Shown here one piece after another: positions 1 through 46,448 of a stretch of 46,448 bases of DNA. Positions within the stretch are counted from its first letter, which is position 1. Every line of letters starts with the position of its first letter. Origin of the DNA: a virus (taxonomy: Duplodnaviria > Caudoviricetes); IMG/VR virus record IMGVR_UViG_3300010376_000054, positions 1 through 46,448 of that record; one strand, given 5' to 3'. The position numbers and the translations under genes are program-made. The notes below the pieces were generated by a model, which did not search any database, had not been told where the DNA came from, and saw nothing but the letters and a program-made list of their open reading frames with translations.

Positions 1-1636
1 CGCTATTATACTTCTGCCTAACAATTTGTAATTCTCCCCATATTGCTCGCGCCATCGCTTTGTGTAAACTTGCGGCACATCCTTGAATGAAATAAGCCAC
101 AACTTTATATGCATCCGAAGGATTACCAGAGTAAATATGACCAAAAGGATCTTTAACATAACCTTTTCTTGCTAATTCGTTACTAACTATTATTTGAAGT
201 TTTTTAATTGCGGGACAAGCTTTGTGGATTTGTTCGAAGATGCGTTTAGCATCTGCGACAGGCATTCTATTAGTTCGTGCAAACTTTGCGGCTCCCATTC
301 CAAAGTTAAGTGCCAACTTAACGGTTTTGAATTGCTTATAGATACTCCAAGCAGGGTTGGCTGATGAGGGAATGGAATCCAGTTCGTTTCTCCCCCTAGT
401 TCCTCCGACAATTTGATTACACAACCAGACATACTCATTGTAGTCCGTATTAGCTTCGTATTCTTTTCTTCGTTTAACATCGTCACTAGCCCATATATGT
501 ATAACGTTTTCGATTTGAGTAGCATCAATCCACACTCCCAAATATCCCGGTGGAACTAACTGGATTTTTTTGCTGGATTTATTCTGATTTTGAAAGTTGA
601 TCCCATAACGACTTGACGAGAGAAACCTCCGCGTTCTAGCACCTGAGAGAGTATAGCCTTTACAAATCTTCCCGCTTCCCCTTGCACGGTAAGCTCGACG
701 GCTTGCAAGTCTTCTAAGTTCGAAGAGTAAAGACCTCCGGTAAGCTCGAAGGTAGCCAAGTTGTTTGTCAATGTCTCTAGCTTCAAAACAGCATCTGGCG
801 AGTCTGGATTTGTCATTCTTAGGGTTATCTAAATCTAACAGAGTTAACAAATCATCCTTGCGTAGTATGTAGTTTCCTTTATCACTAACTTTCAAATCAT
901 AATCTTCTGCTAATACTCCAGCAACTTGTTTAGTAGAGATGGCGTTATCGACTTTATTCCGGCTAATCTTGCTTGCTTTAAGTATCCATTTAGCCTTGCT
1001 TTCCTCAAGGTTAGCAATCTCTTTCTTGATTTGCGCCAGATTAACATATTCTCCTGCTTCTATCATTTCATGTAGAACTTCTCCCATCGGTAACTCCAAA
1101 CCATTGTACGCTTGCTAATGATATTCTTCTTTCCGTACAATTGGATAATACATTCTGAACAAGCGAACGGTTTGCGTAACGTCATAAAGACAGTACTGTT
1201 CCAAAATTTCGACGGGAGCTTGATAGATAGACTTACCATTGTGGGAGCACCATGCATGTAATCGTCTTTCCGGTTCATGGGGATCTCCAAAATAGTACCA
1301 GTTAACAAACTTGAGTCCATAAGCGGGAAGCTGTGGACTACAAGTCTTTACCATAAGAAATGCATCATGACGGTTAACAGGACACACAGTAAAACCAAAA
1401 CGGCCAAGAACAATATCATCAAAATTAATATTGTTATATCCAACTTTTGTCCATTCTGGTGAACCGACGATATCTTTAAAGGTTTTTCTTTCACTCTTAC
1501 TCGACAAGTTAACTAATTGAGGAGTGGAGTCCATTCCGATTTGATAGCCCAACATGTGAAGGTTAGCATAGCTAGCCCACTTGCTATCGGTTTCTATATC
1601 ATAGAATATTATTTTATCCGACATGTAACTTAGCAC
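1..1636 (-). CDS. polA: Family A DNA polymerase (3'-5' exonuclease plus polymerase), truncated by the window edge, with one in-frame TAG at 1115-1117
   Basis: ORF 1115..1636 has ExoI YDIET, ExoII YNNINFDD and ExoIII YCLYD. Translated by hand, the same frame stays open past the TAG to base 1: LELPMGEVLHEMIEAG, GARTRRFLSSS...NFQN, motif A WIDATQIE, motif B KQFKTVKLALNFGMG, GYVKDPFG, AYFIQGCAA. Confidence 0.93.
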
Positions 1637-1817
1637 CTAACATGCTTTCAACTTGCTGGAATTTCATAATCACATCCAACGCATGATTACGATGGTAGAA
1701 TATAGTATTAGTCCACGTTCTGCCATTATACCGGACAAAGTATCTTTCATGTGATTCCCTGATATACCACTTCCGTTTAAAGTCTGGAGGGAATCGCCGT
1801 GAAAATGCTACTATCAT
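1614..1817 (-). CDS. Hypothetical protein (67 aa)
   Basis: Fills the gap between neighbours; ATGA overlap with the upstream gene. Confidence 0.65.
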   Translation of the reverse strand: MIVAFSRRFPPDFKRKWYIRESHERYFVRYNGRTWTNTIFYHRNHALDVIMKFQQVESMLGAKLHVG

Positions 1818-2137
1818 TTCTTGTTAGGATCTTGAAAGATCTTTAGAAAAATTTCTTTAGCAGCTTTCTGTGCTTGCGGTGGAGGCACAGCACCTTTAGG
1901 CACTATTATAGGCGAAGGTGGATTAGCTTTACGTCTCCGTAACTCAGCGATCATACATCCGGTGAAGAATGGATTTACTAGCATAGGTAATTCCATCTGG
2001 TGGAATAGTTTAAGCGTATCCTGATTGCTAAAGTTAATACCTATCTGACCATTGTCCAAGTTAACTTGCATTGTTAGTATGCCTAACTCATTATCTGTAG
2101 GTTCCAACTGAGTTACATTATCATTATTTTCACTCAT
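1814..2137 (-). CDS. Hypothetical protein (107 aa)
   Basis: AAGGAG upstream of the ATG; tight packing with neighbours. Confidence 0.75.
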   Translation of the reverse strand: MSENNDNVTQLEPTDNELGILTMQVNLDNGQIGINFSNQDTLKLFHQMELPMLVNPFFTGCMIAELRRRKANPPSPIIVPKGAVPPPQAQKAAKEIFLKIFQDPNKK

Positions 2138-2158
2138 CTTCTTCTCCTTTAACTCATG

Positions 2159-2632
2159 TTAAATATAAGGTTGCCAATCAAATTTGATAGCTGGATCTAT
2201 GCGTGCAGTTAATCCATCTAGTTTTGCCGCAGCTAATATTACCGCACTAATATCGACAGCAATATTTGGATCAAAAAGAGCAGCAGCAGGATCATAAGAA
2301 ATCCAGCATTCTCTAACGATGTTCCCCACATAAGTCCACTTCGTCCCGACTAGGGTTTTAAGCTTTGTCTTACCTCGACCTGTTAACAATTCAGCAGCCA
2401 TCCATCCAAATCCTATAATTGTCCAAGGATCGACCCAATAGCGTTCATGATGTTTTCTGCTCGCTTCAAGATCACTTCGTCTCTCTTTCGCAGTACTTCG
2501 AGGTGTACTGTCATAACAATATCCGAGTCTGTATAAATGTCGGTGTAATGAGTATCGTCCAAGTAAGTAACGTAAGAATTTCTCACCGTCAGTTTCATAG
2601 CTTTGCTTTTGCCCTAACAGCAAGTATAACAT
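2159..2632 (-). CDS. Degenerate uracil-DNA glycosylase-fold protein (type found next to or fused with phage PolA)
   Basis: IIGFGWMAAELLTG...LVGTKW...ISYDPAAAL matches the family-4-like UDG pattern IVxLGxxAxxxLLG...RGxW...TYHPAA, with His replaced by Asp. Confidence 0.6.
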   Translation of the reverse strand: MLYLLLGQKQSYETDGEKFLRYLLGRYSLHRHLYRLGYCYDSTPRSTAKERRSDLEASRKHHERYWVDPWTIIGFGWMAAELLTGRGKTKLKTLVGTKWTYVGNIVRECWISYDPAAALFDPNIAVDISAVILAAAKLDGLTARIDPAIKFDWQPYI

Positions 2633-2637
2633 AGCTG

Positions 2638-3114
2638 TTAACTAAATGTCCATCTTAAATTTCTAGGATTAAACATTATCATATCTCCTTTACCTACATC
2701 TTGTCTAACAATTAAAGGTCCGTCTATCACTTTACGGTTATAGTCATAGACTCTGTATCCGGCAATCGAAACAGAATACTCTTCCTTCCACATAGGAAAA
2801 GCTATCGGTTCTAGATTCTCAATTGTCCACTGACCTTCCTCAATATCGAAATAAGGATCTGATAACATCTTTAACTTAACCCTACCTAGTTCAGTAATTT
2901 CCTTTCCTTCCCTATCTAACAAAATTATCTCATGATGCTCCTTGAGCATCACTTTTTCCATCTTCTCAGTTACCCAATTATCTAACTCTGTAGACTCTTC
3001 CTTAACATCCTGAAGCAGTCGAGGTTTCTGCCGTAACATCCATTTAGGTAGTGTTAGTGTAATAGCACTAACCGCACTCATTAATATAAACTGCCGTCTA
3101 TCAACGTTGTTCAT
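2638..3114 (-). CDS. Tat-signal protein whose C-terminal domain is paralogous to the 134-aa fibre subunit at 19467..19871
   Basis: N-terminal DRRQFIL plus a hydrophobic stretch; C-terminal GKGDMIMFNPRNLRWT aligns by eye with SSGDVFQFTATNLTIT. Confidence 0.65.
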   Translation of the reverse strand: MNNVDRRQFILMSAVSAITLTLPKWMLRQKPRLLQDVKEESTELDNWVTEKMEKVMLKEHHEIILLDREGKEITELGRVKLKMLSDPYFDIEEGQWTIENLEPIAFPMWKEEYSVSIAGYRVYDYNRKVIDGPLIVRQDVGKGDMIMFNPRNLRWTFS

Positions 3115-3241
3115 TGTCCTTGGCTATCTTTTTAAGTAACTCTAACAATTCCACATGCTTGTCGTATAACTTTTTGGTGTAATCTTCCATCAAGTTAACA
3201 CGCTTCTCCAATTTATCTATTCGTCTTACTAATGCATCCAT
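3101..3241 (-). CDS. Small coiled-coil protein (46 aa), not in the ORF track
   Basis: Hand translation MDALVRRIDKLEKRVNLMEDYTKKLYDKHVELLELLKKIAKDNEQR; heptad pattern; fills the gap. Confidence 0.65.
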   Translation of the reverse strand: MDALVRRIDKLEKRVNLMEDYTKKLYDKHVELLELLKKIAKDNEQR

Positions 3242-3329
3242 AAAAGCATCCTAGCCGCAGCAGCTTGTCTGAATCCTTGCTATGCCTACGCTAAACTACG
3301 GCTAGGAGTTCCTTTCTAAGGGAAAGTTT

Positions 3330-3704
3330 CTAAGAATTATCTAACTCTGAAAAGAAATTTTCTTTTCTATCCTTAGCTTTTAACCTACTAATCTGAACTT
3401 GTACTGCATTTTTGGATCTATGAGTAAGTTTGCAATACTGTTCTATTTTCTCAGGATCATCCCAAATCTTTCGTAATCGTGTATTCTCTTGATCTGACCA
3501 TCCTTCCTTTCTAACTCTACTTTTAGTTTCAGTTACAGTAGTAACAGTTTCCTCTTCCTCACTTTCCTCTTCGTCTAGCTTATCGTCTAGCTTATCTTCC
3601 AATACTTCTGGAGATAACTTCTCTTCCTTGATTGTTTGAGTTAACTCTTTCACTGCTTGTGTTAACTCAACTATAGCTTCGACTAGTTCTATTTGTTGTT
3701 GCAT
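3330..3704 (-). CDS. Coiled-coil protein with an acidic linker and a C-terminal Myb/SANT-like HTH
   Basis: WSDQENTRLRKIW...HRSKNAVQVQISRL fits the WTxEExxxL...RSxxAVxxRxxxL pattern. Confidence 0.6.
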   Translation of the reverse strand: MQQQIELVEAIVELTQAVKELTQTIKEEKLSPEVLEDKLDDKLDEEESEEEETVTTVTETKSRVRKEGWSDQENTRLRKIWDDPEKIEQYCKLTHRSKNAVQVQISRLKAKDRKENFFSELDNS

Positions 3705-3713
3705 AAAAGATTT

Positions 3714-3785
3714 GGACTCCGTTATCTGATGTATTGTTGTGAATCGGGTCTTCCCTTCTAATAGTTAACATCAGTAACGGAGTCC
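3714..3785. other. Long intergenic inverted repeat (structured RNA or terminator-like element)
   Basis: GGACTCCGTTA(T)CTGATGT at 3714-3732 pairs with ACATCAGTAACGGAGTCC at 3768-3785. Confidence 0.7.
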
Positions 3786-3799
3786 CAGTTTAACATAGG

Positions 3800-4348
3800 T
3801 TAAAATGGATTCGCTTCAAGCCATTCTCGGCACGCAACAATATTCTCATTGTCATCGTCTAACGTACCGTCTACCTGTGCGTTAACAAATCCAGCTTGCT
3901 TCCCTGCGGTGACTCTCAGCACTACTCCCGGTTGCTGCTCAGAAATCTCGGTCAGCATTTCATCGTTAACTTCTTCTGGATCGTAACCTAATTTACCCAG
4001 CATTCGTTTAAGAAACACTGGTCCCCACTCATCGGGAGTCTTCCAGTCTGATCCCATCATACGGAAGAAAACAAAATGTTTCCTCCCTAGTAGATCAGGA
4101 CGTGCAATTACAAACGTCGCCCTGATACTAATACCAGCGGCATTAGCTTGCTGTAATTCCAAATCGTAAAGGATAGCCTCATACTTCCCCGGTTCTAACG
4201 TGGAATACTGTTTAGCTTCTTTGATGATTTGAAAGACATAACTTCTTGGGTCTTCCGTTGGTTGGGAATAATCATCATCCGTTTGCTGACGCTGGGGAGG
4301 ACGACTAATTTTACTTGCGGGTTTTCCTACTATTTTCTTTGGAGGCAT
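3800..4348 (-). CDS. Single-stranded DNA-binding protein (DUF669-like); probable start MPPKK at 4348
   Basis: YSTLEPGKYEAIL...FLKRMLGKLG, C-terminal NPF; sits directly after the Sak4-like ATPase, the usual pairing. Confidence 0.7.
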   Translation of the reverse strand: MPPKKIVGKPASKISRPPQRQQTDDDYSQPTEDPRSYVFQIIKEAKQYSTLEPGKYEAILYDLELQQANAAGISIRATFVIARPDLLGRKHFVFFRMMGSDWKTPDEWGPVFLKRMLGKLGYDPEEVNDEMLTEISEQQPGVVLRVTAGKQAGFVNAQVDGTLDDDNENIVACREWLEANPF

Positions 4349-5345
4349 ATTGTTGTTGCTTTGTTTTTGTTGTTGTAGGTGCGTTAAATGGATGACCGTT
4401 ATCATCATCCGCTTCTGGCGGTTTAGCTTTTTCTTCTCTAACTATCTTATCTGTTCGTTGTGGAGGTTCATCCTGTTCTGGTTCATTATCGTTTCCATGA
4501 AGTGTCTTCAAATAGAAATCTTCTGCTGCTTGTCCAGCTTGTGGATTCTTGGCAAAGAAATCCTGCCACTGTAACCAAGCTGCATCTAACTGTCTGGTAG
4601 TAGGAGGCGCGACTATATATTTGTTAGGCAAGAGGATGTTACGAATCCGCGTCCCTGCCATTATCTCATTTGTCCCGTCAAAGCTAATAATTCGATCTCT
4701 GTCTCGAAGAGTTTTTCTTCGTCGTCCGAATAAACCGTTAATAATAACATCGCTTTGGGCATGGATAAACTTCTGTATACCACTTGGTAGGGAGGTTTCC
4801 CTGCGGAACTGCTCTTGACCAAATCGATCCTTTTGCCAACTCTCTTTGATATGAGTCGTGCAAGCGATACCAACTCCAAGCTTAACGATTCTATTGTAAA
4901 ATCGTCGAAATGGTGAAGTCTGAAGCATATCCCATCCGGTCCACTCAACCTCGCTAGGATGTTGGACTCCCGCTCTTTTGCATTCATAATCAGTACATAG
5001 TTTGGTTGCGTTGTCTACTGTGTCAATAACAATGAAATCATAGGGATTGTATGCCTCCAGTGCATCTACTACTTCCAATGCCGTAGCATACTTAATCCCT
5101 TCCTCATCCTCTGCTGGTCCTCTATCCTTAATAGCCACGTCCCAACCTGTTATTACTATCTTATGGCATTCGGCGAACATGTGTCCTTCCTCGAATGCTA
5201 ACAGTAAGCAGTTAGGGACTCCGGTAAACAGAGTTGTCTTCCCCCATTTCGGAGGAGCCATTATTAGATACTTCAACCTGTTAGGTTGAATATTTCCTTT
5301 GTGTACTCTATCGGGAAAATATTGTTTAGCAGTTTCTTCGTCCAT
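4311..5345 (-). CDS. Sak4-like AAA_24 recombinase/ATPase
   Basis: Walker A APPKWGKTT, Walker B IVIDTVD, GWDML, TTH, SDVI. Confidence 0.85.
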   Translation of the reverse strand: MDEETAKQYFPDRVHKGNIQPNRLKYLIMAPPKWGKTTLFTGVPNCLLLAFEEGHMFAECHKIVITGWDVAIKDRGPAEDEEGIKYATALEVVDALEAYNPYDFIVIDTVDNATKLCTDYECKRAGVQHPSEVEWTGWDMLQTSPFRRFYNRIVKLGVGIACTTHIKESWQKDRFGQEQFRRETSLPSGIQKFIHAQSDVIINGLFGRRRKTLRDRDRIISFDGTNEIMAGTRIRNILLPNKYIVAPPTTRQLDAAWLQWQDFFAKNPQAGQAAEDFYLKTLHGNDNEPEQDEPPQRTDKIVREEKAKPPEADDDNGHPFNAPTTTKTKQQQYASKENSRKTRK

Positions 5346-5356
5346 TTTAACTTATG

Positions 5357-6172
5357 TTAAGTTTTGAGATATGGTCCCCCTGCCGGATAAGGATAGTCCT
5401 TTAAGGCAGGATAAGAAAAAGTTAGTCTGGCAATCTTCTCACCTTTAGTAAAAAGATTGAACGCTCTGAATAACATCGCACCCAAAGCGTATCTCTGTGT
5501 TCTAGTGTTAGTGACAGGTGCTATAGATGATACGATCTTTTCCCGGCATTGATAAATAGGACTGTCAATAGACAGATCTACTCCTTTCAAAAATCCATTC
5601 ATGAATACATCACCTTTCTTAGTTGAGCATAGTCCCATCCAATATAGACTAGCGACAATGACTCCACTTCTGGCAAACTTGAAAGGAGCACATTCTACTT
5701 GGTAAGCTTTCAAATCTGGATGCATCTGTAAGGTATTGGATATCTCTTCATTTTGAACTATATCTCTCCCACTAGAACTTACAGCTTTACGTTCAATTTG
5801 GTAAAGATGTTTAGCAGCCGAAGCTAGACTGTTAACATTTGTATAACCCTCAATTGCTAATACATCAGCAGCAGTTCTAGGTTTTCCTGAATCGATTACC
5901 TTGAATATGTCACTATCCAATCCACGAATGACCAGACATTGAACGGATTTGTTTGATTCCACTACTGCTAACAGTCTGTGCTGTCCATCTATCAAATCCC
6001 CATTGCCGTTGAACTTGATAGCCTCTCCAGTTAACTTGTACTGACCTTTGTTGATAGCATCGATTAAACGTAATACTCTGAGACGAGTAACGGGTCGATT
6101 GCTTTTATTCAATAATAGCCACTCCCGAGCGGTAGCAGGGGATATAGTTTCTACTTTGGTTTCCATTTTCAT
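5357..6172 (-). CDS. Phage ParB/Srx-like N-terminal domain protein
   Basis: ETISPATAREWL...NRPV...GEAIKF...LIDGQHRLLAVV...IDSGKPRT. Confidence 0.85.
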   Translation of the reverse strand: MKMETKVETISPATAREWLLLNKSNRPVTRLRVLRLIDAINKGQYKLTGEAIKFNGNGDLIDGQHRLLAVVESNKSVQCLVIRGLDSDIFKVIDSGKPRTAADVLAIEGYTNVNSLASAAKHLYQIERKAVSSSGRDIVQNEEISNTLQMHPDLKAYQVECAPFKFARSGVIVASLYWMGLCSTKKGDVFMNGFLKGVDLSIDSPIYQCREKIVSSIAPVTNTRTQRYALGAMLFRAFNLFTKGEKIARLTFSYPALKDYPYPAGGPYLKT

Positions 6173-6210
6173 ACTGTTGTTGTTGTTGCATTGTTTTATC
6201 TCCTGAAATT

Positions 6211-7233
6211 TTACTTTGTTAGTTCTGCGTGTTTGAACGGCATTGCTATGTATTCATTAGCGAAATCATCGAAGTTGTTCTGACATAGTTCCAGAAACTC
6301 ACAAGGTTTGTTGTAGACGTGACAGTGATCTGTGTTAGCAGTCAGGAATTGTGCATTAATATCGTCGTCTGATATTTGCTGTTCTTCAAATTCTCTTGGA
6401 GTTAGCTGCGACAAACCCGATACAGTTTTAAATCCGAATAGCAATGGCTTGAGGGTATATTTCTCGAATCTAGCCAAAGTGGATTTATCTATAGGTAGCC
6501 GAAATCGTTTAAAGTATTTCTCTGGCTCTATTTGCATGTTAAGTTCTATCCGCTTAATAAACTCTTCTACAGATTCCTGCTTTTTAACACTTCTCCGTTC
6601 CAAAGGTTTCTTGAGAGCATTGACGTATACTCCTGCCGGATACTGTTTTGATATCTTCCAATATAGCCACGCATAGAAAAGAAATTGAAAGCGAAATTGC
6701 CAACCCAGTACGAGGGATTCGTTAATATCATAGGTTGTCTTATGATCCAATATAAAGATACCATCTTTCTTTGATGGTCGAAACACCATGTCCAATTTAC
6801 CTCGTAGCCGAAAACCTTCATAGTTATATTCCACTTCCTGTTCTGTTGCCTCTACTACCATCTTAGCATCTTCGCTATCCCAATACTTAATATAGCGATC
6901 AAACATTACTTCCAGCAGCATCTGCCAGTATCGGTGATCATCTGTCTGATCAGGACGCAAGATAACATCATCCTCAAATTCAAAAGCCGGAATCTGGCAC
7001 TCTTTAGCGTATTGATCTTTGTAGTATCTGTCCAACATTTGGTGCATGGCATGACCAAATAACAAGGCCCAACTAAATGAACCTTTTTTCTTGAACATCC
7101 TGACGTATCGGAAATACCACTTGCGAACACAGTTAGCTCGCAACATTATCTCAGATTGAGTTAGTCCTTGGCCTAACGACACTTTAACTTCTGTTAAAAT
7201 GTTCTCAGTTATTATGGTATTCCGTAACATCAT
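6211..7233 (-). CDS. PD-(D/E)XK (RecB/Cas4-like) exonuclease; start may be the GTG at 7182
   Basis: CVRKWYFRY, FGHAMH, EQEV, RGKLD, ILDHKT, QFLFY, C-terminal CHVYNKPCEFLELC. Confidence 0.88.
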   Translation of the reverse strand: MMLRNTIITENILTEVKVSLGQGLTQSEIMLRANCVRKWYFRYVRMFKKKGSFSWALLFGHAMHQMLDRYYKDQYAKECQIPAFEFEDDVILRPDQTDDHRYWQMLLEVMFDRYIKYWDSEDAKMVVEATEQEVEYNYEGFRLRGKLDMVFRPSKKDGIFILDHKTTYDINESLVLGWQFRFQFLFYAWLYWKISKQYPAGVYVNALKKPLERRSVKKQESVEEFIKRIELNMQIEPEKYFKRFRLPIDKSTLARFEKYTLKPLLFGFKTVSGLSQLTPREFEEQQISDDDINAQFLTANTDHCHVYNKPCEFLELCQNNFDDFANEYIAMPFKHAELTK

Positions 7234-7381
7234 TTCTCTCCGCGAACTTGTTAATAAAGTCGTTGATCAGTTTTGATATGTTGTATCCATTACGGTCACA
7301 CCACCGTTGTATTAACAAAAAGTTTCTCACGTTATCTTTGTTAATGCGAATGGATGTTACTAATGTTTTCGTTGAGCGCAT
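7205..7381 (-). CDS. Ribbon-helix-helix-like DNA-binding protein (58 aa), not in the ORF track
   Basis: Hand translation MRSTKTLVTSIRINKDNVRNFLLIQRWCDRNGYNISKLINDFINKFAERNDVTEYHNN: strand TSIRI, helix ending in NG, then xSxLI helix. Confidence 0.7.
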   Translation of the reverse strand: MRSTKTLVTSIRINKDNVRNFLLIQRWCDRNGYNISKLINDFINKFAERNDVTEYHNN

Positions 7382-8673
7382 TTTTCTAAGTACTCCTTGA
7401 TTATTTGTACGCTGTTTCTAATAGCGGATTTCTCGATCTCACCAGTTAACCTAGCGGATTCATACACATAACTATCTACGCTTCCATCTGTTTGCATCAG
7501 GTAGTAGTGGCATCCTTTGTGCGAACTGGATTTCCGTTCTGTCCTCCCCAAGGCTTGCTGTAATCCCCTTGCACTGAAGGGACAGGAATATATGATAGCA
7601 TACCGGCAATCTGCGAAATCGTTAAGTGAAGAACCAGACCCAACAGTCGCCACACAGACGTTATACTTTCCGGACTTCCACCCTTGACTATCAAATTCAT
7701 GCACACTAGATAGTGCTGTCGCTTTTTTTCCAATAGCATTAAGGAGAAGATCAACTGATCTCTGGAAAGCGCACCATATAACAATAGATTGTCCCGCATC
7801 ACACAACTCTGTGTATAGTTGTAATGTACGAGTGAGCTTAGATGATTGCACAAATGCAGGTAATCCTTCGCTATTAAGGATAAAGCCATCTGATATTTGC
7901 GACAGCTTTGTAATAAGTACCGCTGCATTCTTAACTTCAATTTCTCTATAGTAGTATTCATTCCTTAATTGTTCGAAAGCTTCTTCTTGTTCCCGGCTAG
8001 CATCTACTGTTACTCGTTGGAATTTCGATTGTTTATCTCCCTTTGGAAAATATATATCACAAACCTCTGCAAGTCTCGATTGTATAACTTGCAAACTTCC
8101 TTTCTTTGCGTAGTACTCAAATCCATACTCTTCAACTGCGAAGCAAAACTGTGACCGAAAGTCCGTAAGTGTTGCCGCAAGTCTTCGTCCAATCCCAACT
8201 GCTTTGCATTGCCCATATAAATCTTCAATGTTCCTAGCTGTAATTAAACTCCCCGATAGTCCTATTGTTGGATGATACTTAGTTAACTTCTCCGCGTTAG
8301 CAGAACGGATGGATTGTGGATTCTTGTATAACCATAACTCATCTAACACTATTAGTCCAATGTCGGTGCGTTGGGCTATCTTGTTGGCTAAGGCTAGTCC
8401 ACGATAACCACTCCCGGCACTTAACATACCGTAGGATAAAAACTCTACATAACAATCTTTCATCATTCCTAATGAATGCATCTCGTCCTGCCACTGACGA
8501 AAAGCTTGGGGAGAGCAGACTACCAGCAAAGTCTTCATCCCTTTGCTGCATAGCTTGCGCCAGATAGCTAGCGCAATCCGCGTCTTACCCTCCCCAACTT
8601 TCCACCAGACAACACCTCGCCCTTTGGCAAGTTTGTTAACTGCTTCTAGTTGTCTGTCGGTTAGCCAATTCAT
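7360..8673 (-). CDS. SNF2-like SF2 helicase
   Basis: GEGKT, IVLDEL, LSGS, DLYGQ, SSKL, VIWCAF, QALGRTER. Confidence 0.88.
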   Translation of the reverse strand: MNWLTDRQLEAVNKLAKGRGVVWWKVGEGKTRIALAIWRKLCSKGMKTLLVVCSPQAFRQWQDEMHSLGMMKDCYVEFLSYGMLSAGSGYRGLALANKIAQRTDIGLIVLDELWLYKNPQSIRSANAEKLTKYHPTIGLSGSLITARNIEDLYGQCKAVGIGRRLAATLTDFRSQFCFAVEEYGFEYYAKKGSLQVIQSRLAEVCDIYFPKGDKQSKFQRVTVDASREQEEAFEQLRNEYYYREIEVKNAAVLITKLSQISDGFILNSEGLPAFVQSSKLTRTLQLYTELCDAGQSIVIWCAFQRSVDLLLNAIGKKATALSSVHEFDSQGWKSGKYNVCVATVGSGSSLNDFADCRYAIIYSCPFSARGLQQALGRTERKSSSHKGCHYYLMQTDGSVDSYVYESARLTGEIEKSAIRNSVQIIKEYLEKCAQRKH

Positions 8674-9254
8674 TTAGCGTACATCGCTTCGCCATCTTTG
8701 AATTGTATAGCAGTTGTGTAATCCACTTTGCCACTTGTCTTGGCATCTTCATCCTGTGTCAGACAGTTCTTAGTAATCATGATCTCCGTTGGAGAAACCC
8801 ATCTACCAAGTGTAACTTTCTCTACCACTAACCCGATAGGAGTATGTGGATCTTCGCTTTGCTTATCATTAGTAATTTGATAGGTAGTATCAAACGGCAC
8901 ATTAACCCAACCATCATTTTTCAGTTCAGCACAGAATAACATTCCAGTTCTCCAAAGCTGATCTAACACAACTACATGCTTGGAATCTGGACTCCAGCTA
9001 ATAGTAATACTATCGCGAGATACGATGTTAGGATCGGAATCCCAACCGAATACAACGTTACCTTGTGCATCCAGTATCGTAAATCCTCTGACAGTCCATT
9101 TGCGATCAAAGGAAGCAGCTTCCGGCCAAGTACCAACGGTATCGGTAGGTTGAGGTTGTTTCATTTCTTGGTTATTCTGTTTCACATAACCCACAGGTGG
9201 ATTAGCGAATGCGCTACATGCTAGCGCAATTAATATTAGACTTGTTCTTTTCAT
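8670..9254 (-). CDS. Secreted protein with a Sec signal peptide; probable start MKRTSL at 9254
   Basis: MKRTSLILIALACSAFA signal; ISWSPDSKHVVV beta-propeller-like motif. Confidence 0.7.
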   Translation of the reverse strand: MKRTSLILIALACSAFANPPVGYVKQNNQEMKQPQPTDTVGTWPEAASFDRKWTVRGFTILDAQGNVVFGWDSDPNIVSRDSITISWSPDSKHVVVLDQLWRTGMLFCAELKNDGWVNVPFDTTYQITNDKQSEDPHTPIGLVVEKVTLGRWVSPTEIMITKNCLTQDEDAKTSGKVDYTTAIQFKDGEAMYAK

Positions 9255-9256
9255 AT

Positions 9257-9913
9257 TTATTTTCCAGCAGAGTGCGCCCAAAATCTAATGGTCACGGTTG
9301 GATTTCCAATAGTATAACCATAGATGTTGAAAGGCATTCCTAGTTGAGCGGCAGCAGCTTCACTGATCTCCCCGCTACCATTTGCAGGACCATTATCCAT
9401 TACTCTAGCCCAGATCGATACTCCGTTAATGTTATCGGTAACTAATGCCCAATCCCTTAAACCAACTCCAGCCGCAGCAGTATTACCATTTCTTACCACA
9501 AATGGATATAACGCTGCATCTACTCCGGTAGAGGTTCCCGGTTGCCATTTAGTATCCCATCCTCTCATGTTAGGATCACCGTCTGTATCTATCTTAGCAC
9601 GGGATACAACAATAATTGTTGCTGGTCCCAGCGGCACGCGAGGACCAACCAAACGAGGTGGAATTATAGCCATAAAACCATAGGTAGGTCGAGGTACACC
9701 TACAAAACCTCCGGCAAAACCTCCCCCTCCTTGTCTCAAACCCATAGCTGGATAGTAGACAGGAAAGCCCAAAAAGACCGGACTGTATCCTACTACAACG
9801 ATAGCAGGTAGGATTGTTGGTCCTCCCCCTCCATCATACATTACATAAGCAGAAGCACTGCTAACCATACTACCACACAACGCAGCAATATGTATTCCGT
9901 TTAACTTTTTCAT
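9257..9913 (-). CDS. GH75 chitosanase-like (double-psi beta-barrel) protein with a signal peptide
   Basis: IDTDG, DAALYPFVV, ARVMDNGP, GEISEAAAAQLG match GH75 motifs; N-terminal MKKL...ASA signal. Confidence 0.72.
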   Translation of the reverse strand: MKKLNGIHIAALCGSMVSSASAYVMYDGGGGPTILPAIVVVGYSPVFLGFPVYYPAMGLRQGGGGFAGGFVGVPRPTYGFMAIIPPRLVGPRVPLGPATIIVVSRAKIDTDGDPNMRGWDTKWQPGTSTGVDAALYPFVVRNGNTAAAGVGLRDWALVTDNINGVSIWARVMDNGPANGSGEISEAAAAQLGMPFNIYGYTIGNPTVTIRFWAHSAGK

Positions 9914-10749
9914 TTCAAGAGATCTGGTATTGGTTTGTCTGCTTCATCTTTTCTAGCATAGTATTCACTGAATCCACTTTCTTCTAACTCTGATTCTTCC
10001 TTGATTGTATATGCATCCGGTTCTAACATCCTATAGAGATCATCGAGGTTAGGATCGAAGTCTCGACGAATAGCATCACTAACCCAGTTGATCAGTAGTG
10101 TTTCGATCTGCGCTCCTGTTAACTCATACCTAGCTAGTCTGTCCCAATCGGCTCTACCTGTCGGCGCACGCTTAGGAAACTTAGCTTGCCACAGTTTAAC
10201 TCGAGTTAACTTTGTAGGAACACCAAAGTTAAATGTACCAATTAACCTACGCTCTAAAGCAAAGTCTAGAAACTCAGGTACGCTATTAGTACAAAGAACC
10301 ACCAGACCGGGATAAGTGCCAATACGACTAAGAAGAGCATTGATCGGTTCCAACATCCATAATGCCGTACTACCCAGTTTACGCCTGTCAACCAAACAAG
10401 TGTCACACTCGTCAATGAAAACCATCGAGTAATTTCCATTTGCATCCTGTACCTCCGCTTTATCAAACTCACTATTAACGTTCTTTTGTAACTCTCCCGG
10501 TTCTCCTGAACCGATTAAACTGTAATCCACTTCCTGCAATTGCAATCGAAGTTTCCTAGCTAACCATCGAGCAGTAATGGTTTTACCTGTCCCCGGTGGA
10601 CCTTGAAATAATAAAGCTGCGCCTTGCTCGCGCAACCTATCCATTCCCCACTGCTTCCACTTAGTCTTATTAGAAAACATAACAACCGCACTAAGGATAC
10701 TATCCATTAGCGCGTCGTCTAATATAGGTGCTATTGCTCTCTTTCGCAT
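9910..10749 (-). CDS. Classical-clade AAA+ ATPase
   Basis: GPPGTGKT, VFIDECD, CTN, LDFALERR. Confidence 0.9.
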   Translation of the reverse strand: MRKRAIAPILDDALMDSILSAVVMFSNKTKWKQWGMDRLREQGAALLFQGPPGTGKTITARWLARKLRLQLQEVDYSLIGSGEPGELQKNVNSEFDKAEVQDANGNYSMVFIDECDTCLVDRRKLGSTALWMLEPINALLSRIGTYPGLVVLCTNSVPEFLDFALERRLIGTFNFGVPTKLTRVKLWQAKFPKRAPTGRADWDRLARYELTGAQIETLLINWVSDAIRRDFDPNLDDLYRMLEPDAYTIKEESELEESGFSEYYARKDEADKPIPDLLK

Positions 10750-10767
10750 AGTATTAACATACTACTA

Positions 10768-10796
10768 ACACTAGCACAAAATGTAGTACATGTCAA
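10768..10796 (-). promoter_or_regulatory. Sigma70-type promoter for the replication module
   Basis: TTGACA (10796-10791), 17-nt spacer, TGc-TAGTGT extended -10 (10773-10768), just upstream of the ATG at 10749. Confidence 0.8.
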
Positions 10797-10826
10797 CAAC
10801 AAATTGTTAGCGAAGGTCGCTAACAA
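10795..10826 (-). terminator. Intrinsic terminator-like hairpin ending the structural operon
   Basis: TTGTTAGCGA-CCT-TCGCTAACAA perfect 10-bp stem followed by TTTGTTGTT; further inverted repeats at 10834-10880 and 10885-10899. Confidence 0.65.
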
Positions 10827-10906
10827 ACTAACACTCCCGATGGGCTAGGAAAAACGGAGAAACCCTTACCCAATCGGGAGGTTGCTATCCGGGGGATAGG
10901 CAATTG

Positions 10907-11674
10907 TTAGCTTAGTGTAGCTTTCGCTCCTGCAATTCTTTTAGGTTGAGCTAGTATATTTCTCGGAGCATTTAGACTGATCTGTCCAGCTTGTGTACCC
11001 GCTCCCGAGACTACTAACTGGTTTAAATCCAGGTTGCTCTTGTCAACCGTAATAGCTAATACATGTTGTCCAGTTGCTAACGCGAAGGTTCCCGGTATAA
11101 CAAATGATACCCACTCCCCGGGAGTATCCCAGTTAGCAGTAGTAGGTGGAACAGTGAAAGTAGAATACTGAGTACCATCAATCCCCAGATGTGCTTGTCC
11201 TCCGCCTCCGTCTGTACCACACCGCAATACAAAAGTAAAGTTTCCAGCAGTAACAACATTAACAGTAAACTCAATCCATGCTCCTGCAACTCCATATCCT
11301 ACTACCCAAGGGTTAGAACTAAATCCGGCTGCTGTATCTGTATTAGCTTTCAGTGTACCAAAGAAATCCGAACGGTAACCTGATGCTGCGGTAAAGCCGG
11401 GATTCTGTGGAAAGTTCCAGCTTACTCCCGGTCCCCCCAAATCGTAAGCAGAGCAGATAATATTAGCAGGAATGTTAGGAGGAGCACCACCGCTAAACGG
11501 ACCTTGGTATCCATAGTTAGCACTATTAGATGTTCCATTGCCTGTTACTACTGTTACTGCTACAGTACCTCCAGCATGGGCAGGAGCCTTTACCTGTAGC
11601 TGCGTACTGGAAACAACTGTTATGTTACCAGAAGCTACAGGAGTTGAACCAAAGAACACATTTTGTACAGGCAT
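10907..11674 (-). CDS. C-terminal half of an IPT/TIG domain, a CBM6-like module and a C-terminal strand tag (distal part of the GH10-like gene)
   Basis: VFFGSTP...VVSSTQLQVKAPAHAGGTVAVTVVT (IPT); YDLGGPGV...YRSD...VGYGVAGAWIEFTVNVVTAGNF (CBM6-like). Confidence 0.8.
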   Translation of the reverse strand: MPVQNVFFGSTPVASGNITVVSSTQLQVKAPAHAGGTVAVTVVTGNGTSNSANYGYQGPFSGGAPPNIPANIICSAYDLGGPGVSWNFPQNPGFTAASGYRSDFFGTLKANTDTAAGFSSNPWVVGYGVAGAWIEFTVNVVTAGNFTFVLRCGTDGGGGQAHLGIDGTQYSTFTVPPTTANWDTPGEWVSFVIPGTFALATGQHVLAITVDKSNLDLNQLVVSGAGTQAGQISLNAPRNILAQPKRIAGAKATLS

Positions 11675-11684
11675 AGTTTTAACA

Positions 11685-12848
11685 TCAGTTAAAGTTAGCA
11701 CCAACTATGTTAATAGTTTCACCTCCAGCTACCTTGCCTTGAGTTGGAGAGATAGATGAAATTGTTGGAGCAGGGGAACCACCTCCTCCACTAGCAGGAG
11801 CAAGAAAACTAGATTTATTAGCAACAAACCATGCAAAGAAAGGCTGCTGTTGATTAGGAGTAACACTATCGTTAATAGTACAACTGTCTCCATAGTTAGA
11901 TGAAATTCCACCAACGGCAGATGCTTTTAACCACCAAGGACCATTAATTCCAAATCCATTTGCCGCACCTTGGAAAATACTAATATAGCGTTGCCATGTT
12001 GCCAATACACTTTGAACCCCATTAAAAGCTACGGCTGCTCCACCTGAGTATGATCCACTGCTACTGGCAGGACTAAACTCAGTTAAGTGATATTCCGCGT
12101 TGGGACACAGTGAATGCCACGAATTTAAACCCGCTTGAACAGTAGCAGTAGGAGTTGAATCTAATTGATAACCTTCCTCCCCTATCCAATCTAAAAGTCC
12201 GGCGTTATAGAGAGCACTTCCTAAACTTTGAGATTGAGAAACTACATTATGATAACTGCCGGGAAAACCTACATTGCATAGCGTACCCCAATCATTAAAT
12301 CCTATCTTGAAGTTAGGACTAAGATTGTTCCTGGCAGTAGTATGTATCTGTACCATTGCAGAATTAATCTGAGCCTGAGAAGGACTAGTAGTTCTAGTTA
12401 TAGCATTAAGAAAAGGCCATTGACCTCCGGTAGCTCCAATGGATCGACTAAAAATTTCATTAACAGTATTAACATAAATTGTTACAGAGGCAGGAGTCCG
12501 AGCTTTCATAGCTTGACAAGCATTAGCCCATCCATTCAAAGCAGCAGACGCAGATAAACCTGTGTACCAATAATTTGCCGAAGGACCACCTATCCCATCC
12601 CAGTAAATCCGATGTGAGCCGTTAGGAATACCATTAGCCCAAGCAACATAAGCATCATAGTTAGTCCAGTTAAATGTATTATCACCCGTTTGTTCGTATA
12701 CGTTACAATCATCATATTCAGATGTTACTAGATTGTACGCTTGATTAGCTTGCCAACTACCTTGAGCCGTAGAAATTACTGCACTAGGTTTGGTTCCAAA
12801 CTGATTGTTACAAGTGAAACCTAACCATGCTATTTTACCATTTGTCAT
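11685..12848 (-). CDS. GH10-like (clan A TIM-barrel) glycoside hydrolase plus the N-terminal half of an IPT/TIG domain
   Basis: FNWTNYDAYVAWA, TVNE (acid/base), IGFNDW, DWIG, HLTEF (nucleophile); ends APTISSISPTQGKVAGGETINIVGANF. Confidence 0.75.
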   Translation of the reverse strand: MTNGKIAWLGFTCNNQFGTKPSAVISTAQGSWQANQAYNLVTSEYDDCNVYEQTGDNTFNWTNYDAYVAWANGIPNGSHRIYWDGIGGPSANYWYTGLSASAALNGWANACQAMKARTPASVTIYVNTVNEIFSRSIGATGGQWPFLNAITRTTSPSQAQINSAMVQIHTTARNNLSPNFKIGFNDWGTLCNVGFPGSYHNVVSQSQSLGSALYNAGLLDWIGEEGYQLDSTPTATVQAGLNSWHSLCPNAEYHLTEFSPASSSGSYSGGAAVAFNGVQSVLATWQRYISIFQGAANGFGINGPWWLKASAVGGISSNYGDSCTINDSVTPNQQQPFFAWFVANKSSFLAPASGGGGSPAPTISSISPTQGKVAGGETINIVGANFN

Positions 12849-15800
12849 AAGCCGGGAGATACCGTACTTTGTTTAGTTGTTACAGTAGAAGTTACTCCAC
12901 CAAAGAAGCTGGATATAGCATAAGCTGGATCAGTATCAAACCCACTTAATATATCAACCGCAAGTGGGACTGCCGAGTTACCACTAAAATTAACAGATGT
13001 TAAACTCTGGATTCCATCATTAGCTAAACAATTCACTTTAGCATTGACTGCTATCCTACTTCCTAACGTAGTATTCAATCCAGCTTGTGCCATGATCTTA
13101 TTAAATCCAGTGCCTCCCAAGGAAGCACGGGAAGCTATCGAAAGAGTCTCACCGATCTTATTCTTTTCCTGTGGTGTAGAACTAAGACTAGGCTGTAGTG
13201 TCGTGATACCTTTAACAATAACTCTCGCCGCTAATGTTAGACTAACTCCAGCTTGAACTCTAACAGTTGGTTGCCGTTGGATCGCGCCTCTAGTTAGAAT
13301 ACCAAGGATACCGTTCGGTACACAAGCACTGTAATGAATAACCTTAGCGCTTCCCACTAACTGCGATTGTGAAGTAAGATGGGCAGGGGATGGAGTAAAA
13401 GATCTGAATCCACTTCCTGTAAATTGTGCTAGCGTCTGAATTACAGTAGAAGTATCTCGCAACGCTCGACTAGTTTCTGTTGTCGCAAAACGAGCATTGA
13501 TAACACAACTGGTAAATCTAGCCGAACCAATTGATGCCGCCAAACCAGACCTAATACCTATCGAAACAATCCCATGTTGATTAGTACCAGTAATAACTAA
13601 GGTTGTAGTTGACCGAGCTTGAATGTTTACTATTGCTGATATGATACTATTAGCATTGGGTATAACAAATAATTGCGGGAAAACTGAAACGGCAGTTCGA
13701 TTTGCTACTCTTTGATTAGGAGTTAGGCTAACAAACCTGTTTAGTATAGCTACAGTAGTTAAACCCAACTTAAATGCACTTGCTGTTACAAATCCACGAA
13801 TCGCCAAACTACAAGGAGTAGTATAAGTAGCTGTTAATTTAACATTAGTTACCGTAGCTTTCCCTGCAAAACTGGATTGAAGTTGTTTTACAATTCTACC
13901 GGCAATAGTTAAAGAAATTCCTGAATTTATCGGAGTAATAGCAGGAGCAGTAGTTCGCAAACTGTTATTCAACACTCCTGATAATCCAGTTGCTATTACT
14001 GTCCTGACGCTCCATCTGACACTATCTGTAGGAACTACAATATGAAGCAGTCCAATACTACCAGCAGCTATTACAACACTAGCCGGAACAACATTAGCTG
14101 TTGCAAGTACCGTACCTTTGGTACTAATAGAAACAGTATTAGAAACAATCTTTACTGTTCCTGTTGCTTTTAATCTAACATAACTAACAACTGGACAAAC
14201 CGTGTGTCCATCCTGTTTTAACCCTGCGTCTATATTAGTTTTAGCAATTAAAAATCGACCGGCATTTGCTACCAATGTTATCTTGGATTGAATGTTTCCA
14301 AAAGCAGTTGGTATTCGTCCTGCATTGATATGACAGATAGACGATCTACTAATAAATGAAGCACTGATTAACAGGTTAGTGTTTGCCCGAATGTTACAAG
14401 CTGGAAATCCAGCTTTAATCTGGAAAGGAAATGGAACGATTTGAGTCCCTGAATTGATAGTCAGTGGAACTTGAGCATGATTAAAGGCATTAGCTAAAAT
14501 CGTTATAGCTCCACGCAAAGTAGTAATTGAGATTAATCCGGCGGAAATCCGAACCTGTCCAACCCACTTCATGATTGGTCGAGCAGTTAAGCTGGAACCA
14601 ACCATTATAATATCTTTGATAGTGGGAACTCTACCCGCATTAATAACAGTATTTAATCTCTTTAATACCGTTGAGTTAATGCTTCCAGTTAACCTAGACT
14701 GGACTGTTAACTGAGATTGAGCAGAAGCTTTAATACCATTGGCAACTAATGAGGCTTTTCCAAATATAGTGTCAGGAGTTCTAGTTAGCAGAGTACCAGA
14801 TGTAATAGATAATCGACCTATATTGTAAAGAATAAAAGCTTGAGGCAAATCTATAACTTTTGCATTAGCAACTATACCGATACTACTGGTAATATTACTT
14901 TGTGGAACACTAACATTTACCTTAGTTCCGTTAGCTATAACTGAAGCTATTCCAAATATGTGAACAACGTTGTTAGATTGATTCCTGCTATTAGCTGTTA
15001 TTGATCCTGTAACTCCTAGTATAGACAATACTCCACGCCACAAAACCATATCAGTTTCAACACTAGCAGAACGAGACGCAATTGAATCAATAGCATTATG
15101 TAAGACAGGAGCAGGAATATTAACTTGAGTTAAACTAGGAGTAAGAGTAATAGTCGCTTTATGAGTAACAACTGCGGTAACAGTTAGAGTAGCCCTAGTG
15201 TTTGTAATTGAAGTACTGGCATTAGCTTGGTTACGCGCAGTGAAAACTCCCGTTGCCCTACCCGATACTTGTTCAAAAGAAAATAACCATGCTATGGCTC
15301 TTATAGCATCAGATGTTATTCTATTAACTCTACTGGTAGCTGTAACAGACCTACCCGCACTAATACTAACCTGTAAAGGTTGAAAGTAAAATCCAGTTAC
15401 TAAAGCACTGGAAGCAGGAGCAATGTTGTCTTTAGCTGATAAGGCAAAATCAACTAGAAACAATATCCACTGGGAACTGCTATCAATAACAGGAGCATAA
15501 GCCTGAGAAGCAGTTGAAGAAAGGTAACGGTCTTCTAGGAGAAATCCTCTACCGGGATCAAAGATCCTATTTATAAAATTGTTTCCATAAGGTTGAAGCG
15601 CCGTGGTAGTCATTCCAACTGCTAATATATATCCACCTGCTTTTGCAGTTGTCAGAGTTACAGTTGGTGAAGTACTATTTCCCGAACCAGAGTTAGAAGA
15701 GTCTACTAAAGTAAATCCAGTTGGGCTACCGTTAATCTCCATCCAGTTAAAACTAGGAGAGTTTGGTGCGACTCCCCATGTAATAGTAAGAGTATTAGCA

Positions 15801-16726
15801 CCTACTGAACTATTTGCTATATTCGATCTAAAAAATAGAGCGCACCAGATACCATCGGACGCTCCTATTACCGAAGTTAAAGGTATTATTTGAGTATAAG
15901 CTCCATTGACCGAATCAGAAACTCCAGTCAAAGTTATGTTAGATGCGGTAGTGCTTTGATAACCTGTTACAGCACAGACTAAAGTATTACCGACACTTTG
16001 AAACTTTGCATTAACTCCGGTCGAGCCTCCTCCTACATGGGTAGCCTGTACTAAAACTGGACGAGTAGGAAAGGTAGTTGGTCCCTTAGCAATGGATATA
16101 GACGAAACCATCCAGTTATCATTAGTAGCCGATACTGTAGCACTATGAGTAGTAGAACTAGCACTAGTTTTAATAGTGTAGACACTAGCCTTTTTATTGG
16201 TACTGGATATACCACTACTAATACCTGTACCGGATACTGCTGTGCCTCCGGTAACAGAAGATACTCCACCACTACCTGTGGTAATAAAACTAATGATTAA
16301 GGCATTAGCCGATACATTAGTAACAGACTTGGTTGCTGAAGTAGAAGTCCCGGTCGATACACTACCAGCAACATCTGGGACACTCGGTCCTAACCAACCA
16401 GTATCGCTACTATATTCTTCAACGAAAACAGTATAAGTAGTTTGAGTAGTATAAAAGTTAACTGTTACTGTGTTAGTATTAGATCCCATTCCTTTGCAGC
16501 TAAGGCAAACAAAGATAACACATTCGCCTCCTGCCGCAGTACCATGACTGGTAAGAGGGGACCAGATACCATACTCATTCTGAGCAGTATCAGTTACCCA
16601 TACTTTATCATTCTGAGTTAAACCCCATACCTTCACAATAAGCAAATCACCTTCAGTCTGTCCCCAACCCAGAAGACCAGTTGAAGTATTCTCAAACGCT
16701 CTAGCATTGACAAATGCTATTGCCAT
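12845..16726 (-). CDS. Long fibre scaffold protein: two beta-sandwich domains followed by ~40 degenerate ~20-aa repeats
   Basis: Residues ~1-213 and ~222-428 resemble each other and ORF 16915..17649; the rest is periodic, e.g. NQHGIVSIGIRSGLAASIGS / ARFTSCVINARFATTETSRA / QRQPTVRVQAGVSLTLAARV. Confidence 0.75.
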   Translation of the reverse strand: MAIAFVNARAFENTSTGLLGWGQTEGDLLIVKVWGLTQNDKVWVTDTAQNEYGIWSPLTSHGTAAGGECVIFVCLSCKGMGSNTNTVTVNFYTTQTTYTVFVEEYSSDTGWLGPSVPDVAGSVSTGTSTSATKSVTNVSANALIISFITTGSGGVSSVTGGTAVSGTGISSGISSTNKKASVYTIKTSASSTTHSATVSATNDNWMVSSISIAKGPTTFPTRPVLVQATHVGGGSTGVNAKFQSVGNTLVCAVTGYQSTTASNITLTGVSDSVNGAYTQIIPLTSVIGASDGIWCALFFRSNIANSSVGANTLTITWGVAPNSPSFNWMEINGSPTGFTLVDSSNSGSGNSTSPTVTLTTAKAGGYILAVGMTTTALQPYGNNFINRIFDPGRGFLLEDRYLSSTASQAYAPVIDSSSQWILFLVDFALSAKDNIAPASSALVTGFYFQPLQVSISAGRSVTATSRVNRITSDAIRAIAWLFSFEQVSGRATGVFTARNQANASTSITNTRATLTVTAVVTHKATITLTPSLTQVNIPAPVLHNAIDSIASRSASVETDMVLWRGVLSILGVTGSITANSRNQSNNVVHIFGIASVIANGTKVNVSVPQSNITSSIGIVANAKVIDLPQAFILYNIGRLSITSGTLLTRTPDTIFGKASLVANGIKASAQSQLTVQSRLTGSINSTVLKRLNTVINAGRVPTIKDIIMVGSSLTARPIMKWVGQVRISAGLISITTLRGAITILANAFNHAQVPLTINSGTQIVPFPFQIKAGFPACNIRANTNLLISASFISRSSICHINAGRIPTAFGNIQSKITLVANAGRFLIAKTNIDAGLKQDGHTVCPVVSYVRLKATGTVKIVSNTVSISTKGTVLATANVVPASVVIAAGSIGLLHIVVPTDSVRWSVRTVIATGLSGVLNNSLRTTAPAITPINSGISLTIAGRIVKQLQSSFAGKATVTNVKLTATYTTPCSLAIRGFVTASAFKLGLTTVAILNRFVSLTPNQRVANRTAVSVFPQLFVIPNANSIISAIVNIQARSTTTLVITGTNQHGIVSIGIRSGLAASIGSARFTSCVINARFATTETSRALRDTSTVIQTLAQFTGSGFRSFTPSPAHLTSQSQLVGSAKVIHYSACVPNGILGILTRGAIQRQPTVRVQAGVSLTLAARVIVKGITTLQPSLSSTPQEKNKIGETLSIASRASLGGTGFNKIMAQAGLNTTLGSRIAVNAKVNCLANDGIQSLTSVNFSGNSAVPLAVDILSGFDTDPAYAISSFFGGVTSTVTTKQSTVSPGL

Positions 16727-16918
16727 TTAATGTTTGCCTATTAAACCCGCAGTGATCTTGACACTGGCAATAGTTCGCCCTAATCCAATCTTAATAGCGA
16801 CCTGTCCCAGAATTGGATTATGAGTTGGAGCTACAACATCAGGATCTCCTAATCCAGCTTTAATATAGACTGCTATGCGATTAGGGATGTTAGAGATATT
16901 TGGATTTGCAACGATCAT
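16727..16918 (-). CDS. Small protein made of fibre-type strand repeats (63 aa)
   Basis: ATGA overlap upstream and abuts the next ATG; IAVYIKAGL, GQVAIKIGL and ASVKITAGL resemble the scaffold repeats. Confidence 0.6.
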   Translation of the reverse strand: MIVANPNISNIPNRIAVYIKAGLGDPDVVAPTHNPILGQVAIKIGLGRTIASVKITAGLIGKH

Positions 16919-17649
16919 ATAGTTACACGTCCCGCCATTAAACCTTTAGCTGTTAATGTAGCCGCACTTCTACCTCCTACTGACTCAGTTCCACGTCGAT
17001 TAATCCTACTACTAGCAGTAACAGCAGAATGAGGAGCTAAAGCATCAAATCCAACTTGATTTATTCCGGCTATCTTATATGCGGCTGCTCCTAAAGACCA
17101 ATTCAATGTAGCAGTACCATTTACAGTATATGTTCCCGCACTTCCTACAGTTTCATATTCTGTTATACTTCCCCATGTTGTAACGTACCCAGTAAACCCT
17201 GCTCCTGCTACCGTACCCTCTCCAATCACAGCTATGATTAAATCACTAGGATAAATAGTAGTAATACTTGCAGTAGGATTAGTTCCTGCTACTCCACTAG
17301 CAGTAGTCGTAGCATCTAAAGGACTACTTGTAACAAGACCACTAAAGTCATAACATATCATTTCTGTATTACTACTAGTACCGGGAAGAGTATAAGTAAT
17401 AGTAGTAGATCCAGCAGGAGCATTAGATAAGCGTGCTATGGTTATGAAACCAAAAGGAGAGTTGAACGAAAGATCAGTAATAAGATTTGTTGCTCCAGCT
17501 TGAATCGAAGTTGGAACAGCATTAGATATCAGTAAACCAATTATAGTATCTCCTGCTACAACTGGATTAGTAAAAGTACCTGACTTTGTAGTTCCTGCTG
17601 TTCCAAACTGACCAAAATTCAAGACTGCTTGCTGTAAGACTACTGCCAT
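16915..17649 (-). CDS. Beta-sandwich fibre protein with 2.5 C-terminal strand repeats
   Basis: VVAGDTII...STTITYT...YDFSG...PLD...SITT...DLIIA parallels the domains of the 1293-aa protein. Confidence 0.7.
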   Translation of the reverse strand: MAVVLQQAVLNFGQFGTAGTTKSGTFTNPVVAGDTIIGLLISNAVPTSIQAGATNLITDLSFNSPFGFITIARLSNAPAGSTTITYTLPGTSSNTEMICYDFSGLVTSSPLDATTTASGVAGTNPTASITTIYPSDLIIAVIGEGTVAGAGFTGYVTTWGSITEYETVGSAGTYTVNGTATLNWSLGAAAYKIAGINQVGFDALAPHSAVTASSRINRRGTESVGGRSAATLTAKGLMAGRVTI

Positions 17650-17653
17650 AATA

Positions 17654-19132
17654 TTATCCTAGTTTAGCTATTGCGCCTCTAGCTACTCGTCCGGTATTAG
17701 TTAGAGTTCGTCCTGCTCCTATCGCATCAGTACCAAATTGGTTAGGAGCAGCTTGTAATAGTAAAACCCAATCAGGATCTCCTCCACTATTATTACCGGG
17801 AGTAGTAAAGTTATGAGTACTGGTATTCAGAAATGGAGATCCAGTTATACTCTGAAAAGTATTATTAGTTGGATCATACCATCGAGCAGTAATAGAAGCT
17901 AACATTTTGGTCAGATCAACTGTAATAGTAGAAGCTTGTGGACAAAAAATAAGTCCAAGTTTTTTATCAGCAGTTAATCCTCCAGTAACATAATTGTTAC
18001 TCATTGTCCCCGCACAGTTAGCAGCCGCAGTCAAAGTCGAACTGTTATAATCTAAATAGGTTCCACGTCCTGCGGTAATAAACGTGCTGCTTTGATCAGG
18101 TATTAAATTAATCCAATCTATTGCTGTTAAGAAAGCATTCAAGTAACCAAATTGGATTGCTCCTGTTGTGTTTAAATGATTTTGCCACGGCCAAGTACTA
18201 GCATTGTTAGCAGAGTTAAATATGTTCTGGTTTCCATATAACTCACCACAACCTCCCGCTGTTATACACCACCAGATCTGTGCTCGAATATTTTTAGGAG
18301 TTCCGGCATCAAACAATCCTGCCGAAATTTCCTCATATATAGTTTCACCTACATGCGCGGGTTTAGGAGAAGCAAGATTATAGGCTTTTAAAGTATCAGC
18401 ATACGATGGAAAATAAGTATACTCATGGTTCAACTGCATATAAGGATAAATGGTAGTATCATCACTAGCCAGATTTATTCTAGCAACTTGAAAACCATCA
18501 TCCATTTCAGAAGTATGTATATGAACAGTATCGTTACTTTGAATACCGGAGATGATCTGAACCATTAAGTTATCATCTCCCGGTTGCTGTTGGTTACCAG
18601 CATTTATGTAGCTGTAATCATCAAAGTGATAGTAAATTATATTAGCAGTCTTGTATCTGTTACCTATAAATTTACCGTAGTTATTACACTTGGTTAATCC
18701 ACAGTTGCGATAAATTCCTAACATGCTCTGCGGTGGATTAGCTGCAAGTAATGCTGTTGTCTTACCGTTCTCAGTACAGTTAAACAAAACTACTAATCCA
18801 TAGCTGTTAGCTAAACTAATTGCTGCATCTACCTCTGCCCAGTAGTTAGCATTAGGAGTGGATATATCCCCAGCAGTAGTAAATGGAACCTGACCATCGT
18901 AAGACTGAAAATTATTATATCCAGCTACATATACTCCTCCCGGCGCACAAAACATTACCGCAGTAAAACCTTGTGTGGCTCTAGTAGAAAAGTAGGTAGC
19001 TTGCTGAGTTGGATTCAAGTAAGCTAACATTCCCCAACCAGCGTCACAGAGTAAAGGCCAAGGAGTACCGTTCTGATCACAAAGAGTACGACCATTAGCA
19101 GCTACCTTAATTGGAAAGACGTATGCCATCAA
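17654..19132 (-). CDS. DUF4038/GH140 (apiosidase)-like glycoside hydrolase with the family's usual C-terminal beta domain and a strand tag
   Basis: NGRTLCDQNGTPWPLLCDAGW, RATQGF, YWAEVD, GETIYE, IRAQIWW...YGN, ARWYDPT, DWVLLL. Confidence 0.85.
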   Translation of the reverse strand: MMAYVFPIKVAANGRTLCDQNGTPWPLLCDAGWGMLAYLNPTQQATYFSTRATQGFTAVMFCAPGGVYVAGYNNFQSYDGQVPFTTAGDISTPNANYWAEVDAAISLANSYGLVVLFNCTENGKTTALLAANPPQSMLGIYRNCGLTKCNNYGKFIGNRYKTANIIYYHFDDYSYINAGNQQQPGDDNLMVQIISGIQSNDTVHIHTSEMDDGFQVARINLASDDTTIYPYMQLNHEYTYFPSYADTLKAYNLASPKPAHVGETIYEEISAGLFDAGTPKNIRAQIWWCITAGGCGELYGNQNIFNSANNASTWPWQNHLNTTGAIQFGYLNAFLTAIDWINLIPDQSSTFITAGRGTYLDYNSSTLTAAANCAGTMSNNYVTGGLTADKKLGLIFCPQASTITVDLTKMLASITARWYDPTNNTFQSITGSPFLNTSTHNFTTPGNNSGGDPDWVLLLQAAPNQFGTDAIGAGRTLTNTGRVARGAIAKLG

Positions 19133-19398
19133 ACAATTCCAGCAGACTTCTTAGCTTCACAAATAACAAACTTCATTCCATACTTAAACATCTGTTGTGG
19201 AGTTACAGGATCATTACCGGACTTACCTTCAGCTTGATAAATCCTACCTAGAAAAATCTTACCTCTAGCTATCCAATCGGGAAATACCGATAACAACTCT
19301 TCATCGCTGGGAATAGGAGGTTCTGCTCCTACTCCCATAATGTTAATATTAGCGTTCTTTAAATCCACCTCAATCTTACAACTAGCTTCGTGTATCAT
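19129..19398 (-). CDS. Hypothetical protein (89 aa) in the fibre module
   Basis: AGGA/GGAG upstream; overlaps the start of the next gene. Confidence 0.65.
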   Translation of the reverse strand: MIHEASCKIEVDLKNANINIMGVGAEPPIPSDEELLSVFPDWIARGKIFLGRIYQAEGKSGNDPVTPQQMFKYGMKFVICEAKKSAGIV

Positions 19399-19466
19399 AG
19401 TTAATCCTACTCCGTTTAACTCAAGTTAAAAAGCTTGCGCGAACTTTCTTTAGATGAGTATTAGAA

Positions 19467-19871
19467 TTAGCTTTGAGTGATCGTGAGGTTAGTTGCAGTG
19501 AACTGGAACACATCACCACTCGAAAGAGTCTTGGATGCTGCCAGATCTCCAAAGAACAGCAAGTTACTGTTACCATGCTCGAAGATAGCCAAGGTAACCG
19601 CGACAGTCCATGCTCCTCCAGCAGCCGCAAACGACAACGTTGTGGAGTTGTTAATGCTGTTAGTAGCTGTCGTACCAAAGTTAGTTGTGTTGCATGTTAC
19701 CTGCAACCTCGCATAACCAGTACCACTAACTTCTGTTCCCGCACCACCAGCAGTAATACCACCAGTAGTGTACAACGCTAAATCAATGCTCGAAACAAAG
19801 GTGTATGCCGTAGCATTGAACAATTGGTTAAGCAGCTTTGCTGCTAGATATGTACCTGTACCAGATGCCAT
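19467..19871 (-). CDS. Conserved ~130-aa phage fibre subunit (bead/collar-type structural protein)
   Basis: LALYT...GTEVSGTGYAR...N...F...W...NLLFFGDL..SKTL.SGD.FQF....L is a widespread phage virion protein pattern. Confidence 0.8.
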   Translation of the reverse strand: MASGTGTYLAAKLLNQLFNATAYTFVSSIDLALYTTGGITAGGAGTEVSGTGYARLQVTCNTTNFGTTATNSINNSTTLSFAAAGGAWTVAVTLAIFEHGNSNLLFFGDLAASKTLSSGDVFQFTATNLTITQS

Positions 19872-19891
19872 ATATTCTCTCGACTCCTATC

Positions 19892-20005
19892 TTAGAAATT
19901 GGGACTGAGATAATCCTCAATCCAATCCTTCCCAACATTCTTTTCGGAAACTACTCCTACCGTTGCGGCAGGAGTGATCGTACAAGTTGCTGGTTGATTA
20001 GCCAT
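19892..20005 (-). CDS. Small protein (37 aa) carrying one strand repeat, not in the ORF track
   Basis: Hand translation MANQPATCTITPAATVGVVSEKNVGKDWIEDYLSPNF; starts 1 nt after the upstream stop (TGA T ATG). Confidence 0.5.
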   Translation of the reverse strand: MANQPATCTITPAATVGVVSEKNVGKDWIEDYLSPNF

Positions 20006-20006
20006 A

Positions 20007-20480
20007 TCAATTAACGATGGTTAATGTCCATCTGCTTATGTTCTCGGGATTCCCTAAGTTGTTAATAAAGTCAACATAGAGAAACATTGTAGTGCCAACT
20101 GCTAGGTTAGAGTAGTCAGCAATACGAGTGAAAACGTCTATCAATCCGGCACTGGGAGGAGACTCGATAATAATGTCTGCCGGATTGTTTGTTAAAGTTT
20201 TAAAGAAAACGTAGGTAGTATCCGTAGGTCGCAGCTTGGCATAGAAGTTAACTTCTGTTACTCCCGACAAGTTAAATGGTTGTCCATTAGCCTGAACTGC
20301 GGTAATCAAAGATTCGATATCATGGCCAACTATGACTGTTTCATTGGTCAAGCCTAGCCCTTCCGGTGGAACCATTTGAGGAGTTATACCTAACGTATTA
20401 AGAATGATGGTTAGTCCCGGTTCATTCCATTCCACCAAGTTCTGATTCCCGACATTATCAGTATAGGCAAACATGTCCAT
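20007..20480 (-). CDS. BppU-like Ig-fold virion protein
   Basis: GHD...NGQPFNLSGVT..FYAK......VFFKT...GLIDV....DY..L pattern. Confidence 0.65.
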   Translation of the reverse strand: MDMFAYTDNVGNQNLVEWNEPGLTIILNTLGITPQMVPPEGLGLTNETVIVGHDIESLITAVQANGQPFNLSGVTEVNFYAKLRPTDTTYVFFKTLTNNPADIIIESPPSAGLIDVFTRIADYSNLAVGTTMFLYVDFINNLGNPENISRWTLTIVN

Positions 20481-20481
20481 A

Positions 20482-20961
20482 TCAAGTTACCAGTAGAGGT
20501 GCAACCATCTGTCCTACAGTGTTACCAACCAAAGCTACCACTCCGGTACACAAAGAGTTAGTCATATTGTCGCCAGTAGTAACTGTCATTTCGAAAGTGC
20601 CGTTCTGTGGATTTATATTTTGGGTATCCTCCGGTTTTAGATACCAAAGCAAAATTCCTTGGGTAGGATCTCCCAAGTTCGTAATCGGGTTGTAGGCTAC
20701 AATAGATTGCCTGTCGGCAAACAGGATCTCGAATGCAAACCACCAAGTTGTTATATTGGTTGGATTCCATGCTTTGTGTGCAGGAGTTACGATAGTAGGA
20801 TACATCCCGCTCTCTGCTGTTACTACAGGATCATAATAAGGTGAGGGTATAATAGATAGAGGAGTGCAAGCTATACTACCAAATCGGATATAAAATCGTT
20901 TAGCGCGACCTTTTACTATCCTGATAAACAAGTTATGTGGATCTACAATCAATTTGCCCAT
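20482..20961 (-). CDS. BppU-like Ig-fold virion protein
   Basis: IRIVKG...DPTQGILLWYLKPEDT...FEMTVT...TG pattern. Confidence 0.6.
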   Translation of the reverse strand: MGKLIVDPHNLFIRIVKGRAKRFYIRFGSIACTPLSIIPSPYYDPVVTAESGMYPTIVTPAHKAWNPTNITTWWFAFEILFADRQSIVAYNPITNLGDPTQGILLWYLKPEDTQNINPQNGTFEMTVTTGDNMTNSLCTGVVALVGNTVGQMVAPLLVT

Positions 20962-22727
20962 CCATTTCCAGTTAACACTCCCGGCGTAAAGTTAAAGATT
21001 CTGGTTCCAGTTACATTACCCAATCCATCTATGTTACTCAGATTAAACATTCCTATATCATAGGTAACATTACTCTGAGCAAGAAAACCATTAGTAGTTC
21101 CCATCAAGAGATAAGATTTAAGATCAAGCCCTAATCCATAACTACTGTTCCAGACGCACCAGAGAAAAGCATAGTATGCTGCGGGAGGTGAACCTGGATA
21201 ATTCCCTGTTACTACTAACTGAGAATTACCACCACAATTTATTCCCTGATTACCGTTTCCAGCTACAAAAACCCATTTAGTTCCTACTTCTAATGGAGCA
21301 AGATATGCCATTCCACCAAAAGCTATCCATATACCAAACTGCAAGTTATTAGTAAAGCCCAAAGCTGCGCCTGTTGCTTGTCCAGTTGATATTGTTATTC
21401 CATTGTTATTATTAGAAGCGGTACAGTTATATATCTCTACGTTTGTATTGTTAGCGATATAGAAACCACCATTCAATAAAAGATTAGAATTAAGAAATCC
21501 ACTTACTCCACATCTAACTAATCCATTACAGAGTCCATAAAACAAAATACCTACAGGAGCATTATTACCTGTAGGAGCAGCTTGTGGTACAAGTCCTATG
21601 TTCTGGATTGTATTAATCCCATGTGATCCTACAACAATTCCGAATTGATTTTGAGTAGGTTGCAGGAGTGTACTAATAGGTGTAAATACTCCTCCAGTAC
21701 TTCCAGCTAAACTTGGAAAAGATGCTTGTCGGAAAGGTACACGAACAGTAACAGTAGATCCTGAGATTGCTGTTACTTGATAAAACCCTGCCATTATAGC
21801 ACTGGAAAAATTAGACGATCCTGCTATAAAATACATATTAAGCCATCGTCCAACAACAATGTTAACTGTACTACTACATCCGGTTAACTGTACACTCCAG
21901 TTCCCATTTGAACCTGTAACTGAACCAAATCCTGTAAAATTTACATCAGGAAGACTTTGCCCTAACAGATTAATTTGTGTACCATTAACATGATTTATAT
22001 TAGCCATTCCCGGAGCACCAGCATAAGTATCCCCACTAACATTAATGTTAATAGTGACTCCCGGTGCTAACGTATATTGATTCAGATAATTCACCGCATT
22101 CTGAATCGAAGAAAAGTTAGGAGCAACGTTAGGATTTCCCGGCTTAACAAATAATGTAGTAGATTGTGTCAGCATCGGAGTACTGACAATCCACTCTGTT
22201 ACTCTGCCTAATGCATCAACCGGAGCAGTTACTACAATACCGGGACCAGCAACTACCGGAGGAACAAAGACAGGATTCCCAGCTTGTACGGTTATACTGA
22301 CACTCGTTCCAGTTCCTACCACTACTGGAACAGTGACATTAACTTGTAACCTACCCGCACCAGAACCGGGATTAATAGTATCATAGGGTGAGGTAGCCTG
22401 ACAGTAACAGAACAACTGTTCTGATCCTGCGCCTACTTTAGCAAACACTCCTAACTCAGTTAAACTAAACGGAGAAACTACATTAGCTGAATCCAAGGTT
22501 GCATTAACCTCAAATTCTCCCGGTTGCAGATCATTAGCCGCAGTACTAGGAGGTTGTGGAATCAGGTTCATTACCTGAGTAACCAACGCAGTCTGGGCTG
22601 CTGGATTACCTGTAGCAATTCCACTACCCACAGCAACACGAGTAATGACTAACGGTTGCGAAGTTGAAGTAGCAGCTATCTGGGCTGCTCCCAATGCTGT
22701 AATAGTATTAGTAACAAAGTTAGGCAT
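20949..22727 (-). CDS. Tail fibre/spike: P2 gpH-type N-terminal anchor plus a beta-helix receptor-binding region
   Basis: ITALGA...LVITRVAVGSG...TELGVFA...LFCY; FSSIQNAV...INVSGDTY followed by N/G-rich beta-helix rungs. Confidence 0.85.
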   Translation of the reverse strand: MPNFVTNTITALGAAQIAATSTSQPLVITRVAVGSGIATGNPAAQTALVTQVMNLIPQPPSTAANDLQPGEFEVNATLDSANVVSPFSLTELGVFAKVGAGSEQLFCYCQATSPYDTINPGSGAGRLQVNVTVPVVVGTGTSVSITVQAGNPVFVPPVVAGPGIVVTAPVDALGRVTEWIVSTPMLTQSTTLFVKPGNPNVAPNFSSIQNAVNYLNQYTLAPGVTININVSGDTYAGAPGMANINHVNGTQINLLGQSLPDVNFTGFGSVTGSNGNWSVQLTGCSSTVNIVVGRWLNMYFIAGSSNFSSAIMAGFYQVTAISGSTVTVRVPFRQASFPSLAGSTGGVFTPISTLLQPTQNQFGIVVGSHGINTIQNIGLVPQAAPTGNNAPVGILFYGLCNGLVRCGVSGFLNSNLLLNGGFYIANNTNVEIYNCTASNNNNGITISTGQATGAALGFTNNLQFGIWIAFGGMAYLAPLEVGTKWVFVAGNGNQGINCGGNSQLVVTGNYPGSPPAAYYAFLWCVWNSSYGLGLDLKSYLLMGTTNGFLAQSNVTYDIGMFNLSNIDGLGNVTGTRIFNFTPGVLTGNGWAN

Positions 22728-22728
22728 A

Positions 22729-23541
22729 TTACCCGTGTCCTGCCTTGATTAAAACTAGGATTGCACGCAAGAGTCTTTCCGTAGCAGTTATAGTAATGCG
22801 TGCCGCGATAGTTCCTACCATCGCACCAGAAAATAATTGCCGAGCGGTAGCTGTTAAAGCTGCTCCAATCTGAATAACTTCAATCAATGAGGAAGTTTGT
22901 ACATTAGCATTAGCAACCATGCTGCTATGCAAAGCAACAAACTCCGCATTCAAGTTAATACTACCTAGCGGAGTCCACAACCATTCCTGTACATAGCAAC
23001 CGGGAACTAGAGAAAAACTCGTTGGTGCAGTAGTTACAAGGTAGAAACCCTCCATTGTCTGGGATGCTCGTTTAATCGTGAGCATCGTCGTAACAATGTT
23101 AGCTTGTACATCGGAAGGTAAAACGACCGGAGTTAGTATCCTGAAGTGATCATGCGTCCCTCCATACTGATACCACTCCTGCAAAAACAAACCTCCATAG
23201 ATAGTATTAAGTAACTGTACCATCAACGATACTGTTCCTAATCTTCGATTAAAGTTAAAAGAATTTTGAATCAGTTGAAGTTTTAAAGCTAACCTAGCAA
23301 CTGGATCACTGATCGTATTAGCTTGAGCATAGAACAAAACACCAAACTGGAATGCCATCAAATCCAGTACGTTCTCCGGTTGGGCAGCCAGATTCGATAA
23401 TACCTGAACTTGAGCTACAATAGGCAATAAGGCAACATGCTCTATATCACTAACATCACCAATGGATATGATGTTAGGATCGAAGTTAATTGAAGGAGGC
23501 AACAGATCGTTGAACTTACTGGATAGGAGATCAACACTCAT
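22729..23541 (-). CDS. Baseplate protein gpI-like, with a C-terminal strand-repeat extension
   Basis: DLLPPSI, LDLMAFQF, RRLGT, EWYQYGG..HFRI, KRAS. Confidence 0.88.
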   Translation of the reverse strand: MSVDLLSSKFNDLLPPSINFDPNIISIGDVSDIEHVALLPIVAQVQVLSNLAAQPENVLDLMAFQFGVLFYAQANTISDPVARLALKLQLIQNSFNFNRRLGTVSLMVQLLNTIYGGLFLQEWYQYGGTHDHFRILTPVVLPSDVQANIVTTMLTIKRASQTMEGFYLVTTAPTSFSLVPGCYVQEWLWTPLGSINLNAEFVALHSSMVANANVQTSSLIEVIQIGAALTATARQLFSGAMVGTIAARITITATERLLRAILVLIKAGHG

Positions 23542-24749
23542 AGCTGTGGACCTCCGTAAGTCATTGCTATTGTACCTGACTGGATTCCAATATGAGCAGA
23601 ATCTAATACTGTTCTAGTTGGAGCAGTTAATACTAGATCACTAGCCCCAGCTTGGATAACCAAAAAAGTCAGATAAGATGGATCTATATCGCGACCTATC
23701 CTGCTGGCAGTATAATTAATGAAAGTAGTTACGGCTGCCTGAACATTGGCATCAATAGTAGGTTGCAAGACAACATTGGCAGGATCAATGTAGTAAGTTC
23801 CGGTAACATTATAAGTAGTCGCAGTTGGTGCTATAACAGTAACAACATCACCCAACGGTCTGATATCATTATTGAATATCTGGGCAACTTGAGCTAAAAA
23901 AGTCGAACCGGGAATCTGATTAGCCGAACCACTTCCTGCTGGTCCTAGTAAAGGAATGACATTAATATTTCCTGCGGCAACACTAGGAGTAGTATCAGGA
24001 GTCAGGATACTAACATCGATAATAGCACTGGAAGCTGTTCTAGCCCAATATTTGTAGGCTCCTGCTGGTCCTGCACAACTGAATGCTCCCGGCAGTAACG
24101 CTAATCGTTGAGCGTAAGCATCATCCGATTCAGCAGCCGAACCTCCTTGAGTAGCAGTAGTGTTACTGGCAGTAATAACAAACGGCAAACCATAGTTAGT
24201 AATCTGACTAATTTGACCAACTGTGTAACCGTTACCTATAATTCCAGTCTGAGTACACTGTGCTGCTACTGAAACAGAAGCGGTTCCTGCGGTAATAGTA
24301 GCAGCAGCTAACGTAGCAAACTGGGCAGGACCAGAAGCTACAATTGTTCCTTGAGGTATTGGAACATCTACATTAATTGCTACACTTAAAGAAAACTGTA
24401 GAGTAGTAACTGCTGCACTAGCAGCTAACCTTTCACCACTCAGGTTAGTTCCCAGCGTATTACCAGAACCGTAGTTACTTCCTATAGCGTCGAGGTTATT
24501 ACCTATAGCAGAGATAATAAAATTTTGCTGGAAAGTGAAGTTAAGCAGACTACGGTATTGGCTTTCTCTTGCTGCCATTCGCAGGAGAATTAACCTGACA
24601 GGATCTCCCGGTGCTAAGTTTTTAGCTATCTGTTGAACTGCTAGAAAGTCTGCTTCATATTCCGTAATGATCTGTGCTGCTATCTGCGCGGGATCTGTCG
24701 TACAGATAACAGGAACGGTCAGATTAGGGAATCTGGTGCTACTAGCCAT
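23538..24749 (-). CDS. Baseplate protein gpJ-like
   Basis: LAPGDP, GNNLD, ESDDAYAQR, FSCAGPAGAY, IRPLGD. Confidence 0.92.
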   Translation of the reverse strand: MASSTRFPNLTVPVICTTDPAQIAAQIITEYEADFLAVQQIAKNLAPGDPVRLILLRMAARESQYRSLLNFTFQQNFIISAIGNNLDAIGSNYGSGNTLGTNLSGERLAASAAVTTLQFSLSVAINVDVPIPQGTIVASGPAQFATLAAATITAGTASVSVAAQCTQTGIIGNGYTVGQISQITNYGLPFVITASNTTATQGGSAAESDDAYAQRLALLPGAFSCAGPAGAYKYWARTASSAIIDVSILTPDTTPSVAAGNINVIPLLGPAGSGSANQIPGSTFLAQVAQIFNNDIRPLGDVVTVIAPTATTYNVTGTYYIDPANVVLQPTIDANVQAAVTTFINYTASRIGRDIDPSYLTFLVIQAGASDLVLTAPTRTVLDSAHIGIQSGTIAMTYGGPQL

Positions 24750-25113
24750 TAGGCAAACTCAATTCACTTTGGTCAATATTAACTGCTAACTTAACATCCA
24801 ACTCGCCGGGATTAGTAACAGATGGAGCAAACTGGATTCGTTTGAAGGTCGCCCGAGGCTCGAAGTGAGTTAATGCCTCGCACACTTCAGTCACTATCAG
24901 CAACTCTGCTATATTGATAGGAGCATCCACAAAATTATAACGCATCCCTAATCTCCTATCTAACTGAACCTGTCCTACTCTGGTTGTCATTATCACTCGG
25001 ATGTTCTGTAAAACTTCATTAAGTCCGGTTGCGGCTAGATCAAAGTAGTTATTAGGATTAATTATCAAATTTCCCTGTGCATCGGTAATAATCCAGTTAG
25101 CTACATTTAACAT
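24742..25113 (-). CDS. Baseplate wedge gpW/gp25-like
   Basis: EVLQNIRVIMTTRVG...DRRLG...FEPRA. Confidence 0.88.
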   Translation of the reverse strand: MLNVANWIITDAQGNLIINPNNYFDLAATGLNEVLQNIRVIMTTRVGQVQLDRRLGMRYNFVDAPINIAELLIVTEVCEALTHFEPRATFKRIQFAPSVTNPGELDVKLAVNIDQSELSLPNG

Positions 25114-25122
25114 AAGTTAACA

Positions 25123-25704
25123 TTACAATCTACTTGCTATTGCTACACTAGTAATTGGTTTAACTGCTGGAAGCGCAGCAGCAGCTTCGTTGTTAACAAG
25201 TTCAGGAACTTCTGGAGCAACTACATCAGGATTGAAGTTAGCTGGATTAAATCCACCTAACCCTCCCAATGCTCCTAACAAAGTATTGAGAAAGTTATCG
25301 GGATATTCTTTAAGTTTAACTTGTACGCTTGCTCCTATAATTCCACCTCCCTGAAAAAAATACTTAGGATTCTCTTCCAATTCTTCCATAACAAACAAAG
25401 ACATGCCTCGACCCATCGGCTTGAGTCCTACCACAAACGGTCCCGGTATAGCTAAATCCATCATCTCCTCTAGGATAAACATTGCCGCAGTTGGATCTGT
25501 AGTCATTGGCTTAATAAAGTTCATTGAGAAACTTAACTCTATTAGTTCCGCTCCTGCATATTCTAACTGTGGCTTGCCTTGAAAAATTTCATGTACTCCC
25601 CATCTGGCGCGTGTTGTCTTACGTAAGTCATCAAAGGTAGTAATGTTACCTGTGCCAGATTGGAATATTACACCTAACGGAGGTATGCCGTATAATCCAA
25701 TCAC
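25123..25704 (-). CDS. P2 gpU-like tube initiator
   Basis: MIG...VIF...RWGVHE...KPQLEYAG...V.LKEY. Confidence 0.85.
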   Translation of the reverse strand: MIGLYGIPPLGVIFQSGTGNITTFDDLRKTTRARWGVHEIFQGKPQLEYAGAELIELSFSMNFIKPMTTDPTAAMFILEEMMDLAIPGPFVVGLKPMGRGMSLFVMEELEENPKYFFQGGGIIGASVQVKLKEYPDNFLNTLLGALGGLGGFNPANFNPDVVAPEVPELVNNEAAAALPAVKPITSVAIASRL

Positions 25705-26240
25705 GTTGGACCTCCTCCAGTTTCCGTTCCTAATATGTTAATATCATGTACGGTAGTAGTAGATCCATCTACCGTCAGGTTTCCGGTTATCTCCACATCC
25801 CCGGCTAACTTGATGTTAGGAACAGTGATGGTTACACTTGTTGCAGCATTAATTGTAACCTTCCCAACCGCATGTATTGTATAGTTACCTCCGCTAGCTG
25901 TATCGTAAATTATATAAGTTCCATCCTTGAACCATATTCCACGCTGGGTAGCTGAGTTCTGGGGAGGAGGATTGTTTTTGTTATAGATACTTCCTAATAT
26001 AACTCCCCAGTTAGGTGAGTTCTGGGGATGCAAAACAACCGCAGTTTCACCCGCTATTGGTTCTTCATAGGTTTGATGACCATAAGTATTCCGCTGTAGA
26101 AACGGTAGATAGTTAGTCTGATAACCCATATCAGGATAGGTAACAGTTGCCGCACAACGGGCAGAATCCACACGGGTTATCCTGCCGTATCGGACAACTC
26201 CTTCCAGATAATGCCGTTTATCAAACCTCTCCAAATACAT
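25701..26240 (-). CDS. Baseplate spike gpV-like
   Basis: VRYGRITRVD, P..GE..VVL, GVILGSIY, FKDGTYIIYD. Confidence 0.9.
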   Translation of the reverse strand: MYLERFDKRHYLEGVVRYGRITRVDSARCAATVTYPDMGYQTNYLPFLQRNTYGHQTYEEPIAGETAVVLHPQNSPNWGVILGSIYNKNNPPPQNSATQRGIWFKDGTYIIYDTASGGNYTIHAVGKVTINAATSVTITVPNIKLAGDVEITGNLTVDGSTTTVHDINILGTETGGGPT

Positions 26241-26241
26241 A

Positions 26242-26619
26242 TTACTGCCCTGTTGTACTAGCTACTGGTCCTCCCGCAGTTGCTGGATTAGGCAAAGGAA
26301 TTTGGCTCGACAATTTCTTATAAGTATCGGTATCAATGCACTTACGAACTTGAACCTCAGTTTCCAGTTTAGATTCTATTACAGTATGTTTAACAATCTC
26401 AACAATCCATCTACCATCAAACAATCCTTTTCCTACTATGTTAATTACTACTCCTGATGTTATTGCTATATTAGTTCCCGGCCAATTAGCTGTACCGGGG
26501 AAGCTAACAGTTGAACGAAACTCATGCATGTTATGACTACGTAATAAAGCGATAGCCATATCTAACTGATTAGCAGTTGCCGCAACTTTGGGATCTACCT
26601 CTGGTATTGTTCCCGGCAT
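26242..26619 (-). CDS. C-terminal part of a gpD-like baseplate hub, encoded as a separate gene
   Basis: AIALLRSHN...GVVINIVGKGLFDGRWIVEIVKHTV...T.VQVRK is the gpD C-terminal pattern. Confidence 0.75.
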   Translation of the reverse strand: MPGTIPEVDPKVAATANQLDMAIALLRSHNMHEFRSTVSFPGTANWPGTNIAITSGVVINIVGKGLFDGRWIVEIVKHTVIESKLETEVQVRKCIDTDTYKKLSSQIPLPNPATAGGPVASTTGQ

Positions 26620-26620
26620 A

Positions 26621-27532
26621 CTAATCTCCCTCTCCTAAGTCTCCACCAGTTCCAGCTTCTCCAGAAGTAGTTGGATCACTCATGCTTCCCAGCTTAGTAA
26701 CTAACTCCTTCGTCCCTGTTGTATTATCATCAGGAACTCCTACGGCTGCTCCAGTAAGCTGTGCCGTATTAGGATTGTATTCTAAATATTGAGCTTGGTT
26801 GTAGATATCCTGTGACTTAGTTGTTAACTTCCACCGAACTAATTTAATAACAGTTGGATTAGTAAAATTAAGCGTATAGACGGCAGGTTTTGTTTCATAC
26901 ATCTGCTCATCAAAAATTATCATCTTACCATCCTTGACTGCCATTGCTAATCCATGCTCGCGACATAAACGGGAAACCATTGTCAAATCTGCTTCGTAGT
27001 TCTGAGTAAACGATTCCATCGGAACGTTTTTAGTATTCGGAGCATCCCAAACAAATCCTATGTGATTTCTTGCCGCTACCTGACTAGCAATGTCTTTAAT
27101 ACTAATTCCCGGCCATATCTGATAAACCCAAGTTAGTTTTAACTGCCCACTGATCGGAATGGAAGTCGCTGATATTCTGAGTTGTGTGGGAGGTCCAACC
27201 TGTTCAATAACATCGATCTCAAAATCTCCGCAACGAATAACCACATGACTACCGGGATAATCCGCATTCCAAACATGAATATTAACATTAAGCTTAATAC
27301 CTTTCTTGAGCCATTTGCTTTTGATAAGTTGATCGTGGATATCGGGACAGATGATTTCAAGTGTATCAGCCTGAAATGCGATAACGTCTTCATAGTGCAA
27401 AGATATTGTATTAATAGCTGGAAATAATTTCGTTACATCTATTCCTCCAATAGTAATATCCAAGGTAGTATGATATACCAGTATTCCACTGATACCACTA
27501 ACGCTACCTTGAGCTATATCAAAGAAACTCAT
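26621..27532 (-). CDS. N-terminal part of a gpD-like baseplate hub
   Basis: GGIDVT, ADTLEI, GDFEID, GPP, IA.R, Q.YEADL...RL...G...VKDGK.IIFD. Confidence 0.88.
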   Translation of the reverse strand: MSFFDIAQGSVSGISGILVYHTTLDITIGGIDVTKLFPAINTISLHYEDVIAFQADTLEIICPDIHDQLIKSKWLKKGIKLNVNIHVWNADYPGSHVVIRCGDFEIDVIEQVGPPTQLRISATSIPISGQLKLTWVYQIWPGISIKDIASQVAARNHIGFVWDAPNTKNVPMESFTQNYEADLTMVSRLCREHGLAMAVKDGKMIIFDEQMYETKPAVYTLNFTNPTVIKLVRWKLTTKSQDIYNQAQYLEYNPNTAQLTGAAVGVPDDNTTGTKELVTKLGSMSDPTTSGEAGTGGDLGEGD

Positions 27533-27741
27533 GAATACCTGACTATGTTACCCCAGACTACGGGCGATATGTTTTGTGGCACTAACACTTGCGGAATCTG
27601 GATTATTACATTTTGATCGAACACTTCCGTATTAACATAAGTTAAATTAGCTGCTATCAACTGATCCATGAAATATTCGTTGTTAAACAACCTGAAACTA
27701 ATCAGATCCCAAGTATCTCCCCCGGTAGTTTGGTAAGTCAT
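27529..27741 (-). CDS. P2 gpX-like LysM tail protein
   Basis: YQTTGGDTWDLIS...LIAAN. Confidence 0.9.
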   Translation of the reverse strand: MTYQTTGGDTWDLISFRLFNNEYFMDQLIAANLTYVNTEVFDQNVIIQIPQVLVPQNISPVVWGNIVRYS

Positions 27742-30113
27742 CCAAGATAGTTAGAGTAGCCAAAGCTTCGACGATTAACCTCGAAGGTAGCATCAGCTAA
27801 TGCTTCTCTGAAATGTTGCAAACTTCTCCTACGGATCGACGAATAACGTGATTGTAGCCCATTTGCCTCGTGTACATGAATAGTAGAGTTATCATTGTAG
27901 TTAAGTCTATTAGTGTTGTTCTGTAAAGCTTTCTGAGCCGCATCTAACGTTTGTTGGAGATGAGTTTTTTGTTGCTGATTCTGTGAGGAAATAGTCCTAG
28001 TAGTAAACGGATGATCCCCAAATTGATTATAAGGATCGTATACATCGAACCTTAAATCCCGGTATTGATGCCACATTCCGTTTCGCCAATACCCTTGTGG
28101 AACTACATCACCATACCGGAACTTGCGTCCCATATAGGTAAATACATCTCCACCTTGTAAATGCCATATATCAGCTAACTGTTTTATTAATGCTACATCA
28201 TAACCGGGAACCATGTGCTTAATGAAAGCACCCTCGCCTCTAGCCGATCTAGTATCATAACCGAATTGACCGGGCTTTTCATAACCAAAGTGAGTGAAGT
28301 TAATCCCAGGTTGGTAATTCATAGTACCAACCCATCTACCTTGTGCTCCACCTCCCCCTCCCGGTCCTCCTGCATAAAACGCTCCCGCGTCTCCTCCTTG
28401 TTGACCGGGAGTCATTACTCCATGCGTGTTTTGTCCCCAGAACTTATTCCAAGCATCTCCAACCTGATCTAATATTTTCTTAACACTCTCTAATGGAGTC
28501 TGGATATGATCGTGAATCCAATCGCCCATCCCCTTAATTATTATCTGCCAGTTCTCAGAAGTCTTTTTCCATCCAGCTAACCACTCATTGTTATACCAAT
28601 CTAGCAATCCTTTCCATGCTCCTTTACCCAACTCAACCATCCATTTAAATACAAAATCAAATTGTGCTCCTAACCAATCAATAAATTGTAAAGTCCATTT
28701 TGTTATATCATTCCAAATGTCTCTTAACCATCCTTTGATACCTTCCCTTAATTTGTAGCCAATCGAATCCTTAAAGTTAACAACTGGAAGTGCTCTCGGT
28801 ACAACTCCTTTAGGATAGACTCTCTGGTGAACATACCCAGTATCCCTGAATCTCTTAGGAGTCCCAAACAAGCGATCATTGAGAGTATCTAATGCATCTA
28901 GCGTTTGGTAATAGTGTTTTCTAACCCAGAGAATTGCTCCTCCTAACGCGAATGCTCCTGCTATAGCCGCGCCGAACGGATTACCAAACATCGTGAAGAT
29001 AATCTGGATCTGCTTTAATGGACTTATCAATGCCCACAAAGCTATTCCTAATCCAGTCATGCCTAATCGCCACAATAAGAACCACTTGATTAACTCTTTT
29101 AACCAAGTCCAATTTTGCTTAAACCATTGGATGGTCTTTAGAATTAACTGCCAACCTTTAGCTAACCATTCTCTGAATACCGGGACTACCTTAGTAGTCA
29201 TCTGTGAACCCATATACTTCAACACTTCATTCATGGATTCCAGTGCCTTAGTAACATAAGGTACAACTTCTGGTAAGAGTTGTGAAAATAGAATAGTAAA
29301 TCTCTGTTGTAATTCTAAAGCGGGTTTACCCATTATCTGTATCTGATTCAGCATTAAAGCTTGCGCTTTTGCTGCCTGATACATCATCTTGGTTAAAGGA
29401 TCATTTCTAAATCTTTCTGCTGCTCCTCCATAAGTTTTTGTAAGAGCATCTAATACAATCTTTAAGTTAGCAGAGTAATTTCCCCATTGAGCATTGATAT
29501 GCATGGCACGCTGAGTTATATCATCTAACTCAATGCCCACTGCTTTCAATGGTCGCGCCATTCCGGTTTGAACTGCCTTGCCGATTGCTTCGTAATCCTT
29601 TGGCATTTCTTCAGCCGAAACTCCCATCTTTTCTTGGAAAGCTATTAGATCCTGTATTTGAGAATTAACTTCTTCAATAGCTTTACCCGAAAAATGAAAA
29701 GTTCCTAATATGGCAGAACCCCGTTCAAATATAGTATGGTGTATTCCGGTTTGTTCCTGTAGTAGTTTACTCTGCTTAACTATTTCATCTGTTTGAGTTT
29801 GGTAAGCGTTGGCTCCTTCCTTTTGTACCAAGGTATTATTTTTCAGAAGAAGTTGAATGTTAGTGATTAGATTTGCCTCTTCCTTGTATTTGTTTATAGC
29901 TTGGGTCAATAAACTGTTAGCACTAGAAAGAGCTACATAACCTCCGCCAAAAGCTAACAAGCTTCGCGACATTCCACCAAAGGCAGTTGTCGTTCCTAAA
30001 GCTTGCCTTTGCAAACGAGTAAGATAATTACTAGCCTGACGAAAACTAGCTGGAAGAGAACTAAGAAGTTGTCCTCCAATAGCTAAGGTAGTCTGTATTA
30101 GATTACCGGGCAT
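27738..30113 (-). CDS. Tape measure protein with a C-terminal 3D/DPBB-like domain
   Basis: Helical A/L/Q-rich body, Trp-periodic repeats, hydrophobic segments; lies between the chaperone and gpX. Confidence 0.85.
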   Translation of the reverse strand: MPGNLIQTTLAIGGQLLSSLPASFRQASNYLTRLQRQALGTTTAFGGMSRSLLAFGGGYVALSSANSLLTQAINKYKEEANLITNIQLLLKNNTLVQKEGANAYQTQTDEIVKQSKLLQEQTGIHHTIFERGSAILGTFHFSGKAIEEVNSQIQDLIAFQEKMGVSAEEMPKDYEAIGKAVQTGMARPLKAVGIELDDITQRAMHINAQWGNYSANLKIVLDALTKTYGGAAERFRNDPLTKMMYQAAKAQALMLNQIQIMGKPALELQQRFTILFSQLLPEVVPYVTKALESMNEVLKYMGSQMTTKVVPVFREWLAKGWQLILKTIQWFKQNWTWLKELIKWFLLWRLGMTGLGIALWALISPLKQIQIIFTMFGNPFGAAIAGAFALGGAILWVRKHYYQTLDALDTLNDRLFGTPKRFRDTGYVHQRVYPKGVVPRALPVVNFKDSIGYKLREGIKGWLRDIWNDITKWTLQFIDWLGAQFDFVFKWMVELGKGAWKGLLDWYNNEWLAGWKKTSENWQIIIKGMGDWIHDHIQTPLESVKKILDQVGDAWNKFWGQNTHGVMTPGQQGGDAGAFYAGGPGGGGGAQGRWVGTMNYQPGINFTHFGYEKPGQFGYDTRSARGEGAFIKHMVPGYDVALIKQLADIWHLQGGDVFTYMGRKFRYGDVVPQGYWRNGMWHQYRDLRFDVYDPYNQFGDHPFTTRTISSQNQQQKTHLQQTLDAAQKALQNNTNRLNYNDNSTIHVHEANGLQSRYSSIRRRSLQHFREALADATFEVNRRSFGYSNYLG

Positions 30114-30501
30114 TTCTCTTCCTTACTTCAAACAGCTTTAATTCATCTAATTTTATTTTCCAATCATGAACTATTATATATGTATCAAGTTCTCTATCCA
30201 AAATATCCATAGCATAAAAAGTATACCCTTTTGAAAGAGCGAAACTAACCATATGTCGTAATTCATCCGCACGATATCTAGGTTTCGCTTCTACATAAAC
30301 AATCCTATTATCATTATAAGAAAGTTTAAAATCAACAGGTACAAAATCATTAGGATGGTATACCACTAAAGGAACCCCTTGCATTATCTCGTCAAAAAGA
30401 CATTTTCCTGCTAATATATTTGAAATTACAGTATGTTCCAATACCGAATCAAAAACAGTTCCATAAGCAGGAACTTTTCTTGCTGGTATATATTCAGACA
30501 T
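30103..30501 (-). CDS. PD-(D/E)XK endonuclease-like protein inserted in the tail operon
   Basis: FDSVLE...VDFKL...IVYVEAKP; visibly more AT-rich than the flanks. Confidence 0.7.
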   Translation of the reverse strand: MSEYIPARKVPAYGTVFDSVLEHTVISNILAGKCLFDEIMQGVPLVVYHPNDFVPVDFKLSYNDNRIVYVEAKPRYRADELRHMVSFALSKGYTFYAMDILDRELDTYIIVHDWKIKLDELKLFEVRKRNAR

Positions 30502-30506
30502 AAAAT

Positions 30507-30809
30507 TTACCTACCGGCATTTGGATTAAATCTTGCTAGTCCGGCGGCAGGATCAGACCACTTTACTGCTTCCTCGTTTTCTGCCCTAGCCATTTCCGCT
30601 ATCTCCTGAAAATGTGCCATAAACTTTCTCCAACGCATCCGGTAAAAGTATGACATTGGAGTAGTAGTATACTTCGCCATTCGGATAACTACTGACCGAA
30701 CCGATCCCGAATAGATAACAGGACTACCTTTTTCGATAACATGTTTGCCTTTGTGATCATAGACAACTTGTCTAAATGGATGATCCTTTAGGCAGGTAGT
30801 GCTAAAAAA
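30507..30809 (-). CDS. -1 frameshift extension of the tail assembly chaperone (gpE'/GT-like)
   Basis: Slippery TTTTTTA at 30809-30803; the -1 frame is open to the TAA at 30507 and encodes VVIRMAKYTTTPMSYFYRMRWRKFMAHFQEI. Confidence 0.8.
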   Translation of the reverse strand, partial: FFSTTCLKDHPFRQVVYDHKGKHVIEKGSPVIYSGSVRSVVIRMAKYTTTPMSYFYRMRWRKFMAHFQEIAEMARAENEEAVKWSDPAAGLARFNPNAGR

Positions 30810-31102
30810 CGCATGAACTCGCGCAACATTAACAAACGGTCGCGTGCTCCTATGCTTCGAGTATTATCGTAGACAGTACCATTAATACGAGCAATTATCA
30901 TCATCTGATATTTGCTATCAGTGAGAAAAATACCATTAGCCGGATTTGCTCCTTGAAAAATAGCTGCGTATTCCAGTTCCAAGGAATCCATATCACCACT
31001 ATTCAACTTATCAATATCAATGGAAACTTCTTCCAAGGATCTTCCGTCTGGAAGACTCCAAGGCTTTTGTAGTTTATATACCGCTTTTTCTCCGTTTTGC
31101 AT
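30788..31102 (-). CDS. Tail assembly chaperone (Mu gp41/P2 gpE-like)
   Basis: YKLQKP...LNSGD...IGARD...RFL; position after the tube gene. Confidence 0.8.
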   Translation of the reverse strand: MQNGEKAVYKLQKPWSLPDGRSLEEVSIDIDKLNSGDMDSLELEYAAIFQGANPANGIFLTDSKYQMMIIARINGTVYDNTRSIGARDRLLMLREFMRFLALPA

Positions 31103-31105
31103 AAA

Positions 31106-31483
31106 TTATTCACCAATTTCAGACAGTCCCATCAACTCACAAACAATTAATCCCCCCGCTGTTATAGCAATTGAGAATTGATATCCATGTCCGATCTCAG
31201 CTAAAATTCCACCTGAACTAATAATATTGTTAGTAATGGTCAGAGGAAATGGACTAGCCGCAATTGTACGATATGTACCATCTGGTCCTTTCTTCTGTAA
31301 GTTAACTGTACCCGTTGCAGTAGCATTACCTACTATCAACCAACCAATTCCCTGTATTAAACTACAATCTCCTCCTACGGTAGATGTAGCTTGGGAAGTA
31401 GGCATTATTGTTTCAATAGTGCAATACGGCAAAGGACCAGCAGCACTGATAAGAGTACCACCATTTGAATTAAATAGACTCAT
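31106..31483 (-). CDS. Hypothetical beta-rich virion protein
   Basis: ATGA overlap with the tube gene; fills the gap. Confidence 0.6.
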   Translation of the reverse strand: MSLFNSNGGTLISAAGPLPYCTIETIMPTSQATSTVGGDCSLIQGIGWLIVGNATATGTVNLQKKGPDGTYRTIAASPFPLTITNNIISSGGILAEIGHGYQFSIAITAGGLIVCELMGLSEIGE

Positions 31484-31992
31484 AACCAAGCACGATCTTG
31501 AGCTAAATAATCAACACCATCCACTTCGAATATTAAGTTCCCCTTATCGATGTAACAAACACGCTTACCATTGTTAAAGATCTGCAACGCACTAACCATC
31601 CTAGATACTGTCATGTCCGGTTTGGCTCCTTGTTGCCATCTACCGGGATTAAATTCCTTGGGAAAACAGGTAAAGGTAAAATTCCAAGGAATCTTACTGA
31701 ACTGATTAGAAGTATTATCCAAATACTGAACAACCCCATGCGCGGCTAAGTTCTGGCTAGTTTGCTGTAGGAAACTTTCTACGCCGGGAAACATGGAAAA
31801 AAACGTCATAGTTAGAGTTAGATCCTCAGTATGCCCGATAACAGGAATCATCATCGGACCACCTAACGAACCACCCCTTAACTCATCAGTCTGGTTAATA
31901 ATAGGAGGCAAGGTAATATCCGCAATACCTAAGTAAACCGTCCCATTAACATACAGTCTGAAGTTATTAACCTGATTTGGAATTAGACTCAT
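31480..31992 (-). CDS. Tail tube protein (P2 FII-like)
   Basis: NFRLYVNG..YLG...ITLP...ID..N.I..VDGVDYL. Confidence 0.92.
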   Translation of the reverse strand: MSLIPNQVNNFRLYVNGTVYLGIADITLPPIINQTDELRGGSLGGPMMIPVIGHTEDLTLTMTFFSMFPGVESFLQQTSQNLAAHGVVQYLDNTSNQFSKIPWNFTFTCFPKEFNPGRWQQGAKPDMTVSRMVSALQIFNNGKRVCYIDKGNLIFEVDGVDYLAQDRAWL

Positions 31993-32012
31993 ACGTTTAA
32001 CTTATGTTAAAG

Positions 32013-33545
32013 TTACTGGACAGTTAATCCTCCACCAGATGCTACACCAGATGTAGCAGATGCACTGACTAACGAGAACAAATTGTTTAATCCAGTAACA
32101 TCAAACTCCAAATTGTTCTCAATATCTTCTGCTGGTAACGGAGGAGTCAGGAGATAATGGAATACCAACCTAGCAGATAGCAGACTATTAAGCGGGTTAT
32201 CCACTTGCAGAAATTCTATTAGTCCTTTAAGCAATGCTCCACTGCTAACCAAGCTGCTTAACCAGACTTGAGCAGTTAACATAATAGATTCAATAGTAGC
32301 AAAGTTACCGGGATTATCTACGAACGGACGCAGAGTTAACACCAGTGAATTACCAATCCAATCCAGTTCTCTCTGAACAATGCTATAAACTTGAGTTACA
32401 TCATTAGATACTGGGTAGGCTGCTGTCCGATCCCCCCACGTAAACCAACCCTCTCTAAACTGCTGAAATGTTATAATTCCATTGGAGTTAAGAAAAGTCG
32501 CATCATTCTGACTAACCTTGATTGGAGTACCGTCTGACAGAGCAATTCCAGTAATAGGAAGAAGATTATTGCTAATACCCCAGTATGGAACAGGCGAACC
32601 TCCTCCCGGTGCTTTATCAAAGGATACAACTCCTTCCTGAATCGCACACAAAGTCCCAGCATGAAAATTCAAAACTCCAGCTTGCAAGATGGGCGGCCAG
32701 AATAAATCTTCCCGGCTATCTACAGTAGCATTAGTACCCTTCCAAGCTAATGCACCTTGAGGACTCTTAGCCGTAGTTGGATTATCAATATCAATCATAG
32801 TCCGGCATCTAAAGATACCGTTAACCAATTGAACCTTAGCGTCGGCTGCTAAAGCAACATTAACATTGTTCATCCATCCCGGTGCGTACAAGATACCGGG
32901 AACAATACTCAACTTGGGAAATACATCCTCAATTACCGCTAGTCCATGATTAACATTGTTAACATCCGTTCCACCTACAATAGTGCTGTATACAACTGCT
33001 GCTGGATTCGCTTTGTTGTAACTGACAGTATAAGTAGTCGTAGGACTAGGATCAAGAATAGTAATAACAAAATTGTTACTTTGGTCATATCCAGCTATAT
33101 AGTTAACTCCCTTTACTAACGTTACTGTTCCAGCCGTATTCTTGACTACAACCGAATCAATAATAACATCTGCCGTAGCAAAGGGAATTGTTATGATTCC
33201 ATTGTTACAAACTAACTGACTAGCAGGAACGGCAGTAAAATGAACTGCTGGATTGAATACATTGGAGAAAATAGGACTAGGCTTATCGTTAGCATTAAAA
33301 AGAGTGAAGCAAGCGTAATATGCTTCGCATCCTGTCCAGACACTAAAGTTAGGATCATAACCAAAATTAGCTAAAGTATCTCCAGCATCTAACGCAACAT
33401 AAACCTGATCAACATTAGTTGCGCCTCCCACAATTCTATGTACGGGCCAAAGACCAATAAAAACTGGAACATCTACATCCGCAGTTTGCGTAATACGCAA
33501 TAACGTCGGAAGAACATTCCAAAATGCGCCGTGTTTAATAGGCAT
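32013..33545 (-). CDS. Tail sheath protein
   Basis: KHG, VFIG..PV, ILYAPGW, LNSNGIIT, WGDRTA, PP.PAEDI. Confidence 0.93.
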   Translation of the reverse strand: MPIKHGAFWNVLPTLLRITQTADVDVPVFIGLWPVHRIVGGATNVDQVYVALDAGDTLANFGYDPNFSVWTGCEAYYACFTLFNANDKPSPIFSNVFNPAVHFTAVPASQLVCNNGIITIPFATADVIIDSVVVKNTAGTVTLVKGVNYIAGYDQSNNFVITILDPSPTTTYTVSYNKANPAAVVYSTIVGGTDVNNVNHGLAVIEDVFPKLSIVPGILYAPGWMNNVNVALAADAKVQLVNGIFRCRTMIDIDNPTTAKSPQGALAWKGTNATVDSREDLFWPPILQAGVLNFHAGTLCAIQEGVVSFDKAPGGGSPVPYWGISNNLLPITGIALSDGTPIKVSQNDATFLNSNGIITFQQFREGWFTWGDRTAAYPVSNDVTQVYSIVQRELDWIGNSLVLTLRPFVDNPGNFATIESIMLTAQVWLSSLVSSGALLKGLIEFLQVDNPLNSLLSARLVFHYLLTPPLPAEDIENNLEFDVTGLNNLFSLVSASATSGVASGGGLTVQ

Positions 33546-33793
33546 TATAATACTCCATCCTTAATTAATTGTTCTGCCGCATGAGTAACTGATCCCGCTA
33601 TACCACTAGTTACTTCATCTCTGATCTTAGGCCAATCACTCAAAGGGCGAAGTAAAACACCCAACGCGGGATTATCCGCCAGAGTATCAATTACATTTTC
33701 ATGCAACTGACTATAAATCTGAAATTTCTGTAGTCCTAACTTACTGCTAGTCGGACCTACATAAATCATTGCTTCTTGACTAACATCATTCAT
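33545..33793 (-). CDS. Small conserved protein preceding the sheath gene
   Basis: IYVGPT...GL pattern; TAATG overlap with the sheath gene. Confidence 0.7.
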   Translation of the reverse strand: MNDVSQEAMIYVGPTSSKLGLQKFQIYSQLHENVIDTLADNPALGVLLRPLSDWPKIRDEVTSGIAGSVTHAAEQLIKDGVL

Positions 33794-33796
33794 TTT

Positions 33797-34447
33797 TTAA
33801 TTTCCAAAGCTAGGGTTATAATCCACAGGCGAACCAGTAAAGGTTGATCCTACTCCTTTAATAATAGGTTGTCTCATAGTGCCATCCGGCAAAGATGGAA
33901 AATTAATTTCTAGATCACCTTCCGATATAGTAATAGGAGTTCTCAATCTCCAACCTTGCGTTGCTTCTGCCATAAAGTAAGGAAAGGTTACTTCCGGTGA
34001 TTCGTATATTTTATACCTCGTTTCGTTTTCCATTTGAAAACTATCAATCAAGGTATTCACATACCAAATCTTTCTAATTACCTTCCTTAACAACCTGAGA
34101 CAATCGCGCCTCCCTTGATAGCTTACATCATCATCCCAAGTGCCAACCACAATTTTAGTGTAGATACAACCCTCTGGGATTTGATCTATTCCCTCTGTAA
34201 CATAACAAAGTACAAAAGGAAAAACCGGAATCGTATTGATATCTACAGTCCCGGTTATCTGCTTTGGAACCATACTGGAATAAACAGCAGGAGTCCCAAC
34301 TGCTTGTCCATTTAAAGAAGCGGCAGTAGAATCATTAGGATCAACCAAATGATATTTAATCTTTAGAGTCTCATCGTTAGTCCAATTGGATATATAATCC
34401 ACTAATGCATCCTCTAAGACTATCTCTATGCCTCCACCAGTATTCAT
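33797..34447 (-). CDS. Tail terminator/completion protein
   Basis: FPFVL...IVVGTWD...G.RD...FPYF...W; position in the neck genes. Confidence 0.7.
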   Translation of the reverse strand: MNTGGGIEIVLEDALVDYISNWTNDETLKIKYHLVDPNDSTAASLNGQAVGTPAVYSSMVPKQITGTVDINTIPVFPFVLCYVTEGIDQIPEGCIYTKIVVGTWDDDVSYQGRRDCLRLLRKVIRKIWYVNTLIDSFQMENETRYKIYESPEVTFPYFMAEATQGWRLRTPITISEGDLEINFPSLPDGTMRQPIIKGVGSTFTGSPVDYNPSFGN

Positions 34448-35079
34448 GGATGTAGTAACTGTCTCTTAATCTGGTAGTTCAACCGTTCAGCAAACCTAGT
34501 ATCCATCACTGTTTGCAAGTAACCTCTAATCCTATGCCCTCGAATCATCTCAGATGGACTAATCATAAACCGTTCTTCGATAGCCCAATTACCAGTTCTA
34601 GCTTTTCGCTTTGGATCTTTTCGTCTGAATACACCTATATGTCCACTAGCCATCTTAGCTAAAAACATGTTCCTAGATCCGATATGGTAAGTTCCTTTGA
34701 TTGTGGATACCGAAATATTCTTTCGATTAATAACAGGAACTCCCGCTTGACTAGGAGGCTGCTTTGGATCGACTGTAAATCGCATCTCAGGAAAACGAGT
34801 ACTCCTAGTAATAATACCTCCCCGCAACTCTCCACCTTCCTGTTTAGGCTTAATTTTTATTAACTGAAACTTAGCTGCATGTGTTTGATCCAGAAGCGAT
34901 TTTCTAGTGATAGCATAAGCATTAGTAATCGATCTGATTACTCTAGGAGCAGTATACTCAACTGTATCTATGATAGCATACTTAATAGCTATCTGAGCTT
35001 TTTTAGGCATTGTGCGAAATGCTAACAAGGCAGGTTCAAAACCTAATGGAGTTACCGTTATTAGCGTCCGATTAGCCAT
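34444..35079 (-). CDS. Minor tail protein Z-like; probable start MANRT at 35079
   Basis: FLAKMASGHIGVFRR...IEE...SPSEM; basic composition. Confidence 0.8.
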   Translation of the reverse strand: MANRTLITVTPLGFEPALLAFRTMPKKAQIAIKYAIIDTVEYTAPRVIRSITNAYAITRKSLLDQTHAAKFQLIKIKPKQEGGELRGGIITRSTRFPEMRFTVDPKQPPSQAGVPVINRKNISVSTIKGTYHIGSRNMFLAKMASGHIGVFRRKDPKRKARTGNWAIEERFMISPSEMIRGHRIRGYLQTVMDTRFAERLNYQIKRQLLHP

Positions 35080-35081
35080 AC

Positions 35082-35450
35082 TTACATAGTCGGTTCTGCT
35101 TGTTGTAATCCAATCCGATATGCTCGATGAAGTATCATCTGACAGAATATAACAGTCCAAGCTGTATCTCTAGGCGACCAGATCATCTGTCCTCTTAAAG
35201 GTCTGCTAGGCCAATCTTTAACTCGAGTTAAAACTAACACATCTCCTACCATTAACTGTCCATAGGTCACAACTGCTGGTAGATTGCGAAGTGAATCGTG
35301 ATTCCAGATAACTTTCTTATTAGAAACGATTCGAGTATTATTTGATCCTCTAGTAACAAATTCTCTAGCTTCAGCATACTCTTCCATTTCCAGAAAAGTA
35401 TCTTCCAGATCTTCCTCGAATACATCTCTGAAATCACTTTGGCTTAACAT
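35082..35450 (-). CDS. Head-tail joining (gpFII-like) protein
   Basis: FRDVFEEDLEDTFLEMEEYAE N-terminal pattern; position. Confidence 0.7.
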   Translation of the reverse strand: MLSQSDFRDVFEEDLEDTFLEMEEYAEAREFVTRGSNNTRIVSNKKVIWNHDSLRNLPAVVTYGQLMVGDVLVLTRVKDWPSRPLRGQMIWSPRDTAWTVIFCQMILHRAYRIGLQQAEPTM

Positions 35451-35784
35451 TCTTTCCAGCTATAGGAGTTGGTCTGGTTACTCTCTGCACTTGCCGAGAT
35501 AACATTTCCTGTTGTGGAGTCAAAGGCATTAAAAAGGTAGGCTGAATAGATTGTATTTCGGGAGCTTCCTCATCGGGAGACTCTTTAACTAAACCTCTCT
35601 TAGCCCACTCTTTTACTACATCTAAAGGCACTATAGTAGGAACCAAATTTCCCGGCTCTACTTCCTGATCTCCATCCATCTTTGGACCGTACAATTCCAC
35701 TCGGTCCAAGATAGGCATATCAACCTCATCAAAACCTCTATGATCACTATGCCAGATAATATTTGTTAATGCTCTATAAGCCAT
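35434..35784 (-). CDS. Small protein after the capsid gene (gpFI-like position)
   Basis: AAAGGAAACGGAG upstream; function inferred from synteny only. Confidence 0.6.
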   Translation of the reverse strand: MAYRALTNIIWHSDHRGFDEVDMPILDRVELYGPKMDGDQEVEPGNLVPTIVPLDVVKEWAKRGLVKESPDEEAPEIQSIQPTFLMPLTPQQEMLSRQVQRVTRPTPIAGKNVKPK

Positions 35785-35819
35785 ATCTCCGTTTCCTTTT
35801 TACTAGCCATAGCTAGCTG

Positions 35820-36890
35820 TTACAGAACTGTTAATACTTGCCAGTTAGCAACGTCCACTGGCGCAGGAAGAATCTTACTGGTAATGCTATATTTGCGAAC
35901 CTGATCGTTAACATCAGCCCAGACCCGTGGCACTCGTCGCGCTTCATAGGTCTTAAACTGCGTTGTCTCTGGGTCCATTTGCTTGACTGCCGAGCAATAC
36001 ATCCGGTTATTGTTACCTCCTGCTTTCGACAACAGTACAATAACTTTGCCATCAGGAATCAAAGGCTGATTAGTATAACTGTTAGCAGGATCTTGGAACC
36101 ATTCGTTATAAGTCCAAATTGCTATATCGGGATCGGACAATCTAGCAACCATAACTGCACCGGGGAATGGACGTTCGCCGGGACGGATCTCACCAATGTT
36201 AATCTGGCGAGCAAACAAAGTACGCTGAACTTGCTGGCTAGCAACAAACCACTGCCAAGTAACAGTAGACATGACAGCAGTATCGGGAATAACAACCGAA
36301 TTTTTGCTGACATTGACTACTGCATTCTTGAGGTCCATGAACGGATTACTAGTCGTGTATGCTGACCACAACGCAGCACCCGTTAAAGTAGTAGTTTGCG
36401 TAAAGTTGTAGTTAACACTGAACTCATACTGATCCAATGGATCATCACTTGGAACAGTGATACTACCATTAAGCAGCACTTGAGCACACATCCACTCTTC
36501 GCGCCTATCAACCTGTTCAAGGAGTTCATCAGTATCTTCTGCTAACATCTGCATCTGCCGCTCTTCAACGGTCATCGGCTGAAACAAATCTTCTCCCGGC
36601 ATTCTCTTCTCCAGATCAGTCAAATCCAATGTTCTCACTGGTTGAATGGTAGGAGGCTCAACGCGGAAGCTCGAATAGGGATAGCGTTCTACAACCTGAC
36701 CTCTCCTGCGTTTACTAACTACAGGAGCCATTGCACGTTGTCTACGCTTTAGATCGACGATGCAATCCTCTGTTATGAACTCCTTGACTACCGGAAAGAA
36801 GTTATCTCTCAAGAAAGTCTGTTTAATAGGAGTGAGACGGATAGCCTCTAAGAGAACCGTCGTCCTATACAGATCTAAGTTTAATGCCAT
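35820..36890 (-). CDS. Major capsid protein (lambda gpE family)
   Basis: FLRDNFF, MAPVVS, RREEWMCAQVL.NG, W....P..D, IPDGKV; GGAGG RBS. Confidence 0.93.
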   Translation of the reverse strand: MALNLDLYRTTVLLEAIRLTPIKQTFLRDNFFPVVKEFITEDCIVDLKRRQRAMAPVVSKRRRGQVVERYPYSSFRVEPPTIQPVRTLDLTDLEKRMPGEDLFQPMTVEERQMQMLAEDTDELLEQVDRREEWMCAQVLLNGSITVPSDDPLDQYEFSVNYNFTQTTTLTGAALWSAYTTSNPFMDLKNAVVNVSKNSVVIPDTAVMSTVTWQWFVASQQVQRTLFARQINIGEIRPGERPFPGAVMVARLSDPDIAIWTYNEWFQDPANSYTNQPLIPDGKVIVLLSKAGGNNNRMYCSAVKQMDPETTQFKTYEARRVPRVWADVNDQVRKYSITSKILPAPVDVANWQVLTVL

Positions 36891-36904
36891 AAAGTATAAC
36901 CCTC

Positions 36905-37483
36905 CTAAACAGGAGCATCCTCCCTTGGTATAGAGTATCCATAGCCCGGAGGATTCGTTTGATACTGACCGGGATATGTACCGGGAATAACCTGAGTCGT
37001 TCCCTCAATGATCAGATCATTAGCTCGCATAAATCCACCTATGCTGCCCGCACCTGTAGCAGAAAAACTAGTTCCAACAGCAAATTGCAGGAAACTCAAT
37101 AGAAAATCTCCGCTGAAATATGCCTGACCCATAACAGGATTTCCTGCGCCATTGATAGTAGTATCAATAGGATCAATCAGGATGCACATTTGCGGAACTC
37201 CACCAGCAGCTAACGTTAGAAATGCTTGCGTAGTAGCAGGAGTAGTTGTCGGTAAGGTAACACCATAGATGTACCAGTTACCATCTGTACCAAGTGACAT
37301 TACCGAACCTTCAGCTAACACTCCAGTTCCCCATAAAGTAGGAGTATTAGTTAAACCGGAATGATTGGCAACAGCAATATCTTTAATTACAACCGATCTA
37401 CGGTGAACACCAAACCTTTCAACTCTTGGGCTAGAAGCTAGCCATTGAAATGCTGGTGCGCCGGGAACAGGAGTTAATGCCAT
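36905..37483 (-). CDS. Head decoration protein (lambda gpD-like)
   Basis: L..GSV, IL...IDT, AYFSGDF; lies between the protease and capsid genes. Confidence 0.75.
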   Translation of the reverse strand: MALTPVPGAPAFQWLASSPRVERFGVHRRSVVIKDIAVANHSGLTNTPTLWGTGVLAEGSVMSLGTDGNWYIYGVTLPTTTPATTQAFLTLAAGGVPQMCILIDPIDTTINGAGNPVMGQAYFSGDFLLSFLQFAVGTSFSATGAGSIGGFMRANDLIIEGTTQVIPGTYPGQYQTNPPGYGYSIPREDAPV

Positions 37484-37487
37484 TTAT

Positions 37488-38819
37488 TTAGTTCCTTGTG
37501 ATGTTATTACGTTTGGCGAAGTAAGCTGCTACACGATTAGAAAGCTGCTTTTCAGATGGTTCACTCTCATTAGTATTAGGATCAATAGCAGCAATCCCTT
37601 TAGCGGGTTCCATGCCTTTCAAAACTCCAACCTGAGTAGCTAAATGTTCATTATCCCTAGCTAACAATTTAGCAATCTCTACGGCAACCTGATCCGCTTT
37701 TCGACCGTCTTTCTTAGCCGAATCCACTATTGCTCTGCTCTCAGGAGTAAATGCTAGTTCATCCAAACTAGCTAACCTGAGTCTTTCAGTTTCTGCCGCA
37801 GCTTGTGCAGCAGCTTTAGTAGCAGCTTCCGTTTCCTGAGCCATTTGAGCAAACAACTCAGGATGGTCTGCTCTTAGTTGTTCTAATGTCATACCTTTTA
37901 TTAGTCCTGACTTCTTGTTTGCTTCCATTGGCGCAGGAACCAATGATTTTGACACTCGGGCCAAAAGTGAGTCATAAGCTTCTGTATAACTACCTACTGA
38001 ATCCACTAGTCCAACCTCCTTAGCCTGTTGACCAAAGTAGGTTCCAGCTTTAAAAACTTGTCGGGTATTTAAACCTTCACGGTGAGCTTTAACAAAACCC
38101 TGAAACTGATCTCCAACAAAATCCAGTGTTTCCTGAATGTTATCAGCTTGAGCTTTGGTTAGTTGTCCCGGTCCTGCTCCCGCGCCCTTTAGAATAGCTC
38201 CATCATTAACAAAAGTTTTAAACTCTGCTCCCTCCATGTCCCACATCTTAGATTTATCAATCCAAGGTAAAATTACCCCGATGGAACCTACATCACTGGT
38301 CTTAGTAGCTGTTATATGGTTACAAGCACTAGCCAACCAATAAGCCGCAGATGAGCATTTAGAATCTGTAAATGCAGCAGTTGGTACTGGTAAACCTGCT
38401 ATATAGTCGGCTAATTCCTGACAACCCCGAACAGCACCTCCAGAACTGTCGAAACAGTACATCAAACCCTTAGCACCCGAATCTAACAATTTCTGGGTTT
38501 CTCTTCTGATATCTAAATAGTCGGTAGCTCCACTAACTCTTTCTAGTTTTCCAATCCGGTGAGCTAATATTCCTTGAACAGGAATGTGTCCGATATAATT
38601 GTTATCAATGTGACCTTCCAGATTGGAACCTCTAAATTCTTCTTCAAGATTAACTTGAGTTAAATCTGCTGAAGTACCATTAGTATTGAAGTATGCGACA
38701 GTTGGTTCAACTCCCGCTAACTTAGCTTCTAATACTCTACAAATAGATTCATAGGCTCCCGGCGTAATCAACCAAGGTTCATAGAAAACTTTGTTAACAA
38801 TGTGAGGATATTGTTTCAC
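37488..38819 (-). CDS. S49 family head maturation protease/scaffold (lambda gpC-like)
   Basis: DSSGG, SAAYWLAS, VGSIGV, GLVD; C-terminal LRADHPEL...ERLR scaffold region. Confidence 0.92.
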   Translation of the reverse strand: MKQYPHIVNKVFYEPWLITPGAYESICRVLEAKLAGVEPTVAYFNTNGTSADLTQVNLEEEFRGSNLEGHIDNNYIGHIPVQGILAHRIGKLERVSGATDYLDIRRETQKLLDSGAKGLMYCFDSSGGAVRGCQELADYIAGLPVPTAAFTDSKCSSAAYWLASACNHITATKTSDVGSIGVILPWIDKSKMWDMEGAEFKTFVNDGAILKGAGAGPGQLTKAQADNIQETLDFVGDQFQGFVKAHREGLNTRQVFKAGTYFGQQAKEVGLVDSVGSYTEAYDSLLARVSKSLVPAPMEANKKSGLIKGMTLEQLRADHPELFAQMAQETEAATKAAAQAAAETERLRLASLDELAFTPESRAIVDSAKKDGRKADQVAVEIAKLLARDNEHLATQVGVLKGMEPAKGIAAIDPNTNESEPSEKQLSNRVAAYFAKRNNITRN

Positions 38820-38980
38820 ATTCTTACCATTCTAGAGTTCATAGCCCAAAGCGCATTTTCCGGTATCCTAAATCCAGTTCTAGGTAGTTTCCAAAAAGTA
38901 GAACCATGATTAGTAACAGCATCTTTAATAATTCGCCTCTGCTTTTGTTTCCAATCTGGTAACTCTTTTTCAGTTTTCAC
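38816..38980 (-). CDS. Small basic protein (54 aa), not in the ORF track
   Basis: Hand translation MKTEKELPDWKQKQRRII...MNSRMVRM; GTGA overlaps at both ends exactly fill the gap. Confidence 0.6.
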   Translation of the reverse strand: MKTEKELPDWKQKQRRIIKDAVTNHGSTFWKLPRTGFRIPENALWAMNSRMVRM

Positions 38981-40785
38981 TTGGCAGGAGCCTTTGGCTG
39001 AGTATTTCTAGGTTGTTGGTCCCCCGGTTTAGGTTGACCACTAGGAGGTTGTCCCGGTTTAGGTTGCTGTCCCGGTTGTGGTTGTCCTCCTGCTCCAAGA
39101 CTAGCACCTTGTGCTCCTAACTGTTCTTTCATTAACTGTGGCGAACCGGGAAATGCCAAGTAAGTTAAATCAGAATCCTCAAACGTCTTTTTCTCTAATG
39201 CTAACTGGATTACATTTTCTTCCCAGTTACTACCATTGTAAGCTACCGATTCTTTCTGAACTGTACTGATTCCAAGCTGGACCCGCATCATAGCAGCCTG
39301 AATGTCTTTCAATGGATCGATAGTTCCTTGAGCCATCCCTGCCCACAAACATCTACTTAAAGCCTTACGAATGCGGTAATCGGTAAAATACTTCTTAACC
39401 TTGACTACCTTTTCTAACACTAGCTCACCTAAGAAATTCTCGTAAATAGGTTGTAATACCTGATCTATTAACAGTTGCCGTTCCAACTTAACTGCTTTCC
39501 AAAACTCCTCGAATGCGCCTCTGGCAGCAGAATAGCTTTCCCCAAACATCATCATCACAATTTCATAGGGAACTCCAATAGCAGTGGAACAAATGGAGTT
39601 CATAACCTCAGTAAATACTTTGGTATCCGTTCCAGCTAGCTCTGGTTGAGCAAAGCTAACCTTGTCTCCCGGTTTCATGAATGTCACTCCACCGGGAGCA
39701 AGTGCTATGTCGTAAGGAAATACCTTGTATAACTGCCGGATTTCTTCCTCTTCCAATCCAGCATTACGCAGTACATCCTCGGTTGGCATGGGCGATTCGA
39801 TAAAAACAGAAAAGAAGTTAGATATTACCTCTTTACTGATCTTCTCGTTAATAAATCTCTGCATCCCCTTGGCTAACTCAAAACATACTGCCAGTGGTGG
39901 AACACCTCGTCTCTGCTGTGGACGCTCTATGTTATAGTGTAATATGGCATTACGGGTTAGGTATTGGTCAGTAAACGCAGGGATGCGAGTCCACTTTTGT
40001 ACGGTTATCTGGGGGAGTAAACCGTAATCAAGTGGATGGAACTGAGCAATCCAATACGCTTCTAGGGGACCATTATAGTGCTTTAATTCCACACCTCCCC
40101 AGACATTTTGCTCGAATGTAGGTACAGGAATCCAGAATGGATTCATTAACCTATCAGGATCAATAGTCCTGATCTTCAGCGAATACGGATACTTGCCGTC
40201 GTTCCTATGAGCAAAAAGTACAGGAGCATCACCAGACATTTCCTTAGTCCGGTAAATCTCCTGTAGTTTCTGTGTTAGATCTCTGGTTCTCTCCCAGTCA
40301 CAAAGCTCGGTACTCCACAAGTGCCATTCTTTTAATATCAGCTTTCCTAGCTCAATCCCTTCATCCTCAGACATGTCTAACTCTTCATAATCAGGAAGCG
40401 GGATGCAGTGGATTCCAGTGCCTACTACGTTTTTAACTTTAGTTTCGATAGCAGCTTTCCCGAATGGGTAAGACATATATAAGTCGCGTGATCTAGCTCG
40501 GAGTACTGGTAGATTACGCACAATGTCTGTATCTGGGGAACCTGCCCAAGGAATCCATGCTGCCAATGCTCTTTTTCTAAACGATGCACCATGTTGGGCA
40601 TAACCCGTTCCACCCAAGAGAAAACCACTATTTGCTCTAGTAACAACAATTCCTGTATTCGCGCCTGATTCAGCTCGAATCTCGCGTCCATTGCCATCAA
40701 ACAAAACAGGTCGCCCGTTAACTGAGATTTGTTTCTCGGCTAACTCAGCGACCTGTGTGTTAGTTTGTTGTTGCCTGTCTAACAT
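38977..40785 (-). CDS. Portal protein (lambda family) with a Q/P-rich tail
   Basis: LRARSRDL, NVVGTGI, GVE, RPQQRRGVP, SYSAAR, IDPLKD. Confidence 0.95.
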   Translation of the reverse strand: MLDRQQQTNTQVAELAEKQISVNGRPVLFDGNGREIRAESGANTGIVVTRANSGFLLGGTGYAQHGASFRKRALAAWIPWAGSPDTDIVRNLPVLRARSRDLYMSYPFGKAAIETKVKNVVGTGIHCIPLPDYEELDMSEDEGIELGKLILKEWHLWSTELCDWERTRDLTQKLQEIYRTKEMSGDAPVLFAHRNDGKYPYSLKIRTIDPDRLMNPFWIPVPTFEQNVWGGVELKHYNGPLEAYWIAQFHPLDYGLLPQITVQKWTRIPAFTDQYLTRNAILHYNIERPQQRRGVPPLAVCFELAKGMQRFINEKISKEVISNFFSVFIESPMPTEDVLRNAGLEEEEIRQLYKVFPYDIALAPGGVTFMKPGDKVSFAQPELAGTDTKVFTEVMNSICSTAIGVPYEIVMMMFGESYSAARGAFEEFWKAVKLERQLLIDQVLQPIYENFLGELVLEKVVKVKKYFTDYRIRKALSRCLWAGMAQGTIDPLKDIQAAMMRVQLGISTVQKESVAYNGSNWEENVIQLALEKKTFEDSDLTYLAFPGSPQLMKEQLGAQGASLGAGGQPQPGQQPKPGQPPSGQPKPGDQQPRNTQPKAPAK

Positions 40786-40899
40786 GCCAAGTTTAACTCA
40801 TGTTAAACTTGGCTACTGACTATCTAGCTCAGTTGTATGTCTCTAGCAATATCATTAACTGTTGGCACGCTAAATAGTTTCTTAGGCAGAGGAGGTTCT

Positions 40900-41235
40900 T
40901 CAGGGAGTTGCTGGTGCGGCAGGAGTTCCACTGTCTGCTGGTGCGGGAGCGGGTGCTGCTGCTGCGGCTGCTGTGAGTGCTGCATTTACACTTGCTACTA
41001 ATGCTGGATCGTTCAAAGCTTGAGCAGTTTGCTGCAATTGGGCAATTGTAGCTTGAGCAGCCTGTAAAGCTGCGGCATTACCACTGTCAGCATTGATTAA
41101 ACCAGTGATAGCATCGACGAGTTGTTTTACTAAATCGGGAGTCATATTTATGGTTATTGCTTGCGGAATTTGAAGAACTATTGTTAACGGATTCTTGAAG
41201 ACATGACTTACAGTTAAATCCATTTTTAGTTTCAC
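40900..41235 (-). CDS. Ala-rich coiled-coil hypothetical protein
   Basis: GTGA overlap with the gpW-like gene; low-complexity A/P tail. Confidence 0.6.
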   Translation of the reverse strand: MKLKMDLTVSHVFKNPLTIVLQIPQAITINMTPDLVKQLVDAITGLINADSGNAAALQAAQATIAQLQQTAQALNDPALVASVNAALTAAAAAAPAPAPADSGTPAAPATP

Positions 41236-41486
41236 CTATCTACTGGAATCAACCGTTTATACACCATTGTACTAGTATCACCGTGCCGCAGGATATTATT
41301 TACCTGATCCCTCCAAAAAATGTATTCAGTCCTCAGTTCGTCTATTGCATATCGCTGCAATGACATTCCCTCCGCTTCATACCGTCTTCCAGCTTTTAAA
41401 GCCTTGAGATACGCTCTCAAAGCTGTATCGCGATTAACAACAGCTATCCTGAAGTCTTCTCCTAATGGAGGTATATAATTCAGCAC
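41232..41486 (-). CDS. Head-tail adaptor (lambda gpW-like)
   Basis: AYLKAL..G..YE.EG.SLQR..IDELR...W...V; upstream of the portal. Confidence 0.75.
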   Translation of the reverse strand: MLNYIPPLGEDFRIAVVNRDTALRAYLKALKAGRRYEAEGMSLQRYAIDELRTEYIFWRDQVNNILRHGDTSTMVYKRLIPVDR

Positions 41487-41494
41487 AATAGTTA

Positions 41495-41522
41495 ATATTA
41501 CCTTATTATCAAGTTATGTCAA
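41495..41522 (-). promoter_or_regulatory. Sigma70-like promoter in front of the head genes
   Basis: TTGACA (41522-41517), 16-nt spacer, TAATAT (41500-41495), AT-rich upstream tract. Confidence 0.55.
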
Positions 41523-41546
41523 GAGTTATTTTAAAAAATGTTAACA

Positions 41547-41708
41547 TTATTTATCAGGAGTTGTATGACTAATAACAGATGCTACAACTGCTAATACTCC
41601 TGCTGCAATCTGTACTGGAGGCACAGGTATAACTAAACCAACTCCGGCTGCTGTTCCTATGCCCACAGATACATGATGTACTGTTCGCCAGATGGGTAAC
41701 CAGTTCAT
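41547..41708 (-). CDS. Small two-helix membrane protein (53 aa, holin-like), not in the ORF track
   Basis: Hand translation MNWLPIWRTVHHVSVGIGTAAGVGLVIPVPPVQIAAGVLAVVASVISHTTPDK. Confidence 0.6.
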   Translation of the reverse strand: MNWLPIWRTVHHVSVGIGTAAGVGLVIPVPPVQIAAGVLAVVASVISHTTPDK

Positions 41709-41709
41709 T

Positions 41710-41886
41710 TCACATTTTTACATGCGCCAGCGGCAACAAAGTGTTAATCAAGTAGATCAAAAAAATTAATGCTAATATAATCCCCACTATCTGCTGGACA
41801 CGCCCGGGAAATATCATTCCAACGATGTAATAGATCAGATATAACACTAATGCGACCACTAATAGTACTATTAGGACTGAAATCAT
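41710..41886 (-). CDS. Small two-TM membrane protein (holin-like); probable start MISV at 41886
   Basis: Two very hydrophobic segments separated by FPGR; starts 1 nt after the terminase stop. Confidence 0.7.
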   Translation of the reverse strand: MISVLIVLLVVALVLYLIYYIVGMIFPGRVQQIVGIILALIFLIYLINTLLPLAHVKM

Positions 41887-41887
41887 G

Positions 41888-43993
41888 TTACCTATCCTCA
41901 AAAGGGTTAAATTCGGTCGCTTTGAGCATATTAGAACCAAATTGACCGAAAAATGGATGATTTTTTGCGATTCTAGTAGTTTTCGGCTGATTTTCAGCCA
42001 TTTCTGCTAGATATTCGTTAGTTTCTGCCGTTTTTACCGCATTTTGTGGAGTTTTGACCACTTTTTCAGTAAAAAATGGATTATTCAGTTGATTTTGCAG
42101 TTCTTTAGCGTTCTGGACCGTATAATCCGGCATTTTCATACGTTCCAGCTTCATAGTTTGCTCAACTAATTCTAATGCGCTTCGCGCATAGACTCTGCAA
42201 TCCAATGGCTCGCCTGATTGCCTACTTGCTCCTTCCTTATGATACTTGAAGACCGGATAACCAAGTGAGTTAGTCTCCTGTCTCTTCTGCTCGGAGGTTA
42301 GTCCAATAAAGTAATCGTTAGTGTATCCCCTAACATCTTCCTCGTCTGGTCCCATTGGGAAATGACAATAGCCGGGACCAACATCAATTTCTAACAACCT
42401 CTGAAACATCTCATCCTTGCCTTGGATAGTGTACAGAGGATACCAAGTCGTGTTATACTTTTTATCTAGCCGATATGCTCCCGTAAAAGTACCAACAAAG
42501 GATTGTTCATGTCCAGATCCCTTACAGCTATATATGCGAGGTTGTCTGCGTCTTGTATAATGATAGACATAAGGTCCGATAGCTCCATTGGAATCAATAA
42601 GAGTCTTTCGCACTCGGATACCTTTACCATCGCTAAATAGGAAGATCCGATTATAAACCATCTCGTCAAAGAGTTGCTTCCATTCTTCTTCTCTTGGATC
42701 AGCAAGTATGGTCCCATACTCGATCCCCCAGCTTTCATAACCTTTACCCCATCCGATGATTTCATAATTAATCCTCTTTTGGATGTCTTGAACGTCTGCC
42801 CCACAAGTGAGGACCAAAACTCCTTCAGGCACTTCAGCCGGATAAACTTCGCGTCTTTCATAGATAGTATGTGACTGAACTCTGATGGCATAATCCTCGA
42901 AGGTTTGAGCTAACCTAGTGTTAATAAAGACTTTTAACAGAGTTGTATTACCAGCATCCTTCGCCCTGTTAGCTTCAATCCACTCTTCCTTCAATCCTTC
43001 CCATGTAAACCAAGGACTAGGAATAGTACTTATGTAATATCCTCTGGTTTTTCTTTCAGGATACTTATGAATCCATTTACCAACTCCTCCAATCCACTTC
43101 GCTTTGCTACTAAGCTGCTGACATTCAGGATTACCGCATCTTCCCAAGATTTTGTTAGGTACACTTGAATAGTCAACCATGTGCCACTGCAACTCTTGAT
43201 AGTGCCCACAGACGGGACAAGGCAAGTGCCAGTGACCTTGCGAACTACCTTCATAGGCAAACTCTATGCGACTACTCCCCTTAATGGTAGGAGTTGAACT
43301 TAATATTATCTTTCTGTTCCAAAAGTTGGAGGTACGGGTAATTCCTAACCTGATCGGGTCGCCCTCACCTTCCTTGTTATCTCCTTTACCTATATCCTGT
43401 TTGTAACGATCAATCTCATCAAACAGAACAATCCGCATAGGAAACGAAGATAAAGAGCTTGGAGTATCCGCACCTCCCATTATTAGCATTCCCCCAGGGT
43501 ATGTCTTCATTAACAGAGAGTCACTGCCTCCCTTATCCATTCCATGCCGCCAAGTGGTTCTGACTATCTTTTCCGCTAATGCCTTGCAATTGCGGATCAT
43601 AGGACTAACTCGTTGCCTACTAACCCGCTCGGCTTGAGTTACTGTCGGATAAACAAACAGGATTGGACTTGGGTCCATATCCATATAGTAACCCAATGTG
43701 TTAAGCAAACATCCAGCCGTCTTACCAGTTTGCGATCCCCACTGCAATACTACTTGTTCTACGTTAGAATCACAAATAGCATCCATCGGCTCCTTTTGGT
43801 AAGGAGCTTTGGCAGTCATCCACTTTCCAGCTTCAGGAGAGTCCTCCGTTGTTAATACCCGGTATTTATCAGCCCACTCACTAATCTTGATCTTAGGAGG
43901 AGGTTTCAAATACTTCCATGTCATCTCCTTAGCAAAGGACGACACTGGAGTTGTATATAACCTGATTACCTCTTCTTCAGATAAGATAGCCAT
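41888..43993 (-). CDS. terL: Terminase large subunit (lambda GpA family)
   Basis: SEWAD, APYQ, SQTGKT, LFDEID, SSTPT, CPxC...CxxxC, GADVQ, EPLDCRVY. Confidence 0.97.
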   Translation of the reverse strand: MAILSEEEVIRLYTTPVSSFAKEMTWKYLKPPPKIKISEWADKYRVLTTEDSPEAGKWMTAKAPYQKEPMDAICDSNVEQVVLQWGSQTGKTAGCLLNTLGYYMDMDPSPILFVYPTVTQAERVSRQRVSPMIRNCKALAEKIVRTTWRHGMDKGGSDSLLMKTYPGGMLIMGGADTPSSLSSFPMRIVLFDEIDRYKQDIGKGDNKEGEGDPIRLGITRTSNFWNRKIILSSTPTIKGSSRIEFAYEGSSQGHWHLPCPVCGHYQELQWHMVDYSSVPNKILGRCGNPECQQLSSKAKWIGGVGKWIHKYPERKTRGYYISTIPSPWFTWEGLKEEWIEANRAKDAGNTTLLKVFINTRLAQTFEDYAIRVQSHTIYERREVYPAEVPEGVLVLTCGADVQDIQKRINYEIIGWGKGYESWGIEYGTILADPREEEWKQLFDEMVYNRIFLFSDGKGIRVRKTLIDSNGAIGPYVYHYTRRRQPRIYSCKGSGHEQSFVGTFTGAYRLDKKYNTTWYPLYTIQGKDEMFQRLLEIDVGPGYCHFPMGPDEEDVRGYTNDYFIGLTSEQKRQETNSLGYPVFKYHKEGASRQSGEPLDCRVYARSALELVEQTMKLERMKMPDYTVQNAKELQNQLNNPFFTEKVVKTPQNAVKTAETNEYLAEMAENQPKTTRIAKNHPFFGQFGSNMLKATEFNPFEDR

Positions 43994-44020
43994 TTTAACT
44001 CATGTTAAAGTTAGTTAACT

Positions 44021-44110
44021 CTACTCGCCCTCTGGTGCTCCCGGTACGTTAGGGTTAGGTGGAATAGGTTGTGGTTGCGGAGGTGGAGGCAATACTGGTG
44101 ATACTGGCAT
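44021..44110 (-). CDS. Tiny Pro-rich peptide (29 aa), not in the ORF track
   Basis: Hand translation MPVSPVLPPPPQPQPIPPNPNVPGAPEGE; starts 1 nt after the upstream stop. Confidence 0.45.
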   Translation of the reverse strand: MPVSPVLPPPPQPQPIPPNPNVPGAPEGE

Positions 44111-44111
44111 A

Positions 44112-44333
44112 CTATTGAGTTGTTACATTAGCTACCGCAGTGTGATACAATACAGGACTATTACCAAAACGAAAAGACACTACTCCATTAGCATCAACTC
44201 CATTACTATCAATCTGAGTATCTGCTGCTACAGTAGCTTTGTTAGATATACTCGCCAGATTCTTGGTTCCTCCCGCATGTGACACTTGATTTAAGGTCGC
44301 ATGAGAACTACCTGATTTTATTATGATTGGCAT
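44112..44333 (-). CDS. Hypothetical protein (73 aa)
   Basis: Tight packing, same strand. Confidence 0.65.
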   Translation of the reverse strand: MPIIIKSGSSHATLNQVSHAGGTKNLASISNKATVAADTQIDSNGVDANGVVSFRFGNSPVLYHTAVANVTTQ

Positions 44334-44339
44334 ATTATT

Positions 44340-45020
44340 TTATATTAGTTTAATCCAGTTATACCTTGTTGAAAAATTATGCCAGACAGGATGATGCTGC
44401 CTGACATAAGTGTGAAAAAACAATTGCGCTTTGACTCCCCAGATAGATTCCACCAAATGAAATACCCAACTATCCATAACATGAATTTGTTGTGCCTGTC
44501 TTAATAATTCCACATAAGACAATACCGACGGGTAATCAGGATTATCTACTATGTAAGCAGCCTGATCGTGAGAATAGTTCTCTACTCTCTCCAGATCTAT
44601 CTGGAATCCACGATCTGGATCATCATGTATAACAATCGGGTAAAATTGATCGAACTGATCAATTTTGTTAGCAGCCTCCTCAATTGGACAGGAAGTCCAT
44701 CGATGCTGGAATGGAACGGATAACTGCTGATACATCCAGACCGGCCAATCGGTGGTAGGCTCCATAACACCTTCCAACCTTTTCCAGTAACAGTTTAAAA
44801 CACTGTTACTATATTTGGCGGCTAGCTTCTCTGAGTTATCTACAGTAAAAACTTTGATCTGGGGATAATTAACAAAAACACTATCAATGGTTGGTTTGTT
44901 CTTAGGAGTACAGGGAAATTGCAAACCTCCATGAATCTTAGCTAACTTGATTGCCGCGCCAGATAATACGAGTCCATCCCCTATTCCCACATTACAGACT
45001 AGTACTGGCGCATCTTTCAT
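44340..45020 (-). CDS. GT-B fold glycosyltransferase-like protein (GT9-like motifs)
   Basis: GIGD near the N-terminus; LLRQAQQIHVMDSWVFHL resembles the GT9 A...IGxDSxxxHL motif. Confidence 0.6.
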   Translation of the reverse strand: MKDAPVLVCNVGIGDGLVLSGAAIKLAKIHGGLQFPCTPKNKPTIDSVFVNYPQIKVFTVDNSEKLAAKYSNSVLNCYWKRLEGVMEPTTDWPVWMYQQLSVPFQHRWTSCPIEEAANKIDQFDQFYPIVIHDDPDRGFQIDLERVENYSHDQAAYIVDNPDYPSVLSYVELLRQAQQIHVMDSWVFHLVESIWGVKAQLFFHTYVRQHHPVWHNFSTRYNWIKLI

Positions 45021-45199
45021 GGAGTCGAAGGTTCGCCTGTATCTTGAGTATCCTGCGTATCCTGCGTTGCTTGCATTGCTTGTGGTGCTCCCGGTAACCT
45101 ACTTACTACTTGATGCATTTCAGATACCATTTCATGTATCTCACCAAGAACTTCCTGTAGTTCCTGCACAATCTTAACAACGTCTGTTATGCTAGCCAT
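45017..45199 (-). CDS. Small coiled-coil protein with a QDT tandem repeat
   Basis: Stop-T-ATG upstream and ATGA overlap downstream. Confidence 0.6.
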   Translation of the reverse strand: MASITDVVKIVQELQEVLGEIHEMVSEMHQVVSRLPGAPQAMQATQDTQDTQDTGEPSTP

Positions 45200-45200
45200 A

Positions 45201-45638
45201 TTACCTTACTCCATCTACTGGTTTATTTTTTATTTCTTCCAAATGCCGATTAACTTCATCAACCTCTCCTGCTATTCTTGCTCTCCACTCCAATGTTCCT
45301 TGAGCCAGAGTATCTATCTTAGTATTTATTCGAAGAATTTCCTGATCGGTGTAAACATCGTGGGCATCCCCCTGTTTAGCCTGAGATAGATCAACTGCCA
45401 TTTTCCGTTGCTCATCACTTAATCTAGCCAGATCTACTTCTGACTTTGTTACCCTATCATCTACTACAGCTATTTTATTGCTGTTATCAAAAGAGTGAGT
45501 TACAACTACCAATATAACAGTAACCGTAACAGCACCTAAAGCTGTAAACATTATTTTCCCTACTTCTATGAAAGATTTCACTCTTTCTACATCTTTAACA
45601 AGTTCATGGAATTTTTCAGCATTATACTCATCTGGCAT
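45201..45638 (-). CDS. Single-TM coiled-coil membrane protein
   Basis: One hydrophobic helix (IMFTALGAVTVTVILVVV) followed by heptads. Confidence 0.7.
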   Translation of the reverse strand: MPDEYNAEKFHELVKDVERVKSFIEVGKIMFTALGAVTVTVILVVVTHSFDNSNKIAVVDDRVTKSEVDLARLSDEQRKMAVDLSQAKQGDAHDVYTDQEILRINTKIDTLAQGTLEWRARIAGEVDEVNRHLEEIKNKPVDGVR

Positions 45639-45645
45639 ATATAAA

Positions 45646-45717
45646 TGCCGCAGGAGGGAATTGAACCCTCTGGAGTCACTTGGTTAGGGCGATTCTCTTT
45701 TACCTTCAAGCTGCGGC
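45646..45717 (-). ncRNA. tRNA-like element (perfect acceptor stem and T arm, non-canonical D and anticodon arms)
   Basis: GCCGCAG...CTGCGGC-A 7-bp acceptor stem; GAGGG-TTCAATT-CCCTC T arm; 72 nt; no encoded CCA. Confidence 0.7.
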
Positions 45718-45749
45718 ATTCTCTCTGTTGCTTCCGTTTAACTTGAGTT

Positions 45750-45789
45750 AAAACGAGGGAGGAGTGCTGCCAAAGCTAACTCCTCCCTC
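45750..45789 (-). terminator. GC-rich hairpin after terS, terminator-like
   Basis: GAGGGAGGAGT...ACTCCTCCCTC followed by GTTTT. Confidence 0.55.
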
Positions 45790-45824
45790 TGGCTTGCGTC
45801 TCCTCTCGACTCAGTAGCCAAATC

Positions 45825-46409
45825 TTATTTCTCATCTTTTTCATCTGAGTCTCCGTTTTCGTTATCCTTCAGCACTTCACTGTAGGATGCTAATTTTTTA
45901 TTGTGCCTTAAAATTTTCTCTGGCGTTGGAGGATCGATACTTTCCCAGATCTCATTTACAACGTCAGTCAGTATTTTAACTATTTCCTCGTAACTACGTT
46001 CCTCTAACATTCGCCCTACATAAGTTGGGAGTCCCAAAATCTTGTTGCGGAGAGGAATTGTCGCATTAGCCCACTCCATTTCAATATCCGGTATTGGCGC
46101 GATCTTACCGCGCATCATCATTATTTTCAGATCCTGATCTATTAACGATTTTTCAACCTTAACAGTTCGAGCTTCTTCGTACCTAGAGGCAGGAGTTTGA
46201 TTATTTCTTTTATTTCTTAACCATGTAACAAATTGACTGATAGCTTCGATTCCATATTTCCCATTAACAGGATCTCCCTCGTCATTAACAAAATGTTTAA
46301 TTACCCCTTTCCTAACTACTTCCAAAAAATAATCCTGACTGATTCCTAACACTCTAGCTAATTCTAGTGCCGTATATGTTCTACGTTGGGAAATAGTTCC
46401 TGTAGGCAT
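45825..46409 (-). CDS. terS: Terminase small subunit (Nu1-like)
   Basis: N-terminal winged HTH (ELARVLGIS...GVI), coiled coil, GKIAP, RNKILGLP. Confidence 0.85.
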   Translation of the reverse strand: MPTGTISQRRTYTALELARVLGISQDYFLEVVRKGVIKHFVNDEGDPVNGKYGIEAISQFVTWLRNKRNNQTPASRYEEARTVKVEKSLIDQDLKIMMMRGKIAPIPDIEMEWANATIPLRNKILGLPTYVGRMLEERSYEEIVKILTDVVNEIWESIDPPTPEKILRHNKKLASYSEVLKDNENGDSDEKDEK

Positions 46410-46448
46410 ATTTTTTTGGTAACATCAATTAATAGCTAACTTTTTTGC

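Follow-up and report, generated by a model that had tools for sequence, protein, structure and literature searches.

The stretch analysed here, which we call the window, comprises 46,448 nucleotides from an uncultured, contractile-tailed phage of, in our reading, soil origin. A check against the ORF list places all ORFs of the cluster where the first-pass annotation had them, all on the minus strand (Table 1). A motif of about 21 residues is common to a 1293-aa protein, a baseplate wedge protein, a predicted glycan-cutting enzyme and a likely glycan-binding protein. Because the same motif occurs on several proteins, the phage likely hangs several glycan-handling proteins on its tail through one shared clip.

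Table 1. Features of the cluster and the evidence for their assignment (positions in the window).
Feature	Position	Strand	Evidence or proposed role
134-aa bead protein, Gp80 family (GP4 fibre I)	19467..19871	-	Predicted homodimer clamping rope strands; Pfam, fold
P2 gpI-like baseplate wedge (BW3) with C-terminal rope extension	22729..23541	-	Pfam Tail_P2_I, repeat profile; likely virion anchor
1293-aa cargo-plus-rope protein	12845..16726	-	Two beta-sandwich heads, then ~21-aa repeats
Middle of rope, five I-x-A-G units	14222..14644	-	Possible kinks or branch sites
244-aa beta-sandwich, likely glycan-binding accessory domain, C-terminal tag	16915..17649	-	Tag statistics, homologue P0245
Apiosidase-like (DUF4038/GH140-related) enzyme, 492 aa, C-terminal tag	17654..19132	-	Pfam, PDB match, tag statistics
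GH10-like TIM barrel and first 26 aa of IPT	11685..12848	-	ESM Atlas, motifs, TIG match
Rest of IPT, CBM35 and degenerate tag, 265 aa	10907..11704	-	Pfam TIG, CBM_35_2; +1 frame relative to GH10 ORF
63-aa ORF with I-x-A-G units	16727..16918	-	Possible linker peptide or remnant
37-aa ORF directly upstream of bead gene	19892..20005	-	One repeat-like stretch and conserved C-terminal motif
89-aa conserved protein between bead gene and first cargo gene	19129..19398	-	Clade conservation
Two Ig-like proteins (157, 159 aa), BppU_N/LtfC-like	20007..20961	-	Atlas; candidate collar or adaptor

The 134-aa protein is a bead of the GP4 gp80 family. It matches Pfam PF23140 (Gp80) at E 3e-23, with 83 bits against a curated cut-off of 27, and its sequence matches GP4 gp80 in PDB entry 8JOU at E 1.8e-6. 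The AF2 model (pLDDT 93.9) has the N-terminal helix and incomplete beta-sandwich of the GP4 gp80 fold; Foldseek returns 8JOU at TM 0.81, followed by the connector chains of Bas63 and Sf14, and VIA aligns 128 residues with GP4 gp80 at Z 15.0 and rmsd 2.1. Likeness to a 176-aa chain of the phage 812 baseplate entry (Z 4.4) and to A511 gp105 (Foldseek TM 0.34) is distant. In the accessible parts of their descriptions, the solved relatives from GP4, Bas63 and A1002 are dimers strung along a rope, to which they bind by beta-sheet augmentation (PMC12609058, PMC13730344), and by analogy the present bead is predicted to be a homodimer.

The family is widespread: 314 of 50,697 phage records match one of its members, and we estimate several thousand stretches in viral contigs. 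A tblastn search of the phage collection with the present bead gave no match at E 1e-3. Bead proteins 87-90% identical to it sit on contigs of ~60 kb, and the close-relative loci that we compared are short, ending at or before the cargo genes. Of 223 loci, a redundant set, 160 have a rope ORF close to the bead gene; among shuffled ORFs, 1 of 3112 passes as a rope. A scan for loci with more than one rope passed nine of the 223, among which inspection by eye left a single one (L196) with two true ropes.

In the window, a rope of extended repeats of ~20 residues lies close to the bead gene, as in a rope-and-bead fibre. This rope occupies aa 430-1265 of the 1293-aa protein (nt 12932-15439). A motif learned from that region alone gives leave-one-out sums of 121-190 in five runs, compared with a mean of 77 (SD 12, maximum 119) in 300 shuffles, so the repeat that had been noticed by inspection is real. 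The accompanying figure of about 40 holds for the number of 21-aa slots (836/21) but not for recognisable units, of which 31 were picked and 26 score positive when held out. A plain autocorrelation gives a weak signal (z 2.5-3.0 at lags 20, 21 and 34). The protein had also been taken for a bare scaffold; it is cargo plus rope, with two copies of the 244-aa domain. A profile of 57 homologues of that domain recognises both of its beta-sandwich heads, at about nt 16082-16726 and 15443-16069, with E 1.4e-12 and 1.1e-16. Among 8000 scored candidates, the only homologue of the long rope is itself, and a PDB sequence search with it gave no match. We also built a profile from distant ropes; its first version drifted to A/G/T/S composition and was discarded, and the second recognises only 8 units in the long rope and no tag. 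The kinship of the present repeats therefore rests, as far as the ropes of the family are concerned, on pattern, spacing and gene context.

Shorter forms of the repeat end two neighbouring proteins. The tag of the 492-aa protein (1.5 repeats, nt 17657-17743) starts exactly where the enzyme domain ends, and that of the 244-aa protein spans 2.5 repeats (nt 16918-17061). The scaffold profile gives P/T/A-rich linkers of other apiosidase homologues scores of 9-17, against 10.3 for the real tag; linkers thus score as high as a tag, and therefore only composition-matched shuffles are informative. With the scaffold-only profile and shuffled tails, P is 0.006-0.007 for the 492-aa tag and 0.004-0.013 for the 244-aa tag. 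In a C-terminus-anchored test they rank second (0/300 shuffles) and third (7/300) among 58 ORFs, and each ranks first of 13,247 windows when held out from a set of first repeats that is small and was chosen after inspection. All tags find their best match in the first repeat of the long rope. Comparison of the tails with one another puts this pair third among 1653 pairs (other tag pairs rank 75-896), and single tails against the rope score modestly (7/300 and 13/300 shuffles; 61/300 for the 265-aa tail). These sequence statistics establish the tags of the apiosidase-like enzyme and of the 244-aa protein as genuine.

The 492-aa protein is predicted to be an apiosidase-like (DUF4038/GH140) enzyme with conserved acidic residues. 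It matches PF13204 at E 1.7e-41, PF12904, and PDB 8T9W at E 1e-19, and keeps 69 of 83 conserved columns, including D172, E263 and E267; the conserved Asp and Glu we take to be the catalytic pair. Since 14 of the 83 columns are lost, several of them aromatic, the substrate may differ. The 244-aa beta-sandwich is likely a glycan-binding accessory domain. A signal-peptide-like N-terminus was sought by eye on the enzymes and not seen, and their genes lie within the structural gene run.

No tag of this kind was seen by eye at the enzyme end in 99 other matches of the apiosidase-like enzyme, and only one of 149 homologues of the 244-aa domain has one, by a chain test that missed the window's own copy. 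A chain scan of 150 matches of the 244-aa protein passed 18 (3 among shuffles), of which 17 are by eye Ig-like or linker sequence and one, P0245, carries a tag. P0245 lies on another contig and has the same domain and tag; at 33% identity over the matched stretch, it keeps the 2.5-repeat length, register and ending, which points to selection. Two longer, multi-domain proteins (P0206 and P0210) combine the 244-aa domain with an apiosidase-like region, as read by eye. In 139 distant loci (2957 ends), only one additional rope-tailed ORF is credible. The first cargo position of two relatives holds an unrelated protein (306 aa in L006, incomplete in L005) with no clear tag (P 0.016). Our literature search, which fell short of most subscription journals, brought up no enzyme described as bearing rope repeats as a tag.

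The third tagged product of the first-pass annotation, a single GH10/IPT/CBM6-like protein, is in fact two ORFs split by a +1 frame break, and its CBM belongs to CBM35. The ORF with GH10 and the start of the IPT domain ends at a stop with no tag in that frame, and the rest of the IPT domain, CBM35 and tag continue in the +1 frame, where the 265-aa ORF matches Pfam CBM_35_2 (E 1.6e-7) and TIG. Residues 1-352 of the first ORF form a GH10-like TIM barrel (ESM Atlas feature score 0.96, TM 0.73 to GH10 clusters) with V-N-E at 129 and T-E-F at 256, presumably the N-E and T-E glutamate motifs of GH10; Pfam GH10 does not match at E 0.01. Modelled fold and both motifs agree with GH10, making this a putative glycosidase. 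The tag itself, 1.5 degenerate repeats at nt 10910-10996, is weak and separated from GH10 by the break: P is 0.36-0.61 with the scaffold profile, and it ranks sixth of 58 in the anchored test (38/300 shuffles) and ninth of 13,247 when held out (P 0.017). The break agrees in one contig from a possible source run, and the listed pieces of two other runs do not span it. For GH10 to join the fibre, ribosomes would have to shift +1 at the break; failing that, the gene is decaying.

A scan of all ORFs with the scaffold profile thus sustains two of the three proposed tags, which beat shuffles, but not the third, and it brings up a site that had been overlooked. The top-scoring window outside the rope in the genome, by the scaffold-only profile, is the C-terminus of the wedge, which also ranks first of 58 in the C-terminus-anchored test. 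The wedge (Pfam Tail_P2_I, E 5e-7) carries three repeats and a half at aa 196-270 (nt 22732-22956). The extension is present in all five clade proteins, counting the window (the others being L001, L007, L238 and L241); it is clear in three (P <0.001 in the window, L007 and L241), marginal in one (0.016, L238) and weak in one (0.098, L001). In five distant wedges it was not detected (P 0.13-0.75). Among 34 proteins scanned, those of L202 and L207 join the rope to a Mu gp48-like wedge, and others join it to heads of the LamG (4), CBM96 (1) and lactonase (1) types. A gpI/BW3-type wedge with a string beyond its usual C-terminus is the arrangement of the A511 and 812 arms, and the wedge is likely the virion anchor of the bead chains.

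Among the smaller ORFs, the 63-aa ORF had been read as mostly main repeat. It does not fit the main profile (P about 0.5); its two I-x-A-G units are of the mid-rope kind (P 0.0004, for a motif defined after looking). The 37-aa ORF, read in the same way, does contain one stretch resembling the repeat (P 0.001-0.003); what its relatives (L001, L005, L006 and L007) conserve, however, is a C-terminal D-W-I-E-x-Y-L-x-P motif. The 89-aa protein, with no Pfam or PHROG match, is 41-53% identical in four of four clade loci.

Taken together, we propose, with a probability of about one half, that the phage builds bead chains anchored on the wedge and splices tagged glycan-handling heads onto them; both binding and display on the virion are predictions. 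The 134-aa protein, like its solved relatives, would form dimers with incomplete beta-sandwiches. Each repeat would be extended and complete their sheets, with about one dimer per repeat. Binding by strand complementation, as first suggested, is the mechanism of the solved family members, but the suggested single subunit per repeat gives way to a dimer as more likely, since A1002, in the accessible text, has 11 dimers on a dock of ~270 residues. With its 3.5 repeats, each wedge would then have room for about three dimers, a short arm like that of A511. In the least certain step, the terminal dimer may hold the last wedge strand on one side and the last cargo strand on the other, so that two polypeptides would be spliced tail to tail; we propose this because the wedge and the short-tagged cargo proteins end in partial repeats. 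The tethers of the cargo heads would be 1.5, 2.5 or about 40 repeats long, which for the longest means roughly 110 nm if packing is A1002-like. The beta-sandwich and CBM heads could bind capsule or biofilm polysaccharide of a soil host, and the apiosidase-like enzyme could trim it. Splicing faces two difficulties: four or five cargo types would compete for the few ends that six wedges provide, and joining tail to tail would also permit free cargo-cargo pairs.

In the cellulosome, different glycan enzymes share one docking tag (cohesin-dockerin). The first-pass annotation had drawn on this picture, which survives here as a functional analogy only: a Pfam search of the cluster's ORFs at E 0.01 found neither cohesin nor dockerin, and the tag is no more than a strand, whose receptor would be a separate bead dimer. 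Docking along the long rope is possible but less economical than splicing at the wedge. A branched display of this kind, with the long rope as scaffold and internal I-x-A-G half-units each recruiting a bead dimer with a free edge for a cargo tag, so that one long fibre would bear several enzymes, is a doubtful alternative. Five I-x-A-G units lie at aa 695-832 of the rope with spacings of 32, 43, 30 and 32 residues (shuffle mean 0.08), the autocorrelation peaks at lag 34 (z 3.0), units of similar form stand at the ends of the wedge and of the 244-aa protein, with two more in the 63-aa ORF, and the 812 arm scaffold, in its accessible description, has docking loops between bead-bound linkers (PMC13433997). 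However, this motif is a post hoc one of which the other ORFs hold 8 copies in 12,714 aa, the search of 8000 candidates yielded no homologous rope in which conservation could be checked, the units could be kinks or fold-back sites, and the accessible published descriptions contain no solved branch of this type.

A second alternative, which we consider unlikely, keeps the wedge rope as a separate short arm and gives the Ig-like 157/159-aa proteins the part of a collar or adaptor that holds both the long rope and the tagged cargo, in the style of GP4 and Bas63. As far as the accessible sources describe them, the GP4 rope interlocks with an Ig-like collar and the Bas63 rope is an N-terminal extension of the collar. 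Both proteins have an Ig-like fold (Atlas), and the 159-aa family directly follows the rope gene in six distant loci. Yet neither carries a repeat, their genes come after the baseplate and fibre genes and not among the neck genes, and the match of the 159-aa model to T5, DT57C and Bas63 tail or connector chains is a lead only, at pLDDT 48.7.

It is improbable that the tags are mere remnants of glycan-enzyme genes inserted into or duplicated from the rope gene, with the short-tagged proteins off the virion and acting, if at all, in the lysate. Duplication would predict the shared best match to the first rope repeat, and the broken GH10 gene with its degenerate tag and the debris-like 63-aa ORF fit such a history; the tag kept in P0245, the conserved columns of the apiosidase and the matching partial repeats at the tag ends argue against it. 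A neck fibre of the A-1(L) type, the analogy first drawn for this locus, in which trimeric beads polymerise by themselves under a terminal carbohydrate-binding cap, can be set aside as highly improbable: the A-1(L) bead chain does end in a carbohydrate-binding module, but its model is a chain of trimeric beads at ~14:1:1, and its description includes no rope protein (PMC10966104), whereas the present bead belongs to a family solved as rope-bound dimers.

If wedge-anchored chains with spliced heads are indeed what the locus encodes, phages could add host-recognition and capsule-cutting functions by appending 30-50 residues, with no need for a trimeric fibre; a role would be suggested for a widespread bead family, some phage glycoside hydrolases would belong on the virion and not among metabolic genes, and a small peptide-dimer clip would become usable for protein display. 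A tentative extension would make this a plug-in system, in which one bead dimer splices any protein with a 30-50-residue end strand onto wedge-anchored fibres, rope half-units act as branch points, a +1 frameshift rations the GH10 head, and each virion bears a mixed, exchangeable array of glycosidase and glycan-binding heads from soil bacteria. The solved bead-on-rope fibres, in the accessible parts of their publications, have one rope and no separate cargo, and their binding target is still conjecture. New here is the wedge C-terminus as the best repeat match and likely anchor, with precedent in A511 and phage 812.

The present locus can be compared with several known fibres, each of which we describe from the accessible part of its source. 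The collar-whisker of Bas63 and Sf14 likewise belongs to a myophage, and its rope runs through grooves of whisker dimers and completes their incomplete sandwiches, but it sits on a neck collar with two dimers and no cargo is described there (PMC12609058). In A1002, the nozzle-rope gp39 is fused to a core tail protein and binds gp40/gp41 dimers by beta-sheet augmentation, 11 of them along a rope of ~300 Å (PMC13730344), or roughly 20-25 residues per dimer by our own division. A1002 has one rope and two bead types, as against one bead and four to five rope-bearing proteins here, and no enzyme cargo is described in that text (PMC13730344). The available part of a preprint on a mycobacteriophage baseplate mentions no rope (PMC13252515).

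The arms of A511 (gp104/gp105) and 812 share the anchor: the gpI-equivalent wedge is drawn out into a string, which takes up three dimers in A511 and six in 812, and it ties receptor-binding proteins to the baseplate (PMC10811340, PMC13433997). According to the same partial sources, A511 BW3 crosses three gp105 dimers, His-tags can act as string in crystals (PMC10811340), and the 812 arm scaffold fills gaps between neighbouring dimers (PMC13433997). Their beads are only distantly similar to the present one (Z about 4), and the 812 receptor-binding proteins are trimers bound to docking loops or close to arm segments rather than heads that bring their own rope tag (PMC13433997). GP4 fibre I (8JOU) has the same bead family and fold and a separately encoded rope; in what is accessible of its description (PMC13730344, PMC12609058), it belongs to a podophage of Ralstonia, and its single rope carries five dimers and is fastened by an Ig-like adaptor. 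The present myophage instead combines a ~40-slot rope that bears two heads with a second rope on the wedge and with short tags on further proteins.

The window is a single 46.4-kb contig whose minus strand carries all long ORFs, and the sequencing runs containing its sequence are labelled soil metagenome. Because it encodes a P2/Mu-like sheath, tube and baseplate, alongside a lambda-like terminase, portal and capsid, we assign it to a contractile-tailed phage. The bead and rope cluster closes the tail gene run, downstream of the P2 gpI-like (BW3) baseplate protein (the wedge), a conventional tail fibre and two Ig-like genes. The baseplate hub, which is GPD-like (phrog_52), is split over two ORFs of 303 and 125 aa; in the related locus L001, a separate ORF of 120 aa occupies a similar position. 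Among other members of the clade, L001, L007 and L238 carry one to three additional fibre-like genes, collagen-like in L001, between the fibre and the Ig-like genes; these are absent from the window, and the accessory fibre set differs among relatives. A 226-aa protein adjoining the terminase genes is, by eye, what we take to be glycosyltransferase-like, and two ORFs of 203 and 218 aa, with N-termini signal-peptide-like by eye, adjoin an AAA ATPase.

Coordinates of the bead and rope genes and of features observed beside them
Feature	Source	Coordinates	Strand
Bead protein, 134 aa	Window	19467-19871	minus
Long rope protein, 1293 aa	Window	12845-16726	minus
Apiosidase-like enzyme, 492 aa	Window	17654-19132	minus
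Beta-sandwich protein, 244 aa	Window	16915-17649	minus
IPT/CBM35 product, 265 aa	Window	10907-11704	minus
GH10-like ORF	Window	11685-12848	minus
Frame change (+1), vicinity	Window	11685-11704	
63-aa ORF	Window	16727-16918	minus
Pre-bead ORF, 37 aa	Window	19892-20005	minus
Pre-bead ORF	L001	9877-9999	
Pre-bead ORF	L005	600-839	
Pre-bead ORF	L006	1762-2007	
Pre-bead ORF	L007	9694-9999	
Conserved protein after bead gene	Window	19129-19398	
Wedge	Window	22729-23541	minus
Tail fibre	Window	20949-22727	
Split hub	Window	26242-27532	
226-aa protein	Window	44340-45020	
ORFs of 203 and 218 aa	Window	8670-9913	
Bead with two rope proteins	L196	10504-12500	
Interrupted rope	L153	10412-11959	
Interrupted rope	L154	1689-3200	
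Rope-wedge fusion	L202	10401-11288	
Rope-wedge fusion	L207	10399-11172	

The 134-aa protein is a member of the Pfam Gp80 family (83 bits, cut-off 27) and matches PDB 8JOU in sequence. Its model (pLDDT 93.9) is closest to GP4 gp80 (TM 0.81, Z 15.0), followed by the connector chains of Bas63 and Sf14; weaker matches are to a chain of 139 aa in the 7-7-1 tail-fibre entry (Z 5.0) and to one of 176 aa from the 812 baseplate (Z 4.4). Two published reports describe solved bead relatives as dimers on a rope (PMC12609058, PMC13730344). More specifically, the Bas63 rope passes along grooves and completes sandwiches that are otherwise incomplete (PMC12609058), and the A1002 dock, ~270 residues and ~300 Å long, carries 11 dimers with augmented sheets (PMC13730344). 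The strand complementation proposed in the first-pass annotation is therefore a known mechanism. Directly after the bead gene, 5/5 clade loci encode a conserved protein of 78-89 aa that falls in no known family and is a candidate chaperone or clamp.

The repeat of the 1293-aa protein is genuine: a motif learned from residues 430-1265 only gave sums of 121-190 against a shuffle maximum of 119, beating all 300 shuffles. Since 26 of the 31 units, spaced mainly by 18-23 residues or multiples thereof, were retained, the ~40 repeats first reported are slots and not counted units. Residues 1-430 contain the domain of the 244-aa protein twice, so this presumed scaffold, as its short neighbour does, joins heads to a tether. 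Packed as in A1002, the long tether would span ~110 nm by arithmetic; fully extended, at 3.3 Å per residue, it would reach ~280 nm at most. A rope ORF lies beside the bead gene in 160 of 223 fetched loci, many of them close kin, versus 1 of 3112 shuffled ORFs. In these loci a single rope commonly carries a fused head; more than 120 residues precede the repeats in 29 of the 160, and among 34 proteins scanned Pfam matches are to LamG (4), Mu gp48 wedge (2), CBM96, lactonase and SU10 adaptor (1 each). The clade's own repeat is divergent, as a profile built from these distant ropes recovers only 8 units in the window's long rope and none of the tags. A Methylobacter MAG (L196) encodes a bead, two separate rope proteins with 5 and 11 repeats, respectively, and a protein of 99 aa, Ig-like by eye; in Luteolibacter (L153, L154) an inserted domain interrupts a rope that is joined to a head-tail adaptor, with an SU10 adaptor match for L153.

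The wedge, overlooked in the first-pass annotation, is the likely anchor: the top windows in the genome for a rope-only profile lie in it, at residues 219 and 241, with a third at 198 and a half-unit after. This extension is shared with four relatives (P <0.001 for L007 and L241, 0.016 for L238, 0.098 for L001) and not detected in five distant wedges (P 0.13-0.75). By published accounts, an extended BW3 chain of A511 crosses three bead dimers, and His-tags are able to substitute for it in crystals (PMC10811340); likewise a BW3-like arm scaffold fills gaps between adjacent dimers in 812 (PMC13433997). The His-tag replacement points to a low sequence demand, which fits the degenerate repeats and would make short tags, by analogy, plausible binders of the bead. 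In Paenibacillus (L202, L207) a Mu gp48-like wedge has a rope fused at its N-terminal end, which puts the rope on the same putative anchor from the opposite side.

Of the three tagged proteins first proposed, two bear real tags. Scored with the rope-only profile, the tails of the 492-aa protein, which has an apiosidase-like enzyme fold, and of the 244-aa protein score above shuffles of matched composition (P 0.006 and 0.004-0.013) and rank 2 and 3 among 58 C-termini. Searching 1.84 billion representatives for homologues of the 244-aa protein yielded 163 matches; among the 150 listed, P0245, on a 2.6-kb contig, has a 244-type domain and then a 2.5-repeat tail that aligns to the window's tags without gaps. 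With the first repeat after each head held out, in a set selected after inspection, the rope, 244-aa, 492-aa and P0245 units each rank 1 of 13,247 windows. We rely on shuffles and held-out ranks only, because P/T/A linkers of other apiosidase matches score as high with the rope profile as the real tag does; among 99 such matches, 38 have a short end after the domain, 11 no matched end motif, and the remainder linkers or other modules by eye. By eye, the 244-aa homologues P0206 and P0210 join that domain and an apiosidase-like region in one chain. The window's heads resemble modules of such multi-domain metagenome proteins, which suggests that the cargo handles host or biofilm polysaccharide.

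The third tag, ascribed to a GH10/IPT/CBM6-like product, is weak: the first-repeat unit of the 265-aa product ranks 9 of 13,247 held out (P 0.017). A +1 frame change within the IPT domain also separates the GH10 fold from CBM35 and the tag. The change recurs in a contig of a possible source run of the window DNA; the listed pieces of two other runs do not reach it. No ribosome-binding site was seen close to the downstream ORF, and the break is either a programmed frameshift or a single-base insertion. The 63-aa ORF, once read as repeat, fails the main profile, and its 37-aa counterpart has one unit and otherwise a different conserved motif. The small ORFs that immediately precede the bead gene range from 37 to 101 aa, and what they have in common is limited to the motif D-[WF]-[IL]-E-x-Y-L-x-P at the C-terminus; their products could be a second docking peptide.

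We put the probability that bead dimers bind the long rope at about 0.9. They probably also bind the two good tags, and we lean towards display of the tagged proteins on the virion. Both the wedge and the short-tagged proteins have C-terminal repeats ending in a partial unit; for this reason we favour tail-to-tail splicing, in which the two would meet on a shared terminal bead dimer. Tagged cargo might instead branch from five I-x-A-G units, which do lie in the middle of the rope; the boldest reading, a branched plug-in array of enzymes, is unlikely. The other main rival to splicing on the wedge places the anchor in the Ig-like proteins.

The bead, the rope and the wedge string are each already known, and A511 BW3 and the 812 arm scaffold are precedents for the wedge extension. 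What we take to be new is that short rope tags sit on several separately encoded proteins, one an intact-looking glycosidase: no such case was found in the literature searched, and such proteins are rare in distant loci (one credible case in 139 loci and 2957 ends). Cyanophage A-1(L), the model first invoked, is the wrong parallel, as its beads are modelled as trimers (~14:1:1) and its description mentions no rope (PMC10966104), whereas the window's bead belongs to a family solved as rope-bound dimers.
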